Notes under the pieces: model-generated
Databases searched by the model: none
What the model saw: only the letters and a program-made list of their open reading frames with translations
What the model was told of the DNA's origin: nothing
NCBI GenBank assembly: GCA_045612485.1
Contig: JAZKZE010000109.1
Span: 1,483 to 65,482 of the forward strand
Length of the DNA stretch: 64,000 nt
From: Victivallales bacterium
Lineage (GTDB): Bacteria; Verrucomicrobiota; Lentisphaeria; Victivallales; UBA1829
Direction: 5' to 3'
In this document: positions 1-64,000 of the stretch, one piece after another
Layout: each line of letters opens with the position of its first letter
Position numbering within the stretch: position 1 is the stretch's first letter
Program-made: the position numbers and the translations under genes

Positions 1-131
1 ATACCATAATACAATGACAAAAGTTCCCGGTTGGAATTAAGTGCCGCCCGTTGCTGACTTTCAAGAATAGCTTGCTTTAATACAGAAACAGCTTCCTTGA
101 CACCATGAAAATCTAAACTGTTTTCACTCAT
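1..131 (-). CDS. DUF1016/YhcG-like PD-(D/E)XK nuclease family protein, 5' end only (gene continues beyond left edge)
   Basis: Not in the ORF track because it runs off the window. Reverse translation from the ATG at 131 gives MSENSLDFHGVKEAVSVLKQAILESQQRAALNSNRELLSLYYG. This resembles the conserved N-terminal pattern of YhcG/DUF1016 proteins (..AALAVNRELIxLYWxIG). Its start overlaps the hsdM stop as ATGA (128-131). Confidence 0.5.
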   Translation of the reverse strand, partial: MSENSLDFHGVKEAVSVLKQAILESQQRAALNSNRELLSLYYG

Positions 132-1624
132 TTCAGCAGCTCCTTCAACGCTTTCAGTTCTGTCTGGAACTGTGTTTCAAGTTCTTCTATTTCTGCCAGT
201 AATTGTTCGGTCGGCGGATATTCCTCTGCAACATATTCAGTTTCTTTGTATTTATTGACGGAAAGGTCATAGGCGTTAGCAACGATTTCTTCCTTGGTAA
301 CAAAGAAGGATTGTTCGGTCCTCTTGCGGTCAACTTCTTTATCCAGAGCCTTAAAACGTGCGATAATATCAGGAATGTCATTTTCCGAAACAGCATTTCG
401 CTTGTCATCCAGACTGAAGCCGTCAGCTTGCATATCATAAAACCAGACCTTATCGGTACCACCGTGGTCAGTCCGAGTAAAAATCAAAATAGCCGTTGAT
501 ACCCCGGCATAAGGCTTGAACACCCCGGAAGGCATAGAGATTACAGCTTCCAGACGATGATCTTCCACCAACTTCTTGCGAATAGCTTTGTGAGCATTAG
601 AGCTGCCGAACAGTACTCCGTCAGGCACAATACAGGCACACCGTCCGCCCACCTTCAGCATTCGCAGGAAAAGAGCAATAAAGAGTAATTCCGTCTTTTT
701 AGTACTACACATTTTGAGCAAGTCAGCTGCTACAATATCTGCGTCCAAACTGCCCTTAAACGGGGGATTGGCAAGAATCAGAGAATATTTATCTTTATCA
801 GGGTTCTGGTCTGACAGACTATCCCGGTATTCAATAGTAGGATTGGTCACTCCGTGACTCATCATATTCATCGCACCGATCCGCAGCATCGTGCTATCCG
901 TATCGTATCCATGGAACATTGCATTCAGAAAATGATTTTTATTGGTCTGATCATGGAATATCTCATTTTTATGTGTTTCCCGCATATATTCACAGGCATT
1001 TATCAAAAAGCCAGAAGTACCACAAGCAGGATCGCAAATAATTTCCTTTATTCCGGGATTCATTAATTCGACCATCATTCGGATAATATGTCGCGGCGTA
1101 CGAAATTGTCCATTAACCCCTGCCGTTTCCAGTTTTGAAAGCAAATACTCATATACATCACCACGAATATCCATACCAGGCACTTTTGCCATCATGTCAT
1201 AGATTTCATCAAGCGAAGAAACAACTTTTTGTAACAGCAATGGTGTTGGAATCTGAAATAACGCAGTACTCATGTACTTTGCATAAGAACTTTCTTTATT
1301 TGCAAGAGATTTAATAAACGGAAAAACATTTTCTTGCATATTGGAGTACAATTTTTGTGCAGGAAAATCACGAAATACAGACCATTTCAGTTGAGTTCCG
1401 GCTACTTTGTGTTCACCAATAGTTACTTCCGCTTTAAAGATACTTTTATGCTCCAAGTGCAACATCTGGGCACTTTTGGCTTTTCGGTTATCTTCATCAT
1501 CCAGATCGTGGATAAACATGAGGTAGGTCATTTGTTCAATCACACTTAAGGGGTTTACAACCCCACCAGTCCAGAAAGTTTCCCACAAGCTATTGATTTT
1601 ATTTTTAAGTTCACCAGTTATCAT
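128..1624 (-). CDS. hsdM: Type I restriction-modification DNA methyltransferase subunit HsdM (N6-adenine)
   Basis: ORF 128..1702. Motif I is ICDPACGTSGFL and motif IV is LILANPPFKGS. The HsdM_N-like N-terminus reads MITGELKNKINSLWETFWTGGVVNPLSVIEQMTYLMF. Start placed at ATG 1624, with GAGGA 4 nt upstream; the longest ORF starts at 1702. Confidence 0.9.
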   Translation of the reverse strand: MITGELKNKINSLWETFWTGGVVNPLSVIEQMTYLMFIHDLDDEDNRKAKSAQMLHLEHKSIFKAEVTIGEHKVAGTQLKWSVFRDFPAQKLYSNMQENVFPFIKSLANKESSYAKYMSTALFQIPTPLLLQKVVSSLDEIYDMMAKVPGMDIRGDVYEYLLSKLETAGVNGQFRTPRHIIRMMVELMNPGIKEIICDPACGTSGFLINACEYMRETHKNEIFHDQTNKNHFLNAMFHGYDTDSTMLRIGAMNMMSHGVTNPTIEYRDSLSDQNPDKDKYSLILANPPFKGSLDADIVAADLLKMCSTKKTELLFIALFLRMLKVGGRCACIVPDGVLFGSSNAHKAIRKKLVEDHRLEAVISMPSGVFKPYAGVSTAILIFTRTDHGGTDKVWFYDMQADGFSLDDKRNAVSENDIPDIIARFKALDKEVDRKRTEQSFFVTKEEIVANAYDLSVNKYKETEYVAEEYPPTEQLLAEIEELETQFQTELKALKELLK

Positions 1625-1979
1625 AAAATCCTCTTTTTCTAAAAATATTAAAACATCCCGTAATGTACCATAAACCATTAATTTTTCAAGAGGATTCTGC
1701 AATTATGAAAAATATTTTTTAGACATTTACATTTGATTACAAAATAACTGTATCTTAATATAGAAAGTGAATATATACTCAGCTATGGCACAAAAAGTAA
1801 CCCCGGGGTTACTCTTTTGAGCGGTACAATCCCACTCCTATCTAAAAAAAAGCCGGAAGGAAGGCTTGTACTCCTTCAACTTCCGGGATGCAATTATTTT
1901 GAGTATGGGGGCATCACGTCCATACATTCCTTACAGAATCATACTGTAAGGGTTCGCAGAGATTCTGCTCCTGGCGGGG

Positions 1980-2708
1980 TTAATTCCATAATTCAGGACG
2001 TGTTCCATCCAGACCGAAACAACGATTGAGTGCCATGTAAGAATGATCTACACGTTGAGGCGTGTATTTCTTTATGGTCTCTGTAAAAGCATTAAGCAAG
2101 CTCCATCTTGTAGGTTCTGCAAACTCTTCATGCTGCGGTGTTTTGAATTCCTTGAAAACTGGCACAATATCAGAAGAGTTGATCGCTCCCAACTCGGCGG
2201 CTCTGACAATGCGGGATCTTGCTTCATCATCATTTTTGAGATAAATGACTTTCAGATCTTCGCAGACTGTTTCCAGCATAAGGAACTCGTTTTCAAGTTC
2301 CGTTACTGCAACATCCACAAGTTCGGTAAGCTCTATCCTTGAGGTATGCCGTCGTTTGATTACCGTCGTTCCTCCAAAAGCCAGATTGGAACAAACACGA
2401 ACATTGATCCCCGCAGAAAGCCCCACAGCAAAACTCTTGTCGTGGGAATTTCGCAGACCGATACATCTGCTCCATTCTGAACTGGAACTTTTATTGATCC
2501 GCATCACTCCAAAGAGTTTCTGTCCCTCACGGGCAAGTCCGAAGTTCTCTTCCAGAATCTGCCAGGAATGAGCTTTCACTACATCAGTCACTGCCTCAAT
2601 TACTTCCATGTGGGGAACAGGTTTCCAACTCTCTGTTGCTGTTGGCGTCGGAACAAGAGCAATTTCAGCACGATCAACATACTTTCCTTCACACATTGTA
2701 AGTCCCAT
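1980..2708 (-). CDS. DUF932 (phage/plasmid-like) domain protein
   Basis: ORF 1980..2747. The core GLRNSHDKSFAVGLSAGINVRVCSNLAFGG is typical of DUF932/DUF945. Start placed at ATG 2708 (MGLTM), with GGAGG 5 nt upstream, just after the upstream gene's stop at 2711. Confidence 0.7.
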   Translation of the reverse strand: MGLTMCEGKYVDRAEIALVPTPTATESWKPVPHMEVIEAVTDVVKAHSWQILEENFGLAREGQKLFGVMRINKSSSSEWSRCIGLRNSHDKSFAVGLSAGINVRVCSNLAFGGTTVIKRRHTSRIELTELVDVAVTELENEFLMLETVCEDLKVIYLKNDDEARSRIVRAAELGAINSSDIVPVFKEFKTPQHEEFAEPTRWSLLNAFTETIKKYTPQRVDHSYMALNRCFGLDGTRPELWN

Positions 2709-2710
2709 AT

Positions 2711-3484
2711 TTACCTCCATTTCTTGCAGCGGTCTGCATAGGGACACTCATTGCAAGTAAAGTTCGTTTCATTGGGATAGAAGTTGCCGCTATTCACGCT
2801 TCGTTCGATCTGATTTGCCAGAGAAACAAACCTATCAAGCTCATCATTTGTGCGTAAAGTATAGTAGTTATTGACAGTTGGCGACTTTGCCTTTGTTATG
2901 ACATCAAAACGGAAAAGCGGATTTTCACCAAACTTTTCTCTGTAAGCATAACAAAATACAGTAGCCTGCAAATCCTTATCCGCTTTATCAATGGGCCACT
3001 TTGCAGATGCCGTTTTCCAGTCAACAATACAGTTATCGTGACCATCTGTCACCACGCAATCAAACTCACCAATAAGAGGTTTACTCAATCCGGGGACAGT
3101 AACAGAAAACCCTTCGGCAACTTTCTGAACCGCATAATCATCTGCCCAGTTTTCACAGGCTTTTTCCAGCATCCTGATCCCCGTTTCAAGCAAAGAATCG
3201 TAACTCTCATTCTGCTTATAGATCAGGTTTGCCACAACCTCCGTTTCCACCTTGAAAAAGTCCTCAAAAACATCCACAACCTCACGGACAGACATATCTT
3301 TTCCGATCCTTGCCCGTTCAGAAAGTGCCGCGTGAATAGCACGTCCAAAGGGAAAACAGGAAGAGGTGCGTTCCGGCTCAACCTTATCAATATAGCGGAA
3401 CTGATATTTCAAAGGACAACCCAGAAAACACTGAAACGCCGAATAGGACCAGTGGGGCAGCTCTTTCAAATTTACAATATTCAT
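2711..3484 (-). CDS. PD-(D/E)XK exonuclease, Cas4/RecB-like, with Cys cluster
   Basis: N-terminal motif FLGCPLKYQFRYI. Nuclease core GEFDCVV...IVDWKTA (D...D/ExK). C-terminal CNECPYADRC fits a Cas4-type Fe-S Cys arrangement. Confidence 0.7.
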   Translation of the reverse strand: MNIVNLKELPHWSYSAFQCFLGCPLKYQFRYIDKVEPERTSSCFPFGRAIHAALSERARIGKDMSVREVVDVFEDFFKVETEVVANLIYKQNESYDSLLETGIRMLEKACENWADDYAVQKVAEGFSVTVPGLSKPLIGEFDCVVTDGHDNCIVDWKTASAKWPIDKADKDLQATVFCYAYREKFGENPLFRFDVITKAKSPTVNNYYTLRTNDELDRFVSLANQIERSVNSGNFYPNETNFTCNECPYADRCKKWR

Positions 3485-3897
3485 GCTGCCCTCCAGGAGT
3501 TAATGAGGTTGGAACACTGACTTTTGGTCAACTGTTCTACACTTGCAACACCATGCTGTGCGGCAATTTGTGCTGGCGATATTCCTTTGTTTCTTGCAAG
3601 ATCAAGCATAAATTTGATCTGTTTGGGAGATGCAGGAATTCCATTATTTGCCTGTGGGTGTTGATTAGTCTGAACTTGTGCTGTTGGCGTATTATTCTGC
3701 ACAGGCACACTTTTTCCATGCAGTTCTGCCTCAACAGAATTACGTACCATTTCAAAGGTGGCATGGATGCGGTTCTGTAATTCATTCTGGCTCAATCCAT
3801 CAGGCAATTCAACCTCAATAGAAGCGTGATAGGACTGACTTGTAAATTCCCCATCAGCGGGGACTTTTTTGCTGTAAGAAGCGTTTAATTTAAGCAT
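3481..3897 (-). CDS. hypothetical protein (MGE-associated)
   Basis: ORF 3481..3933. Start placed at ATG 3897 (MLKLNASY), with AAGGAA upstream. Its stop overlaps the downstream nuclease start as ATGA (3481-3484). No recognisable catalytic motif. Confidence 0.5.
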   Translation of the reverse strand: MLKLNASYSKKVPADGEFTSQSYHASIEVELPDGLSQNELQNRIHATFEMVRNSVEAELHGKSVPVQNNTPTAQVQTNQHPQANNGIPASPKQIKFMLDLARNKGISPAQIAAQHGVASVEQLTKSQCSNLINSWRAA

Positions 3898-3965
3898 TTT
3901 ATTTTCCTTTCTCTTGATTTTTGTAAATTTCACGTTATATTTTGTGTAAACACAGGAGCAGATTC

Positions 3966-4154
3966 ATGGATCATCGAATAGAAAAATTCAAACTATGGTT
4001 GAAAAATCCGCCGGTAATGAAATTTCCGGTTCCTGTAAATTTGCCTGCGTTTTCCAAAAAGTCATTTCGCAATTATGAAGAAATGAACAAATGGAAACAG
4101 GAATATCTCAAAGAAATTGCTGCACAAGGCGGTATTAAATGGAAGAAATCCTGA
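3966..4154 (+). CDS. small hypothetical protein (62 aa) upstream of the BrnA-like antitoxin
   Basis: ATG at 3966 with AGGAG 9 nt upstream. Stops 10 nt before the next gene. No family recognised, and it does not resemble BrnT/DUF497. Confidence 0.45.
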   Translation: MDHRIEKFKLWLKNPPVMKFPVPVNLPAFSKKSFRNYEEMNKWKQEYLKEIAAQGGIKWKKS

Positions 4155-4163
4155 AAAAATAAT

Positions 4164-4391
4164 ATGCGAAAGGCTGTGCGTAAAGAGTATGATTTCAGTA
4201 AGGCTGTGAAGAATCCGTATATCCGCAAAAAGGCAAAAACTCCTGTCACGATCCGACTGGGTGCAACAACGGTGGATTACTTCAAATCTCTTTCGGAAGA
4301 GGCAAATCTGCCGTATCAGACACTTATCAATTCCTACTTAACGGATTGCGCAAAGCGTAAACTGAAACCGCAGATTGCCTGGAATGAATGA
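4164..4391 (+). CDS. BrnA/CopG-like antitoxin family protein
   Basis: The 75-aa protein MRKAVRKEYDFSKAVKNPYIRKK..VTIRLGATTVDYFKSLSEEANLPYQTLINSYL matches the BrnA_antitoxin pattern (eYDFSka..npY, itIRLd.dvl.wFk, gYQTliN). Confidence 0.65.
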   Translation: MRKAVRKEYDFSKAVKNPYIRKKAKTPVTIRLGATTVDYFKSLSEEANLPYQTLINSYLTDCAKRKLKPQIAWNE

Positions 4392-4396
4392 TTTTG

Positions 4397-5764
4397 TTAA
4401 ATCGCCATTCTGATCCGTTCGATGGCACGCTTGGCAAGGATGAAATCGCGCTCTTTCTGCTTCTGCGTCAGAGCTACTTCCTTAACCTTGCGGCTCAATG
4501 CGTTTGATTCTTCAAACATGGCTTTCAATTTACTGCGCAATGCTTCAATACTTGCAGAAAGTTCTTCCAGAGGATTGTTTTCCTGCGCAGCTTCACCATT
4601 GTTAATGCTTGTGGTGCTGATGGTTGCAATTTTACTTTCGTTAGACATTGTTTCATTCTCCTTTTCGTTGTTTTGTGTTGTTTGAGTAGTATTTTCTGTC
4701 TGTTTTTGAGTTGTCTGAAGTAAGGGCATGGCTATAAATTGCCCCAGACCTCCTGTCGCAATAAAAGGACTGTGGCAAACTGCGGCACATTCCAGTTTGG
4801 TATGCCCCTGTGAGAGCAGATGCATCAGGATTTCTTTACTTACTGCCATTGCAAAAACATTCTTTTCAACGGCAAATTCAGCAGGAAATTCTTTCTTCTG
4901 CTCCTTATGTTTCAGAATAAGAGTACATTTATCCTTCATTTCCAGATCAATAGTTGTGTGAGGCTTTTCATCCGGGATGGTTTTCAGAAAAGCAATCATT
5001 TCTTTGCCTTGCTGTTCACTGAAAGTAACAGTGTTGGGAAGATTCTTGCTGTCAGGAATGATCGTTTTCCAGTCAGGGTATTTGCCCTGAATCCCCTTGC
5101 CGCACCAACGCCATGCACCGGTAACGATCTCAAAAAAAGTTTCCTCTTTTTCTTTCCATGTGATCAAATGCCCCTGTGCCTCGCTCTTTGTTGCAAGAAG
5201 CGGTAAAGGAAATGGCAAAATCAATTCATCCATATTGAGCGGAAGAGGAGTATTCAAGAGTTCCCTGCCGTTGGTCACAGTAATTCCATCTCTGCTCAAC
5301 TGGACTCCCTGCAACACCTTTCTATACTCATTTCTATTGATGACAGGTACTGCTGTTGCAAGCAGTTCCACAAAAGATGAGGGCAGTGTGAGAAAATGTT
5401 TTTTGCTTTCTTCTGCTGTGGGGGCGGCAGGAAAATCGCACTTTACTGGTGTAAGAAGTTTGCCATCTATAAGCATGAAATTTTTATCGGTCTCAAATAT
5501 GAGATCCTTATTTCTGCTGCCCTTGACAGCTATTCTCAATGCTTCAAAATCAGCAATACAAGTAAAGGCTTCTGTGAAGGAACTTTCCATTGTAAAGAAA
5601 AGATGCTCCACTCCATTTGTAGTTTCAAATACTAATTTCCCGTTTTTGCCTTTTATGCGGATAGATTTATTTGCTTCCACAGGCGAGGTTCTTGTTACAA
5701 GTTTCCCCAGAGCAGCAAGAGCTCCGGCAAGTTCATTTTTTACGATTTCAAATTTCATTTTCAA
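4397..5764 (-). CDS. DnaN-like sliding clamp (DNA polymerase III beta subunit homolog) with ~95-aa C-terminal Q/T/N-rich and coiled-coil extension
   Basis: The body is collinear with bacterial beta clamps: MKFEIVKNELAGAL..., YRKVLQGVQLSRDGITVTNGRELL (compare RYYLNGM...ATDGHRLA), GKYPDWKTIIP (compare GRFPDYRRVLP), and FIAMPLL near the end of the clamp body. Extra tail QTTQKQTENTTQ...LRSKLKAMFEESNALSRKVKE. Start overlaps the upstream gene as ATGA. Confidence 0.7.
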   Translation of the reverse strand: MKMKFEIVKNELAGALAALGKLVTRTSPVEANKSIRIKGKNGKLVFETTNGVEHLFFTMESSFTEAFTCIADFEALRIAVKGSRNKDLIFETDKNFMLIDGKLLTPVKCDFPAAPTAEESKKHFLTLPSSFVELLATAVPVINRNEYRKVLQGVQLSRDGITVTNGRELLNTPLPLNMDELILPFPLPLLATKSEAQGHLITWKEKEETFFEIVTGAWRWCGKGIQGKYPDWKTIIPDSKNLPNTVTFSEQQGKEMIAFLKTIPDEKPHTTIDLEMKDKCTLILKHKEQKKEFPAEFAVEKNVFAMAVSKEILMHLLSQGHTKLECAAVCHSPFIATGGLGQFIAMPLLQTTQKQTENTTQTTQNNEKENETMSNESKIATISTTSINNGEAAQENNPLEELSASIEALRSKLKAMFEESNALSRKVKEVALTQKQKERDFILAKRAIERIRMAI

Positions 5765-6126
5765 TCCTTTCTTATGAGGCTGTAAACCTCTATCATTTTT
5801 GGTGTTAAGTAGATGAGTGATGCGATAAAAGCAATAAGCACAAAGCCCAATGAAGCCATCTTCAAAGGACTCATTACACTTGCTGTTGCTTTGGAAAAGG
5901 CTTTCGGATCTTTTTCGGCAATGGTATTCAAACTTTCCTCAATACCGTTACTGATCTTGTAGGCAGTTATGATCGTTCCTGCGGCTGCTCCCCCTGCTGC
6001 TATGTGCTGCCAGGTGACTACCGGCGGACGGTGAATGGTTTTATGCGGGACTCTGTGACTTCTTCCATAACAAGCTGTAACAGCAAGAAATACAAGAAGA
6101 AACAATATATATTTAGTATTACTCAT
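5761..6126 (-). CDS. small membrane protein (2 predicted TM segments)
   Basis: ORF 5761..6363 trimmed to ATG 6126 (MSNTKYILFLLVFLAVTA). This start overlaps the upstream stop as ATGA (6123-6126). Hydrophobic N- and C-terminal segments. Confidence 0.5.
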   Translation of the reverse strand: MSNTKYILFLLVFLAVTACYGRSHRVPHKTIHRPPVVTWQHIAAGGAAAGTIITAYKISNGIEESLNTIAEKDPKAFSKATASVMSPLKMASLGFVLIAFIASLIYLTPKMIEVYSLIRKD

Positions 6127-6875
6127 TGCATATATACCTTTCTGCAAGATTCCCTGCAAGATGTAATGATTTGATAAAGTGCCTGTGTAAGAGTTTGGGG
6201 CATTTGCTTGTAGCATTTTATGAGATCTCCTATACACATAGCCGTCCCTCCTGCCGCCATTCCCACCGCAATAATATCCCCCACAGGAAGAGGTCCATCC
6301 GCCAACGCAGCCGCCGTACTTGCTGCTGCCGTTCCTGCTAATTTTGTACTTACTGAAGCACAAATCCTTCCTGCCGCTGAAAGAGTGCTTTTCAGCATAA
6401 CTGCCTCCATTCCAAGGCCTCCAATAGAGAAAACGGAGATAGTTGCATGACCTCCTACTGCCTCCATCATGTAATTAGTAAATTGTGGACTATCTACATT
6501 TACTCCATAGATTTTAGAGGCTTTTCTGCACTCATCAGTAACAGATCTGATATGCCATGCCATAAAGGCTTGCGCTGTTTTCTTGCCGGTAACTTTATCG
6601 TAGGTAAATTTACAGCACAATTTCAGCACATTTTTAGGACTGCAAAAAGTTTTGACAATATGGGGGACATATTCTCTTGCCTTCCGGAAATGTGTTTCTG
6701 CTTTTCTGTCCAGTTCTTTCAAACGGGCCAGCTTTGAATTGTAAAGTTTTTCCTGGTTCCTCTTTTCCAGAGTTTTAAGCATTTTGTAGCCGATGCCGCC
6801 AATAGCCAATACTCCTGCAAGTAAGGCAAAAAAGATGGTTCTGGATAATGTTTTTGTTTTTCTTCTTACGTTCAT
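6123..6875 (-). CDS. membrane-anchored hypothetical protein (250 aa)
   Basis: AAGGAG lies upstream of ATG 6875. N-terminal TM segment IFFALLAGVLAIGGIGY, and a Gly/Ala-rich hydrophobic C-terminal half. First gene of a three-gene coupled set ending in the clamp homolog. Confidence 0.55.
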   Translation of the reverse strand: MNVRRKTKTLSRTIFFALLAGVLAIGGIGYKMLKTLEKRNQEKLYNSKLARLKELDRKAETHFRKAREYVPHIVKTFCSPKNVLKLCCKFTYDKVTGKKTAQAFMAWHIRSVTDECRKASKIYGVNVDSPQFTNYMMEAVGGHATISVFSIGGLGMEAVMLKSTLSAAGRICASVSTKLAGTAAASTAAALADGPLPVGDIIAVGMAAGGTAMCIGDLIKCYKQMPQTLTQALYQIITSCRESCRKVYMQ

Positions 6876-7239
6876 TTTTGAACTCCTTTTTTGTTTGTTT
6901 TTTTAGTTTCAGGTGTAAAATCCTGTCATCTTATTATGCCAGAAAAAGGAGGATTTTTTAGAAAAAAATTGGGCGTGATAGAATATTTTGAACTTTTAAT
7001 AGTGGCTATTTACAATAAACCCGAATTCTGACAGAATTTCTGCTCAATTACAGCAACTTGCTGTACCTGTTTTTCGCACAATGCAAAGTAGGTCTTATGC
7101 AACAATCTGACGTATAAAACATTATATATTGATATTTAATGAGCTTACGCCCCACTCTATACTTACCCATTTTATTTTTCCTGAACAAGACATACCATTT
7201 TCCTGCAGAAGTAATATATTATTTTTACTTGAAATTCAC

Positions 7240-7267
7240 TTGCAAAACCCTGAACAAATGCTATATT
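7240..7267 (+). promoter_or_regulatory. candidate sigma70-type promoter for the defence operon
   Basis: TTGCAA (7240-7245), a 16-nt spacer, then TATATT (7262-7267), about 108 nt upstream of ATG 7375. Weak, motif-only call. Confidence 0.3.
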
Positions 7268-7374
7268 TACCGTACAGATACAAAATCTTTGAAAATTGAA
7301 ATCGGCAAAGCAAAAAAAAACGTCCCATCTAGCAGTCGAAAAAATTCAGGTTGTTGTAAAGAGAAAGAATAATA

Positions 7375-10260
7375 ATGTTTTATAAGCTCATTCAACAAAA
7401 ACGCGATCAATGGCTGGCAACAAAAGATTGTCCAGTACGTGAATTGCTGTCTTATATCATCGGCAAAGCAAAGTTGCGAGATGCTCAAACTGAAGCAATC
7501 AAGACTTATCTTTTTCTGAAAATTGCTTGTCAATGCCGTTCTTTGTATGAGCTCTTTGTGAATGGATACTTCAACTCTGCAATCAACTGGGATAATCTTG
7601 AACTGACTGCAACTGCACGTGAATGTTTGCGGAATAATCCAGCTGCAGCGGCTCTGTACGAATATGCCTCTATGCCTAATGCTGATGGCAAAGTGTTCTC
7701 GCCTAAAGTTCTCAGTAAAATCAAATCTGCTCCCAACGCAATTGATTATAAAGCGTTTTTCAAAAATGCTTTTTACGATGTCTCTTATTCCGACTACCTT
7801 TTCAGTTTACCAATGGGCGCAGGCAAGACTTATTTAATGGCAGCGTTCATTTATCTGGACTTGTATTTTGCCGAGAATGAACCTGATAATCCGGCGTTTG
7901 CTCATAACTTTATCATTCTTGCGCCATCTGGCTTAAAGTCTTCAGTCATTCCGAGTTTGCGTACAATTCAAAACTTTGATCCGGCATGGGTGATTCCGGA
8001 GCCTGCTGCAAGTAATTTGAAACGCAAGCTGATATTTGAGGTGCTTGATCAGAATAAGAGTGCAAACAAGTCCAACAAGACTAAGAATCCGAATGTTCAG
8101 AAGATTGCCATTCATCAGCCATTGCAAGAATTGTTCGGCTTGGTTGCGGTCACTAATGCTGAAAAAGTTATCCTTGACCGGGTTGATCTGGATGAAAAAA
8201 CTGGACAATTGCAGTTGATTGAAAAGACTGATGATGACAAAGACTGTCAGGCTAACGAGTTACGCAACCTCATTGGCAAACTGCCACACCTTTCTGTTTT
8301 CATTGATGAAGTTCATCATGCTGCGACTGATGATAAGAAGCTCCGTGCCGTAGTCAATAATTGGATGGTAAATCACACGCTGAACAGTGTAATCGGTTTT
8401 TCCGGAACACCATACTTGGCAAAGACTGAAAAGATTGCTGTAGCAGAAGGTTTAACCGTTGCATCCATAGAAATCTCCAATATTGTTTACTATTATCCAC
8501 TGGTGAATGGCATTGGCAACTTTCTGAAAATGCCAACGGTGAAAATTGTCAAAGATCTCTCGCGAATGCAGATTGTTGAACAAGGTATCCGGGATTTCTT
8601 TGCCAGCTACAAAGACACAGTCTATCCTGACGGGACTTGTGCCAAACTGGGAATTTACTGTGGTCTTATTGAAACACTGGAAACAGAAATTTATCCGTTA
8701 GCAGTAAAACTTGCAGAAGAGTACGGATTTAATACATCGGAAGTAATTCTGCGTTACCACGGAGGCAATAAGATTTATCCTAAACCGGTAGACAGCGATC
8801 TTGAGTTTGCCAGTTTGGATAAGTCTTTCTCAAAGATCCGCATTGTACTGCTTGCACAAATCGGTAAAGAGGGATGGGATTGCCGCAGTTTGACCGGAAT
8901 CATTCTTTCACAAGAGGGTGATTGCCCCACCAATATGGTGTTACAAACTTCTTGTCGTTGTCTTCGTCAGGTTGCAAAAAATGTTACGGAAACTGCATTG
9001 ATTTGCTTGAATGACAGCAATGCAGAAGCTCTTAATAAACAATTGGAACAGCAACAGCACATTTCGATATCAGAGTTTGAGCGCGGTTCATCGGCACAAC
9101 AGACTGAATTAAAGCGGTTTGATCGCACAAAGCATTTATCATTGCCGCCAGTCAAATTCTATCAGTTGCGGGTACAACATCAGGAATTGGTCATTGATGA
9201 AAAACGGGATACCGTGCAGGAGTTGTCTGTATCTGTCGATAATACCGAACACTACGGTTCGATGAATACGGCAGAGATGAAAGACCACTTGCAAAACACC
9301 GGTATTGCAACTCAACTTACCGGTACTGATAAAATCATCGCCAATTACAACGCCTGGCTCTACAATATTGCCAAAGGCGGTTTCGGTTTGATTGCAGATT
9401 CTATGAAGTTGCTTCAACCGTATGATGCCGTATTGAAAGAGTTGTTTGCCAAGATCACCATTTCTGAAGATGGCGTAACTTATTTCAATCCGGCGTACCG
9501 TCTCGACTTGATCAACGCCAATATCCGAAAAGCCTTTTATGCCAAGCGCACTTTCAAAAGCAGTGAAGAGTTGATACCGGAAGATGCCAGACTTCTGAAA
9601 GTTGAAAACTTCACCTCAACCATACCGACTGCAACTCCGGAAAACTTTTATCCTGATCAATCAACCGTGCAGCGTATTGTCGATGCAGATGAGGGGAAAG
9701 GTTTGTCTGAAGAACAGCAAAAAACAATTGAAATGCTGGAAAGTATCGGACAGAAAGCTATGGCAGACAAGTTGCGCAATGAAATTGATGTGCCTCCTCA
9801 CAAAGACCAATCATATCACTATCTGCCATATCGCACTGACAGCAGCTTTGAACAGCTCTTTTTGCAGGAAGTTCTGTTGCTTGATTGCGTCAATGCGTTG
9901 AATTTGGAAGTTTATTATAACGGCGACCGGGCATTGACAGAATTCAAGATACGTTGTTATAAAAAGACGGGTTCCTATTGGAAATACATTGGGATGTATA
10001 CACCGGACTTTCTCATCATTCAACGCAAAGATGGAGCGATCCATCGGGCGATCATTGTTGAGACCAAGGGGGTGATTTATGCCCATGACCCGACCTTTAA
10101 AGATAAGAAAGCATTTGTTGAGAGCACATTCCTGCAGAAAAACAATGAGACTTTCAAGTACGCCCGCTTTGAGTACCTTTATTTGGAAGATTCTGAATCA
10201 GAGCAAGAACGGATAAATAAAACTGCAACTGCGATTAAAGATTTCTTTGAGGAGCTGTGA
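7375..10260 (+). CDS. Type III restriction Res-like SF2 helicase fused to a C-terminal PD-(D/E)XK nuclease
   Basis: Helicase motifs: SLPMGAGKT (I), VFIDEVHHA (II, DEVH), GFSGTPY (III), GKEGWDCRSL, QTSCRCLRQ (VI). C-terminal nuclease core YTPDFLII...AIIVETKG. The length (961 aa) and architecture match Res subunits. Confidence 0.85.
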   Translation: MFYKLIQQKRDQWLATKDCPVRELLSYIIGKAKLRDAQTEAIKTYLFLKIACQCRSLYELFVNGYFNSAINWDNLELTATARECLRNNPAAAALYEYASMPNADGKVFSPKVLSKIKSAPNAIDYKAFFKNAFYDVSYSDYLFSLPMGAGKTYLMAAFIYLDLYFAENEPDNPAFAHNFIILAPSGLKSSVIPSLRTIQNFDPAWVIPEPAASNLKRKLIFEVLDQNKSANKSNKTKNPNVQKIAIHQPLQELFGLVAVTNAEKVILDRVDLDEKTGQLQLIEKTDDDKDCQANELRNLIGKLPHLSVFIDEVHHAATDDKKLRAVVNNWMVNHTLNSVIGFSGTPYLAKTEKIAVAEGLTVASIEISNIVYYYPLVNGIGNFLKMPTVKIVKDLSRMQIVEQGIRDFFASYKDTVYPDGTCAKLGIYCGLIETLETEIYPLAVKLAEEYGFNTSEVILRYHGGNKIYPKPVDSDLEFASLDKSFSKIRIVLLAQIGKEGWDCRSLTGIILSQEGDCPTNMVLQTSCRCLRQVAKNVTETALICLNDSNAEALNKQLEQQQHISISEFERGSSAQQTELKRFDRTKHLSLPPVKFYQLRVQHQELVIDEKRDTVQELSVSVDNTEHYGSMNTAEMKDHLQNTGIATQLTGTDKIIANYNAWLYNIAKGGFGLIADSMKLLQPYDAVLKELFAKITISEDGVTYFNPAYRLDLINANIRKAFYAKRTFKSSEELIPEDARLLKVENFTSTIPTATPENFYPDQSTVQRIVDADEGKGLSEEQQKTIEMLESIGQKAMADKLRNEIDVPPHKDQSYHYLPYRTDSSFEQLFLQEVLLLDCVNALNLEVYYNGDRALTEFKIRCYKKTGSYWKYIGMYTPDFLIIQRKDGAIHRAIIVETKGVIYAHDPTFKDKKAFVESTFLQKNNETFKYARFEYLYLEDSESEQERINKTATAIKDFFEEL

Positions 10261-10261
10261 G

Positions 10262-11107
10262 ATGAATTATCTTGATTACCGAGAAGCTTTAGGGATTTGT
10301 TTTAATGATAAAGGAAAACAAAAGTTATTTATAAACAGAATGCAAGTATACCTTCAATCTCATCCCACGAGTATATTCAATGATGAACAAGAAATCGGTT
10401 TTTGTTATGCAATAGGGGCAATTTGTGAATTAAATAATGATCCATATGCACTTGCCGATTTACAATTGCACAAGCCAAAAGGTTTTCAACGGGTTTGGCT
10501 TTATCTTGCTGAAAAACAAAATAACTTTAAAGATTTTCTCGCAGCACTCATTGTTTTTGCAAATAGTTATTCAGGGAATGCAACCACAAAAAAGAGTGTT
10601 ATTGCCGTTATAAAAAGGGGATTAAAAGATAGTAATATCCAATTTGACATTTTTAAAGATAAAGATGATATATTTATCTTTCCGAAAGGTGCGAAAGAAC
10701 TTGATGACAAACTTGTAACTGAACCATTGCAATGGCTGACTGAATATCCAAATGCAAGAATAGCTTGGAATAATGCACTAAAAGCCTATGCTGATGCCAC
10801 TGATGAAAATGCCAGTGACTGTGCCGATTTATTCCGAAAAGCTCTTGAACAATTTTTCAGAGAATTTTTCGGCGGTAAAAAGTCATTGGAAAATTACAGA
10901 TCCGGATACGGAAACTTTATGGAAAATTATGGTATTCCCGCTGAACTGAGCAATTCTTTTGAAAAGGTTTTGAATCAATATACCACTTATATGAATAATT
11001 ATGCCAAACACGGAAACGGTACTTCAAAAATCGCTTTGGAATACATAATGTACCAGACGGGCAGTTTAATACGATTTTTAATTACGCTGAAGCAAGAGGA
11101 GAAATGA
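10262..11107 (+). CDS. hypothetical protein (281 aa), no recognisable family, between res-like and mod-like genes
   Basis: ATG at 10262, 1 nt after the helicase stop (10258-10260). Its stop overlaps the MTase start as ATGA (11104-11107). The C-terminal half looks helical (IAWNNALKAYADATDENASDCADLFRKALEQFFREFF). No Rx4-6H, Walker or nuclease motif seen. Confidence 0.7.
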   Translation: MNYLDYREALGICFNDKGKQKLFINRMQVYLQSHPTSIFNDEQEIGFCYAIGAICELNNDPYALADLQLHKPKGFQRVWLYLAEKQNNFKDFLAALIVFANSYSGNATTKKSVIAVIKRGLKDSNIQFDIFKDKDDIFIFPKGAKELDDKLVTEPLQWLTEYPNARIAWNNALKAYADATDENASDCADLFRKALEQFFREFFGGKKSLENYRSGYGNFMENYGIPAELSNSFEKVLNQYTTYMNNYAKHGNGTSKIALEYIMYQTGSLIRFLITLKQEEK

Positions 11108-12984
11108 TTATGCCGATCAAATATATACCGTTCTTTCCGGAGCCGATCGAAGGTCAGGCTTTGTTGGATAATTTCAAACGTACGCTGCGCTACAAAGGGG
11201 CGTATGATGTCACTGATAAATTGAAACGCGGTATGCCGCTGTATGAAATGGAAAAACAGGAAACCATCGGTACCAATCCTGACGGTAATATGGTTATCAG
11301 GGGCGAATGTGTTTCTGCCTGTGCTTATTTGAAAGAACAGGGTATAACCGTTGACCTTGTTTACATTGACCCGCCCTTTGCCAGCGGAGCTGACTATGCC
11401 AAAAAGATTTATATCCGCCGTAACCCGAAAGTGGCAGAAGCCATTGCCAAAGCAGAGGAAGAGTTGGAAGATAAAGACTTCAAAGAATTTGAAGAAGTAA
11501 TGTACGGCGATGTTTGGGATAAAGAAAAATATCTCAACTGGATGTATGAAAACCTTTGCGCCATCAAGTCAGTTATGAGTGAAACTGCCAGTATTTATGT
11601 TCATTTGGATTGGCATATTGGGCATTATGTAAAAATCTTGATGGATGAAATCTTTGGAGAGGAGAATTTCATCAATGAGATAATTTGGCATTTCGCAGAC
11701 AACTTTCAAGGAAATGTCAAAGGTTTTGCGACAAATCACAACACTATATTTTGGTATTGCAAAAATAATAATACTTATAACCACAATAAGGTGATGATTC
11801 CGCTGGATACCCCCACGAAAAGAGATAAGCGCATATGGGACAGTAAACTTAATAAACTCGTATCTGCAAGAGATGAAAATGGCAATTTGATATACGAAAC
11901 ATTTACAGAAAAAAAAGCAGATGATGTCTGGGAAATCGGACAAACTTCTGTAACAAAAGAACACAGTTCAGAATTTGTTGGTTATGCGACACAAAAGCCG
12001 GAAGAATTATTAAGAAGAGTAATTGAGGCTAGTTCCAGTGAAAATATGTTGATTGCCGACTTTTTCGGCGGCAGTGGTGTTGCTGCTGCAGTTGCAAATA
12101 AGTTAGGGCGGCGTTTTATTCATTGTGACATTGGCATCAATTCTATCCAAACGACCCGCGACCGACTGCTGGCAGACAAGGCTGAATTTGATGTATTGGA
12201 AATCAAAGACGGCGTTTCTCTCTACCGTAATCCGCAGCAAACTATGGATAAAATCAAATCTTTGATTCCCGGTCTGCGTAACGAAGATTCTCTGGATTCA
12301 TTCTGGGAAGGGGCGATTTTTGACAGCAAACTTGGCATGGTTCCCGTATATGTGCCGAATTTGATGGACAGCAGCACCAAATTGCTGGATGTAGTGTTGA
12401 TAAACCGCATTATCAATGTGGCAATTCCCGATCTTGACAATACCGTAAAAAAAGTCATTGTTTACTATGTGGATATTTCTGATCCGGAAGAAATCCGAAA
12501 CTTTATCAAAAATGACACCACGACCGATAAAGAAATTGAGTTGCGTGATCTGAAAGAGGTTCTGGACGATGTTGTAGCCGAAGATTATGCCGAATTTTCC
12601 TGTAAGCAAATACAGGATGGATTATTTACCGGATACTGTATTGAAATCAATAAATTTTCCAGCGACCGGGTTTATGACAAAATCCATACCTATAACGATA
12701 AAGGAAAATTCAATATCAATGGGAAGAAAACATTTACGCCAATCACCATCAGTGATACAGGTTTGGAACTCATTGAATTTCTCTCCGTTGACTGTACCGC
12801 AACTGATGGCATTTGGCATTCTGACAGCGAAATCAAGATAGATAAACTCGGCTACGTCATCCGCAACGGCATAAAGACCAAAGATTTCTGGGACGCTACA
12901 ATCACCAGCGATAAACAGCCACTCCGTCTGAAAATTCGCAACATCTGCGGCGATGAAACCGTGTTGAAAGTAGCAAAGGAATGA
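11104..12984 (+). CDS. Site-specific DNA methyltransferase, beta-class N6A/N4C (type III Mod-like), with ~270-aa C-terminal extension
   Basis: Motif IV is DLVYIDPPFASGADY (aa ~85-99). The motif LDWHIGHYVKILMDEIFGEENFINEIIW is typical of the N-4/N-6 methylase family. Motif I is ADFFGGSGVAAAVA (aa ~319). The order IV-TRD-I indicates beta class. Confidence 0.9.
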   Translation: MIMPIKYIPFFPEPIEGQALLDNFKRTLRYKGAYDVTDKLKRGMPLYEMEKQETIGTNPDGNMVIRGECVSACAYLKEQGITVDLVYIDPPFASGADYAKKIYIRRNPKVAEAIAKAEEELEDKDFKEFEEVMYGDVWDKEKYLNWMYENLCAIKSVMSETASIYVHLDWHIGHYVKILMDEIFGEENFINEIIWHFADNFQGNVKGFATNHNTIFWYCKNNNTYNHNKVMIPLDTPTKRDKRIWDSKLNKLVSARDENGNLIYETFTEKKADDVWEIGQTSVTKEHSSEFVGYATQKPEELLRRVIEASSSENMLIADFFGGSGVAAAVANKLGRRFIHCDIGINSIQTTRDRLLADKAEFDVLEIKDGVSLYRNPQQTMDKIKSLIPGLRNEDSLDSFWEGAIFDSKLGMVPVYVPNLMDSSTKLLDVVLINRIINVAIPDLDNTVKKVIVYYVDISDPEEIRNFIKNDTTTDKEIELRDLKEVLDDVVAEDYAEFSCKQIQDGLFTGYCIEINKFSSDRVYDKIHTYNDKGKFNINGKKTFTPITISDTGLELIEFLSVDCTATDGIWHSDSEIKIDKLGYVIRNGIKTKDFWDATITSDKQPLRLKIRNICGDETVLKVAKE

Positions 12985-12987
12985 GTA

Positions 12988-13737
12988 ATGACAAAAATAA
13001 AAGATAAAATAAAAGATTGTTTCCAACAGGCAAACCTGATTGCAGCAGGCTTGAATAACAAGAATATCGATCAAAATATGGTAGCAAAGCTTCTTCGACT
13101 AATTCGAGAACTTTACTGTCTATTACCTGCCTCTATGGTAGAAACTAAAAATGCTTTGAAAACTTGGGACAAGAATTTTTCTCAACTAAATTATATCCAG
13201 CTGCCGTATTGCTTAGGACATATACAAGGTTGCCTTCAAGTTCTACTTGATTACCCAATTGATATTCCCTCAAAAAAGATTTTCATCAGTCACTCCTCTA
13301 ATGACAAAGATATTGTAGATGCATTTGTAACCTTATTATGTATGGGAGGGGGTTTTTCTCCGAATGATATTTTTTGTACATCTTTTATCGGAGGAAAAGT
13401 AAAAAATGGAGAAGATCTGCGAGAGCATATACAAAGCAATGTAAATTTTACTGATTTTGCCATCCTCTTAATTTCTCCAAATTATAAACAGAGTGCGGTT
13501 TGTCTTAATGAAATGGGGGCTGTTTGGGCTATCAATAAAAAAGTCAAAACATATGTTTTACCAGGACTTCAAGAATCTGAAGTTGGTTGGCTTATTGATA
13601 CTAAAGCGGCAGAGAAAATCAACGATATGACAGCCCTTGCCTCTCTTTACGACGAATTTGCTAAATTTTATAAACTTTCAGGCAATACAGAATTATGGAC
13701 AGCACAAGCAATGAAGTTTTGTAATATATTTAATTAA
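12988..13737 (+). CDS. TIR-domain protein (ThsB-like) with ~97-aa N-terminal helical region
   Basis: ATG lies 3 nt after the MTase stop. TIR signature KKIFISHSSNDKDIVDAFVTLL, and a conserved Glu context in AVCLNEMGAVWAINK. Confidence 0.85.
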   Translation: MTKIKDKIKDCFQQANLIAAGLNNKNIDQNMVAKLLRLIRELYCLLPASMVETKNALKTWDKNFSQLNYIQLPYCLGHIQGCLQVLLDYPIDIPSKKIFISHSSNDKDIVDAFVTLLCMGGGFSPNDIFCTSFIGGKVKNGEDLREHIQSNVNFTDFAILLISPNYKQSAVCLNEMGAVWAINKKVKTYVLPGLQESEVGWLIDTKAAEKINDMTALASLYDEFAKFYKLSGNTELWTAQAMKFCNIFN

Positions 13738-13769
13738 GACGCAATTGCGATAAATATTGGAGATAACAA

Positions 13770-14075
13770 ATGGATAAAGCTGATATTTTGTTGCATATAG
13801 AAAACATAAAAAAACAACTGAGTTTAGGGCAAGCCTCTCTAATGGTCGGTGCGGGTTTTTCTCTCAATGCTGATCGTAAAAATTCCGCAACACCATTACC
13901 TCCTGATTGGAATAAACTTTCGGATGAATTCATCAAGGAATTATATGATACATTCCCTGATGAATACCAAAAACGAATGCGCCAGTCAAAAAATGTATTA
14001 CAACTGGCCCAGGAATATGATTCAACTTTCTTACGTAGCAAGTTATACAGAGGACATCAAAACAAAGTGGCTTGA
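13770..14075 (+). pseudogene. SIR2-family (ThsA-like) N-terminal fragment; remainder missing or frameshifted up to ~14407
   Basis: The 101-aa ORF contains ASLMVGAGFSLNADRKNSATPLPPDWNKLSDEFIKEL...LQLAQEYDSTF. This parallels the SIR2_2/ThsA N-terminus (..FaGAGlS...sW..L....LAqyy). No TTNYD or later SIR2 motif follows. Downstream sequence to 14407 is split over two other frames, with one shift at an A8 run (14213-14221). Confidence 0.5.
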
Positions 14076-14319
14076 TTTAATGTTTTCTATATTTCGCTGG
14101 AGTAGAGAAAATAATAATGTCAGTAAACAGAAACAATATTATGATTTATTAAAAAAAATAGCTGATGAAAAAGATAATTCTATTCAGGATAGGTTACATT
14201 TTGATGATAAAAGAAAAAAAATTTGATTCAACTCTCAATAAAGAGTTTGTTACCGCAATCACTTCCCCAGATGCTAAGCTATTGAGCAATTACGAACAAG
14301 CAATTTATAATGCGTATTA

Positions 14320-15390
14320 TTATGCAAAAAGAGAAATAATACCAGCTGTTCCGAAAAAAGTCACGGATTTATTAGTGTATTCTTCCATAATAATATCATC
14401 TATATAAAGTTGGCAGATCTCATTCAACCGCATCCCCTGATAGAGGGCAATCAAATTCACCCAGTAACGCATAGGATAGAGTTTAGGCATGAAACGGGGA
14501 CGGTTGGGAAGATCGCCGATCATGCGGAATATGGAGGAAAGCTCCTGCACAGTAAAAGGAGGACGCAACTCTCTTACATCACAGAATTCCGAACGGTCAG
14601 ACAAACCCGCAGCTGGATTTTTCACCATAAAGTCCGCCTGTACCGACCAATTAAAAAAGCCGTTCCAGAACTCCATATATCTTTCAATGGTGGTATCAGA
14701 AATGTAGTCTTTTACATTTTTCAGTTTCAGGACTTCCGGTAAAGGCACACCAGGATAAAGTTTCTTTCTGTTTTTAGGGTACTTTTTCAGAAGATTACAC
14801 CGTACATCTATCATTACAGCTCTATTGAGTTTCCCTATATCAAAATCCCCTCCCAGATACTCCATCAGCAAAGAAAGGGCATTGCTTCTGTCCTTTTCTG
14901 TTTTTGGATTCATGCTGCTCTTTTCCTCTTTCTCCCTTAAATATAAAGAACAACATTCCTGCAGCTTGTGATAAGGATGAGGTGTTTTGGCTGTTTCTAT
15001 ATGCTTTTCCGGCAGATTTTGAGGAAGTTGGAGTTCTATATTGAGGGTACGGAAGATTTGCGTTAGAAAGCACTGCAGAAGGTCACTGTGTTGAGGTGAC
15101 ATCTGCCGTATTTCCTGTATTTGCGGCAAAGGGGTGGTTCGATAGAGTTCTTCATTACAGATCTCATTGACCAATTCTTTGAGTATCGTTTTATTTACCA
15201 TCCCTTTTATGGCTCGCCGGAAGAGATGTTTTAATCGTATGGAACAAGCAAGACACCGGGATTCTATTTCCGGTATATCAAAAGTCAATTCCTTTGTTAT
15301 ATATTTAGGTAGATGCTCCCATAATGCTTTCGGTGTCTTCATCCAAAATCGAATTCTTTTTCCATTCTTGTGGCAATAAGTTTTACCCAT
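14320..15390 (-). CDS. Tyrosine recombinase/phage-type integrase, apparently C-terminally truncated (catalytic His/Arg/Tyr region absent)
   Basis: The N-terminus MGKTYCHKNGKRIRFWMKTPKAL and the core-binding region are typical of tRNA-associated integrases. The catalytic domain begins (PMRYWVNLIALYQGMRLNEICQLYIDDI, box I Arg), but the ORF stops about 25 aa later. Lies adjacent to tRNA-Tyr. Confidence 0.75.
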   Translation of the reverse strand: MGKTYCHKNGKRIRFWMKTPKALWEHLPKYITKELTFDIPEIESRCLACSIRLKHLFRRAIKGMVNKTILKELVNEICNEELYRTTPLPQIQEIRQMSPQHSDLLQCFLTQIFRTLNIELQLPQNLPEKHIETAKTPHPYHKLQECCSLYLREKEEKSSMNPKTEKDRSNALSLLMEYLGGDFDIGKLNRAVMIDVRCNLLKKYPKNRKKLYPGVPLPEVLKLKNVKDYISDTTIERYMEFWNGFFNWSVQADFMVKNPAAGLSDRSEFCDVRELRPPFTVQELSSIFRMIGDLPNRPRFMPKLYPMRYWVNLIALYQGMRLNEICQLYIDDIIMEEYTNKSVTFFGTAGIISLFA

Positions 15391-15418
15391 ACATTCCTTT
15401 CAGAGGAGAGGAGAGAAA

Positions 15419-15466
15419 GTAAACCAGAAAGTAAACCGAAAAGTAAACCGAAAAGTAAACCATCTT
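15419..15466. repeat. 4 x 12-bp direct tandem repeat (AGTAAACCGAAA-like) just upstream of the integrase start
   Basis: Units are agtaaaccagaa / agtaaaccgaaa / agtaaaccgaaa / agtaaaccatct, read directly from the sequence. They lie 29 bp upstream of the int ATG (15390) on the minus strand. Confidence 0.8.
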
Positions 15467-15540
15467 CCCCCACACCCTTTTTCGGCAACATCTGCAACAA
15501 GCACCGGCAAAAGGTATAATGAGCGTAACGGCAGGAGTTT

Positions 15541-15569
15541 AAAACAAAAAAGCCGTCGTAATGACGGCT
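15541..15569 (-). terminator. Rho-independent terminator downstream of the tRNA pair
   Basis: Minus strand reads AGCCGTC-attac-GACGGCT followed by TTTTTTGTTTT. Confidence 0.7.
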
Positions 15570-15581
15570 GACAGATCAAAA

Positions 15582-15666
15582 TGGTGGTGGGGAGTGGATT
15601 CGAACCACTGAAGTCAGGGACGGTAGATTTACAGTCTACTGCATTTGGCCACTCTGCAACCCCACC
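15582..15666 (-). tRNA. tRNA-Tyr (anticodon GTA), encoded CCA, long variable arm
   Basis: Reverse complement: GGTGGGGTTGCAGAGTGGCCAAATGCAGTAGACTGTAAATCTACCGTCCCTGACTTCAGTGGTTCGAATCCACTCCCCACCACCA. Acceptor stem GGTGGGG/CCCCACC, anticodon stem GTAGA/TCTAC with loop CTGTAAA, T-arm GGTTCGAATCC. Confidence 0.95.
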
Positions 15667-15676
15667 AACTTTCAAA

Positions 15677-15750
<74 letters not shown>

Positions 15751-16011
15751 ATCTCAACTTGATGTCATTTAATATACTCTCTTTCAGTCAAAAGTCAAGC
15801 CGTTTTTTGATTTTTTTTCAAAATTCTTTTATTTTCACGGAAAAACTTGTTTTTATTAACCCAAAAGAGGGTATTTCAGGCGGAAAATGGTAAAACATGG
15901 TGGCGGGATGAAGATAGATGTGTACTGAAGAATACGGAAAAGTATGGTGGGAATGTATATGATTGTAGTGAATGATCCGGAAGAAAAATAGAGAAAATGA
16001 AAATCCAATTA

Positions 16012-16051
16012 CAAAAAAGCGTTGACGGAAAAATGATCCTCCGTCAACGCT
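16012..16051 (-). terminator. Rho-independent terminator after metG
   Basis: Minus strand has an AGCGTTGACGG...CCGTCAACGCT hairpin followed by TTTTTTG. Confidence 0.7.
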
Positions 16052-16081
16052 TCCATAAATATCCGTTGAAAAAAACGTCTT

Positions 16082-18049
16082 TTATCCTACAGAAATACCG
16101 CTTTTGAAACTTCCGCCTTCAATGGTCACAAGTTTCAATGTATCGCCGTCTTTCGCCGCAAGAAGCATCCCGTTGGAAACTACTCCGCGGATCTTGGCAG
16201 GTTTCAGATTTGCCACGATAACAATGGTCTTACCCACCATCTCTTCCGGTGTATAATACTGGGCGATCCCGGAAACGATCTGGCGGACTTCTTCCCCGAC
16301 TTTGATCTGCATACGCAGAAGTTTATCGGAATTTTCCACCTTTTCCGCTTCAAGAACTTCCGCTGTTTTGAGTTCTGCTTTGAAGAAATCATCCACAGAA
16401 ATCATTCCGGCAGGCATCTCTTCCTCTTTTGCCTTCTTTTCCGCGGCAAGAGCAGGGGCTTTTTCCTGTTTGGCAGCTTTGGGCTGCTTTTTATTACAGG
16501 CATCTTCCTTTTCAACCATGATACGGGGGAAGAGAGGAGCAATGTCCACCATAGCGGAACCACTCACCAGACGGGCGGCGGCAAGTGTTGCATAATCCGC
16601 TTTGACAGATTCTTCAGCACTGTACCCCAGAGCCATACGCAATTCTTTCATCTTTTCCGGCATCACAGGAAGAAGCAGAGCAGAAACAATTCTCAATGTT
16701 TCCGCAGCTGTATAAAGAACCGTGGCAAGACGTTCCGTTTCCCCGTTTTTGGCAAGTGTCCAGGGAGCGGTCTTTTCCATATAACGGTTGGCGGCACGGA
16801 CAGCATTCATCACCGCATCCAGCCCCTTATCCAGTTTGATATTCTGAACTGCATCCATCACGGCGGGAATGGCCTTTTCCGCTTCAGCAAGCAATTCCTT
16901 ATCAATATCCTCCAAAGCACCGCAAACAGGTACTTTTCCTTCAAAATATTTGAAGGACATCTTTACAACACGGCTGAGCATATTACCCAGATCGTTGGCA
17001 AGATCCGTATTATAACGCAGAATGAAGGATTCTTCCGTGAAGGAGGCATCCTGTCCGGGAACCATACCTGCAGTAAGGCAGTAACGGAAGGAATCCACGC
17101 CGAATTTACCGATCATATCCATGGGATTGACCACGTTGCCCGCAGATTTGCTCATCTTTGCATTGCCGGTAAGCCACCAGCCGTGAGCGAAAATGTGTTT
17201 AGGCATGGGAAGTCCCATTGCATGAAGCATGGTAGGCCAGTAAACGGTATGGGTGGTCAGGATGTCTTTTCCGATAAGGTGAAGGCAATCCTGCCAGTAT
17301 TTTGCAAATTTTGCCTCATTCTCTCCCCGGTACCCGATGGTGGAAATATAGTTGATGAGAGCATCAAACCATACATAACAGACATAATCGGTATCGAAAG
17401 GCAGTTCGATCCCCCAGGAAAGGCGGGATTTTGGTCTGGAAATACACAGGTCTTCCAGATCTTTTTTCAGGAAGCCCAGAGTTTCATTTGCACGGAAATC
17501 CGGCAGGATGAAACCGGGATGGGTCTGGATATACTCCACAAGCCAATCCCTGTACTGTCCCATACGGAAAAAGTAATTTGTTTCGCAGATCTCATTGGTG
17601 GGGCGTCCGCAATCCGGGCAGAGATTCCCGTCAACAAGATCCTTATCGGTGAAAAACCTTTCACAGGGAACGCAATAGTGTCCCTTGTATTCCTTCTTAT
17701 AGATAAGATCCCGTTCAAAAAGATCCTGCAAAATAGCACGGACAACTTTTTTATGACGTTCCTGGGTGGTACGCACAAAATCATCGTTGGAGATCCCCAA
17801 ACGCTCCCAGAGTTCCTGGAACCGTTTCACGGTATCATCACAATGTTCCTGCGGGGTAAGAGAACGGGCCTCGGCAGCTTTCTGTACTTTCTGCCCGTGT
17901 TCATCGGTTCCGGTAAGAAAGAAAGTATCGTCCCCCATCGCCCGGTGGTAACGGGCAAGGATATCACCGAGGATGGTGGTATAGGAGTGCCCGATATGGG
18001 GTTTATCATTCACATAATAAATAGGGGTTGTCACATAAAAATTACTCAT
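16082..18049 (-). CDS. metG: Methionine--tRNA ligase with C-terminal tRNA-binding (Trbp111/EMAP-like) domain
   Basis: HIGH region PIYYVNDKPHIGHSYTT and KMSKS motif NAKMSKSAGN. Start at ATG 18049 (MSNFYV), with AGGAG 7 nt upstream; the longest ORF starts at 18070. Confidence 0.95.
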   Translation of the reverse strand: MSNFYVTTPIYYVNDKPHIGHSYTTILGDILARYHRAMGDDTFFLTGTDEHGQKVQKAAEARSLTPQEHCDDTVKRFQELWERLGISNDDFVRTTQERHKKVVRAILQDLFERDLIYKKEYKGHYCVPCERFFTDKDLVDGNLCPDCGRPTNEICETNYFFRMGQYRDWLVEYIQTHPGFILPDFRANETLGFLKKDLEDLCISRPKSRLSWGIELPFDTDYVCYVWFDALINYISTIGYRGENEAKFAKYWQDCLHLIGKDILTTHTVYWPTMLHAMGLPMPKHIFAHGWWLTGNAKMSKSAGNVVNPMDMIGKFGVDSFRYCLTAGMVPGQDASFTEESFILRYNTDLANDLGNMLSRVVKMSFKYFEGKVPVCGALEDIDKELLAEAEKAIPAVMDAVQNIKLDKGLDAVMNAVRAANRYMEKTAPWTLAKNGETERLATVLYTAAETLRIVSALLLPVMPEKMKELRMALGYSAEESVKADYATLAAARLVSGSAMVDIAPLFPRIMVEKEDACNKKQPKAAKQEKAPALAAEKKAKEEEMPAGMISVDDFFKAELKTAEVLEAEKVENSDKLLRMQIKVGEEVRQIVSGIAQYYTPEEMVGKTIVIVANLKPAKIRGVVSNGMLLAAKDGDTLKLVTIEGGSFKSGISVG

Positions 18050-18079
18050 TCTATTCTCCTTTCTCCTCACAGAGAAAAC

Positions 18080-18838
18080 TTATTGGAAGATCCCTTTGAG
18101 AATATCCAGGGATGTTTTCAAGTCGATGAGGGGATCACGCAGATGGGTATCATGTTCGATAAGAGCCCATTTGTCATAATTGTATTTCTTCAGGGCTTCT
18201 CCCACCGCTTCCACGTCAAAACCGCAGTTGCCAGCACCAAGTTCACAGAAACGCAGACGCTGTCCCCAGTTATCCAACCCGATGGATTCATCTTTGATAA
18301 AGACATCTTTGAAATGCACAGCGGCAAGTCTGTCATGGAAAGCATGGATGATTTCCACATTGTCGCCTCCTGCCCCGTGAACATGACCCACATCCAGAAG
18401 AAGATAGGCACCGGGAACAGCTTTCATAAAATCAAAGATCTCGCTCTGATCCTGAATACGGTTGCCCAGGTGATTGTGCAAAGCTGTCTTCAAGCCCAGT
18501 TTGGCGGCGGCATTTACAAAAGCATTGGCTCTGCGGCAGAAAACATCAAAGGGAACGTTTCTGCTCACATCTCCGGGGGAAAGCCATACATATTCCTTAC
18601 CGAAAGCAGCAGTAAGTTCCATGCCGAATCCTCTGTTCTGACCACATTCCACCGTAGCAAAATCCATTCCCATACGACGGAATTCCACTGCTTTATAAAC
18701 AGCATCCGCGGCATCCACACAGTTCAGACGTTCGATCCCGTCCATACCGATACTTTTGAGATCTTCCAGTCTGCCTTTCAGATCCCAGTTACCGCCATAC
18801 CATACATTCATCCCGTAATCTGCAACACCGAATTTCAT
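18080..18838 (-). CDS. Sugar phosphate isomerase/epimerase (xylose isomerase-like TIM barrel)
   Basis: Pattern typical of the AP_endonuc_2 TIM-barrel family: LHNHLGN, LLLDVGHVHGAGGD, VHFKD, WALIEHD. Confidence 0.75.
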   Translation of the reverse strand: MKFGVADYGMNVWYGGNWDLKGRLEDLKSIGMDGIERLNCVDAADAVYKAVEFRRMGMDFATVECGQNRGFGMELTAAFGKEYVWLSPGDVSRNVPFDVFCRRANAFVNAAAKLGLKTALHNHLGNRIQDQSEIFDFMKAVPGAYLLLDVGHVHGAGGDNVEIIHAFHDRLAAVHFKDVFIKDESIGLDNWGQRLRFCELGAGNCGFDVEAVGEALKKYNYDKWALIEHDTHLRDPLIDLKTSLDILKGIFQ

Positions 18839-19083
18839 TTGCTTTACTCCTTACTGCTTTTATGTTTTCATTTCATCCGTCTTGCGGATAAACCTTTTTT
18901 TGGTTGAGGTTAAAAAAATTATTATATTAATGTACCATTTCCCGGCAGTATTGCAAGAAGATTTCTTGACTTTTTTTCAACTTGCAGTATATTAGTACCG
19001 TTGCGGGGGGGATATTTTCCTTCTGAACACTTTACAGAAGTTTTTCCATAAACGTTTTCCATACTATCAGCAAGGAGAAAAAA

Positions 19084-19539
19084 ATGAAAAAAAGTTTACT
19101 TCTTATCATGCTTGTCACAAGTTGTTTTGCCCTTTCCGCACTGGATGTCAAGCTGAATAACGGCAGAGTCCTCAAAGATTTCAGCGGTCTTGGCGGTGTT
19201 GCAGCAGTTCCCCGTACAAAAGGTGCAAAATGGGGTGTTGTGGTCTTTTACATGGACGGGAAGAAGAAAACGGTCGTGGAAGTCAATAATTTCCCCAAGG
19301 ATTTCCCTTACATGACTCAGGTACGCAGACGTGCGGAACAGATCCCCGTAGCAAAAGCCAAAGCCGCTGCTGAACAGAAGGAAGCACAGCTGGAAGCAAA
19401 AGAAGAACAGGAAAGGCAGCAGAGATTAAAAAAGATCGCAAAAGATGCCAAAAAGGGTGTTCCTGTGAAAGTTCCGAAAAAATCTGCTAAAACCAAAAGA
19501 AAAGAATTCAAAAGTGGCAGCAGCAGTAGCGATGATTGA
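19084..19539 (+). CDS. secreted hypothetical protein with Lys/Glu-rich C-terminal tail
   Basis: Signal peptide MKKSLLLIMLVTSCFALSA, with AAGGAG upstream of the ATG. No family recognised. Confidence 0.6.
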   Translation: MKKSLLLIMLVTSCFALSALDVKLNNGRVLKDFSGLGGVAAVPRTKGAKWGVVVFYMDGKKKTVVEVNNFPKDFPYMTQVRRRAEQIPVAKAKAAAEQKEAQLEAKEEQERQQRLKKIAKDAKKGVPVKVPKKSAKTKRKEFKSGSSSSDD

Positions 19540-19568
19540 TTTTCCTGTCTGTTCCTGAATATCAAAAA

Positions 19569-19607
19569 GGGGAATGAGATCTCTTTGATCTTCATTCCTC
19601 TTTTTTT
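19569..19607 (+). terminator. Rho-independent terminator
   Basis: GGAATGAGATC...GATCTTCATTCC hairpin (one bulge) followed by TCTTTTTTT. Confidence 0.6.
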
Positions 19608-19821
19608 ATTATATTTCCCCTTCCCCTCTGTCCGGGAGAAATTATAAATTATTGAAATATTTCCGGATAAATTTCAATATCCGGCATATTCAGTGCTGAA
19701 AGCACAAAAGATTCTGTAAGAGCCTTTGCCCTTCCAGGGCATATTCCTAAAAAGATATGTTTGAGAAACTCTGATTCATCAGACATTTTACAAGCGTTTT
19801 TTTCTTTTGTGTAAACACAAT

Positions 19822-19860
19822 AAAAAAGGGACCGTCGCATTTTTGCAACAGTCCCTTTTC
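19822..19860 (-). terminator. Terminator after the alkaline phosphatase gene (possibly bidirectional)
   Basis: AAGGGAC...GTCCCTT hairpin, with T-runs following on both strands. Confidence 0.55.
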
Positions 19861-19876
19861 TTTTCTGCGGCACTTC

Positions 19877-21193
19877 TTACAGAAGATTTTTCAGGATATT
19901 GGCTATATCGGTATTTTCGATCAGACCGGAAAACTTTTCTGCATTGTTTCCTACTGCTGTCGTAATAACAGGTACTGCAGTATGACTTCCGGTAGTCCAG
20001 CCGGTTCCTGCTTTTTTATTCACCAGAAGACGAAGTGCATTATGAAGTTTTTTACTTGCATACGCTTTGGCAAGTTCCTGCTGATCCTTTCCGGAAAGGA
20101 TCATGGGATTTTTCTTACTGTCCCCGGAAAACTGAAATCCGCAATATTTTGTAATAAGGGGTTTTACATCCTCAAAAGATTTGATACTGCCGGCTTTCTG
20201 CAATGCTTCCAATTTGCTTTTGAAGACATTTGCAGTACATTTCTGATGAACAAGGACTTCCGGCTTGAACGCACCTCCTGTGACACCGAGAGTAAGTCCG
20301 CCTGTTTCATGGTCGCCAGTAACAAGGATCAGAGTGTCAGCAGGGTGTTTCTTATAAAAGGCATAAGCCTTTTTTACAGCCGCATCAAATGCAAGAGTTT
20401 CATAAAGATTTGCCGCAGTTTCATTGCCATGTCCGGCATAATCAATAAGACCGCCTTCCACCATGATGAAAAAGCCGTTGGGATTCTCCAGCAGTTCAAT
20501 CGCCTTTTCTGTAATATCTGCCAATGTGGGAATGAAACTTTCCGCATCCAGCGCATAAGGCATATTGCTTTTGTCGGAAGAGGCAAGGAAAATATTTTTA
20601 TCCCCTTTTTTCATCCCGGCAAGCCCAGTTTTCCCCCGGGATACTTTATAATTATTTTTTTCAGCAAGTGCGAAAATATCAGGAGATTTTTTATTATACT
20701 TTGCGATCCCTCCGCCGCCGAAAAAGTCAAAGTTGGAAGCAACAAGATCCAGGGCAAGTTCATAATATTCCGTACGGCTCTTTCTGTGTCCGTAAAAACC
20801 GGAAGGTGTGGCATGATTGAGAGTGACAGTTGTAATGATACCCACTTTCTTTCCCTTATCCCGGGATTTTTCCGCAACAGAATAAAGTTTTTTATTGGCG
20901 GGATCCGTACCGATCCTGCCGTTATTGGTCTTTACCCCGCAGGCAATGGCAGTAGCTGCCGCGGCACTGTCTGTGGTAAGAGAATTGGCAGAAACAGTCC
21001 GGGTCATAGCAGAATACGGGAAGGAATTCATGCAAAGAGGTCCTTTTCCGGTTTTACGGGAAAATTCCTCAGCAAGCATACGCTGGGGAAGAGACATCCC
21101 GTCACCGATAAAAAGAAACACATACCTGGGGGCTTTTCCCATAAGAGTGAATACTGCAAGGATAATAAGTAAACTCAATACAGTTTTTTTCAT
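19877..21193 (-). CDS. Alkaline phosphatase (PhoA family), secreted
   Basis: Motifs FLFIGDGMS, the active-site Ser context TTDSAAAATAIACGVKT, and LVTGDHETGG. Has an N-terminal signal peptide. Confidence 0.9.
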   Translation of the reverse strand: MKKTVLSLLIILAVFTLMGKAPRYVFLFIGDGMSLPQRMLAEEFSRKTGKGPLCMNSFPYSAMTRTVSANSLTTDSAAAATAIACGVKTNNGRIGTDPANKKLYSVAEKSRDKGKKVGIITTVTLNHATPSGFYGHRKSRTEYYELALDLVASNFDFFGGGGIAKYNKKSPDIFALAEKNNYKVSRGKTGLAGMKKGDKNIFLASSDKSNMPYALDAESFIPTLADITEKAIELLENPNGFFIMVEGGLIDYAGHGNETAANLYETLAFDAAVKKAYAFYKKHPADTLILVTGDHETGGLTLGVTGGAFKPEVLVHQKCTANVFKSKLEALQKAGSIKSFEDVKPLITKYCGFQFSGDSKKNPMILSGKDQQELAKAYASKKLHNALRLLVNKKAGTGWTTGSHTAVPVITTAVGNNAEKFSGLIENTDIANILKNLL

Positions 21194-21223
21194 TTTTTCT
21201 CTCCTTAAATTGTTGAAAAGATT

Positions 21224-22342
21224 TTATTTGATACTGCTTTCAAGAATCACTTTTTCCAGTAATGCGTAGGCTTCCTCCTCCGGAAGAAGAGCAAATCTTT
21301 CCCCTTTTTTGAAAAGAATAAGAGACCCCTTCCTGTTTCCTCCGGCAATCCCTATATCTGCATCAGCAGCTTCTCCGGGGCCATTGACCTCACACCCCAT
21401 TACCGCGATCTTCCGCAAGGAGATCCTGCCGCCTTTTGCTTTGATGGAATCTACAAGTCTTTCCACATGATTTACAGCTTTTATCAAATCATAGGAAGTT
21501 CTTCCACAAGTGGGGCAGGAAACGATCTCCGGGGCAGCCTCACGCAGTCCGCAGCTTTCCAGAATGGCTTTCGCCGCCCTCACCTCTTCCACCACAGGGG
21601 CACTCAGACTTACACGGATGGTATTGCCTATCCCTTCCAGAAGCAGGGCACCGATCCCCACCGCACTCTTTACCGTCCCCCGGAATGCAGTCCCCGCCTC
21701 GGTCACACCAAGATGCAGCGGGTAATCTGTTCTCCCGGCAAAAATACGGCAGGCAGCAACGGTGGAAGCCACACTGCTTGCTTTCAGAGATACTTTTATA
21801 TCCCGGAAGCCGAACTCTTCCAATAACCAGGTCTGATAAAGTGCCGCCTCCACAAGAGATTCCGCAAGAGCCTCATCCCTGGTCATTCCGGAAGCCATTT
21901 TACTCTCCAGAAGTCCTTTGGGCAGACTTCCGGAATTTGCCCCCACCCGGATAGGGATATGTGCATTTCCGGCGGCTTCCGCAACTTTCTGCACCCGGTC
22001 TTTCCCTCCGATATTGCCGGGATTGATCCGCACCCCGTGGACACCCGCTTTAATAGCCCCCAATGCAAGACGGTAATCAAAATGGATATCTGCAATAAGA
22101 GGCAGCGGACTTTTTTCCAGAATCTCCGGCAGAGCATTGACAGCAGCTTCATCCGGTACTGTGGAACGGACGATCTCACAACCCGCTTCAAAAAGTTCAT
22201 GGATCTGGGCAAGAGTTGCCGCAGTATCAGAGGTAACAGTATTGGTCATGGACTGGATGGAGACAGGCGCATCCCCGCCCACGGCAACATTTCCTACCTT
22301 AATTTGTCTTGACCGGTTCCGCAGAGGCAGCTGGGAGGACAT
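21224..22342 (-). CDS. ispG: 4-hydroxy-3-methylbut-2-en-1-yl diphosphate synthase (flavodoxin)
   Basis: RQIKVGNVAVGGDAPVSIQSMTNT, plus the C-terminal Cys motif SCPTCGRT...MGCEVNGPGE. Confidence 0.95.
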   Translation of the reverse strand: MSSQLPLRNRSRQIKVGNVAVGGDAPVSIQSMTNTVTSDTAATLAQIHELFEAGCEIVRSTVPDEAAVNALPEILEKSPLPLIADIHFDYRLALGAIKAGVHGVRINPGNIGGKDRVQKVAEAAGNAHIPIRVGANSGSLPKGLLESKMASGMTRDEALAESLVEAALYQTWLLEEFGFRDIKVSLKASSVASTVAACRIFAGRTDYPLHLGVTEAGTAFRGTVKSAVGIGALLLEGIGNTIRVSLSAPVVEEVRAAKAILESCGLREAAPEIVSCPTCGRTSYDLIKAVNHVERLVDSIKAKGGRISLRKIAVMGCEVNGPGEAADADIGIAGGNRKGSLILFKKGERFALLPEEEAYALLEKVILESSIK

Positions 22343-24053
22343 TTTTTTCCACCTTTTTTATCTGTTTTTCTGTTACAGGCTCTTTCTTTTCCACCTTCTC
22401 CGATTTTTCCGGATGGAACTTTCTGTAACTTCTTACAATGGGGTTCACGATCCTTCTCACATCATAGAAAGTAACAAAAAGCATAAAGAAAATAAGGACG
22501 GCAATAAAGACATAGGAAATGGGATCAAGCAGTTTCTGGGGAACAGGCTTACGCAGAATGATCTCAATGACCGCAAGAAGGATATGCCCGCCGTCCAATA
22601 CAGGTATGGGCAGGAGATTGAGAAGCCCCAGACTGAATGTGATCATCACAACAAGAACAAATCCCTGCATGATGGAGGCAAGATAGACGGAAAGGAAAAG
22701 AACCCGTCCGATACCGATGGGCCCACTCATGTGTTTGGGTTTTATTGTGGTATGTTTTTCCGTAAGGTGCAGTTTCTTGCCGATACTTATACCGATACCG
22801 CGCAGGGAACGCAAGGTCATATCGATCACATCCGTAAACTGCTGCCAGGGGGTGGGATGCTCCTTTGTAGCAAAGGCGGCACCGAAAACATAATCATAAA
22901 GGTAAACCGGAGTTACTGTAATATCCATGATCTCTTTATTACGTTCCAGTTTTACGGTAAGAGTTTTTCCTGCATTGGTCTTGAGGTATTCCTGTGCATC
23001 GCCTACCGTATTGATCTTCTGCCCGTTGAATGAAAAGAGCTTATCCCCTTCCCGGATCCCCGCCTTTTCAAAAGGCATCCCCGGCAGAACAAGGACGACC
23101 GGATTACCGGCAAACCCCAGCTTCCAGCTTCCTTTTGCTTTTTCCTTCCCTTCAGGAAGAATACCGCTTGCCCCGGAAAGTGTAAGTTTTTTTCCGTTTC
23201 TTTCCACCTGAAGTGTGATATTCTTTCCCTGGGCAGCATAAAGAAGATTGCGGAAATGAAGAATATCTTTTACTTCCACGGCATCCATGGCAATGATCCT
23301 GTCATTATCTTTCAAGCCCATTTTTTCCGCAGCTCCTCCTTTACGGGGATAGACCTGAACGGGGATCATGGGTGTGAAGAAGGGATAGGCGATCTCCTCA
23401 TCCGGCTGATGTTTCGGATTGGGAGCAGGCAGATAGGTAACAGGAAATACTTTCCCGTTTCTTTCCACATCCAACGTAACTTTATCAATGGTAAAAAGAA
23501 TATCTTTCACAAAGCCCGTCCAGGTGCAATGAAAATTTTTTCCGTTGAGACGTATGATTTCATCCCCTTTACGCAAACCCGCTTTATATTCCGGACTGTT
23601 TACTTCCACTTCCGCTACTTTGATACGGGAAAATTTCGGAGTATCCTGTCTCACCCCCACGAACCAGATGAGCGTGGCAAGAACAAAGCCGAAAAGGATG
23701 TTGAAAAGGGGACCGGCAAAAACAGTGATGATCCTGTCCAGAGGTTTGGCGTGGGGATAGGTCTTGCCGTCTTCGGTTTTCACATTGCCGTTTTTATCGC
23801 AGTTGGCATCCACCTGGGGGATCTCCACATAGCCGCCGAAGGGGATCCAGCCGATGCGGTACTCCACATCCCCAATCTTTTTCGCCCAGATCTTCCGAAA
23901 TCCTATGGAAAATGCGGTAACCGTGAGACCGCGCCATCTTGCCGCAAGAAAATGCCCCAGTTCATGGATAAAAATACAGAATCCAAAGAAAAACACCATG
24001 AACACTACTGCCCCTATGATGGACAGTACATCAAGAATATTGTGCCATATCAT
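22299..24053 (-). CDS. rseP: RIP metalloprotease RseP (site-2 protease) with multiple PDZ domains
   Basis: HExxH motif in FIHELGHFLAARW, and the C-terminal motif LNLLPIPVLDGGHIL. Its 3' end overlaps the ispG start by 44 nt. Confidence 0.9.
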   Translation of the reverse strand: MIWHNILDVLSIIGAVVFMVFFFGFCIFIHELGHFLAARWRGLTVTAFSIGFRKIWAKKIGDVEYRIGWIPFGGYVEIPQVDANCDKNGNVKTEDGKTYPHAKPLDRIITVFAGPLFNILFGFVLATLIWFVGVRQDTPKFSRIKVAEVEVNSPEYKAGLRKGDEIIRLNGKNFHCTWTGFVKDILFTIDKVTLDVERNGKVFPVTYLPAPNPKHQPDEEIAYPFFTPMIPVQVYPRKGGAAEKMGLKDNDRIIAMDAVEVKDILHFRNLLYAAQGKNITLQVERNGKKLTLSGASGILPEGKEKAKGSWKLGFAGNPVVLVLPGMPFEKAGIREGDKLFSFNGQKINTVGDAQEYLKTNAGKTLTVKLERNKEIMDITVTPVYLYDYVFGAAFATKEHPTPWQQFTDVIDMTLRSLRGIGISIGKKLHLTEKHTTIKPKHMSGPIGIGRVLFLSVYLASIMQGFVLVVMITFSLGLLNLLPIPVLDGGHILLAVIEIILRKPVPQKLLDPISYVFIAVLIFFMLFVTFYDVRRIVNPIVRSYRKFHPEKSEKVEKKEPVTEKQIKKVEKNVLPAASAEPVKTN

Positions 24054-24076
24054 CGTTCCTTCTCCTTTTTACAGTT

Positions 24077-25237
24077 TTACAATTTTATATTTTCCGCAGT
24101 ATTTCTTGCCCATTGATCCGCTTCAAGGATCTCATCAAGGGCAGGATCTTTTACAGTTTTATGCAAAGCCATCGTCTTTTCAATGATTTTCCATATATCC
24201 GTCAGGAAAATCTCATCTTTCCGGAATTTTTTGAAAGCCACTTCATTGGCAGCATTCATCACACATGCCATCGTCCCGCCTTCCCTTATGGCATACCTTG
24301 CAAAATCCAGCGACGGGAATTTTTCCTTATCCGGTTTTTCAAATTCCATATTCATAAGTTCTGTAAGATCAAACCGGGGCAGATCCCCTTCCCAGCGTTC
24401 CGGCCAGGAGTAGGCACATTGTATGGGGAAACGCATATCCGGCGTACTGATCTGGGCGGTAATGGAACCATCCAGAAACTCTACCATGGAGTGGATCTTT
24501 GCCTGGGGATGCACGATCACATCTATCTTTTCTTCCGGACAGGAGAAAAGATGATGAGCTTCCACCATTTCCAGAGCCTTGTTCATAAGAGTAGCGGAAT
24601 CCAGAGAAACCTTTTCCCCCATTGACCACACAGGATGATTCACAGCCTTCGCCCAGGATGCCTTCCGCATCTCTTCCAGAGGTGTTTTCCGGAAAGGCCC
24701 GCCGCTGGCAGTAAGGATAATGCGTTTTGCCTGTGAAGAATCCAATCCGTTCAGACATTGGAATACGGCACTGTGTTCACTGTCCACCGGCAGCATGGGA
24801 ACAGAATGTTTTCTCACCAAGTCCATAACCGTACTTCCCGCCATCACCAGAACTTCCTTGCTTGCAAGAGCTACTGCTTTGCCGCATTTGATCCCTTCGA
24901 TCACAGGAAACAATCCTTCCGTCCCCACGATGGAACAAAGAATCATATCCACATCCGGATGCGTGGCAAGTTTCAGAAGTCCTTCCCTGCCGCTCAATGC
25001 TTCACAGGAAGAGGGCAGAACTCTCTTCAACTGGGGGAAATACCGTTCATCGGAAAGAGATGCCATAGTACAGCCGAATTCCTTCACCTGTCTGGCAACC
25101 AGTTCCGCATTGTAATTGGCGGCAACTCCCACCACATTGATTTTGTCTTTGAGGGCAGCAGCCACTTTACAGGCATTCATCCCCACAGAACCGGTGGACC
25201 CCAATATAACAATATTCTTTTTTCCGTCAGGACTCAT
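24077..25237 (-). CDS. dxr: 1-deoxy-D-xylulose 5-phosphate reductoisomerase
   Basis: NADPH-binding [15 protein letters not shown], then [14 protein letters not shown], and full-length collinearity with Dxr. ATGA overlap with dtd. Confidence 0.95.
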
Positions 25238-25692
25238 ACACCAACACCGTTTTTTGCTTCCAGCATAAAGGTCACAGGCCCGTCATTAAAGATCTTCACC
25301 ATCATATCCGCCCCGAATCTTCCACAGGCGACTTTCTTCACATTCTGTTTTTTCACCAGATCTTTAAAAAGTTCATAAAGACGTTCCGCTTCAGCAGGAA
25401 GAGCAGCATCGGAAAAACCGGGTCTGCGCCCCTTGTGGCAATCACCATATAAAGTAAACTGGGAAATAATAAGTACCTCCCCTTCCACATCCAGCAACGA
25501 ACGGTTCATCTTGCCTTCCTCATCATGAAAAATACGCAAATTCACACATTTTTCCGCAAGATACTGTGCGTCCTTCTCTGTATCGCCCTGCCCGGCTCCG
25601 AAAAGAATGACAAGACCTTTGCCGATACTGCCGACAACTTCCCCGCCGATCGTTACACTGCCTTCCGTGACCCGTTGAAGTAATGCTTTCAT
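25234..25692 (-). CDS. dtd: D-aminoacyl-tRNA deacylase
   Basis: [32 protein letters not shown]...SQFTLYGD is the typical Dtd signature. Confidence 0.9.
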
Positions 25693-25709
25693 ATTTTTTC
25701 CTTACAGGA

Positions 25710-26252
25710 TCATTTTTTGATAAGATTGAGAAATTCCATACGGGTGGTCTGTTCCCTGCGGAAAGATCCCAGCATGGTAGATGTCGTCATAATGGAATTC
25801 TGTTTTTCCACACCCCGCATCAGCATACATAAATGCTGCGCTTCCATCACCACTCCCACTCCGGCAGGATGCAGTGTTTCAAAAATCGTATCCGCCACCT
25901 GCTGACAGAGTCTTTCCTGTATCTGGAGTCTGCGGGCGAAAACATCCACGATCCGGGCAAGTTTGCTTACACCCAGGATTTTTCCCCGGGGGATATAGCC
26001 AATGGCACATCTGCCGAAAAAGGGCAGCATGTGATGTTCACACATACTGTAAAATTCAATATCCTTGACAATGACCATATCGGTACTGGGGGACTCAAAT
26101 ATTGCGCCATTGATAACCGTCTGAATATCCTGCTTATACCCCCGTGTAAGAAATTCCAGACTTTTTCTCACCCGTTCAGGAGTCTTTACCAGACCTTCCC
26201 TTTCAGGATCTTCCCCGATAGACAAAAGGATTTGTTTGATTTCGTTTTCCAT
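25710..26252 (-). CDS. folE: GTP cyclohydrolase I
   Basis: Motifs [14 protein letters not shown] and RLQIQERL. Confidence 0.95.
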
Positions 26253-26381
26253 ATCGTTCCATAGATTGTTAGATTAGATATTCCACTTCATTTTTCCGCT
26301 GAAAAATCATTTTTTTCCAGAGAGAAGCACACAGGATGATCCAATACATCATTATGCCGGATTAATATACACCTTCAACGC

Positions 26382-26429
26382 TTTTTCTGCAAATTTTTCT
26401 GTAAATTTTTCTGTAAAGTTTTCCGCAGG
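26382..26429. repeat. 3 (+1 degenerate) x 12-bp tandem repeat TTTTTCTG(C/T)AAA in the folE upstream region
   Basis: Units are tttttctgcaaa / tttttctgtaaa / tttttctgtaaa / gttttccgcagg, read directly from the sequence. Confidence 0.8.
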
Positions 26430-26460
26430 GAAAGGGGAATATAAAAAGAATCATTCTGCA

Positions 26461-26886
26461 TTATTCCGGAAAATCCCCCTCACCATCTTCACACCCTTCA
26501 AAATCAGGAAACTTTACAGAAGAAAGTTTATTCTTTTCTTCCCCTGTCCGTTCTTCCTTCACAGAAAGGAATTTCTGCAATCCTGCCAACGCCCGCAATT
26601 TATCAGCATCTTTTTCCGCATTCTGGACAATGGAAATAAAGGCATCCCGGATCCATACTTCATCGGCAACTGAAAGGGCGGCTTTTTTCTTTCTCAATAC
26701 CCGGATCCTCTCCACGATCTCCGGATCGGAAAGAAGTTCAACCGCTTTCCCTGCGGAAGGTGTCCACTCGGCTTTCTCCGCCGCACCGACAGGATCCCCC
26801 CAGAAAGCTCCTGCGTATGCTTTACAGAATGCCTCTTTGGTCCTGCTTTTCAATTCTTTATCTTTTTTTACACTTTTTCTACTCAT
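26461..26886 (-). CDS. Terminase small subunit (Terminase_2/TerS)-like HTH protein, orphan
   Basis: ORF 26461..27225 trimmed to ATG 26886 because the upstream part overlaps the dnaG 3' end. TKEAFCKAYAG....AAEKAEWTPSAGKAVELLSDPEIVERI follows the TerS pattern (kqe.Fc.eY ... A...AGYs...A...LL..p.V...I). Confidence 0.5.
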   Translation of the reverse strand: MSRKSVKKDKELKSRTKEAFCKAYAGAFWGDPVGAAEKAEWTPSAGKAVELLSDPEIVERIRVLRKKKAALSVADEVWIRDAFISIVQNAEKDADKLRALAGLQKFLSVKEERTGEEKNKLSSVKFPDFEGCEDGEGDFPE

Positions 26887-26941
26887 AAAACAGCATTTTC
26901 TCCTTTCAAAAGAAGAAAATGCGTCAAAGAAAAAGTTACGG

Positions 26942-29323
26942 TCAGGTGAGGATATCCGGAAGCTCGATCTCCTCTTCTTCCTCCATATACGGCTCCTCTT
27001 CCTGATAATCTTCAGGAGGTATTTCCCTGTAATCCTCAAAAGATTCTTCTTCCTGTGATGAGGAACTCCTCTCTTCCCTGTTCTCCTCCGGTACAGCATC
27101 CGTCTGTGTCCGTAAAGGAGCTGCCATTTCCTGCCGGAACGGGGAAGAAGAATCCCCCTCCACCCTCTCCGTTTCCTGACTGGCTGGAGGATTATTTTCT
27201 GTATTTTTCTGTTCAGGAAGAGCAAAATCAGGATTGGACAACTTTATCAGTTCACGGGTGAGAATCACAGATTGCAGAAGAAGTTTATTGCGTTCCTCTC
27301 CGGCAGGATATGTGCCGATTTTTTTGCGGATAAGGGCGATCTCTTTCTGATAATAATGCTTTTTAATAATGAAGATACAGTCTTCCACGATCTTTTTGGC
27401 GATCTCCCGTTTCCGTTTGCGTTCATTCTGTATATCGATCGCCCCCCGCAACTGCTCGGCGGTAGGCAATCCCAGCTCCCGCAGTTTGGCTTCCGCCCGT
27501 TCCTGCCGGATCGCCTCCTGCCGGTTTACAGGAGTTGAAGGCTCCTCTCCGGAAAGTTGTTCGGGTTCTTTTTTCAACTCTATGTGCGGAACTTCCTCTG
27601 CACCGGCATCGGCAAGAAGTTCCTCCAGTTCCGGGCAGGAACAGGAAAAAGAAGATAATTTTTTCGTTATAAGTGCAGGAGCCTGTTCCCATTCCCCGTT
27701 CATTTCTGCCTGTACAAGGATCTCCACTGCAACCGCAAGCGGTCCGGAATCCAGCATCTCTGAAGGCAGAGCTTCCGCCGTCCGTCTTGTAGATTTCTTA
27801 CTCTTGAGCAATACAGAAAGAAGCTGGAAAAAAGCCTGCTTCAACAGGGGATCTTTCATGGAATCAGGAAGGGTTTCTTTTGCCTTTTCCGCAGAAGAAA
27901 CGGAAGAAATGGAAGGCTCCCCGGAAAAACTTCCATCATCATAATTTCTTTTCGAACCTGCGGAAGAAGTCCGGGGCTGTTTCAGAAGATTGAGGCGGCT
28001 CATCTCACTGCGGACAGTTCCTGCGGAAAGTCCAAGTTTACCGGCAAGCCACTGTATGTAACTATCCTTGGCTACTTCGCTGTCCATAAGGCGGATGTAT
28101 TTAAGGATCTTTTCCGCAGTTTCCGCTTTTTCCGCCGGGGCGGAAGGCGTATTCCCCCCGGTAAAAAAGTCAAAAAGAAATTCAAAAAAGTCCTTTGCCT
28201 CTTCCACCGCCTGCACAAGAGCTTCAGCTCCGGAATTTTTCAAAAGTTCATCCGGATCTTTTCCGCCGGGAAATACGGCAACTTTCAAATTTGCCCCCAT
28301 AGGCAGCAGGATCTCCGCATCCCGGATCGCAGCTTTGACCCCGGCACTGTCCGCATCGGTGGCAAGGGTGATATGCATAGATCCGTCAAAGAAACATCTT
28401 TTTATGATCTTTGCCTGATCCTCGCCGAATGCCGTCCCCTGAGGCGCAACAGCATTGGTAACTCCGGCAGTATGCATGGCGATCACATCCATCTGCCCTT
28501 CACAGATCACAGCATATTTCTTTTCCCCAATGCTTTTTCTTGCAAAATTCAGTCCATATAAGAGTTTACTCTTTTTGAAGATGGGGCTTTCCATACTGTT
28601 GACATATTTTCCTCCGCCCTGGGAGGGATCAATCTGTCTGGCACTGAATCCCACAACTCTTCCCTGTTCATCCCAGATGGGAAACATAAGACGGTTGCGG
28701 AAGAAGTCAAAATATTTACCGGGAGTCTTACTGCTTTCAGAAACAAGATGTGCCAGTTTCAATTCATCAAGAGAAAACCCCTCCCGTTCCGCCCATTTCA
28801 TCATTCCATCCCACTCATCAAGGGATGCCCCTACCATAAAACGGACAGCACTGTCCTCCCGCATCTGGCGGCTTTCAAAATAGTTACTGGCTTTGGCATT
28901 GCTTTTATTTTTCAGATTTGACGCATACCACAAAGCAAGTTTTTCATGCAGTAAATACAGTCTTTCCCTGACATTATAATCTCCGGAAGAAACTTTTTCC
29001 CCGTTCTTAAATACGATCCGTTCCGGTTCCGGGATCATTACATTGTATTCTCTTGCCAGTAATCTTGCGGCTTCCGGAAAGGAGAGATTTTCCATCTCCA
29101 TGATGAATTTAAAAACACTTCCCCCCTTGCCGCAACCGAAACAGTGGCAGGAATTGGAAACAGGATTGACTACAAACGAAGGTGTTTTTTCCTGATGAAA
29201 GGGACAACATGCCTTCCACCGGTTCCCGGTACGCTGAAGCTGTACATATTTCTGTACGACCTCAACAATATCCGCACGGGAGGAGATCTCATCAATGATC
29301 TCTTCAGGAATAAGTCCGCCCAT
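26942..29323 (-). CDS. dnaG: DNA primase with extended acidic C-terminal region
   Basis: Zinc finger CCPFHQEKTPSFVVNPVSNSCHCFGCGKGG and a Toprim region VICEGQMDVIA...TLATDADSAGVKA. Confidence 0.95.
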   Translation of the reverse strand: MGGLIPEEIIDEISSRADIVEVVQKYVQLQRTGNRWKACCPFHQEKTPSFVVNPVSNSCHCFGCGKGGSVFKFIMEMENLSFPEAARLLAREYNVMIPEPERIVFKNGEKVSSGDYNVRERLYLLHEKLALWYASNLKNKSNAKASNYFESRQMREDSAVRFMVGASLDEWDGMMKWAEREGFSLDELKLAHLVSESSKTPGKYFDFFRNRLMFPIWDEQGRVVGFSARQIDPSQGGGKYVNSMESPIFKKSKLLYGLNFARKSIGEKKYAVICEGQMDVIAMHTAGVTNAVAPQGTAFGEDQAKIIKRCFFDGSMHITLATDADSAGVKAAIRDAEILLPMGANLKVAVFPGGKDPDELLKNSGAEALVQAVEEAKDFFEFLFDFFTGGNTPSAPAEKAETAEKILKYIRLMDSEVAKDSYIQWLAGKLGLSAGTVRSEMSRLNLLKQPRTSSAGSKRNYDDGSFSGEPSISSVSSAEKAKETLPDSMKDPLLKQAFFQLLSVLLKSKKSTRRTAEALPSEMLDSGPLAVAVEILVQAEMNGEWEQAPALITKKLSSFSCSCPELEELLADAGAEEVPHIELKKEPEQLSGEEPSTPVNRQEAIRQERAEAKLRELGLPTAEQLRGAIDIQNERKRKREIAKKIVEDCIFIIKKHYYQKEIALIRKKIGTYPAGEERNKLLLQSVILTRELIKLSNPDFALPEQKNTENNPPASQETERVEGDSSSPFRQEMAAPLRTQTDAVPEENREERSSSSQEEESFEDYREIPPEDYQEEEPYMEEEEEIELPDILT

Positions 29324-29355
29324 AATCCAGAACCAGATACAGTTTTACAAAATAC

Positions 29356-30120
29356 TCAAAGGGAACCGACATGCAGAAGTACCTGCTTCCGCAAAGGATC
29401 ATATTCGGCTTTGTCTTTTGTTTCAGAAATAAATTTTCTGTAAAGGGCAGCAGATTGTTTTTTATTCTGTCTTCCCTCATAGAAAATGGCTCTGTTCAGC
29501 GTGGTAAGGGGATGTCCCTGCGCTTTAGTTCTTCTCACCGCCTCCTGAAAATATCTTTCCGCAAGAGCCGGATTGGAACGGGCAAACAATATGCCGAGCG
29601 CATTGACAGGCAGAGCACTGTTTTTATATTTGGGATGCAGTGCCATTTTTTTGTAAAGAGATACAGCAAGCCGGTCATTTTTAAGAGTATAATGGGTCTG
29701 GGCAAGCAGAATAAGAGCATTCAAATCATCCGGCTTGAGATTCTGTGCCATGGTAAGGGGGCGTACGGCATCTTTATATCTTCCGGCTTTATATGCAAAA
29801 AAGCCCTGGAGATACTGTGCATGGAAATTGGAGGGGGCAAGTTTCACAGCTGCGGAAATCGTATCCATAGCCTCCTGAAGACGGTCGGTATTGTGCATGG
29901 CAAGAGCCTGGAGGATCAATGCATGGATATTATTTTTATCTTTTGCAAGTACAGCAGCAGAATTTTCCGCTGACTTTTCCCAGTTGCCCTTTGCCGCTTC
30001 CGAAACAGAATTTGCCAGAAGCACATCAGCAGGAATATCTTTTTCCCCGCAGGAAACAAGAAAAAATATCACAATGACCGGCACCATCCAACAAAAAATA
30101 TTTCTGCACTTCTTTTCCAT
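29356..30120 (-). CDS. TPR-repeat lipoprotein
   Basis: Lipobox FFLVSCG, followed by repeated 34-aa TPR-like units. Confidence 0.7.
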   Translation of the reverse strand: MEKKCRNIFCWMVPVIVIFFLVSCGEKDIPADVLLANSVSEAAKGNWEKSAENSAAVLAKDKNNIHALILQALAMHNTDRLQEAMDTISAAVKLAPSNFHAQYLQGFFAYKAGRYKDAVRPLTMAQNLKPDDLNALILLAQTHYTLKNDRLAVSLYKKMALHPKYKNSALPVNALGILFARSNPALAERYFQEAVRRTKAQGHPLTTLNRAIFYEGRQNKKQSAALYRKFISETKDKAEYDPLRKQVLLHVGSL

Positions 30121-30352
30121 AAAAACCTCTTCTTATAATATTGATACACCCTTCTCACTTTATAATACTTCCATTTTCTTTTTTTTCAAGTAACAGGCTG
30201 AAGAAAGGAGAAAAAAATTAAAAAAGATTGCAGATATCCCATAAAAACTTTTTTACAGCAAGTTAAAAGTTTATTGTTTCATAATGATCCTGTCACAGGT
30301 AATCAAAAAATAATTTGGATTTTAAAGCCTTGCAAAGCCCCAACGGGGCAAC

Positions 30353-30560
30353 AGCGAACAGCCCGGACTTACGCGGACAGGAATATCCGTTTAACCTGGG
30401 GACAGAAGGCAGATAAGTTGCAGAGCACTGGAAATGTGACAGAAAAAAAAGACACTGCCTGATATGTTCTGCCACTCTTACAGAGCTTGATTATGTTCTG
30501 ATGGATTTTTACCCGGGGCAGCGCGGAACTTCCTGTCCGCTTGCCGCCGGGCTGTTTGTT
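30353..30560 (+). repeat. Long-range imperfect inverted repeat enclosing ~150 nt (candidate structured sRNA or MITE-like element)
   Basis: acagcgaaCAGCCCGG-acttac-GCGGACAGGAA (30353-30383) pairs with TTCCTGTCCGC-ttgccg-CCGGGCTGtttgt (30530-30560). The outer extension uses G-T pairs that work only in a plus-strand RNA. Confidence 0.4.
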
Positions 30561-30656
30561 TACGGTTCTTGCAGAGCCTCTGCCCTTTCAGGGCTGTTCA
30601 GTGATTTTTCCAGTCGTTCTGGAAAGATGTCTCAAGCTGCTCCCGGCGGCAGAAAA

Positions 30657-31421
30657 TTATTTGTGAACCCGATAGGGATAACTATTGTAATTGCTTCCGC
30701 CGATACCGCTCCAGCACAATACGCCGGGATTGGCGACCTGCACATTCCCAACCCCATTTTTCACACTGTATTTGGCAAAAGCTGCCCGGTATTTGTAAGT
30801 AACAAGTTCCGCATGGCCATCAATGAAATACATGGCAGAGTGTCTGCTGTGAGGAAAGAAAGGCACATTGTTGAAAGCATCGGAATCGCAGAAATAAAAA
30901 ATACGGGAAGGCTGATAACTTACCGAGGTGGGCTTGAAGAATGACCAGTTATTGCCGCCACGGTCATACCTTTTGTTCACATAAGAGGAAACCGGCTTTG
31001 TTTTGTCATTCCCATCATCATACAGACCATCCGGCTCAATACAGGGGTTCACAAGGACATTGACAGGCTGCTGACCATTTACCGTATTCATAGACGGACA
31101 TTTGAAAACTGTTTTATAACCGATGATCCTCTTTTCCGGCACATATCCGATCCTGTGCAGAAAGGTGTAATAATACAGCAGATTCTGTGTAGGAGCTGTT
31201 CTGTAAACATAAGCATGATTGATCGTCCAGTCATTATAATCCATAGAGTAACTCATAAAATATGTCCCCACCTGCCGTTTATTGCCGATACAGGAGGCGG
31301 AATAGGCCATATCCCTCGCTTTTTTCAAAGCAGGAAGCAACATTCCGGCAAGAATGGCAATTATCGCAATAACAACTAAAAGTTCGATCAGTGTGAAACC
31401 GTGGCGTCGCATAATATACAT
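30657..31421 (-). CDS. Prepilin-type N-terminal cleavage/methylation domain protein (DUF1559-like, H-X9-DG C-terminus)
   Basis: MRRHG|[29 protein letters not shown] at the N-terminus, and [17 protein letters not shown] near the C-terminus. Confidence 0.85.
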
Positions 31422-31651
31422 TATGTACTCCTCCTTTGTTTTTATTGTTTTGTACAGGATTTTGCCCCAAACACATCACATAATATATATTATGCAATGC
31501 GGAAAAATCATTTCCCGAAAACATGGAATATATTGCTTATAAGTGTATTGTACACACCCATCGCTTTTTTTCAAGAGCTATAACGGGAAAAAAATCAGAT
31601 TTTTTCGCATAAAACACACAGGAAGAGAATTTTTGCCCTATATTTATCTGC

Positions 31652-31700
31652 AAAAAAAAGAAAAGACTGCCGCCAGCCTCTTCAGGCAAACAGCAGTCTT
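31652..31700 (-). terminator. Rho-independent terminator after the E2 gene
   Basis: Minus strand has an AAGACTGC...GCAGTCTT hairpin followed by TTCTTTTTTTTG. Confidence 0.65.
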
Positions 31701-31745
31701 TACTGTCATACTTTTCCATCACTCACCGGATGGAAAAAGTTTTGA

Positions 31746-33116
31746 TCAGATGAGGGAATCCCAGAGTTCTTTGTCCTGCAGTTTTGCTTTGACTGCATTG
31801 ACAAATTTAGCTCCGTCAGAGCCGTCCACGATTCTGTGGTCAACACTGAGGGTGACTTTCATCATATCACGCACCACGATGGAACCGTCTTCTGCCACAA
31901 CAGGTGTGGGAATTGCGGAAGAAACCGCAAGAATACCGGCTTCACCGGGGTTGATGATAGCACAGAAGTTTTCCACATTCATCATACCCATGTTGGAGAT
32001 GGAGAATGTTCCGCCGGACATTTCGGCAGGAGTGAGTTTGCCGGAACGGGCTTTTGCGGCCTGTTCAGCGATCTCATCGGAAAGTTCATCAAGAGCTTTT
32101 TTGTCAGCGTTGCGGACAACAGGCACCACAAGACCATTGTCAATACTTACGGCAATACCCAGATTGACTTTGGATTTGGTGACGATGGTGTCGCCGATAC
32201 ATTCAGCGTTCACTGTGGGAAATTCCTTGAGAGCAAGTGCCACAGCTTTGGCAATGAACACGTTCACACTGATATTGATGCCCTGTTTCTTGAGTTCAGC
32301 ACGTTTTGCCTTCACGGTGGACATATCAATGGAGCATGTCACATAGAAGTGGGGCATAACATGTTTGGACTCGGTAAGACGGCGGGCAATGACCTTACGC
32401 ATGGTGGTAAGGGGTTTGGGAAGCTCGGTAACAGCGTCTTTCACGTCTGCAAGAGTGATTCTTCCGCTTTCACCAGTACCGTTGATGGAAAGAAGTTCCA
32501 GTTTGTTTTCTTTTGCAACAGCAAGAGCAACAGGAGTGATCTTCTTGGCATTGTAGCCGGAAGATTCCAGATATTCTTTCACGTCATTTTCGGTAACACG
32601 ACCCACATCTCCGCCTGTGCCGGGGACTTTATTGATGTCAATAAGGAAGTCCTTGGCATATTTTTTCGCTCTGGGAGATACAGCTTTCTTTGCAGGAGCT
32701 GCAGCTTTGGGAGCAGCGGCAGGAGCGGGTGCGGCAGCGGGAACAGGTGCGGCAGCAGCAGGAACGGCAGCGGGAGCAGCCTTCTTTGCAGGTGCAGCTT
32801 TCTTTTCCGGAGCAGCAGCGGGGGCAGCGGCAGGAGCGGGTGCGGCGGCTTCTGCTACGAGAGCAGCAATATCTTCGCCGGGTTCACCGATGATCAGCCC
32901 CGGTGTAAGCACCGGGACTTCTTTACCTGCGGGTACCAGAATCTTGAGGATGGTACCTTCAAACTGGGATTCCACATCGAGAACGGCTTTATCCGTTTCG
33001 ACATCGAACATCACATCGCCCTTCTTCAGGACATCACCCTCTTTGACCTTCCACGACTGGATCGTGACGGTCTCTTCGGACTGTCCAAGACGGGGAATCG
33101 GAATTTTTGTTGCCAT
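31746..33116 (-). CDS. 2-oxoacid dehydrogenase E2 component (dihydrolipoamide acyltransferase)
   Basis: Lipoyl domain VETDKAVLDVES, an Ala/Pro-rich linker, and the catalytic LSVDHRIVDGSDGA. Confidence 0.9.
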   Translation of the reverse strand: MATKIPIPRLGQSEETVTIQSWKVKEGDVLKKGDVMFDVETDKAVLDVESQFEGTILKILVPAGKEVPVLTPGLIIGEPGEDIAALVAEAAAPAPAAAPAAAPEKKAAPAKKAAPAAVPAAAAPVPAAAPAPAAAPKAAAPAKKAVSPRAKKYAKDFLIDINKVPGTGGDVGRVTENDVKEYLESSGYNAKKITPVALAVAKENKLELLSINGTGESGRITLADVKDAVTELPKPLTTMRKVIARRLTESKHVMPHFYVTCSIDMSTVKAKRAELKKQGINISVNVFIAKAVALALKEFPTVNAECIGDTIVTKSKVNLGIAVSIDNGLVVPVVRNADKKALDELSDEIAEQAAKARSGKLTPAEMSGGTFSISNMGMMNVENFCAIINPGEAGILAVSSAIPTPVVAEDGSIVVRDMMKVTLSVDHRIVDGSDGAKFVNAVKAKLQDKELWDSLI

Positions 33117-33143
33117 TTGAATTTCTCCTTGGTTCCTGTTAGA

Positions 33144-35444
33144 TTAAAGGATCTTCTTGGCAGCTGCAACCATTTCTTCCACGGTGGGAAGGAAGGCTTT
33201 TTCAAGGCAGTGTGCCTGAGGAGCAATACCGTTCTTGGCACCAAGTTTCAGTACGGGGGCATCCAGATCATCGAAGCAGTTTTCCATGATCTTGGAAACG
33301 ATTTCACCGGTGAAGGATCCGATATCAACGCACTGGCTGACCACAACGCATTTTCCGGTCTTGCGGACGGAAGCATAGATGGCTTCGTAGTCGCAGGGAA
33401 CCAGAGTACGCAGGTCGATGAGTTCTGCGGAGATACCTTCTTCAGCAAGAGCAGCGACTGCTTTCTTGGCATCCAGAACAGCGGGACCCCATGCGATAAA
33501 GGTCATATCGCTGCCTTCGGAAATGGTGTTGGCAACACCGAAGGGGATGGTGTAGTCTTCTTCGGGAACAACATCTTTTTCGTTGTAGAGGAGCTGACCT
33601 TCCACAAAGACAACGGGATTGTCGTCACGGATAGCGGTCTTGAGAAGTCCTTTTGCATCATAAGCATTGGAGGGATAGACCACATAGGTTCCGGGGATGT
33701 GGGCAAACATGGATTCCAGACTCTGGGAGTGCTGTCCGCCGTATCCTTTACCGCCGCCGACGCTGCAGCGGACAACCATAGGAACGGTGGTGGAGGCACC
33801 GGTCATGTAGTGCCATTTTGCTGCCTGGTTGGAGATCTGGTCGGAAGCCATGAGAGCGAAGTCCATGTACATGAGTTCCACAACAGGACGGTAGCCGGTC
33901 ATAGCCATACCGACAGCAGTACCGATGATGGCAGCTTCGGAGATGGGGGAGTTGAATACGCGGGCACGGCCGAAGTATTCCAGCATACCTTTGGTAAGTT
34001 TGAATGCGTTACCATAGTCGGCAACGTCTTCACCGTAGCAGACAACGCGGGCATCGCGTTCCATTTCTTCCACGAGAGCTTCTTCGATAGCAGCTTTGTA
34101 GGTCATACGGCTTTCCGCATCACGTTTGAAGGTGGGGCGGGGGCCTTTTGCCATAAGCTGGTTGTAGGGAGCGGGAACGGTGGCACTGGTGCTGTCAGTA
34201 TACATATATTTGATCACGTCTTCGGGTACGGGATCGTCGGAGTCAGCAGCGCGGCGGGCAGCCTTGCGGTTGCGTTCGGCTACTTTTTCTTCCAGAGCTT
34301 TGAGTTCCTCTTCAGTAAAGACGCCTTCAGCGATGAGGTTCTTGCGGAAGCTGTCCACAGGATCCACTTCTTTCCAGAGAGCTTCTTCCTGTTTGGAACG
34401 GTATTCGGTTCTGGGGTCGGAGAGGGAGTGACCGTAGTAACGGTAGGTATCCAGTTCCAGAAGTACGGGGCCGTCGCCTTTGGCAATGATTTCCTTGGCG
34501 CGGGCGATAGCATCGCGGACAGCCAGGGGATCCATGCCGTTGACAACTTCTGCGTGCATGTTGTTGTCGGCAAAACCGGCAGCACGGCGGGCGAGAGAGC
34601 TGATGCCGTTGACTTCTCTGTCGGCACGTCCGGTCATACCGTAGTGGTTGTTCACGATACAGTAGATGATGGGAAGACCGAAGTTGATGGAGGAGAGTTC
34701 AGGATCTTTGAACTGACCCATTGCAGCCCAGTTCAGGGATTCGAGAACAACACCGTTGGAGTAGGCACCGTCACCGGCGAAGGTAACGACAACTTTGCCT
34801 TTTTCAGCGGGGTCGATGTTGATACGGTTGGTCATAGCGGCACCGGTAGCGATAGGTACGCCGCCGCCCACGATGGCGTTTGCACCAAGGTGTCCGACGC
34901 GGAAGTCAGCAATGTGCATTCCTCCGCCGCGGCCTTTGCCGTAACCGGCTTCTTTACCGAAGAGTTCGGCGATGGTGCGGAAGATGTGATCTTCCATGAC
35001 AGCTTCCTGGAGAGCTTCTCCGGAAAGACCGGCAAATTCAGGGCAGCGTTCTTTCAGCTGGGCTTCGTTCATACGGCGGATGGCATGGAAACCTTTGGCG
35101 ATGGAGTCACCGTGACCACGGTGGGTGGAGGTGATTTCATCTGTGATATTCAGAACAGAGCAGACACCGGCTGCGGTGGCTTCCTGACCGATGGACAAGT
35201 GTGTGGGACCGCGGTATTCATAGTCGCTGAGGATCTCATAAGCACCGTTTTTGAGTTTGAGGATCATTTCCTCAAATTCACGGATGACCAGCATGGATTC
35301 ATAGATCTCCTGCAGATCTTCCTTCTTCATACCGGCTTTCATTTCTTTTTTGATCCCTTTGTTGTACTGATACTGGGGGATCGCATTGAGTTTGATCTCT
35401 CCGGCCTTGAAATTCGGGCCGCGCTCGTTAATAAAGTTTCCCAT
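33144..35444 (-). CDS. 2-oxoacid dehydrogenase E1 component, fused alpha/beta subunits (TPP-dependent)
   Basis: The alpha part has HLSIGQEATAAGV..HRGHG and the TPP motif GDGAYSNG. The beta part starts MTYKAAIEEALVEEMERDARVVCYGEDV. Confidence 0.9.
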   Translation of the reverse strand: MGNFINERGPNFKAGEIKLNAIPQYQYNKGIKKEMKAGMKKEDLQEIYESMLVIREFEEMILKLKNGAYEILSDYEYRGPTHLSIGQEATAAGVCSVLNITDEITSTHRGHGDSIAKGFHAIRRMNEAQLKERCPEFAGLSGEALQEAVMEDHIFRTIAELFGKEAGYGKGRGGGMHIADFRVGHLGANAIVGGGVPIATGAAMTNRINIDPAEKGKVVVTFAGDGAYSNGVVLESLNWAAMGQFKDPELSSINFGLPIIYCIVNNHYGMTGRADREVNGISSLARRAAGFADNNMHAEVVNGMDPLAVRDAIARAKEIIAKGDGPVLLELDTYRYYGHSLSDPRTEYRSKQEEALWKEVDPVDSFRKNLIAEGVFTEEELKALEEKVAERNRKAARRAADSDDPVPEDVIKYMYTDSTSATVPAPYNQLMAKGPRPTFKRDAESRMTYKAAIEEALVEEMERDARVVCYGEDVADYGNAFKLTKGMLEYFGRARVFNSPISEAAIIGTAVGMAMTGYRPVVELMYMDFALMASDQISNQAAKWHYMTGASTTVPMVVRCSVGGGKGYGGQHSQSLESMFAHIPGTYVVYPSNAYDAKGLLKTAIRDDNPVVFVEGQLLYNEKDVVPEEDYTIPFGVANTISEGSDMTFIAWGPAVLDAKKAVAALAEEGISAELIDLRTLVPCDYEAIYASVRKTGKCVVVSQCVDIGSFTGEIVSKIMENCFDDLDAPVLKLGAKNGIAPQAHCLEKAFLPTVEEMVAAAKKIL

Positions 35445-35499
35445 TTTTTCTCCTTGGATTACTTGGGGTTGAGTTTGTTGGTTTATTACTTTATATTGG

Positions 35500-36273
35500 T
35501 TAGTAAATAACTTCCACTTTATGATTTTTCAATATTTTCACTGCATTGGGGGAAATGGCGGGATCGGTGATAAGCACATCAATATCCTCCAGGGAACCGC
35601 TTCCGGCAAATGAGGCGACTCCGACTTTGGAACTGTCTGCCAGCACAAAAACTTTTTCCGCACAATGCATCACAAGTTCTTTTGTATATGCTTCATTGGG
35701 GTCCGTGGTACTGATCCCGGTTTCAGGATCGAATCCAAGAGTCCCCAGAAAGGCTTTGGAAATATGAAGATTCTTCAGGATCCTGCTTGTAAGAGGTCCC
35801 ACCAGGGTACGGGAGAGTTTCCGGAATTCCCCGCCTGTAAGAATAAGGCGGCAATCCTTCTCCATAAGTTCAGCGGCTGCCATAAGAGAATTGGTCACAA
35901 TGGTCAGATTCCGCATATTGGGCAGTCTTTTGGCAAGTTCCAGAACAGTACTTCCACCGTCAAGAAAGATGGTATCTGTTTCCCGGATGAAAGAAAGAGC
36001 CTTTTTAGCGATCTCCTGTTTATTTACAGCATTGAGGGAGGCTTTTTCCTCGTAAACAGGCTCCCCGATACTTCCGGGAAGTGCCGCACCGCCGTGCAGA
36101 CGGCAGAGTTTTCCCCGGCTTTCCAGCTGTTCAAGATCTCTTCTCACGGTAGCTTCGGACACCCCCAGTTCCACACTGAGTTCCGCAACAGTTTTCACTC
36201 CGCCGGCAAGGCTGCGGCAGATATGACTTTCCCGTTCCGTGGAAAGAAGTTTCCTTTTTTTCACAGGTACCAT
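35500..36273 (-). CDS. DeoR/GlpR family transcriptional regulator
   Basis: HTH VAELSVELGVSEATVRRDLEQLESRGKLCRLHGGA and a DeoR C-terminal sensor domain. Start at ATG 36273 (MVPVKK). Confidence 0.85.
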   Translation of the reverse strand: MVPVKKRKLLSTERESHICRSLAGGVKTVAELSVELGVSEATVRRDLEQLESRGKLCRLHGGAALPGSIGEPVYEEKASLNAVNKQEIAKKALSFIRETDTIFLDGGSTVLELAKRLPNMRNLTIVTNSLMAAAELMEKDCRLILTGGEFRKLSRTLVGPLTSRILKNLHISKAFLGTLGFDPETGISTTDPNEAYTKELVMHCAEKVFVLADSSKVGVASFAGSGSLEDIDVLITDPAISPNAVKILKNHKVEVIY

Positions 36274-36512
36274 ATTTACACCTATTCCCCGATATAAATT
36301 TCCAATCCGTATTAATATGACACAATTTGATTGATTTTGCAAATTAATGAAAGAAAAAAGTTGTTTTTTTTATTCTTTTTTATCAAAAACAGTAAAAAAA
36401 CGCATTTTTTTTGATTCTTTCCCTGCAAAAACGGGAACAAAATATATTTTTCCGCTGTCACAGATACGGGTTATCATTTCTTGAAATCAAAAAAGGTAAA
36501 GGAGGAATCAGA

Positions 36513-36683
36513 ATGGGTAAAAAAAAACAGGTCATCAAAGTAGCCGCCAGACAGGAAGTGATCAGAAAAAGATACAAGGCCTTTCTTGACGATCTGGAAA
36601 CATACCTTCACAGAGTGAAAAAAAGGATGGAGAAAAAATTACAGGAGGCAAAAGAGGTGGAAGATATTTCTCTTGCCGGATAA
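36513..36683 (+). CDS. small basic hypothetical protein (56 aa)
   Basis: AAAGGAGGA lies 6 nt upstream of ATG 36513, and a strong terminator follows the gene. No family recognised. Confidence 0.45.
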   Translation: MGKKKQVIKVAARQEVIRKRYKAFLDDLETYLHRVKKRMEKKLQEAKEVEDISLAG

Positions 36684-36709
36684 TACAGCTGATCCGGCTC
36701 CATCTGCGG

Positions 36710-36758
36710 GCCTGCCGCAAACCTTTATAATGGTTTCCGGCAGGCTCATTTCTTTTTT
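36710..36758 (+). terminator. Rho-independent terminator
   Basis: A 14-bp stem GCCTGCCGCAAACC/GGTTTCCGGCAGGC (one mismatch) followed by TCATTTCTTTTTT. Confidence 0.75.
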
Positions 36759-36806
36759 CTGTCTGCCCTTTCCGGCAGCCCCCGGGAAAGAAGCAATGCT
36801 TTTCAC

Positions 36807-36835
36807 TTGAAAAAATCCTTTTCATAAGTTATATT
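36807..36835 (+). promoter_or_regulatory. candidate sigma70-type promoter for leuCD-like operon
   Basis: TTGAAA (36807-36812), a 17-nt spacer, then TATATT (36830-36835), 55 nt upstream of ATG 36890. Confidence 0.5.
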
Positions 36836-36889
36836 AATAAACCGTTCCGGAAACAGTAACATTATTTATATACCTCAAAGGAGAAGAAA

Positions 36890-38176
36890 ATGGGAAAGAC
36901 TGTTGCACAGAAGATCTTTGACGCACATTGCAAGGATACCCCCGCAGAGGGCGTATTTGTGCTTTCTCTGGACAGAGTATTCTGCCATGAGATCACAACC
37001 CCTATCGCCATCAATGACCTTGTAGAAAAAGGCAAAGACCGCGTTTACGACGCAGAAAAAATCAAAGCGGTGATCGACCATGTGACCCCCGCAAAAGATT
37101 CCAAGACCGCCCTTCAGGGCAAAACATTGCGTGACTGGGCACGCAGACACAATATCAAAGACTTTTTCGACATCGGCAGAAATGGTGTCTGTCATGCCAT
37201 CTTCCCTGAAAAGGGTTTTGTCCGTCCCGGTTATACCATTATCATGGGAGACTCCCATACCTGTACCCACGGTGCCTTCGGTGCCTTTGCCGCAGGCGTA
37301 GGAACTACCGACCTGGAAGTGGGTATCCTTAAAGGAGTCTGCATCATGCGCGAACCCAAGACCATCAAAATCGATGTAAAGGGCAAACTGCGTAATGGTG
37401 TATATGCCAAAGACCTGATCCTTACGATCATCAAACTTCTCACTGTCAACGGAGCTACCGACCATGTGATCGAATTTGCCGGGGAAGGTGTGGAAGTTAT
37501 GGGAATGGATTCCAGAATGACCCTCTGCAATATGGCGATCGAAGCCGGGGCGACCTGCGGTATCTGTTACCCTGACATGGTCACTGTAGATTATCTGTGG
37601 CCCTTCATCAAAGATGAATTTACCTCGAAAGAAGCCGCCCTCAAAGAATATTCCAAATGGCTGCCCGATGCTGGTGCAAATTATGTAAAGGTCATTGAGA
37701 TCAATGCCGCTGAGATCGAACCTGTGATGACGGTAAACTACAAGCCCGATCAGGTAAAGACCATCCGGGAAATGGAAGGAACAAAGATCGACCAGATCTA
37801 TATCGGAAGCTGTACAAACGGAAGGATCGAAGACCTGCGTATTGCCGCTGAGATCGTAAAAGGCAAAACCGTTCACCCCATGGTGCGTGCCATTGTCTCA
37901 CCTGCCACATGCGATATTTACCGTCAGGCGGAAGATGAAGGATTGATCAAGATCTTTGCCGATGCCGGATTCTGTGTGACCAATGCCACCTGCGGAGCCT
38001 GTCTGGGAATGAGTAATGGTGTGCTTGCGGAAGGAGAGGTATGTGCCAGTACCACCAACCGTAACTTCAACGGACGTATGGGTAAAGGAGGTATGGTACA
38101 TCTTATGAGTCCCGCTTCTGCCGCCTCTGCCGCCATCGCCGGCGAGATCAAAAACTCCCCCCTTTTCAAAGACTGA
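36890..38176 (+). CDS. leuC: Aconitase-family hydro-lyase large subunit (3-isopropylmalate dehydratase LeuC / homoaconitase type)
   Basis: MGKTVAQKIFDAH..., Fe-S ligand contexts MGDSHTCTHGAFGAFA, GSCTNGRIEDL and NATCGACLG. The ~420-aa short LeuC type. Confidence 0.85.
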   Translation: MGKTVAQKIFDAHCKDTPAEGVFVLSLDRVFCHEITTPIAINDLVEKGKDRVYDAEKIKAVIDHVTPAKDSKTALQGKTLRDWARRHNIKDFFDIGRNGVCHAIFPEKGFVRPGYTIIMGDSHTCTHGAFGAFAAGVGTTDLEVGILKGVCIMREPKTIKIDVKGKLRNGVYAKDLILTIIKLLTVNGATDHVIEFAGEGVEVMGMDSRMTLCNMAIEAGATCGICYPDMVTVDYLWPFIKDEFTSKEAALKEYSKWLPDAGANYVKVIEINAAEIEPVMTVNYKPDQVKTIREMEGTKIDQIYIGSCTNGRIEDLRIAAEIVKGKTVHPMVRAIVSPATCDIYRQAEDEGLIKIFADAGFCVTNATCGACLGMSNGVLAEGEVCASTTNRNFNGRMGKGGMVHLMSPASAASAAIAGEIKNSPLFKD

Positions 38177-38195
38177 GTAAAACAGAAGGTGAAAA

Positions 38196-38720
38196 ATGAA
38201 AAATTTCAATGGTAAAATCCTTTTTCTTGACCGCTCTGATATCAATACAGACGAGATCATCCCGGCAAAATATCTTACGGAAGCTACCAAAAGTGCTTTG
38301 AAGCCCTACTGTCTGGAAGATCTGATCCTCCCCGGATTCGATCCCAAAAAAGACATTGAAGGCAAAAGTGTCATTGTGACCCGTGCCAACTTCGGCTGCG
38401 GTTCCTCCCGTGAACATGCCCCCTGGGTATTGGAATACAACGACATCAATATTGTCATTGCTGTAAACTTTGCCCGTATCTTCCGTCAGAACATGTCCAA
38501 CTGCGGTCTTATGGCTGTTACATTGCCGGAAGAGACCATTGATGAGATCTTCAAACGCTTTGCCGGCACCCCCGCCGAATGTGTTACAGATTTTGAAGCC
38601 GGTACTCTTACCATCTCCAATGATAAAGATTCCATGACATGTTCCTATGAGATCAGCGGTTTTGACGCTGCTCTTGTGAAAGCAGGAGGCTGGGTGGAAT
38701 ACGCCGATAAAAATTATTGA
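38196..38720 (+). CDS. leuD: Aconitase-family hydro-lyase small subunit (LeuD type)
   Basis: TDEIIPAKYL...ANFGCGSSREHAPW, placed immediately after the large subunit. Confidence 0.85.
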   Translation: MKNFNGKILFLDRSDINTDEIIPAKYLTEATKSALKPYCLEDLILPGFDPKKDIEGKSVIVTRANFGCGSSREHAPWVLEYNDINIVIAVNFARIFRQNMSNCGLMAVTLPEETIDEIFKRFAGTPAECVTDFEAGTLTISNDKDSMTCSYEISGFDAALVKAGGWVEYADKNY

Positions 38721-38749
38721 TCGGCTGTATCCTGTTTGCAATATATGAG

Positions 38750-38790
38750 ATCCGGTTGTTCACTGCCGATGCAGCACAGCCGGATTTTTT
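38750..38790 (+). terminator. Rho-independent terminator after leuD-like gene
   Basis: ATCCGGTTG...CAGCCGGAT hairpin followed by TTTTTT. Confidence 0.55.
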
Positions 38791-38968
38791 ATGCAATACT
38801 GCTGTAAAGTTTCAGTTTGAGATTTATAGTGCAATTTTTCAGAATTATAATGCAAGCAGAAAATCTTGTATTTAACAAAACACGCTATATAGTATCTTGT
38901 TAAAGTTGAATACGGTGTTATATGGATCGCATATAAAAAATGAAAATAAAATACAGGAAACAAGTGAT

Positions 38969-39937
38969 ATGCGGAAAAAATATTTTACATTGATCGAACT
39001 TCTGGTGGTCACCTCACAACTCTGCCGTGATTTTTTCAAACGCTTTATTTGTACGGATCAGTACGGATGTGTACGGAAACATACGGAGAGTGCCGCTCAC
39101 AAAAATACACCACATCATACTTGCAAAGCAAGTGCTTCATGTTTGCCGCAGGCAAACGCTTCATGCAGCAACGCTGCGCTTCACACGGCGGAGCCGTGCT
39201 TCATTCGATCAGCGTTCACGCTGATCGAGCTATTGGTTGTTATTGCCATCATTGCCATTCTTGCAGGGATGCTTCTTCCTGCGTTGAACAAAGCAAGACA
39301 GGCGGCACTTGCCACACAGTGTATCAACAATCAGAAACAGGTGGCATTGACTATTCAGGTTTACGCAGATGATTATCAGGATTTCTTTCCCGGAAACTCC
39401 ATTACCAATCCCACATTTTTTGCCTTTCCATTATACAGAAGCACCGGCTATATAAAGAATATGAATATAACAGTCTGTCCCTCCTTTTATCCCAACAAAT
39501 ACAGTTCCGATAATCTGAACTACAACTCTCTTACCTACGGAACCTGTAATACGACCTACGGAACAAATTATTCCAGAACCTATCACAAAATGAGGACTCT
39601 TTCCAAAATGTACAGTTATACCGGCTCTGCTCCGATCCCTCCCAGTATGCAGATCATGTACACCGATACTCTTGCCGGAACCGTTGTCGTTGGAGAAGGT
39701 AAACAGCGGCAGATGGCGAATTATTCCTGGCAGAATTCCAATACCGCCACCGCCAATGCTGTCCACCTGCGGCACTCCAAAAAAGCCAATGTGCAGCACG
39801 CCGACGGCAGTGTAGGCGCATACGGAGCCGCAGATTTCAGGAAAAGATACCGGTGGTTCTATAACAGCAAGGGTCCGGGTACAAACAGCGGGTATTCTCC
39901 CAATGTGCGTTATTATTTCGGCGTAGTTATGCAATAA
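38969..39937 (+). CDS. Prepilin-type N-terminal cleavage/methylation domain protein with duplicated leader (H-X9-DG-like C-terminus)
   Basis: [14 protein letters not shown], then a 67-aa Cys/His-rich spacer, then [32 protein letters not shown]-terminal [17 protein letters not shown]. Start at ATG 38969; the track ORF starts at 38897. Confidence 0.75.
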
Positions 39938-39962
39938 ATCAAAATAAAACAGGACAATCACA

Positions 39963-42377
39963 ATGAAAAAGAAGAGTTTTGCATTTGTTTTTCTGGCGGT
40001 TTTTCTTGCCGGAAGTTTTTTCACACTTTCGGGGAAAGAAACTCTGGGAAAAGAGGTCAGGAAAAAGATCATCAGTTTCGGCAACAGCGGATTTACTCCG
40101 GCAAATGTGGAAAAATATCTGGGGGAACTGGAAGAAAAATGGCTGCCCGGTTATGACGGGGTGAATATCATTACTTCCAAAAACGTGAAACTTCCTGACG
40201 GAAAAAGATTGAATCTGGAATGGAAATGGTTTTCCAAAACCAGATTTCAGAAAGAGTGGTATTCTGAAGAGATAAAAAGTTTGCAGAACATCCATAAAAA
40301 GGCAAAAAAATTCAAATACAACTTTCTGGATACAAGTGCCTCCTCCTTCACCGGGGAATTTGATCTTTTTGATGATGAATTCTGGGAAATCGTCTGCAAC
40401 AACTTTTCTGTAATGGCGTATGTGGCAAAACAGGGGGGATGCAAAGGGATCCGGTTTGACCTGGAAGATTACGGCAATCAGCAGAAATTCCTCTATCGTC
40501 CCGAATGTGGCAGAAGTTATGAAGAAGCATGGCAAATGGCACGGAAAAGGGGACAGCAATGGATGAAGGCTGTGGCAAAAGAGTTTCCGGATATTGATAT
40601 ATTCTGTTTCTTCTGGCTGGATCTCATGTTCGGTTTTGCCGACGGTATGCCGGATACCAAAGGAAGGCTGGAAGCGTGTTCCACAGGACTTCTTGTAGCA
40701 TTTATCAACGGGATCTACGACGCTCTTCCCCCCACCGCCCGGATCATTGACGGTATGGAGGAACGGGGATATGGCGCAAAGAATTTTACAGATTTCTGTG
40801 CCATGCGCGGTATGAGAGATGTGCGGTACAAGCGTCTCCTTGCTCCGGAAAATCATAAAAAACTCCGGGAACAGACTTCTCTTGCTGTTGCAACTTACCT
40901 TTCTGCCTATTATGGCAAAAAAGGTGACTTTGATACGACCCGGACAAGAGAGAAAGAAGGATTGAGCCAGTTGGATTTTTTCCGTAGGAATCTTACTTTT
41001 GCGGTGGATTTTTCCGATGAATATTCCTGGACTTACAATGGATTTTTGCGGAAATATTCCCCTGTACCCTCTTCTCACGGATGGCAGGAACAGAATCTTC
41101 TGAAATCCCCGGAGATCCCCAGCCCTTATATCGGTATGGCTATCCCCGGTATTGAAGAGACCGTTCTTTTTGCAAAAGATCCCCACGCATTTGCCATGAA
41201 CCGGATCCGGAAGGATAAAAACCTTCCCAACCTTCTTCTCAACGGGGATTTTGAGTGGGGGAAAAAGAAGAAAAAAGAGGATATTCCTGTTGCTCCCGCT
41301 TGTGTGGAAGTGAAAAATGTTCCTCACTGGATATTTTATAAAAACAAGAACAGTGATGCAACGGTTTCTCTGGCAAAGGGTATGGGGATCGATAAGGGTA
41401 CGGCAATAAAAATTTCCGGAAAGCCCGGAGCCAGTATCCACGCCAATGTGCGTGTGCAGCAGGGAAAAGTCTATGTAGTGCGTGCCGTAAGCAAAAAATC
41501 AGGTAAAGGCGGCGGGATTTTGCGTATCCAGTGGAAAAATGCCAAAGGAAAATGGCATAATCACTCTATGATCATTTCCGCCCCTTACAATGAAGATTTG
41601 AGCAACGGCTGGAAAAGAGCGACTCTTTTTGTCCGCGAGATCCCGGAAACTTCCGCATACCTTTGTCCGCTTCTCACTTACACAGGAACAGGGAAAGAGG
41701 ACAGTATCCTCATAGATAAAGTGGAGGTATTCAGTTTGTTTGAAGGGAAAGCAAAAGTTGCCCCTCATTTGAAGGATGCCATGGAAAAATGGCAGAAAAT
41801 GAAAGAGGACAACAGTAAAAATGCTCTTTTGAAAACTGCTGTAAAAGTAAGTAAGACAGATAAAAATGAGAGGATCGTCAAAGGCGTATTCGGCGGCAGA
41901 AATATTTTGACAGATGAAAAAGTCCTTTCCGGAAATATTGTATTATGCAAGGCGGATTTTCAGTGCGGAAGTGCAAAAAAAATGCCGGGAAAATTTTTCA
42001 AAGCAGTTGGAAAAAATGTTGGCTTTGCCGATGATACTGCCGGTTTGCTGAAGGACGGAAACGGATATTTTCTTTTTCCGGTCGCGGGAATCAAAGCGGG
42101 AGAGAAATATAAAATAAGCGTGAAGGTGAAAAAGACTTCAGGAAACGTTCTCTGTAAAGTACAATATTCCACTCCGGGCGTAAGAGGATTCGATTATGCC
42201 AGAGGTATTCCTGTATTGAAGGAAAAGAAGGCATTGGGTAATAACTGGGAAGAATATTCCGGAGTGATTACGATTCCTGAAAAAGTAAACCGTTTTTCTG
42301 TGATCGTAAGCACAAAGGGTCTGAAAAAAGGGGATCTCCTTTTCATTGATGATGTATCTGCAATAAAAGCGGAATAA
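39963..42377 (+). CDS. secreted hypothetical protein (804 aa) with possible CBM4/9-like beta-sandwich modules
   Basis: Signal peptide MKKKSFAFVFLAVFLAGSFF. LLLNGDFEWG is typical of the start of CBM_4_9/galactose-binding-like modules. Function not established. Confidence 0.6.
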   Translation: MKKKSFAFVFLAVFLAGSFFTLSGKETLGKEVRKKIISFGNSGFTPANVEKYLGELEEKWLPGYDGVNIITSKNVKLPDGKRLNLEWKWFSKTRFQKEWYSEEIKSLQNIHKKAKKFKYNFLDTSASSFTGEFDLFDDEFWEIVCNNFSVMAYVAKQGGCKGIRFDLEDYGNQQKFLYRPECGRSYEEAWQMARKRGQQWMKAVAKEFPDIDIFCFFWLDLMFGFADGMPDTKGRLEACSTGLLVAFINGIYDALPPTARIIDGMEERGYGAKNFTDFCAMRGMRDVRYKRLLAPENHKKLREQTSLAVATYLSAYYGKKGDFDTTRTREKEGLSQLDFFRRNLTFAVDFSDEYSWTYNGFLRKYSPVPSSHGWQEQNLLKSPEIPSPYIGMAIPGIEETVLFAKDPHAFAMNRIRKDKNLPNLLLNGDFEWGKKKKKEDIPVAPACVEVKNVPHWIFYKNKNSDATVSLAKGMGIDKGTAIKISGKPGASIHANVRVQQGKVYVVRAVSKKSGKGGGILRIQWKNAKGKWHNHSMIISAPYNEDLSNGWKRATLFVREIPETSAYLCPLLTYTGTGKEDSILIDKVEVFSLFEGKAKVAPHLKDAMEKWQKMKEDNSKNALLKTAVKVSKTDKNERIVKGVFGGRNILTDEKVLSGNIVLCKADFQCGSAKKMPGKFFKAVGKNVGFADDTAGLLKDGNGYFLFPVAGIKAGEKYKISVKVKKTSGNVLCKVQYSTPGVRGFDYARGIPVLKEKKALGNNWEEYSGVITIPEKVNRFSVIVSTKGLKKGDLLFIDDVSAIKAE

Positions 42378-42413
42378 ACCTGTCTTTTTGCATTAACGAA
42401 GTTTCATACAAAC

Positions 42414-43328
42414 TCAAGCCATTACGGCGGCAAAATCTGCCATGATTTCTGCCGCCGTATAATTATGGGAAATACTCACTTCATGTTGATGACTGCGCAG
42501 ACGGGGTGCAGAAGCAAACTTCTTTTTAACAGTTTCCCAGTCAATATTACCGCGGGATAAAAGATCATGGGTATCTGTATCAGTGAAATTCCCATGCAAA
42601 TGTGTCGTTACAATATATGGCAGCATTTTATCCAGAATATCATCATCCCAGGGGATGCGCCCTATGGAGCAGCACCGTGGGATCCAGCCGCATCTCCGTG
42701 TTCCGGAAGCAGACATGACATTGGCATGTCCTGCATCAAAACAAAGTCCGAGGAACGGAGAATCAAACTTGCGGCAGAACCCGGCAAGAACATCGCCGGA
42801 AGTTACTTCTGTCCAGATATTTTCCAATGCAATGACCACACCATATTTTTCTGCATGGGGCAATACTTTCTCCAGAGCATCCTCCACATAAGAACACCAT
42901 TCCCGCAAACTGTGCTTCGGTCTGTCCTTCACTTCAGGATCCGGTTCTGTATGAAAAGCACATGTATCTGCGCCAAACATTGCTGCCAATTCTATGGTCT
43001 GTCTGATACGGTCAAGCATTCTTTCCCGGGGGCCGTCAAAAGGCAGCGACATTTCTTCCCCTGCTCCGATACTCCTGTTCCATGCGCCATGAGCGCAACG
43101 GCAGGAGACACCATATTTTTCATGTATTTTGCGTACCGGCTCAATCCGCTGCGGATTATCAAGCAATTCCATAAGCAGATCACTGTTCAATGTCAGCAAA
43201 TTCTGTCCGCAGGAAAGATTATCTTCAATATAGGCAGTAACAGCCCTGTCACTTTTATCATTTTCCGGCAGCCCGGCATAACCTACAAGGGGAATATTCT
43301 GTACATTATAAAAAGCCATAATCACCAC
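42414..43328 (-). CDS. Sugar phosphate isomerase/epimerase (xylose isomerase-like TIM barrel)
   Basis: Pattern CAFHTEP, VIALENIW, GLCFDAGHANV, TTHLHGN. Confidence 0.75.
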   Translation of the reverse strand: MVIMAFYNVQNIPLVGYAGLPENDKSDRAVTAYIEDNLSCGQNLLTLNSDLLMELLDNPQRIEPVRKIHEKYGVSCRCAHGAWNRSIGAGEEMSLPFDGPRERMLDRIRQTIELAAMFGADTCAFHTEPDPEVKDRPKHSLREWCSYVEDALEKVLPHAEKYGVVIALENIWTEVTSGDVLAGFCRKFDSPFLGLCFDAGHANVMSASGTRRCGWIPRCCSIGRIPWDDDILDKMLPYIVTTHLHGNFTDTDTHDLLSRGNIDWETVKKKFASAPRLRSHQHEVSISHNYTAAEIMADFAAVMA

Positions 43329-43425
43329 ATCTGAATGAAATATTTTTTACAGTACACATTAATATACACGCATTTTCTGTAAAAATCAAACCCGGGCATT
43401 TTTTCCATAACAACTCAAATTCCAC

Positions 43426-44337
43426 TCATCCAAGAAGAATGGAAATAAGTTCTATCTCCTGCCGGACAAGACCTTCATCGTCCAGAAGAAGCCACTCTCC
43501 CAGCCATCCCATACGGGTGGCAGCGATCATTTCCGGAAGATGTTCCCATGCCTCATCCGGCATAAAAGAATTTTTATAAAGAGTATCCTGCAATGCCCTG
43601 ACAGCAGGTGAAGAAAGATTGTCCGGGTGATCCATGGCAAGACAGCCGATAAGTAGAGCCATATCATACCCGGGAAATTTCAGTCCTGTAAATTCCCAGT
43701 CGATCACCGCTTTGATCTTTCCATTTTCCATAAGAATATTTCCCGGATGAAAATCCCCGTGTGCAAACATACTTTCCGCTTTCCGTTCCCATTTGAAAAA
43801 AGGAGCAAGAAGTCTTTCAAACTCCTGAAGCCTGCCTGTAATGGAAGGTATTTTCTTTTGAGCAAATTTCATCAGTTCCGGAAGAAAATCCGACATATAA
43901 AAAACAGGATTGGGCATGGCAGGCAGATTACCGGCTCTGCTGACAGTTTTCTTCATCTGCAAAAGGAAATCTGCCCACAGGAATCCATATTTTTCATTTG
44001 TACCAAACAAATGCCGGGATATTTTCTCTGCCGGGATATAGGGTCTCACCTGCCAGAAAAGACCATGGATGACCTCTCCGTGACAGCCGGATCGGGTACG
44101 GACAAACGGATGAACTGCCAAAAAATGGTTTTCTGCGAAAAATTCCAGAAGAAGATTCTGCCGGATCTGGGAAGTTTTTTTATTCAAATTATACCCTTCT
44201 GCGATATAAAACTTTCCCATATCATCCCGGAACAGGAAACGGCGTTCTGTCCGGTTGGGACTTCCGGTAATAAGAGAATGATCTTCTATTCCGGCAAAAG
44301 ATATATTCCAGAAGGAAAGGATCTCTTCTTCACTCAT
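43426..44337 (-). CDS. Phosphotransferase (APH/choline-kinase-like) family kinase
   Basis: Brenner/catalytic loop MFAHGDFHPGNILMENGKIKAVIDWEFTG. Confidence 0.75.
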   Translation of the reverse strand: MSEEEILSFWNISFAGIEDHSLITGSPNRTERRFLFRDDMGKFYIAEGYNLNKKTSQIRQNLLLEFFAENHFLAVHPFVRTRSGCHGEVIHGLFWQVRPYIPAEKISRHLFGTNEKYGFLWADFLLQMKKTVSRAGNLPAMPNPVFYMSDFLPELMKFAQKKIPSITGRLQEFERLLAPFFKWERKAESMFAHGDFHPGNILMENGKIKAVIDWEFTGLKFPGYDMALLIGCLAMDHPDNLSSPAVRALQDTLYKNSFMPDEAWEHLPEMIAATRMGWLGEWLLLDDEGLVRQEIELISILLG

Positions 44338-44370
44338 AACAAAACCTCATTTTCAGTCCTGTTTCTCTCC

Positions 44371-45693
44371 TTACTGTTCCCATTTTTTATACCGGAAACA
44401 GAAGGCAATAATGATGGATACAAGCATAAGATACTGGTAATACTGCGTTCCAAGAAGATCCAGTGTGGAAACAGCAATACCGGAAGTTTTGGTGATCCCC
44501 ACCGCTATAAGTATCTGCGCCCCGTAAGGGATGATCCCCTGGATAAAACAGGATGCGGTATCCAGAATACTGGCAACACGGCGGCCCTGACAATGGTATC
44601 TTTCACTCAATTCCCGGGCAATGGGGCCGGCTATAACAATGGCTACTGTATTATTGGCGGTAAAAAGATTTACCACAGACACAAGCAGAAAAATCCCGAT
44701 TTCACAACCTTTTTGCGTATGAATGGCTTTACGGATCTTTTCCATAAGAAATGTTATACCGCCGTTCCAGCGGATAAGTTTCAGCAATCCTCCGGCAAGA
44801 ATGGCAACGATCAATGTTTCTGACATTCCCAGAGTCCCCTGCCCACAGGCACTTAATGCGCCCCAGATGTCAAAGGCTCCCGCACATATCCCCAGTATAC
44901 TGGAAAAAACTACACCGAAGAACAACAGTACCATGACATTGATCCCGCACAACGCCAGAGCCAGTACAAGAATGTAGGGAACAATAAGAAGGATATGTTT
45001 CCAGTTTACACTTCCGGTGAACAGTTGCTCATAAGCATTGTTTCCGGAAAAAAGGTAAATCATAATAACAACCAGTGCCGCAGGAAGCACCATTTTGAAA
45101 TTGGCAAAAAATTTCTCCCGCATAGGGACATTCTGCGTTCTTGTAGCAGCAATAGTGGTATCGGAGATCATAGAAAGATTGTCCCCGAACATGGCTCCCC
45201 CGATCACAGCCCCCAGCATCAATTCCGGTTTGATCCCCATGGGGGCGGTCAAGCCTGCCGCAATAGGGGTAAGGGCGGCGATCGTTCCGCAGCTTGTACC
45301 GATGGCAAGGGAAATAAGAGCAGCTATAACAAAAATCCCTGCCAGAAGGAATTTTGCCGGAATCAGACTGCGGGTAATCAAAACAGCGGCATCCACAGCT
45401 CCCATTGCTTTTGCAACTGCGGCAAACGCTCCGGCAAGGATAAAGATGAGACACATAAGCATGATATTATTATCCCCCATCCCGGAGGTATAGACATTGA
45501 CTTTTTCCTGTATGGAACTTTTTCTGTTGAGAAAAAATGCCGATGCGGAAGCCACAGCAAAAGCGGCGGGCATGGGTACTTTATAAAAATCCTGTGCCCA
45601 GATGGAAAGCCCCACATAAAAAAATACAAAAACGAAAAAGGGGATCAATGCGGCAAAACGTCCCTTTTCTTCAGAATGAAATTGTGAATCCAT
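44371..45693 (-). CDS. Na+/H+ antiporter NhaC-family transporter
   Basis: Polytopic membrane protein with GAMFGDNLSMISDTTIAATRTQ, typical of the NhaC family. ATG at 45693 with AAGGAG 8 nt upstream; the track ORF starts at a TTG at 45723. Confidence 0.75.
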   Translation of the reverse strand: MDSQFHSEEKGRFAALIPFFVFVFFYVGLSIWAQDFYKVPMPAAFAVASASAFFLNRKSSIQEKVNVYTSGMGDNNIMLMCLIFILAGAFAAVAKAMGAVDAAVLITRSLIPAKFLLAGIFVIAALISLAIGTSCGTIAALTPIAAGLTAPMGIKPELMLGAVIGGAMFGDNLSMISDTTIAATRTQNVPMREKFFANFKMVLPAALVVIMIYLFSGNNAYEQLFTGSVNWKHILLIVPYILVLALALCGINVMVLLFFGVVFSSILGICAGAFDIWGALSACGQGTLGMSETLIVAILAGGLLKLIRWNGGITFLMEKIRKAIHTQKGCEIGIFLLVSVVNLFTANNTVAIVIAGPIARELSERYHCQGRRVASILDTASCFIQGIIPYGAQILIAVGITKTSGIAVSTLDLLGTQYYQYLMLVSIIIAFCFRYKKWEQ

Positions 45694-45915
45694 ATCAAAC
45701 TCCTTTATAAATTTTACGGTCAATTAATTTAGTATAAAAAGAGAAAAAAACAAGTTCCGAAAAAATATAAAAGAATAAAAGAAGCAAAACTGTTTTTTCA
45801 TTCATCCCGTCCGGAGTCCTGCTTTTTTCTGCGTTATTTACTTCAGGACTTGTAAAATGAGGGTATAAGTATTATCTTATCTGAAAATAACAGAAAAACA
45901 CAAAAGGAAAACAAC

Positions 45916-47238
45916 ATGCTCAATCTGCATAAAATGCCGGAATTTACTTTCCCTGAAAATTTCATCTGGGGCAGCGGTACCGCTGCACACCAAATCGAAG
46001 GGGATAATTATAATAATCAGTGGTATCACATGGAACAAAATAAAGTTAATCCCGCCATAAAAGAACCTTCCGGCAAGGCATGCAACAGCTGGGAAATGCT
46101 GGATGAGGATATTGCTTTACTGAAGGAGCTTGGTCATAAAGGTTATCGTTTTTCCGTGGAGTGGAGCAGGCTCGAGCCGGAAAACGGCAGATTCGATCAC
46201 GCTGCCCTTGCCCGGTATATTGATTTTTTACAGAAACTCAAAAATGCCGGGATCCATACATGTGTAACGCTTCTTCACTTTACCCATCCCCAATGGTTTG
46301 AAAATCTCGGAGGGTTCACTAAAGAGGAAAATATCCGGTATTTTACCTCTTTCATTAAATTCGTTGTCCCCCACCTTGCCCCTTACACAGATTCCTGGAC
46401 GGTGGTAAATGAGATCAATCTGGGAAGTGTGTCGGATATTCAGAAAAGAAAAATCCTTCTGAAAGCCTTTGCTTACGGTTCAGCTGTGATAAAAAATCTC
46501 TCTTCCGCACCGGTATCGGCGGCACACGCCCTTATTCCCTGTTACCCTCTGCGCCCTTATGACGATATGGATATTGCCGCCGCCCATTTAAGCAACTGGG
46601 TCACCAATGATTACTTTTTCCATGCGGTCCGTACGGGAGAGATCGTTCTTCCGCAGACAGACGGAGAATATGTGCCGGAACTGAAAAACACCTGTGATTT
46701 CTGGGCAATAAACTATTATCACAGACGGCAGGTGGATTCCCGCAAAGCAAATCTTGCGGCGGATAAATTCTATTTCAATAATTTCCGCATGTGTCTCAAC
46801 CAGGCAGTTGACCGGGAATTCAATCCGGAAGTCTTTGTCAATGCCGTTTCCCGCCTTACAGATAAACCCATCTGGATCACAGAAAACGGCGTTTGTACCG
46901 ATACCGATGAATTCCGCATCGTCTATCTTATGCTCCAATTCCAGGCAATGCAGACGGCAATGACACTGCATAAAGCCGATATTTGTGCCTACTTCCACTG
47001 GTCATTGCTGGATAATTATGAATGGGGGAGTTTTGATATGAGATTCGGTCTTGCGTCTGTGGATGGAAAGACCTTCCGCCGCACCCCGAAAAAGAGTGCA
47101 TATTTTTACAGGGATGTGATCCGCAACAATGCCGTTTCCGGAAAACTTTTTGAAAAACATACCCCAACGATCCCCCATTTCGATCTTATGGACATGGACA
47201 CAAAAAAGACTATTCTTTCCAAAGAGACCCAGGCATAA
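45916..47238 (+). CDS. Glycoside hydrolase family 1 (beta-glucosidase/6-phospho-beta-glycosidase-like)
   Basis: FPENFIWGSGTAAHQIEG, the acid/base region WTVVNEIN, the nucleophile IWITENG, and WSLLDNYEW. Confidence 0.9.
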   Translation: MLNLHKMPEFTFPENFIWGSGTAAHQIEGDNYNNQWYHMEQNKVNPAIKEPSGKACNSWEMLDEDIALLKELGHKGYRFSVEWSRLEPENGRFDHAALARYIDFLQKLKNAGIHTCVTLLHFTHPQWFENLGGFTKEENIRYFTSFIKFVVPHLAPYTDSWTVVNEINLGSVSDIQKRKILLKAFAYGSAVIKNLSSAPVSAAHALIPCYPLRPYDDMDIAAAHLSNWVTNDYFFHAVRTGEIVLPQTDGEYVPELKNTCDFWAINYYHRRQVDSRKANLAADKFYFNNFRMCLNQAVDREFNPEVFVNAVSRLTDKPIWITENGVCTDTDEFRIVYLMLQFQAMQTAMTLHKADICAYFHWSLLDNYEWGSFDMRFGLASVDGKTFRRTPKKSAYFYRDVIRNNAVSGKLFEKHTPTIPHFDLMDMDTKKTILSKETQA

Positions 47239-47273
47239 AAACGGAGTATTCTTTACTTTCCCCCGGAATATTT

Positions 47274-48380
47274 TTAAGGTGTGCAATATTTTCTGAACAC
47301 CTCAAAATATCCTTTTTCAATCATAACACTGCCGTTGCAGATCATAAGGGTACGTCCGCCGGAAGCGAGAATGGTCTGTAATTCCTTTTCCAGATCAGCA
47401 GGGGACTTATATCCCAGACTGGTAGTTTTTGAACTGTTGATTCCAAGAAAAGGGATTCCTTCTGTAAAAGAATAATGATCTTTGGCGTGTTCCACCACAT
47501 AGCGTGTATAACTGTCAATCTTTTTCAGTGGCCATTTGAAATACCATGCCACAGTCTGTCCGCAGTAATCCAGTTTCAAACGGTTGCCGAAAAGGGGATC
47601 TGCCTGAAAATCAGGATATAAGTGAGCAACGATCTTGAAATCAGGGCGTTTGCTTTTTACATAATCAACAGCTTTATTATAATATTTCACAAGTTCATTT
47701 CTGTAAAAAATATCTCTGTTTGCCTGTATATCAGATAACTTATTCTTTTTGAGAAACTCTTGCAATTTTTCCTGACAGTTTTTGCAGTAACACCCTTTAT
47801 GATTGATATAACCGATATAATCAAAATAGATTCCTTTTACTCCGGGAACAGCATTTTTCAGAATTTTATCCAGTCTTTTTCCGGAATAGCTGAAATCGGC
47901 ATCACTGATAAAGCAGTTGATATTTTCATTCAGAACATCCATTTCCACCTCTTTCTCTCCACCGTAACGGTACCTCTTTTCAACCCTGCGGCGATGAATG
48001 ATCTTATTGCGTTCTTCTCTGGAGATTTTCTTATCCAGATCCCTGCCGCCTATGTAAATACGATACTTTTCTTCTTCCGGTGCCACCACTTGAAAATGAG
48101 GTCCCGCCGGTGTGAATGTGCCGCAATAAGGAGTCATTCCATATTTGACAGCAAAATCATATTGTTTTTTATTGCTGACCGGAATATCCGTTACTCCGGC
48201 TTCAGCATACCGTTTTGCAGCATTTTCATCCGTGGGGCGTCCCCAGCAGAATACTCTTGTAAAACGGGGGGTAGCTTCTGCTTCAGAATGTTTATTTTTT
48301 ATACAGCACCCGGTAAGCAAAATAAAGGAGAAAAGAAATACGGGAAAAAGAATTTTATTCATGGAAAAATTTGTAAACAT
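47274..48380 (-). CDS. lipoprotein, possible glycoside-hydrolase-like TIM barrel (GHL/DUF187-like), function uncertain
   Basis: Lipobox FILLTGCC. The segment GIYFDYIGYINHKGCYCKNCQEKL is reminiscent of GHL10-type proteins. This is weak evidence. Confidence 0.5.
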   Translation of the reverse strand: MFTNFSMNKILFPVFLFSFILLTGCCIKNKHSEAEATPRFTRVFCWGRPTDENAAKRYAEAGVTDIPVSNKKQYDFAVKYGMTPYCGTFTPAGPHFQVVAPEEEKYRIYIGGRDLDKKISREERNKIIHRRRVEKRYRYGGEKEVEMDVLNENINCFISDADFSYSGKRLDKILKNAVPGVKGIYFDYIGYINHKGCYCKNCQEKLQEFLKKNKLSDIQANRDIFYRNELVKYYNKAVDYVKSKRPDFKIVAHLYPDFQADPLFGNRLKLDYCGQTVAWYFKWPLKKIDSYTRYVVEHAKDHYSFTEGIPFLGINSSKTTSLGYKSPADLEKELQTILASGGRTLMICNGSVMIEKGYFEVFRKYCTP

Positions 48381-48471
48381 AGAATTTCCTCTATTTTTTT
48401 AATTAACAATTCACAGGAATTAATATAGCACAAAAAATGGAAAAGTAAAGAAGGAAAGTCCGGCTGAATCA

Positions 48472-48520
48472 GGAAACAAAAAACTCCGGCGGAACCCGGA
48501 ATATCACAGGTTTGCCGGAG
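48472..48520 (-). terminator. Rho-independent terminator after the BI-1 gene
   Basis: Minus strand has a CTCCGGC...GCCGGAG hairpin followed by TTTTTTGTTT. Confidence 0.6.
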
Positions 48521-48553
48521 CATATTTTTCTTAAAAAAAATCAAAGACTTCTG

Positions 48554-49258
48554 TCAATCCCTTCTGCCGAAGATACGCAGAATGTAAAGGAAAAGATTGA
48601 TAAAATCAAGATACAGGGACAATGCCCCGAGAATGGCGATCTTGCGGACAGTTTCACTGTTTTCCATTCCGGATTCCAGGAACATCATCTTGATTTTCTG
48701 GGCATCATAAGCAGTCAGCCCCACAAATACCAGAACCCCCACATAACTGATGATAAGGTTGAAAGTATTGTTCATCCAGAACATATTGACCACAGACGCG
48801 ATCACAAGTCCGATCAATGCCATAAGGAAAAGATTGCCGAATCTTGTAAGATCCGTCTTTGTTACAGATCCATAGATCGCCATTGCCGCAAAAGTCCCGG
48901 CAGTAACGGCGAAAGCGGAGGCGATCACCGTCTGGGTATAGGCAATAAAGATAAAGGACAAAGTCACCCCGTTCACCAGCGAATAGGCTATAAAAAGAGC
49001 CGTTGCCGTCGCCGCTGACATTTTGTTGATCCCGGCAGAGATCCAGATCACAAGACCGATCTCCACAAGGAAAAGCACAATGCAAAGTCCGGGACTTGTC
49101 ACAAGTTTACGGGAAAGTTCAGGACTTGTCCCCACGGCCCATGCTGCTACACCGCTGATGAGAAGAGCAAAAGTCATCCACCAATAAACGTTGGCAAGAC
49201 AGGCACTCAATGCGGAAGCTGCCCTTTGAGTCACATAAGAATCGTTGTCTTCATACAT
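48554..49258 (-). CDS. Bax inhibitor-1/YccA family membrane protein
   Basis: Seven TM segments and the C-terminal signature GALSLYLDFINLFLYILRIFG. Confidence 0.85.
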   Translation of the reverse strand: MYEDNDSYVTQRAASALSACLANVYWWMTFALLISGVAAWAVGTSPELSRKLVTSPGLCIVLFLVEIGLVIWISAGINKMSAATATALFIAYSLVNGVTLSFIFIAYTQTVIASAFAVTAGTFAAMAIYGSVTKTDLTRFGNLFLMALIGLVIASVVNMFWMNNTFNLIISYVGVLVFVGLTAYDAQKIKMMFLESGMENSETVRKIAILGALSLYLDFINLFLYILRIFGRRD

Positions 49259-49348
49259 AATAACCTCCTTTGATTGTTTGTACAGACAAATAAATTACAA
49301 TATTGTTCGGTAAGATACTCCTGATTACTGAAATTTCAACCGGCAATC

Positions 49349-49392
49349 GGAAAAAAATAAAAAAATCCGGAAGATATATCATCCTCCGGATT
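49349..49392 (-). terminator. Rho-independent terminator after secDF
   Basis: Minus strand has an AATCCGGA...TCCGGATT hairpin followed by TTTTTTTATTTTTTT. Confidence 0.65.
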
Positions 49393-49414
49393 GAATAGTC
49401 AGATAAAAAACTTA

Positions 49415-51985
49415 TCAGACAGCGGTTTCCTTGCTCTCTTCCGCTTTCCCATTCCCCATTTCAAGCTGTGTGGGCTTGTGCCAGTAGGCAATAATGGTAT
49501 TGGTGATGAAGATGGAGGAGTAGGAACCGAAGATCATACCAAAGAGCATCACAGACACAAAGTCACGGATACCGGGACCGCCGAAAATCACCTGCATAAG
49601 CAGCACCATCATGGTGGTGACAGTCGTGAGGATCGTACGGGAAAGGGTCTGGTTCACACTCAGATTGATCAATCCCCAGTAAGTACAGGAGCCGTTCTTC
49701 ATAAGAGTGAGGTTTTCACGCACACGGTCGAAGGTAACGATAGTATCGTTGATGGAGATACCGATGATGGTAAGTGCCGCTGCCACCACATTCATGGTGA
49801 TCTGACCGCCCAGCATCAGGTAAAGACCGATACTTGTGACAACGTCATGCAGAAGAACGATGTTTCCGGCAATGGAGTAGGCAAACTGGAACCGGAAGGT
49901 CATATACAGGATCATCACAGCAAAGGAGAGGATCATGGAGATGATGGAGATCTTCAGGAAGGTGGATCCGATCAAAGCTCCCAGTGTGGACTGGGACTTG
50001 GGAACAAACTTGCTGTCAGGATATGCCTTCTGCAATGCTTTGGTCACAGCCTCATTGATCGCTGTCCCCTGTTCAGCAGTTGCAGCCTGTTCTTTTTTGT
50101 CACGGATGAGGATTTCCACTTCCCGTTCATCGCCGCCGGCACCGCCAGCTTTGTAGGTGATCTTGTTTTCAAAACCCTGTTTGGTAAGGAATGCATCCAG
50201 TTTTTCAGCGGGAACAGCTTTTGCATAGGAATACACCAGCTGGGTACCGCCTGTAAAGTCAATACTCAAACAATCCTTTCCTCTCACACATACCACAACG
50301 ATGGCAGCAAGGATAAAGAGTGTGGAAAATCCGATGGCATACCATCTCTTACCCAGGAAGTCAAAGTTGGGTTCCTTGATGAATGCGCACATCTTGAGAC
50401 TTGTAACATGGAAGAAACGCATCATAAGATCGAAGAGCAGTCTGGTAAGGAACACCGCAGTAAACATGGTGGTGAATACACCGATAGCCAATGTCACTGC
50501 AAAACCTTTGATCGCCCCAGTTCCCTGCCACAGAAGAACCATGGACACGAAAAGGGTGGTAAGGTTGGAGTCAAAAATGGCACTGTATGCACGGTCAAAA
50601 CCCAGATCCACAGCATTCTGCAGAGTCTTGCCTGCATTGATTTCTTCACGGATACGCTCATAAATAAGCACGTTTGCGTCAACAGCCATACCGAAGGTAA
50701 GGATGATACCGGCAATACCGGGCAATGTAAGCGTCACGTCAAATGCGGCAATGGCACCAAGGATCAATACGCCGTTGAGTGCAAGAGAAATAACAGCAAT
50801 GACACCGCTCTTGAGGTAGTAAACGATCATAAAGATCATAACTACGATAAGACCGGCGATACCGCTGTAGATACCGTCGCGGATAGTGGTTTTACCGATA
50901 AGGGGGTCGATGTCGGACTGTGCCTGGATCTCCATGGAGAAAGGCACACTTCCGGAAACGAGGGCGTTGGAAATGTTTTCCGCATCTTCACGGGAGAAGT
51001 TACCGGAGATCTGGGCGTTGCCGCCTGTGATCGCCTGACGGATCACAGGAGCGGAATAGAGCTGACCATCCAGAACGATACCAAGTCTGCGGCCTACGTT
51101 GCGGCTGGTGACCTCACCGAACTGAACTGCACCCTTGTGTTTGAAGGAGAGAAGGATCTCACGCTGACCGAACTGGTCCATGGCGGCATAAGCATTGTCG
51201 ATCTCTTTCCCGTCCATCTGTGCTTCACGTTCCACAAGATAAACTTCTTCAACAAGTTTGCCGTCACGCATTTCCTGGGATTTGAGAAGTTCATATCCTT
51301 CAGGAGCAGTAAAAGTCTTGGGATTGGCATAATATGCCTGGAGTTCCCGTTCATTGTCAGGATGGATGAGACGGAACTGGAGTCTGGCGGAAAGTTTCAC
51401 CAGATTTTCAATAACGATCTTTTCTTCCTTGGTGGCAAGAGGCACACGCATGGAAATATATTCACGTCCGGCAGGAGTGATATCCGCTTCATAGATATTT
51501 TTTCCGGTAAGACGTTTGCGCAGTGTTTCAATGGCAATATCTCTGTACTGGTCGAAATTCTTTTCGATCTTTTCCCTGTCCGCTTTTTCAGGAACAAGGG
51601 CAAGCATGAATTCCGCACCACCGTCCAGGTCGATACCGAGACGGATGGAACCGGCAGAGTTTTTACGGATCACAGAGATCACGTCACGGTTGGTGGTGAT
51701 CTTCTGGCTTTTTACAATAACAGGTTTCACCAGAGAAGCAAGCTGAACACCTTTTTCCGCAGCAACAGTTTCCAGTGCGGCAGAATTGGAGGGAGCTTCC
51801 CCTTTGGCATATTTGGCTTTGGCTGCTTCAATAACTTCGGCAGCTGTCTTGGAAGAGGGATCCGCAAGAATACCTTTGAAGGTATCATAGAAATCCCGCT
51901 GTCCCAGGGGATACATGGAAAAGAGGAAGACGCCCAGCACAAGCAGGGCGAAAACCGATCTTAAAATTACAGGTTTCTTGTTCAT
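49415..51985 (-). CDS. secDF: Protein translocase subunit SecDF (fused)
   Basis: The 856-aa protein has a large periplasmic domain and two 6-TM SecD/SecF modules (e.g. DANVLIYERIREE, NDTIVTFDRVREN). ATGA overlap with yajC. Confidence 0.95.
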   Translation of the reverse strand: MNKKPVILRSVFALLVLGVFLFSMYPLGQRDFYDTFKGILADPSSKTAAEVIEAAKAKYAKGEAPSNSAALETVAAEKGVQLASLVKPVIVKSQKITTNRDVISVIRKNSAGSIRLGIDLDGGAEFMLALVPEKADREKIEKNFDQYRDIAIETLRKRLTGKNIYEADITPAGREYISMRVPLATKEEKIVIENLVKLSARLQFRLIHPDNERELQAYYANPKTFTAPEGYELLKSQEMRDGKLVEEVYLVEREAQMDGKEIDNAYAAMDQFGQREILLSFKHKGAVQFGEVTSRNVGRRLGIVLDGQLYSAPVIRQAITGGNAQISGNFSREDAENISNALVSGSVPFSMEIQAQSDIDPLIGKTTIRDGIYSGIAGLIVVMIFMIVYYLKSGVIAVISLALNGVLILGAIAAFDVTLTLPGIAGIILTFGMAVDANVLIYERIREEINAGKTLQNAVDLGFDRAYSAIFDSNLTTLFVSMVLLWQGTGAIKGFAVTLAIGVFTTMFTAVFLTRLLFDLMMRFFHVTSLKMCAFIKEPNFDFLGKRWYAIGFSTLFILAAIVVVCVRGKDCLSIDFTGGTQLVYSYAKAVPAEKLDAFLTKQGFENKITYKAGGAGGDEREVEILIRDKKEQAATAEQGTAINEAVTKALQKAYPDSKFVPKSQSTLGALIGSTFLKISIISMILSFAVMILYMTFRFQFAYSIAGNIVLLHDVVTSIGLYLMLGGQITMNVVAAALTIIGISINDTIVTFDRVRENLTLMKNGSCTYWGLINLSVNQTLSRTILTTVTTMMVLLMQVIFGGPGIRDFVSVMLFGMIFGSYSSIFITNTIIAYWHKPTQLEMGNGKAEESKETAV

Positions 51986-52398
51986 TTCTTTTCAGGCTCC
52001 GCATTGGCTGCTTCATTCCGTACGATCTGGCTGACAGCATTTTTCAATACTTTGATGCGGGCATTATCAGAGATCTTGATAACAAAGTGATCTTCTTTGA
52101 CCGTATCAACAGTACCCATGATACCGCCGATGGTCACGATCTCTTCGCCCACTTTGATGGAAGAAAGCATCTCTTCTTTTTTCTTGCGTTCTTTTCTCTG
52201 ACCGTTCCACATAAGGAAAATAAATACTCCCATGATCACGATAAAGGGAACCATTCCGCCAAGGCCTTCCATCATGCTCTGGGGCTTTTTGGGTGCGGCA
52301 GAACCATCTTTTTGGACAGGCATCTCTGTCTTTACATTGACATTATTGTTTGCGGTTGCTGTGCCGAGGGCACCATTTGCGATTGTGTAGATCGTCAT
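51982..52398 (-). CDS. yajC: Preprotein translocase subunit YajC
   Basis: A single TM segment followed by QRKERKKKEEMLSSIKVGEEIVTIGGIMGTV. Confidence 0.85.
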   Translation of the reverse strand: MTIYTIANGALGTATANNNVNVKTEMPVQKDGSAAPKKPQSMMEGLGGMVPFIVIMGVFIFLMWNGQRKERKKKEEMLSSIKVGEEIVTIGGIMGTVDTVKEDHFVIKISDNARIKVLKNAVSQIVRNEAANAEPEKK

Positions 52399-52555
52399 AC
52401 TTTTTCTCCATATTTAAGTTACTTTTTATTCGTATGATCCTGTAATTTACTCCATAAATCTTCAAGTGCAAGGAAAAAAAGGCTTTTTCGACAGAAAAAA
52501 CTGCATAAAAGCACATTTTTACAGCGATTTTCCCTGTTCACCTCATACAGGATGG

Positions 52556-52593
52556 AAAATGAAAAAGCCGGTACTCTTTTTCAGGGCACCGGC
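52556..52593 (-). terminator. Rho-independent terminator after jag
   Basis: Minus strand has a GCCGGT...ACCGGC hairpin followed by TTTTTCATTTT. Confidence 0.6.
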
Positions 52594-52599
52594 AGAAAA

Positions 52600-53460
52600 T
52601 CACTTTTTCAAAGAAATGGTCACGCTCTTGAGTGCCCCTTCGCCGGAACTTTCCGTGACAAGATCCGCTTCATTTTCCAGAGTGATGTGGATGATGCGGC
52701 GGTCATGGGAGTTCATTGGAGGCAGAGTCTTGGGTTCGCCCCAACGACGCACTTCCTTGGCGGAATCCAGAGCCTGCTGACGCAGATTGTCATCAACATC
52801 GGAACCGCCTTCAGAAAAATCCCTGCGGAAATTTCTTCCTCTTCCGCGGTCATCAAAATTTCTTCTGCGGCCGCCTTTATCCCCTTTTCCTTTATCGGAA
52901 TGATCTCCGCGGTCTTTGCGTTCATTGCGGGAAGCATATCCGTCAAGATCAATGTACACCTTCGGAAAATCAGGATTTTCCTTCTGCATCATCTTGTTGA
53001 GGATCAGCTGGAGACTTTCCAGTGTCTGACCTTTGCGTCCGATGATGCGTCCGGCATCTTCACTGTTCACATAAAGGTTGATCTTGCTTGTACGGCCTTC
53101 CGCCTTCACGGTTCCTTCCAGTCCCAGGTAGTCCAGCATGGTCACAAGTGCCACTCTGGTCTTGTCCACCATTTCCTGTGTCACAGGAATAACGGTGCGT
53201 TCACGACGGTTTTTACGCCCTTCCTTTTCCCCATCTTCAGTAGTTTCATCGTCTTCTTCGCAGGAACAGCAGCAGGGTTCTTCAGAAACTTTTTCATCGC
53301 TGCAGCAGCAACAGCAGCAATTTTCTTCCTGAACTTTTTCTGCGCATTCACTGTTTTCAACAGGATGAGCAGGAACATTTTCTGCGGCGGCAACTGCTTC
53401 GGCAGGGGAGGAAATGTTTTCTCCGGCAGGAGCTTCCACCATGTCTTTTTCGTTTTCCAT
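52600..53460 (-). CDS. jag: Jag/KhpB (SpoIIIJ-associated) RNA-binding protein, KH + R3H domains, with poly-Cys acidic insert
   Basis: KH region RIIGRKGQTLESLQLILNKMM and R3H region MNSHDRRIIHITLEN. Located downstream of yidC, the usual position. The N-terminal region contains CCCCCC and CCCSC. Confidence 0.85.
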   Translation of the reverse strand: MENEKDMVEAPAGENISSPAEAVAAAENVPAHPVENSECAEKVQEENCCCCCCSDEKVSEEPCCCSCEEDDETTEDGEKEGRKNRRERTVIPVTQEMVDKTRVALVTMLDYLGLEGTVKAEGRTSKINLYVNSEDAGRIIGRKGQTLESLQLILNKMMQKENPDFPKVYIDLDGYASRNERKDRGDHSDKGKGDKGGRRRNFDDRGRGRNFRRDFSEGGSDVDDNLRQQALDSAKEVRRWGEPKTLPPMNSHDRRIIHITLENEADLVTESSGEGALKSVTISLKK

Positions 53461-53478
53461 AATTTCAAGCCTTTGCTT

Positions 53479-55206
53479 TTATGCGGGTTCAGAACCGGAG
53501 CTTTTCGCTTCCTTTTCCTCTTCCCTTTTTGCTATATATTGTGTATATTTCATCTGTAAAATACTGAAAATCTGGCTGACGGTCCAGTACAAAGTAAGCC
53601 CGGAAGGCAGATTGTAAAGCATGACCAGCATAATGATGGGCATAAACATCATCATCTTCTGCTGCATGGGATCGGCTCCGGTAGTGGGGGTCATCTTCTG
53701 CTGCCAGACCATAAGAGCTGTCATAATAAGGATAAGGGGATGTATCCCGTAGCCGAAAAGGAACTGGGGCCCCACAAGGTCGGGTTTGGTCAGGTCGGCA
53801 GCCCACAGGAAGGAAACATGGCGAAGTTCCACAGAGGCATCCAGTGCAGAATACAATGCAAGGAATACCGGGATCTGAAGCAGGATAGGCAGACAGCCGC
53901 CCAGGGGGTTCACTCCTTCTTTGCGGTAAAGTTCCATCATCTTCTGATTCATCAGCTGGGGATTGTCTTTATATTTTTCCTTGAGCTCTTTTACCATGGG
54001 GCCGACTTTCTGCATCTTACGCATGGAGTTGTTTGCCTTCTGGGTCACAGGCCAGAACACAACACGGACGATAATGGTAAGAAGGATGATGGCAACACCG
54101 TAAGAGCCGCACCACTCTTTCAAGTACTTAAGGAAAACCACCAGCGGACGGGCAAGAAATTCCATGAAGGAGAAGTAGGAAAGGTGCAGAACGCCGATAG
54201 CAGTTTCCGGAAGTTTTTTGATCTCTTCCACACTCTTGGGTCCGGTGTAGCAACTCACTTCAACGGTGCAGGGAACATTGGCAAGAAGGGTTACATTGTT
54301 ATACACCCCGCCGACGGAGGGGACAAAATAATTTTCCTCCGGATCTTCCGGCATGGGCTTTGCCATTCTGGTCAACTGAAAACCGCCGTCAAAAGGTTTG
54401 GCAGGAAACATGAGAGAAGCAAAATATTTATTGGAAGTCCCGATCCAGTCAACCGGGGAACTGACAGCCGCCTTTTTGAATTTTTCCTCTTTGGAGGAGG
54501 GACTCACAGAGGAAAGTTTTTTAGCAGAGGCATGACAGAATTCGATATTGTGGGGATCATTGTAAAGAGAATCCCCGGCAAGATATTTAAGCGGGGGAAG
54601 TCCGGCATTCCACAGAACAAGTTTGGAAAGCACCACAGGAGTAGAGCTCAAGTTGACAATGGAATAAACACATTTAAGAGAGTAGGATGCAGGTGCAAGA
54701 GAAAAGATCTGTGTAATGCGGATGGTATTTTTGCCATCGGTATAAAGTTTCTGAAGTGTGACAGATTCCTGATTGGAAGCATACTTTTCCACTTTGGCAA
54801 GCTGCCAGGGGGCGGGAAGCGCAAGAGCAAAACTGCGCACGGATGGATCTTCAGGAACAAACTCCACATCCTTCTTCTTGTCGGAAGTGTGTTTATATTT
54901 GAAAAACACACTTTTCACCACACTTCCTGTGGCAGGATCAATACTGAAAGAAACAAAATCATTACGCAATATCAGAGCAGGATAAACTTTCTGCACTTCC
55001 ACTTTTACCGCTTTCACAGGAGCGGGAGCCTGAACAGGAGCCTTTTGTGCTTCAGGCACAGTATTTTTCACAGGGACAGTCGGCACGAGAAGTCCCTGGG
55101 GATTTTCAACAGCATCTTTTTTGGAGTAGGAGGTAAAATACCACCAGCCCGCAAGAAATATAACGGCGATCAGGATCACCACAACAGATTCTTTATCAAA
55201 TTTCAC
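53479..55206 (-). CDS. yidC: Membrane protein insertase YidC
   Basis: Large periplasmic domain plus the 60-kDa IMP core (GCLPILLQIPVFLALY, LYWTVSQIFSILQ). Confidence 0.95.
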   Translation of the reverse strand: MKFDKESVVVILIAVIFLAGWWYFTSYSKKDAVENPQGLLVPTVPVKNTVPEAQKAPVQAPAPVKAVKVEVQKVYPALILRNDFVSFSIDPATGSVVKSVFFKYKHTSDKKKDVEFVPEDPSVRSFALALPAPWQLAKVEKYASNQESVTLQKLYTDGKNTIRITQIFSLAPASYSLKCVYSIVNLSSTPVVLSKLVLWNAGLPPLKYLAGDSLYNDPHNIEFCHASAKKLSSVSPSSKEEKFKKAAVSSPVDWIGTSNKYFASLMFPAKPFDGGFQLTRMAKPMPEDPEENYFVPSVGGVYNNVTLLANVPCTVEVSCYTGPKSVEEIKKLPETAIGVLHLSYFSFMEFLARPLVVFLKYLKEWCGSYGVAIILLTIIVRVVFWPVTQKANNSMRKMQKVGPMVKELKEKYKDNPQLMNQKMMELYRKEGVNPLGGCLPILLQIPVFLALYSALDASVELRHVSFLWAADLTKPDLVGPQFLFGYGIHPLILIMTALMVWQQKMTPTTGADPMQQKMMMFMPIIMLVMLYNLPSGLTLYWTVSQIFSILQMKYTQYIAKREEEKEAKSSGSEPA

Positions 55207-55329
55207 AATTTACCCTTTCCCTGCAGTTGACTCTTTTGTTTCAACTGCTGTTTTACCGGACAGATCCATCACTACTCCGGTCATATCTTCATTCTACTCC
55301 GGCTCAGCCGGAAACATTCAGGCAACAAA

Positions 55330-55608
55330 CTATTTTCTTTCCCCAGGAACATCGTTTTTATAAAAAAGACTGCTCAGGGAAAACTCTTCCGGCACCGGAT
55401 CATACCCTCCTTTACAGAAAGGATGACAACGCAACAGACGACACAATGCCAGAACTATGCCTTTAACTGCACCGTGTTTAAGTACAGATTCCGCAGCATA
55501 AGCGGAACAACTGGGATGAAAACGGCAGCAACGGGGCAGATAAGGGGATATACAGCATTTATAGATCCGCAGCAAAAGCAGAAAAAAACCGGACACAGAA
55601 AGCGTCAA
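55330..55608 (-). CDS. yidD: Membrane protein insertion efficiency factor YidD
   Basis: [35 protein letters not shown]. Start proposed at TTG 55608, overlapping the rnpA stop as TTGA. The longest ATG ORF (to 55737) would overlap rnpA by 133 nt. Confidence 0.8.
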
Positions 55609-56003
55609 TTTGAATTCCGGGAAGTATCCTTCCACGGCGTCATCCCTGACTTCTTCATCAGATAAAGCAGCTGGGACGCAACTGCATCCATCTTCATCTT
55701 CAGGATCTCTCTCCTGGGAATAAGCAGGATCCGGCACCCTTTCATCTCCACTTTACTGCTCAAAACACGCATTGCTTCATGCAAAAGACGTTTTGCACGG
55801 TTCCGCCGTACAGCTCTCTTATCGAACTTCCGGCTGCAAATCACCCCGTAATGAACTCCGCTTTCAGATTCCGGACATGGTGCATAGATCAGCAAGGTAC
55901 AGTATGAAGTATATTTCCGACCATTTTCCCGGACATAATCAAATTCACTTTTCAAAGTAAATCTGTTTTCCCGTCCGATAAGTCCAGCACCGCGTTCCGA
56001 CAT
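55605..56003 (-). CDS. rnpA: Ribonuclease P protein component
   Basis: [18 protein letters not shown] is the RNR motif. Positioned between rpmH and yidD. Confidence 0.85.
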
Positions 56004-56073
56004 CTTACACCGTATTCACCACAGAAACAGCCGGGAGAAATTTTCATTTCTCCGGCTGCATTCAGCAGAAAAA

Positions 56074-56211
56074 TTACACAAGAGCAAGACGTTTACGACC
56101 TTTGGCACGACGTCTGGCAAGGACCTTGCGGCCGCCTTTGGTTGCCATTCTTGCTCTGAAACCGCAACGGCGGGCTCTGACGAGTCTGGAGGGCTGATAA
56201 GTTCTTTTCAT
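56074..56211 (-). CDS. rpmH: 50S ribosomal protein L34
   Basis: Not in the ORF track (45 aa). Reverse translation gives [45 protein letters not shown]. Confidence 0.95.
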
Positions 56212-56570
56212 TTTGTTACCTTTCCCCTCCGCATTTTCTACGGAGGCTTGTTATTGTTTTATTACCGATTTGGAATCACAAAAATTGAGCAACTAATATA
56301 CTCTCATTACCATATTTTTCAAGTGCAAACGCACCCTTTTCGATAAAAAAATCACTTTTTTTATTTTTTTACAACCTTCAAAACCCATTTCCGGCAACTT
56401 TCTTTTCTCTTTTTTTCATTATACCGGGTTTTACAATTGAAATTTATCCCGTACGCGTATATATTATTAGTTTAAAGTCCCGCATGTATGTAATAACATT
56501 TTCTCCATCCGGGTACAGCAGCAGACAAAAATTCTTTAACATACACAACAACCAACAAGGAAAGAAGATC

Positions 56571-59500
56571 ATGTTCAAAGTAAGACAGGGTCAGATGAAC
56601 TTCCCCAAAATGGAGGAAGATGTTCTCTCATTCTGGAAACAGGATGCCACATTCAAAAAGTCTCTGGAAAACCGCAAAGGCAAAGAAGAGTTCGTTTTTT
56701 ATGACGGACCTCCCTTTGCTACAGGTCTCCCCCACTACGGACACCTGCTTGCCGGTACCATCAAAGACGTTGTTCCCCGTTACCAGACCATGCGGGGCAA
56801 ATACTGTGAACGCACCTTCGGCTGGGACTGCCACGGCCTGCCTGTGGAATATGAAATGGAAAAACAGCTGAATCTTTCCGGTAAAAAAGAGATCGAAGAC
56901 TACGGGATCGACAAATTCAATGAAGCCTGCCGTTCCATCGTTCTGCGCTACACCAAAGAGTGGCAGGAGATCGTAACAAGAATGGGCCGCTGGGTGGATT
57001 TTGAAAACGGCTACCGCACCATGGATCTTGATTACATGGAATCCATCTGGTGGCTTTTCAAACAGCTCTGGGATAAGGGGCTTATCTATGAAGGCTACAA
57101 AGTCCTTCCCTACTGCGCCCGCTGCTCCACTCCTCTCTCCAACTTTGAAGCCAACCAGGGCTACAAGGAAGTGGTGGATCCCGCCATCACCATCCGTTTC
57201 AAAGTAAAGGGTGAGGAAAACACCTACATTCTGGCATGGACAACCACCCCCTGGACTCTGCCCTCCAACATGGCACTTGCCTTTGGTCCGGATGTGGACT
57301 ATGTGAAGGTGAAAGACGGAGAAGACTTCTACATCCTCGCTCAAGCAAGACTTTCCGCCTACTACAAAAAAGATGAAATGCCCGAAATCGTCAGCACATT
57401 CAAGGGCAAAGAGATGGAAGGCACACAGTACGAACCCCTCTTTCCCTACTTCCTGGGCGAAAAAGCCAAAGGCGGTTACCTTGTGAAAGGAACCGAATAC
57501 CAGCAGGTGAAGGAAGGTTTTGACTTTGTGAAAGAAGGTGCCTACCGTGTAATCACTGCCGACTATGTCAGCACGGAAGACGGTACCGGTATCGTACATA
57601 TCGCCCCGCTCTTCGGGGAAGATGACTGTGCCGCAGGTAAAGCATACGGGATCCCCGCTGTCTGTCCTGTGGATGCGGAATGTAAATTCACCTCCGAAAT
57701 CTCCGATTATGCCGGAAGATTTGTAAAAGATGCCGATAAAGACATCATGGACCGTCTGAAGGCGGAAAGAAAACTTGTGGCACGCTCCACAGTAAAACAC
57801 AGTTATCCCCACTGCTGGCGTGATGACTCCCCCCTGATCTACAAAGCGGTCACCACCTGGTTTGTGAAGATCGATCCCATCAAGCAGAAAATGCTCAATG
57901 CCAACTCCCAGATGACATGGGTACCCTCTCACATCAAAGAGGGCCGTTTCGGAAAATGGCTGGAAAATGCCCGTGACTGGGCGATAAGCCGCAACCGTTA
58001 CTGGGGCTGCCCCCTCCCCATCTGGAGAAATGAAGATACAGGGGAAATGATCTGCGTGGGTTCCGTTGCCGAACTGGAAAAACTTACCGGCAAAAAAATC
58101 ACCGATATCCACAAACATTTTGTGGACGATCTGGAGATCCGTACAGAAAACGGAACAATCCTCCGCCGCGTTCCTGAAGTACTGGACTGCTGGTTTGAAT
58201 CCGGTTCCATGCCCTATGCCCAGAAACATTATCCCTTTGAAAACAAAGAACACTTTGATAAAACCTTCCCTGCCGACTTTATTGCAGAAGGTCTTGACCA
58301 GACCCGCGGATGGTTCTATACTCTGGTGGTCATGGCGGCGGCTCTCTTTGACAAGCCCCCTGCCCTGCATGTGATCGTCAACGGTCTGATCCTTGCGGAA
58401 AACGGTCAGAAGATGAGTAAGAGACTCAAAAACTATCCCGATCCGCTTGACATCGTCCGTACCTACGGAGCTGATGCGCTGCGTCTTTTCCTGCTGGGTT
58501 CTCCTGTCGTCAGAGCGGAAGACCTGAAATTCTCTGAAGACGGCATCAGGGAAGTGATGCGCGGCGTCATGCTTCCCCTCTGGAACTCCTTCAGCTTCTT
58601 CACCACATACGCCAACGTGGATAACTGGACACCTGCCGCCGACGGCAAATGTCCGGAAAAACTTTCCAACCCCCTTGACCGCTGGATCCTTTCCTCCCTT
58701 GCGGACATGGTGGAGGAAGTCCGCATTGCCATGGACGGCTTCCAGCTGCAGAAGGCTGCCAACAGATTTGAACAGTTTGCGGAAGACCTTACCAACTGGT
58801 ACATCCGCCGCAGCCGCCGCAGATTCTGGAAAAGTCAGAATGACGGGGACAAAAATGATGCCTACGCCACACTTTATTATGCACTTATCACCTTTGTAAA
58901 GTGTGCTGCCCCCTTCATTCCCTTTGTGACAGAAGAGATCTACCGCTCCCTGCGTACAGAATCCATGCCGGAATCCGTCCATCTCTGCGATTATCCTGAA
59001 GCGGAGATCTGGAGACGGGATGCAATTCTGGAAAAACAGATGACTGCTACCAGAACAGCGGTCTCTCTGGGAAGATTCATCCGTACACAGAAGAATCTGA
59101 AAGTCAGACAGGCTCTGGCAAAGGCTATGATCGTTTCCGATGATGAAGAAACAAGAAAACTGCTTCAGGAAACAAGTGACATTATCGCAGAAGAGCTGAA
59201 TGTGAAAAAGATCGTTCTGAGTGCCAACGAAGAAGAACTTGTCAGTTTCAGCGCAAAGGCGAACTTCAAAGTTATGGGCAAAAAACTCGGTGCCCAGATG
59301 AAGGAAGCTGCCGGGATCATCTGCAAGTTCACCTCTTCCGAGATCGCTGGCATCGTCCGCGGTGAAGCGAAAAAGATCTCTCTTGCTTCCGGTCTGGAAT
59401 ATGATGTGACCGAAGACGATCTTGCCATCGTCCGTACGGAAAAAGAAGGTTTTGCCGCTGCGACCGAAAACGGTATCACCATTGCACTGGATACCAACCT

Positions 59501-59765
59501 TACTGCGGAACTGATCGAAGAGGGTATCGCCCGTGAGTTCATCAGCAAGATCCAGAACATAAGAAAAGAAACCGGTCTGGAAGTATCTGACAGAATTGAT
59601 GTGGAATTTGCCTCTGATGCGGAAGTGGTGAAAGCGGTTGCCGCCTATGTAAGTCACATTTCCGAAGAAACACTTGCGGTAAATGTGAAAAGCGTGGAAG
59701 CTCTTGAAGGAGCAAAGAGTGACATTAATGGTCACGATGCCGTTATCGTCATCAAAAAAGCATAA
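56571..59765 (+). CDS. ileS: Isoleucine--tRNA ligase (type 2)
   Basis: HIGH region PPFATGLPHYGHLL and KMSKS motif GQKMSKRLKN. ATG at 56571 with AAGGAAAG upstream; the track ORF starts at 56484. Confidence 0.95.
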   Translation: MFKVRQGQMNFPKMEEDVLSFWKQDATFKKSLENRKGKEEFVFYDGPPFATGLPHYGHLLAGTIKDVVPRYQTMRGKYCERTFGWDCHGLPVEYEMEKQLNLSGKKEIEDYGIDKFNEACRSIVLRYTKEWQEIVTRMGRWVDFENGYRTMDLDYMESIWWLFKQLWDKGLIYEGYKVLPYCARCSTPLSNFEANQGYKEVVDPAITIRFKVKGEENTYILAWTTTPWTLPSNMALAFGPDVDYVKVKDGEDFYILAQARLSAYYKKDEMPEIVSTFKGKEMEGTQYEPLFPYFLGEKAKGGYLVKGTEYQQVKEGFDFVKEGAYRVITADYVSTEDGTGIVHIAPLFGEDDCAAGKAYGIPAVCPVDAECKFTSEISDYAGRFVKDADKDIMDRLKAERKLVARSTVKHSYPHCWRDDSPLIYKAVTTWFVKIDPIKQKMLNANSQMTWVPSHIKEGRFGKWLENARDWAISRNRYWGCPLPIWRNEDTGEMICVGSVAELEKLTGKKITDIHKHFVDDLEIRTENGTILRRVPEVLDCWFESGSMPYAQKHYPFENKEHFDKTFPADFIAEGLDQTRGWFYTLVVMAAALFDKPPALHVIVNGLILAENGQKMSKRLKNYPDPLDIVRTYGADALRLFLLGSPVVRAEDLKFSEDGIREVMRGVMLPLWNSFSFFTTYANVDNWTPAADGKCPEKLSNPLDRWILSSLADMVEEVRIAMDGFQLQKAANRFEQFAEDLTNWYIRRSRRRFWKSQNDGDKNDAYATLYYALITFVKCAAPFIPFVTEEIYRSLRTESMPESVHLCDYPEAEIWRRDAILEKQMTATRTAVSLGRFIRTQKNLKVRQALAKAMIVSDDEETRKLLQETSDIIAEELNVKKIVLSANEEELVSFSAKANFKVMGKKLGAQMKEAAGIICKFTSSEIAGIVRGEAKKISLASGLEYDVTEDDLAIVRTEKEGFAAATENGITIALDTNLTAELIEEGIAREFISKIQNIRKETGLEVSDRIDVEFASDAEVVKAVAAYVSHISEETLAVNVKSVEALEGAKSDINGHDAVIVIKKA

Positions 59766-59833
59766 CAATTATAATGAAAGGATATGGGAAACAATAAAGA
59801 TTTCCCATACTCTTTTTTCAGGATGAAATAATT

Positions 59834-60814
59834 ATGAGCGAAAACAAGAAAAAAAGGATCCTTTCCGGTATCCAGCCTTCCGGAGTACCCCATATCGGCA
59901 ACTTTTTCGGTATGATGCGTCAGGCTCTGGAATTGCAGGAAAAGGGGGATGCCTATCTCTTTATTGCGGATCTCCACTCCCTTACCGTCAATCCCAAACC
60001 CCAGGAACTGCGGGAACGCATCGACCGTCTGGCTCTGGACTTCCTTGCCTGCGGTCTTGATCCGGAAAAAACAGCGTTTTTCCGTCAGAGCGACATCAAC
60101 GGGATCTGCGAACTTACCTGGATACTCAACTGCATCACCAATATGGGGCTTCTGGAACGGGCGCACAGTTACAAAGACAAGATCGCCAAAGGTTTTGTCC
60201 CCAATAACGGACTTTTTTCTTATCCGGTTCTGATGGCTTCCGACATTCTTATTTATAAAGCGGACAGCGTTCCTGTGGGAAAAGACCAGAAACAGCATCT
60301 GGAGATCACAAGAGACCTTGCCATCCGTTTCAACCAGATGTATGGGGATATTTTTGTCATTCCCGAACCCATCATTCCGGAAACAGTTGCGGTAGTCCCG
60401 GGTATCGACGGCCAGAAGATGAGCAAGAGCTACAATAACACCATCGAACTTTTCGGAAATGAAAAGCAGATCCGTAAAAAAATCATGTCCATCCCCACCG
60501 ACTCCACTCCCATGGAAGACCCGAAAGATCCGGATAAATGCAATATATATAAGTTGTATTGTCTTTTTGCCGATGAAGTCCAAAAAGAAGAACTTGCGGC
60601 AAAATACCGGGGCGGCAACTTTGGCTACGGGCATGCAAAACAGGCTCTTTTTGAAGCCTATATGGACTTTTTCGCCCCCATGCGGAAACGCCGGGAAGAG
60701 TTGGAAAAAGATCCGGGATACATTCAGAGCATCCTGAAAAAAGGTGCGGAAAAAGCCAATGTCATTGCTTCTGAAACTCTGGAAGAAGTACGCAAAGCTG
60801 TAGGCTTGCGGTAA
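59834..60814 (+). CDS. trpS: Tryptophan--tRNA ligase
   Basis: SGIQPSGVPHIGNFFG (HIGH) and GQKMSKSYNN (KMSKS). Confidence 0.95.
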   Translation: MSENKKKRILSGIQPSGVPHIGNFFGMMRQALELQEKGDAYLFIADLHSLTVNPKPQELRERIDRLALDFLACGLDPEKTAFFRQSDINGICELTWILNCITNMGLLERAHSYKDKIAKGFVPNNGLFSYPVLMASDILIYKADSVPVGKDQKQHLEITRDLAIRFNQMYGDIFVIPEPIIPETVAVVPGIDGQKMSKSYNNTIELFGNEKQIRKKIMSIPTDSTPMEDPKDPDKCNIYKLYCLFADEVQKEELAAKYRGGNFGYGHAKQALFEAYMDFFAPMRKRREELEKDPGYIQSILKKGAEKANVIASETLEEVRKAVGLR

Positions 60815-60831
60815 ACAGCATCCATGGGGGA

Positions 60832-61815
60832 ATGATGAAAACAGAATTTGTACCTTCTTGTATTGAATCACTTTCTGAACTCAAAAAGTTCGGTATAGAT
60901 TCTGTTGCCGTCGCCATCGGTGTTTTTGACGGAGTACACAAAGGACACGCCAAACTTTTGCATGAATTGCAGAAAATGGCGATTTCCTTATCCGCCTATC
61001 CGGTGGCAATGACCTTTTTCCCCCATCCAAGAAGTGTCCTTTTCCCGGATAATGCCCCGCTGCTCCTTCTTCCTCCCAATGAAAAACTGCGTCTTATTTG
61101 CCGGAACGGGGCAAAAGCGGTAGTCACCCTTCCTTTTACAAAAGAATTTGCAGCACTCTCGCCGGAAGATTTTTTACAGCAATGCCTTTTCGGACACAGT
61201 GTGGAAGTCAAAGGGATCTGCGTGGGCCATGACTGGAAATTCGGCAGTATGGGAAAAGGGGACAGACTCTTTCTGGAAAAAAAGGCGGCAGAAAAAGGTT
61301 TTCTATTCAAAGCGGTGGATGAACTGCGTAAAGAGGACGGAAAAGTTGTCAGCAGTACCGCCATAAGAGAGTGCATAGCAAAAGGAGCACTTTCTGAAGC
61401 AGAAAAGATGCTGGGCAGACCTTACAGATTTTATGGTGTCGTGGAAAAAGGGTATCAGGTGGCAGGCAAAGAACTTGCCACTCCCACTGCAAATCTGAAA
61501 CTGCAATATGGGGTACTTCCGCCGCTGGGAGTATATGCGGCAAAAGTGGAAGTGGACAAAAAAAATTATCCGGCAGCGATGAATGTAGGGATCGCCCCCA
61601 CCTTTGAGGAGCGTTACGGAAAAATTGATCCCAGAATCGAACTGCATTTACTTACCCCGCCGGAGGAGAGTTTGTACGGAAAGTATATTTCAGCAGAACT
61701 GGTTTCATTCATAAGGCAGGAAAGAAAATTTGATTCCCCCGCATTGCTGAAAGAACAGATCGGAAAAGATATTCAGGAGATCCGGCAGGCAATAGCGGAA
61801 AAAGAAAAGAATTAA
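60832..61815 (+). CDS. ribF: Bifunctional riboflavin kinase / FMN adenylyltransferase
   Basis: VAIGVFDGVHKGHAKLL, and the C-terminal riboflavin kinase part (PTANL..., GVYA...). Confidence 0.9.
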   Translation: MMKTEFVPSCIESLSELKKFGIDSVAVAIGVFDGVHKGHAKLLHELQKMAISLSAYPVAMTFFPHPRSVLFPDNAPLLLLPPNEKLRLICRNGAKAVVTLPFTKEFAALSPEDFLQQCLFGHSVEVKGICVGHDWKFGSMGKGDRLFLEKKAAEKGFLFKAVDELRKEDGKVVSSTAIRECIAKGALSEAEKMLGRPYRFYGVVEKGYQVAGKELATPTANLKLQYGVLPPLGVYAAKVEVDKKNYPAAMNVGIAPTFEERYGKIDPRIELHLLTPPEESLYGKYISAELVSFIRQERKFDSPALLKEQIGKDIQEIRQAIAEKEKN

Positions 61816-61849
61816 GATAAAACAGGGTAAAAGGGAAAGGAGTGAAAAT

Positions 61850-62956
61850 ATGGAAGAAGAAAAATATTTAAGCGTGATGGACCTTGCCGCACAGGTGGGA
61901 GTCCCCAGGACGACCATCAACGACTGGTTGAGCAAATATTCCCAGTTTATTACAAGTATTCAGCAGGGCAGAAGAAAAGTTTATCCGTCTTCCGCAGTTA
62001 TGATCCTTAAAGAGATCGGTTCTTTACGTTCCTCCGGTCTTTCTTTTACGGAAATAGAAAAGACTCTTTCTCTTACCCATCCCATACAGGCTGTACCGGC
62101 AACAGAGGAACTTCCTTTGCATGAAAATATGACAGAAAAAGAGGAAACGAAACAAGAAGAGGAAAAAGCTTCTTCAGCAGATCCCGGAAATTCCGTCAGA
62201 AGAGAGGAACAGGCTGAAAAAAAGGAAGAAAATTCCTCTCCCGGAAATGCGTTGCAGATCGTTCCCGCCTCCAAGGATGATTTTGCCATTCTTGTCAACA
62301 GCGTGGCACATCTTTCATCAAAAATGATGGAAGAAAAAAAGGAACATAAAAAATATTTATACCTTCTCTCTACAGTATTTACCTTTGTATTTATTGTATT
62401 GAGTGCAGTTTGTGCTGTTCTTTATCTTCATTGCAAAGACCTTGTTCTTACCGGTAAAACTCTGGAAGAAAAGAATAAAAACACCTCAGAAAAATTGGCT
62501 GTATCAGAGGAAAAAGTCCATAATCTGCAAAGCGAAAAGACGCATATTCTTTCCAATATGGAAAAATTACAGCAGGATCTCGCCCGTCAGAGAAAAGATT
62601 TTGCAAAAACAATAGATAATGTCCTCACAAAAAAGGAGGCGGCAATCGCAAAAGAACGGGAAAGATTTGCTTCTGAAAGACTTTCTTACCTTAAAAAACT
62701 GGAAGAAGCTGAAAAGCGGGAATGGGAAGCAAAAAAGCAAGCAGACAAGCAGGTGAGAGAAGCAGAGAAACAGGTAAGAGAAGCCCGGAAGCAACTTATA
62801 GAAACACAAAAGCAGATGATAGAAGCAAAAGAGCGGGAGTGGGAAGCAAAAAATAAAAAAGGAAATCCTGTAAAAATTCCTGTTTCTGCTGCACCGGAAA
62901 AAAAAGAGGATGGCACAAAAACTCCCCCTGCAAAAAATAAGGAAAAAACAAAATGA
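61850..62956 (+). CDS. MerR-like HTH / single-TM / coiled-coil repeat protein
   Basis: N-terminal LSVMDLAAQVGVPRTTINDWLSKY, then an acidic linker and the TM segment YLYLLSTVFTFVFIVLSAVCAVLYL. The C-terminus carries internally repeated EREWEAK...KQVREAEKQVREARKQ. Confidence 0.65.
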   Translation: MEEEKYLSVMDLAAQVGVPRTTINDWLSKYSQFITSIQQGRRKVYPSSAVMILKEIGSLRSSGLSFTEIEKTLSLTHPIQAVPATEELPLHENMTEKEETKQEEEKASSADPGNSVRREEQAEKKEENSSPGNALQIVPASKDDFAILVNSVAHLSSKMMEEKKEHKKYLYLLSTVFTFVFIVLSAVCAVLYLHCKDLVLTGKTLEEKNKNTSEKLAVSEEKVHNLQSEKTHILSNMEKLQQDLARQRKDFAKTIDNVLTKKEAAIAKERERFASERLSYLKKLEEAEKREWEAKKQADKQVREAEKQVREARKQLIETQKQMIEAKEREWEAKNKKGNPVKIPVSAAPEKKEDGTKTPPAKNKEKTK

Positions 62957-64000
62957 AAACTTATTTTCTTCCGTTAGCGGCAATTCTTTTGTGTTCGTCT
63001 GTGTTTTTTGCAGAAGCGGAAGAAAAAAAGCACCCGGATCTTCTGCGGGTGAAGGCGTCAAGCGGAGATCCGGAATCCGCATTCAAACTGGGCAATGAAT
63101 ATTTCTACGGGGAAAACGGCAGAAAGAAAAATGAACTCCTTGCCGCCCACTGGTATCTACAGGCGGCAAAGAAAAATATCCCTGAAGCAATGTATAATTA
63201 TGCGGTCTGCGCGGAACGGATCGCCAAAACTTCTTCTGACAGATTCAAAGCGTTCCAGTGGTACGAAAAAGCAGCGGAAAAAGACTTTGATCCGGCACGG
63301 TTCCGTCTTGCCTCCTTCTATTCCAACGGACTCAAAGATGAAAGCGGCAAAGTGCTTGTAAGAAAATCCCCGGCCTCCGCATTGGAACAGCTGGAGATCC
63401 TCAACAGCAGAGAATATGAACCCGGTGAACTTCAGCTTGCTTTACTTCTTTTGCAGAAAAATGTCCTTCCGGCAAAAAAGGCAAGAGCCTTCCGTATATT
63501 AAGCAAAGTATGTGCCAGACCCAAAAGTTCCCCCATTGCCCAAAGGATGCTGGCAGATTGTTATTACGGCGGATTCGGCTGTGAGAAGAATCCTGCAAAA
63601 GCCTTTATTCTCCTGCGCAACGCCTCCGACCGGGGAGATGTTGAAGCAACTGCCAAACTGGGCTATCTGCATGAACATGGAGCAGAAGGCGTGAAAAAAG
63701 ATTTGAAACAGGCATATTCTTTTTACAAAAAGGCAGCATTGCAGAATCATCCCATGGGCTTGTATAAATACGGGGAAGCATTGTTTGAAGGATATCTGAA
63801 AGAAAAGGGAAAAGATAAAAAAGAAGCCATAAAACTGCTGGAAAAATCTGCTTCACTGCATTGCGTACAGGCGATGTATAAACTGGGCAATATTTATGAA
63901 ATGGGGCTTGGCGGTGAAGTAAGCAATGTGCATATAGCGGCAAGATGTTATTATGAAGCGGCGAAGGCAAATTTTGCTCCCGCCCAGTATAAATTCGGTC
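62953..64000 (+). CDS. Sel1-repeat (TPR-like) secreted protein, 3' end beyond window
   Basis: Not in the ORF track (no stop in the window). The ATG at 62953 overlaps the previous stop as ATGA. Signal peptide MKTYFLPLAAILLCSSVFFAEA. Repeated Sel1 units such as AFKLGNEYFYGENG, AKLGYLHEHGAG, MYKLGNIYEMGLGG. Confidence 0.8.
   Translation, partial: MKTYFLPLAAILLCSSVFFAEAEEKKHPDLLRVKASSGDPESAFKLGNEYFYGENGRKKNELLAAHWYLQAAKKNIPEAMYNYAVCAERIAKTSSDRFKAFQWYEKAAEKDFDPARFRLASFYSNGLKDESGKVLVRKSPASALEQLEILNSREYEPGELQLALLLLQKNVLPAKKARAFRILSKVCARPKSSPIAQRMLADCYYGGFGCEKNPAKAFILLRNASDRGDVEATAKLGYLHEHGAEGVKKDLKQAYSFYKKAALQNHPMGLYKYGEALFEGYLKEKGKDKKEAIKLLEKSASLHCVQAMYKLGNIYEMGLGGEVSNVHIAARCYYEAAKANFAPAQYKFG

What the first reader, a model, noticed from the sequence alone, without database searches (positions are those of the whole stretch)
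12988..14407. TIR gene followed by a decayed SIR2 (ThsA-like) gene: remnant of a Thoeris-type pair next to the R-M module
The ORF at 13770-14075 reproduces the N-terminal ~95 aa of SIR2_2/ThsA-type proteins (ASLMVGAGFS...LPPDWNKL...LAQEYDSTF) and then terminates. The following ~330 bp are split over two other frames, and no TTNYD-type motif is visible. One frame change coincides with an A8 run at 14213-14221.

Established: Thoeris consists of ThsA (SIR2 or other effector) plus TIR ThsB.

Inference: either the TIR protein is an orphaned ThsB whose effector has decayed, or it has been re-used by the upstream Res/Mod operon. These two readings make different predictions about whether the TIR is still functional.
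Basis: partly seen in the sequence, partly recalled or inferred. Interest (0 to 1): 0.55.

Follow-up and report, generated by a model that had tools for sequence, protein, structure and literature searches.

The report
Intact SpbK-like TIR, wrecked DSR2 gene
An intact stand-alone TIR anti-phage gene of the SpbK type sits at the end of a Type III restriction-modification operon, next to the deletion-riddled remains of a different one-gene anti-phage system (DSR2), so this is an ordinary defence island with one dead cassette and not a broken Thoeris pair.

Summary
The sequence features are real, but the Thoeris reading is not supported.

**TIR gene (12988-13737).** It is intact. Its best matches are SpbK (PADLOC 6e-32; PDB 9phb 1.8e-19), not ThsB (3.5e-5). 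It keeps the N-E-G-W active-site motif, and its model shows a four-helix N-terminal domain plus a TIR domain. It evolves under purifying selection (omega about 0.1).

**101-aa ORF.** It is the first 92 residues of a DSR2-type sirtuin (about 1240 aa), not of ThsA.

**The following 330 bp.** These are two further collinear pieces of the same gene, matching aa 416-466 and 1071-1131 of the closest full-length relative.
- Two internal deletions of about 1 kb and 1.8 kb removed the whole catalytic SIR2_2 domain and most of the sensor.
- A third deletion fused the remnant tail-to-tail to an integrase cut at codon 337 (junction at 14380).

**No conserved pairing.**
- Close relatives of the TIR gene share DNA with the window only within the TIR ORF and have other neighbours.
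- Among 76 loci of relatives, only one has a DSR2-like gene directly downstream.
- The nearest relative of the DSR2 stub has a different upstream gene.
- DSR2 and SpbK each work as single-gene systems.

**Side observation.** This TIR family often directly follows restriction-modification methylase or specificity genes.

Verdict: a new member of known kinds, of low to moderate interest.

The parts
7375..10260 (+). Type III restriction subunit (Res), first gene of the tightly packed operon
   Evidence: Pfam ResIII 3.3e-6 and weak RE_endonuc; 961-aa ORF
10247..11107 (+). Gene embedded between Res and Mod. It resembles PADLOC phage-defence candidate PDC-S32. An ATG at 10262 lies 1 nt after the Res stop.
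   Evidence: PADLOC PDC-S32 1.6e-26; no Pfam family
11104..12984 (+). Type III modification methyltransferase (Mod). Its start overlaps the stop of the previous gene (ATGA).
   Evidence: Pfam N6_N4_Mtase 1.4e-40; PADLOC MTase_III 3.3e-48
12988..13737 (+). Intact SpbK-like TIR protein (249 aa). Residues 1-94 are a predicted four-helix domain and 95-249 are the TIR domain, with motif C-L-N174-E175-M-G177-A-V-W180. The gene starts 3 nt after the Mod stop, with an AAGGA 7 nt upstream.
   Evidence: PADLOC spbK 6e-32; PDB SpbK 9phb 1.8e-19; AF2 model pLDDT 78 with four N-terminal helices; Foldseek top hit SpbK; 41 invariant columns in 19 relatives; omega 0.08-0.13
13770..14045 (+). DSR2 pseudogene, piece A, matching residues 1-92 of full-length relatives (the Gly-rich GAGFS stretch lies here). 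The ORF runs out of homology and stops at 14075.
   Evidence: tblastn against P0123: 60% identity, E 8e-36; Dsr2 profiles; 209 library hits, most of them 1150-1300 aa and aligned 1-92 to 1-92
14050..14205 (+). DSR2 pseudogene, piece B, in another frame, matching residues 416-466 of P0123. Residues 93-415, including the whole SIR2_2 catalytic domain, are deleted between A and B.
   Evidence: tblastn 52% identity, E 3e-14; SIR2_2 at aa 122-255 in P0123
14201..14383 (+). DSR2 pseudogene, piece C, in the third frame, matching residues 1071-1131 of P0123. About 600 residues are deleted between B and C, with the junction at the A-rich run 14206-14221. The last ~110 residues are lost.
   Evidence: tblastn 38% identity, E 6e-12, reproduced with P0124, P0125, P0127, P0130, P0132 and the L091 protein
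14380..15390 (-). Tyrosine integrase remnant (codons 1-337 of about 509). The catalytic domain is lost after box I (GMRLNEICQLYIDDI). It is fused tail-to-tail to the DSR2 remnant.
   Evidence: Relatives are 507-518 aa with PF00589; P0273 is 93% identical. L093 is 94.4% identical in DNA over window 15835-14380 and diverges exactly at 14380.
15416..15462 (.). 12-nt tandem repeat (3.9 copies) between the integrase start and tRNA-Tyr
   Evidence: Tandem Repeats Finder
15582..15750 (-). tRNA-Tyr and tRNA-Gly genes flanking the island on the integrase side
   Evidence: ARAGORN; Rfam tRNA

Best explanation
The region is the tRNA-proximal end of a horizontally acquired defence island. It holds two unrelated single-gene NAD-depleting abortive-infection cassettes stacked behind a Type III restriction-modification operon (Res, a PDC-S32-like gene, Mod).

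**First cassette: TIR gene, 12988-13737.** It is an intact SpbK-family protein. By analogy with Bacillus subtilis SpbK, its N-terminal four-helix domain would bind an oligomeric phage structural protein made during infection. That binding would cluster the TIR domains into head-to-tail assemblies and create active sites around Glu175, which cleave NAD+ and abort the infection. It needs no partner gene. It is probably co-transcribed and translationally coupled with Mod.

[quoted passage not shown] Three deletions left only about 16% of the gene, as three collinear pieces in three frames. The catalytic Asn/His region is gone. The last deletion also removed the catalytic half of the neighbouring island integrase.

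**Shown:** homologies, piece map, junctions, conservation, selection and variability of neighbours.

**Inferred:** NADase activity, trigger type, autonomy of the TIR protein, and co-transcription.
For: **TIR**
- PADLOC spbK 6e-32 against best ThsB 3.5e-5.
- PDB SpbK 9phb 1.8e-19, with KKIFISHSS and CLNEMGA-W aligned.
- SpbK mutants N191R, E192A, G194R and W197A are listed in PMC12847820, and its architecture is a four-helix domain at 1-94 plus a TIR domain at 113-266.
- The AF2 model shows four N-terminal helices plus TIR. The Foldseek top hit is SpbK.
- E175 and 40 other columns are invariant in 19 relatives.
- Omega is 0.08-0.13 against relatives of about 80% DNA identity (about 76-81% protein identity).

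**DSR2 remnant**
- Dsr2 profiles hit it.
- The library search gave mostly 1150-1300-aa proteins aligned at their N-terminus.
- There are three collinear pieces.
- Relatives match NCBIfam Dsr2 over positions 3-1215 of 1215.
- SIR2_2 at aa 122-255 falls inside the first deletion.
- DSR2 catalytic residues N133/H171 and the domain layout come from PMC10981675.

**Independence of the two genes**
- DNA homology is confined to each ORF.
- Downstream neighbours are variable.
- Only L084 among the loci of TIR relatives has a DSR2-like gene directly after the TIR gene.

**Integrase junction** lies at 14380.

**Low G+C:** 34-37% against 44-49% in the flanking core genes.
Against: - No activity data exist for this protein.
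- The N-terminal domain shows no detectable sequence similarity to that of SpbK. Only the predicted fold type agrees, so the trigger is unknown.
- The spbK model is matched over only its C-terminal half.
- The 3-nt spacing to Mod and the frequent position behind restriction-modification genes could mean functional coupling rather than autonomy.
- One further locus (L084) also has a SpbK-like TIR next to a DSR2-like gene.
- The contig probably comes from a metagenome assembly, so the deletions have not been verified against reads.
- No close intact orthologue was found to define the two internal junctions at base resolution.
Confidence: 0.78

Rival explanations
1. Thoeris remnant. The TIR protein is an orphaned ThsB that once made a cyclic ADP-ribose signal for a neighbouring ThsA-type SIR2 effector, which has since decayed.
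For: A TIR gene is directly followed (32 nt) on the same strand by a SIR2-family gene. Weak ThsB profile hits exist (3.5e-5). L084 has a similar TIR next to a SIR2-family gene.
Against: - The remnant is DSR2-type, and its pieces B and C align to regions of the DSR2 relatives beyond the SIR2 domain.
- Its relatives are about 1240 aa, have no Pfam domain other than SIR2_2 (no SLOG or Macro domain), and match Dsr2 end to end.
- SpbK scores far above ThsB.
- Close TIR relatives have no SIR2 neighbour, and homology ends at the ORF borders.
- The closest stub relative has a different upstream gene.
Confidence: 0.03
2. The TIR protein is a restriction-linked backup, in the manner of PrrC with EcoprrI. 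It would be expressed from the Res/Mod operon, kept silent by or dependent on the restriction complex, and released to deplete NAD+ when a phage disables restriction.
For: - The TIR start lies 3 nt after the Mod stop, with a Shine-Dalgarno-like AAGGA inside the end of Mod.
- In L006 and L009 the gene overlaps the preceding specificity gene by 14 nt.
- The upstream neighbour is Methylase_S in 13 of 75 loci, plus N6_Mtase, Eco57I, Type ISP and MmeI cases. Methylase_S is not among the 25 downstream families listed.
- Embedding of defence genes in restriction-modification and BREX systems is documented, with PrrC as the extreme case (bioRxiv 10.1101/2024.01.29.577857).
Against: - Proteins about 76-81% identical to this one over their full length, with their sensor domains under purifying selection (omega about 0.15), follow Type III Mod, Type I/IIG specificity genes and non-restriction genes (L002). 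That speaks against a specific physical partner.
- Most of the 75 loci have no restriction-modification gene directly upstream.
- SpbK works alone when co-expressed with its trigger (PMC12847820).
Confidence: 0.14
3. The apparent deletions are assembly artefacts, or the 101-aa product is itself a functional short protein conserved as such.
For: - The sequence probably derives from a metagenome assembly.
- A second short version exists (P0002, 107 aa, 83% identical).
- The shared 234 nt show omega 0.07.
Against: - The two short versions break at different residues (92 against 78) and have unrelated tails and flanks.
- Low omega is expected if both were intact until recently.
- Three collinear pieces in three frames, joined to a truncated integrase, are not what a mis-join produces.
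- Nearly all strong library hits are full-length, about 1200-aa proteins.
Confidence: 0.05

Closest known systems
SpbK (YddK) of Bacillus subtilis ICEBs1, a single-gene TIR NADase abortive-infection system triggered by the SPbeta portal protein YonE
   Same: - Same size class (249 against 266 aa).
- Same layout: a ~90-residue helical N-terminal domain followed by a C-terminal TIR domain.
- Shared KKIFISHSS and CLNEMGA-W motifs, including the residues mutated in the structural study.
- Best PADLOC, PDB-sequence and Foldseek match.
- Carried on a mobile island.
   Different: - About 32% identity in the structural alignment of the TIR domain.
- The N-terminal domain has no detectable sequence similarity, so the phage trigger is probably different.
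- It sits at the end of a Type III restriction-modification operon in what is probably a Victivallales genome, not on a Firmicute conjugative element.
DSR2 (defence-associated sirtuin 2), a single-gene SIR2 NADase activated by phage tail-tube protein
   Same: The remnant's three pieces align collinearly to the N-terminus, a middle region and a C-terminal region of DSR2-family proteins. These relatives match the NCBIfam Dsr2 model end to end.
   Different: Only about 16% of the gene survives. Catalytic Asn/His, the tetramerisation surfaces and nearly all of the sensor are deleted, so it is a pseudogene. The relatives score about 800 bits, below the 1400-bit equivalog cut-off, so they form a divergent DSR2 clade.
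Thoeris (ThsB TIR signal producer plus ThsA SIR2-SLOG or Macro effector)
   Same: A TIR gene lies next to a SIR2-family gene on one strand, and both families act on NAD+.
   Different: The SIR2 gene is not ThsA-type, the TIR is SpbK-type, and the pairing is not conserved in relatives.
Defence genes embedded in restriction-modification or BREX operons (PrrC in EcoprrI; 'guilt-by-embedding' candidates of Payne et al. 2024)
   Same: - The PDC-S32-like gene lies between Res and Mod, and the TIR gene directly after Mod.
- Relatives of the TIR often follow hsdS.
- Intact DSR2 relatives are embedded in BREX (L091) or follow Res-Mod (L092).
   Different: The study covered Hma, BREX, DISARM and Type I systems, whereas here the host operon is Type III. 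No evidence of functional dependence exists.

Membership tests
Thoeris | Effector ThsA: SIR2 (or other effector) fused to a signal-binding SLOG or Macro domain, about 470 aa | tested here: not met
   The remnant's pieces align to aa 1-92, 416-466 and 1071-1131 of ~1240-aa DSR2-family proteins. Those relatives show only SIR2_2 in Pfam and match NCBIfam Dsr2 over 3-1215 of 1215.
Thoeris | ThsB-type TIR protein | tested here: inconclusive
   A TIR domain is present. The best ThsB profile scores 3.5e-5, against spbK at 6e-32 and PDB SpbK at 1.8e-19.
Thoeris | Conserved operonic pairing of the TIR gene with the SIR2 effector gene | tested here: not met
   Among the downstream neighbours of relatives in 76 loci, SIR2_2 is not among the 25 Pfam families listed. 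An HMM of the DSR2 N-terminus finds only L084 among the TIR loci. DNA homology ends at the ORF borders.
SpbK | C-terminal TIR domain with the catalytic Glu in the C-L-N-E-M-G-A-x-W motif | tested here: met
   N174, E175, G177 and W180 align with SpbK N191, E192, G194 and W197. They are invariant in 19 relatives.
SpbK | N-terminal four-helix bundle sensor domain (SpbK residues 1-94) | tested here: inconclusive
   The AF2 model gives helices 2-23, 29-45, 51-66 and 72-88 at pLDDT about 75-90. There is no sequence similarity to the SpbK N-terminal domain, because the profile and phmmer matches start at residue 95.
SpbK | NADase activity switched on by a phage portal protein; single gene sufficient for abortive infection | not testable with these tools
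   Only indirect support exists: variable gene neighbourhoods and purifying selection.
DSR2 | Sequence membership: match to Dsr2 profiles at the N-terminus and collinear matches further on | tested here: met
   PADLOC Dsr2 1.5e-17 and NCBIfam Dsr2 5e-16; three collinear tblastn pieces.
DSR2 | Intact SIR2 catalytic core (Asn133/His171 equivalents) plus middle and C-terminal sensor domains, about 1000-1300 aa | tested here: not met
   Residues 93-415, 467-1070 and 1132 to the end are absent. SIR2_2 maps to aa 122-255 of the relatives. The gene is therefore filed as a DSR2 pseudogene, not a functional member.
Type III restriction-modification | Res helicase-nuclease subunit plus Mod N6/N4 methyltransferase in one operon | tested here: met
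   ResIII 3.3e-6; N6_N4_Mtase 1.4e-40; MTase_III 3.3e-48. Enzyme activity was not tested.

The most novel reading that the evidence does not exclude
SpbK-like TIR NADases may be systematically wired to DNA-methylase-based immunity. They are placed directly after hsdS or Mod genes, sometimes with overlapping reading frames. They could act as a second-line suicide module that fires when a phage neutralises the restriction system, a TIR counterpart of PrrC-EcoprrI. In this island the module would have been stacked with, and outlived, a DSR2 module of the same general function.
Probability: 0.12. Interest if true: 0.6.

Novelty: new member of a known kind. Interest (0 to 1): 0.25.

Why it matters
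- **Annotation.** It corrects an attractive but wrong label. Calling this locus 'degenerate Thoeris' would mislabel two independent one-gene systems.
- **How defence cassettes die.** The DSR2 copy was lost through large internal deletions rather than point mutations, and a relative was truncated independently. This fits selection against a costly or self-triggered NADase.
- **Distribution of the SpbK family.** It adds Victivallales and Bacteroidales gut lineages to the known range of the family.
- **A testable pattern.** The family's position directly behind restriction-modification specificity and methylase genes is the one part that could lead to something new.

Tried and rejected
- **Word-indexed protein search with the 101-aa ORF.** It found only the ORF itself and one 107-aa relative. 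The exhaustive HMMER search was needed to reach the full-length relatives.
- **Look-up of the window's own TIR protein in the contig index.** It found nothing, so the source organism is inferred only loosely, from Victivallales best hits.
- **Search for an att-type direct repeat of the tRNA-Tyr end within 1-16000.** It gave nothing convincing, so the left border of the island is undefined.
- **Promoter and terminator scans.** Not above shuffled expectation.
- **Rfam.** Only the two tRNAs.
- **Phage genome collection.** No DNA match.
- **Further DSR2 pieces elsewhere in the window.** None found.
- **Metagenome scan for a close intact orthologue of the DSR2 gene.** It gave only relatives of 54% and 38% identity, so the two internal junctions cannot be placed to the base.
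- **PADLOC 'Aga_SIR2' and 'pAgo' hits among the downstream neighbours.** I do not count these as SIR2 neighbours, because SIR2_2 is not among the 25 Pfam families listed for the same set. I checked one member individually (L023) and it did not reproduce those hits. The cause of the hits was not resolved.
Full report
**What is in the sequence**

Between 7375 and 13737 four same-strand genes are packed almost without spacers.
- Res lies at 7375-10260 (Pfam ResIII).
- A 286-aa gene lies at 10247-11107. It has no Pfam family but matches PADLOC candidate PDC-S32 at 1.6e-26.
- Mod lies at 11104-12984 (N6_N4_Mtase 1.4e-40, MTase_III 3.3e-48).
- A 249-aa TIR gene lies at 12988-13737 (TIR_2 8.8e-10).

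The TIR start codon lies 3 nt after the Mod stop, with AAGGA 7 nt upstream. The 101-aa ORF begins 32 nt after the TIR stop (13770-14075). On the other strand a 356-aa ORF (14320-15390) is followed by tRNA-Tyr and tRNA-Gly. G+C falls to 34-37% over 12.5-14.5 kb, against 44-49% in the core genes to the right.

**The TIR protein is SpbK-like and intact**

- PADLOC's spbK model scores 6e-32 (query 95-246 to model positions 148-303 of 308). The best ThsB model scores 3.5e-5.
- Against all PDB chains the only strong hit is SpbK (9phb, 1.8e-19, query 95-244). KKIFISHSS-DK and CLNEMGA-W align.
- The structural paper on SpbK (PMC12847820) describes an N-terminal four-helix bundle (1-94), a linker and a TIR domain (113-266). 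It lists mutants N191R, E192A, G194R and W197A. It shows that the phage portal YonE activates the NADase by docking the N-terminal domains and clustering the TIR domains.
- The window protein has N174, E175, G177 and W180 at those positions.
- An AlphaFold2 model built on 19 relatives (pLDDT 78) gives four helices (2-23, 29-45, 51-66, 72-88) followed by a TIR fold. Its best Foldseek match in the PDB is the SpbK filament (E 1.4e-4, probability 1.00).
- In the alignment of 19 relatives, 41 columns are invariant, E175 among them.
- Pairwise Nei-Gojobori estimates against relatives of about 80% DNA identity give omega 0.08-0.13. The N-terminal domain is at about 0.15 and the TIR domain at 0.05-0.11.

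The gene is therefore under purifying selection. Nothing suggests an orphan in decay.

**The 101-aa ORF is the head of a DSR2 gene, not of ThsA**

- Pfam finds nothing in it.
- PADLOC Dsr2 (1.5e-17) and NCBIfam Dsr2 (5e-16) both align residues 4-93 to the first ~90 positions of ~1215-residue models.
- The exhaustive HMMER search of 1.84 billion representatives returned 209 hits. Most are 1150-1300 aa with query 1-92 aligned to their residues 1-92. The best is P0123 (1243 aa, 60% identity, 5e-27).
- P0123, P0124, P0125 and P0127 match NCBIfam Dsr2 over essentially the whole model (739-804 bits). That is below the strict 1400-bit equivalog cut-off, so they form a divergent DSR2 clade.
- In them the Pfam SIR2_2 domain is at aa 122-255. 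This explains why the fragment has no Pfam hit.

**The next 330 bp are more of the same gene**

tblastn with these relatives gives three collinear pieces.

| Piece | Window coordinates | Residues of P0123 | Identity | E-value |
|---|---|---|---|---|
| A | 13770-14045 | 1-92 | 60% | 8e-36 |
| B | 14050-14205 | 416-466 | 52% | 3e-14 |
| C | 14201-14383 | 1071-1131 | 38% | 6e-12 |

- The three pieces lie in three different frames.
- The same pattern appears with P0124, P0125, P0127, P0130, P0132 and the L091 protein.
- It holds in a search of the whole 64-kb window, where no other pieces exist.
- About 970 bp were therefore lost between A and B. This includes the Asn/His catalytic core, N133 and H171 in B. 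subtilis DSR2 (PMC10981675).
- About 1.8 kb were lost between B and C, and about 340 bp at the 3' end.
It is a deletion junction, not a homopolymer slip.

**The right-hand junction is defined to the base**

- Relatives of the minus-strand ORF are 507-518-aa tyrosine integrases with PF00589. The closest (P0273) is 93% identical and 509 aa.
- Its contig L093 is 94.4% identical in DNA to window 15835-14380 and diverges exactly at 14380, after ...TATATAGATGATATT-ATGGAAGAA.
- The integrase is therefore cut after codon 337, just past box I, and is joined tail-to-tail to DSR2 codon ~1131.
- One deletion removed both 3' ends.

**The two genes are not a pair**

- **TIR side, close relatives.** Relatives of the TIR gene with about 80% DNA identity sit in other contexts. 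One lies before a Fic gene (L002). One lies after an N6_Mtase/Eco57I gene and a specificity gene and before a Drt4-like reverse transcriptase (L006-8). One lies after a specificity gene and before an unknown 328-aa gene (L009-10). Their DNA similarity to the window starts 0-9 nt from the TIR ATG and ends inside or at the TIR stop.
- **TIR side, wider survey.** A scan of one genome per species found 217 relatives, and 80 loci were fetched, mostly Victivallales, Bacteroidales and Flavobacteriales. Of 76 immediate downstream neighbours, the commonest Pfam families are HATPase_c_4/AlbA_2 (7) and Fic (7), and SIR2_2 is not among the 25 families listed. An HMM of the DSR2 N-terminal 300 residues, run on all stop-to-stop ORFs of the 90 loci held at that point, hits only L001 and L084 strongly. 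A marginal hit (E 2.7e-4) lies in an ORF at the start of L043, far from the TIR gene. L084 is a Flavobacteriaceae contig where a 342-aa SpbK-like protein is followed by a DSR2-like gene split into two ORFs.
- **DSR2 side, the other stub.** The only close relative of the stub (L001; P0002, 107 aa, 83% identical) shares DNA only over 13759-14003. It has a different upstream gene and breaks at residue 78 instead of 92, with no further DSR2 similarity. Over the shared 234 nt, dS is 0.75 and dN is 0.053, giving omega 0.07. The two copies therefore diverged while functional and were truncated independently and recently.
- **DSR2 side, intact relatives.** One is embedded in a BREX locus (L091: BrxC, a PglX-like methylase, an Abi_alpha-like gene, then DSR2). 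Another lies directly after a Type III Res-Mod pair (L092).

**Mechanism**

The TIR protein most likely acts as SpbK does.
1. Its N-terminal helical domain senses an oligomeric phage protein.
2. The TIR domains cluster.
3. NAD+ is cleaved at sites built around Glu175.
4. The infection is aborted.

This rests on homology, conservation and a predicted fold. The trigger is unknown, because the N-terminal domain has no sequence similarity to that of SpbK. The DSR2 remnant cannot work. It lacks the catalytic core, most of the middle domain and most of the tail-tube-binding domain.

**An open point**

The family's upstream neighbour is a Type I specificity subunit in 13 of 75 loci. Further loci have N6_Mtase, Eco57I, Type ISP or MmeI genes upstream. 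Methylase_S is not among the 25 downstream families listed. In L006 and L009 the reading frames overlap by 14 nt.

This fits the documented habit of defence genes to be embedded in restriction-modification and BREX operons, with PrrC as the extreme case (bioRxiv 10.1101/2024.01.29.577857). It could instead reflect a functional link. Proteins about 76-81% identical to this one over their full length follow Type III, Type I/IIG and non-restriction genes, so I favour an autonomous cassette. I give the coupled model about 0.14.

**Verdict**

The Thoeris interpretation is not supported. The locus is a new member of two known kinds, an SpbK-family gene and a DSR2 pseudogene, in an ordinary tRNA-linked defence island.

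**Caveats**

- The sequence is probably from a metagenome assembly, and the deletions have not been checked against reads.
- The organism is only tentatively Victivallales.
- All functional statements are inferences.

Noticed in passing
window 10247-11107 (+): A 286-aa gene lies between Res and Mod, with overlapping or abutting stops and starts. It has no Pfam family but matches PADLOC phage-defence candidate PDC-S32 (1.6e-26). Here an 'embedded' candidate sits inside a Type III rather than a Type I system.
   Followed up: partly
loci L011-L090 (relatives of the TIR gene); L006 8001-8014; L009 2997-3010: The SpbK-like TIR family directly follows a Type I specificity gene in 13 of 75 loci, and other methylase genes in several more. 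Methylase_S is not among the 25 downstream families listed. In two contexts the reading frames overlap by 14 nt. DNA homology between contexts is confined to the ORF.
   Followed up: partly
L084 5893-10842: In a Flavobacteriaceae MAG, a 342-aa SpbK-like TIR protein is immediately followed by a DSR2-like gene split into two ORFs (338 and 959 aa). This is the only other TIR/DSR2 adjacency found.
   Followed up: partly
L001 1-763: A second, independently truncated DSR2 stub (breaks at residue 78) lies 2 nt after the end of a short ORF whose end resembles a PLD-like motif (GYWDIPG...LRMIIG). This may be another gene fragment. Omega between the two stubs is 0.07.
   Followed up: partly
L091 151-11794; L092 677-9362: Intact DSR2 relatives are embedded in a BREX locus (BrxC, a PglX-like methylase, an Abi_alpha/DUF2806 gene, then DSR2) and appended to a Type III Res-Mod pair. 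The latter has the same gene order as the window without the TIR gene.
   Followed up: partly
window 15416-15462: A 12-nt tandem repeat (AAAGTAAACCAA, 3.9 copies) lies between the integrase start codon and tRNA-Tyr. These may be recombinase arm-type sites.
   Followed up: no
window 1920-1937 and 15387-15404: An 18-nt near-identical direct repeat (CCATACATTCCTT[A/T]CAGA) occurs twice. One copy spans the integrase start codon and the other lies 13.5 kb to the left, near the end of an hsdM gene region. Its meaning is unknown.
   Followed up: no
window 128-3484 (-): Further mobile or defence genes lie to the left: a Type I hsdM (N6_Mtase 4.9e-65), a DUF932 protein and a PD-(D/E)XK nuclease. The island therefore probably extends beyond the Type III operon, and its left border was not found.
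   Followed up: partly
L093 970-2424 vs window 15835-14380: The tRNA-Gly/tRNA-Tyr/integrase module is 94% identical in another metagenome contig. Both flanks differ from the window: the far side of the tRNAs and the island interior.
   Followed up: partly
L006 8789-11617: Downstream of a close TIR relative lies a 942-aa Drt4-like reverse transcriptase (PADLOC Drt4 2.4e-175 over residues 16-514) with a ~430-residue C-terminal extension that none of the listed reverse-transcriptase models covers.
   Followed up: no
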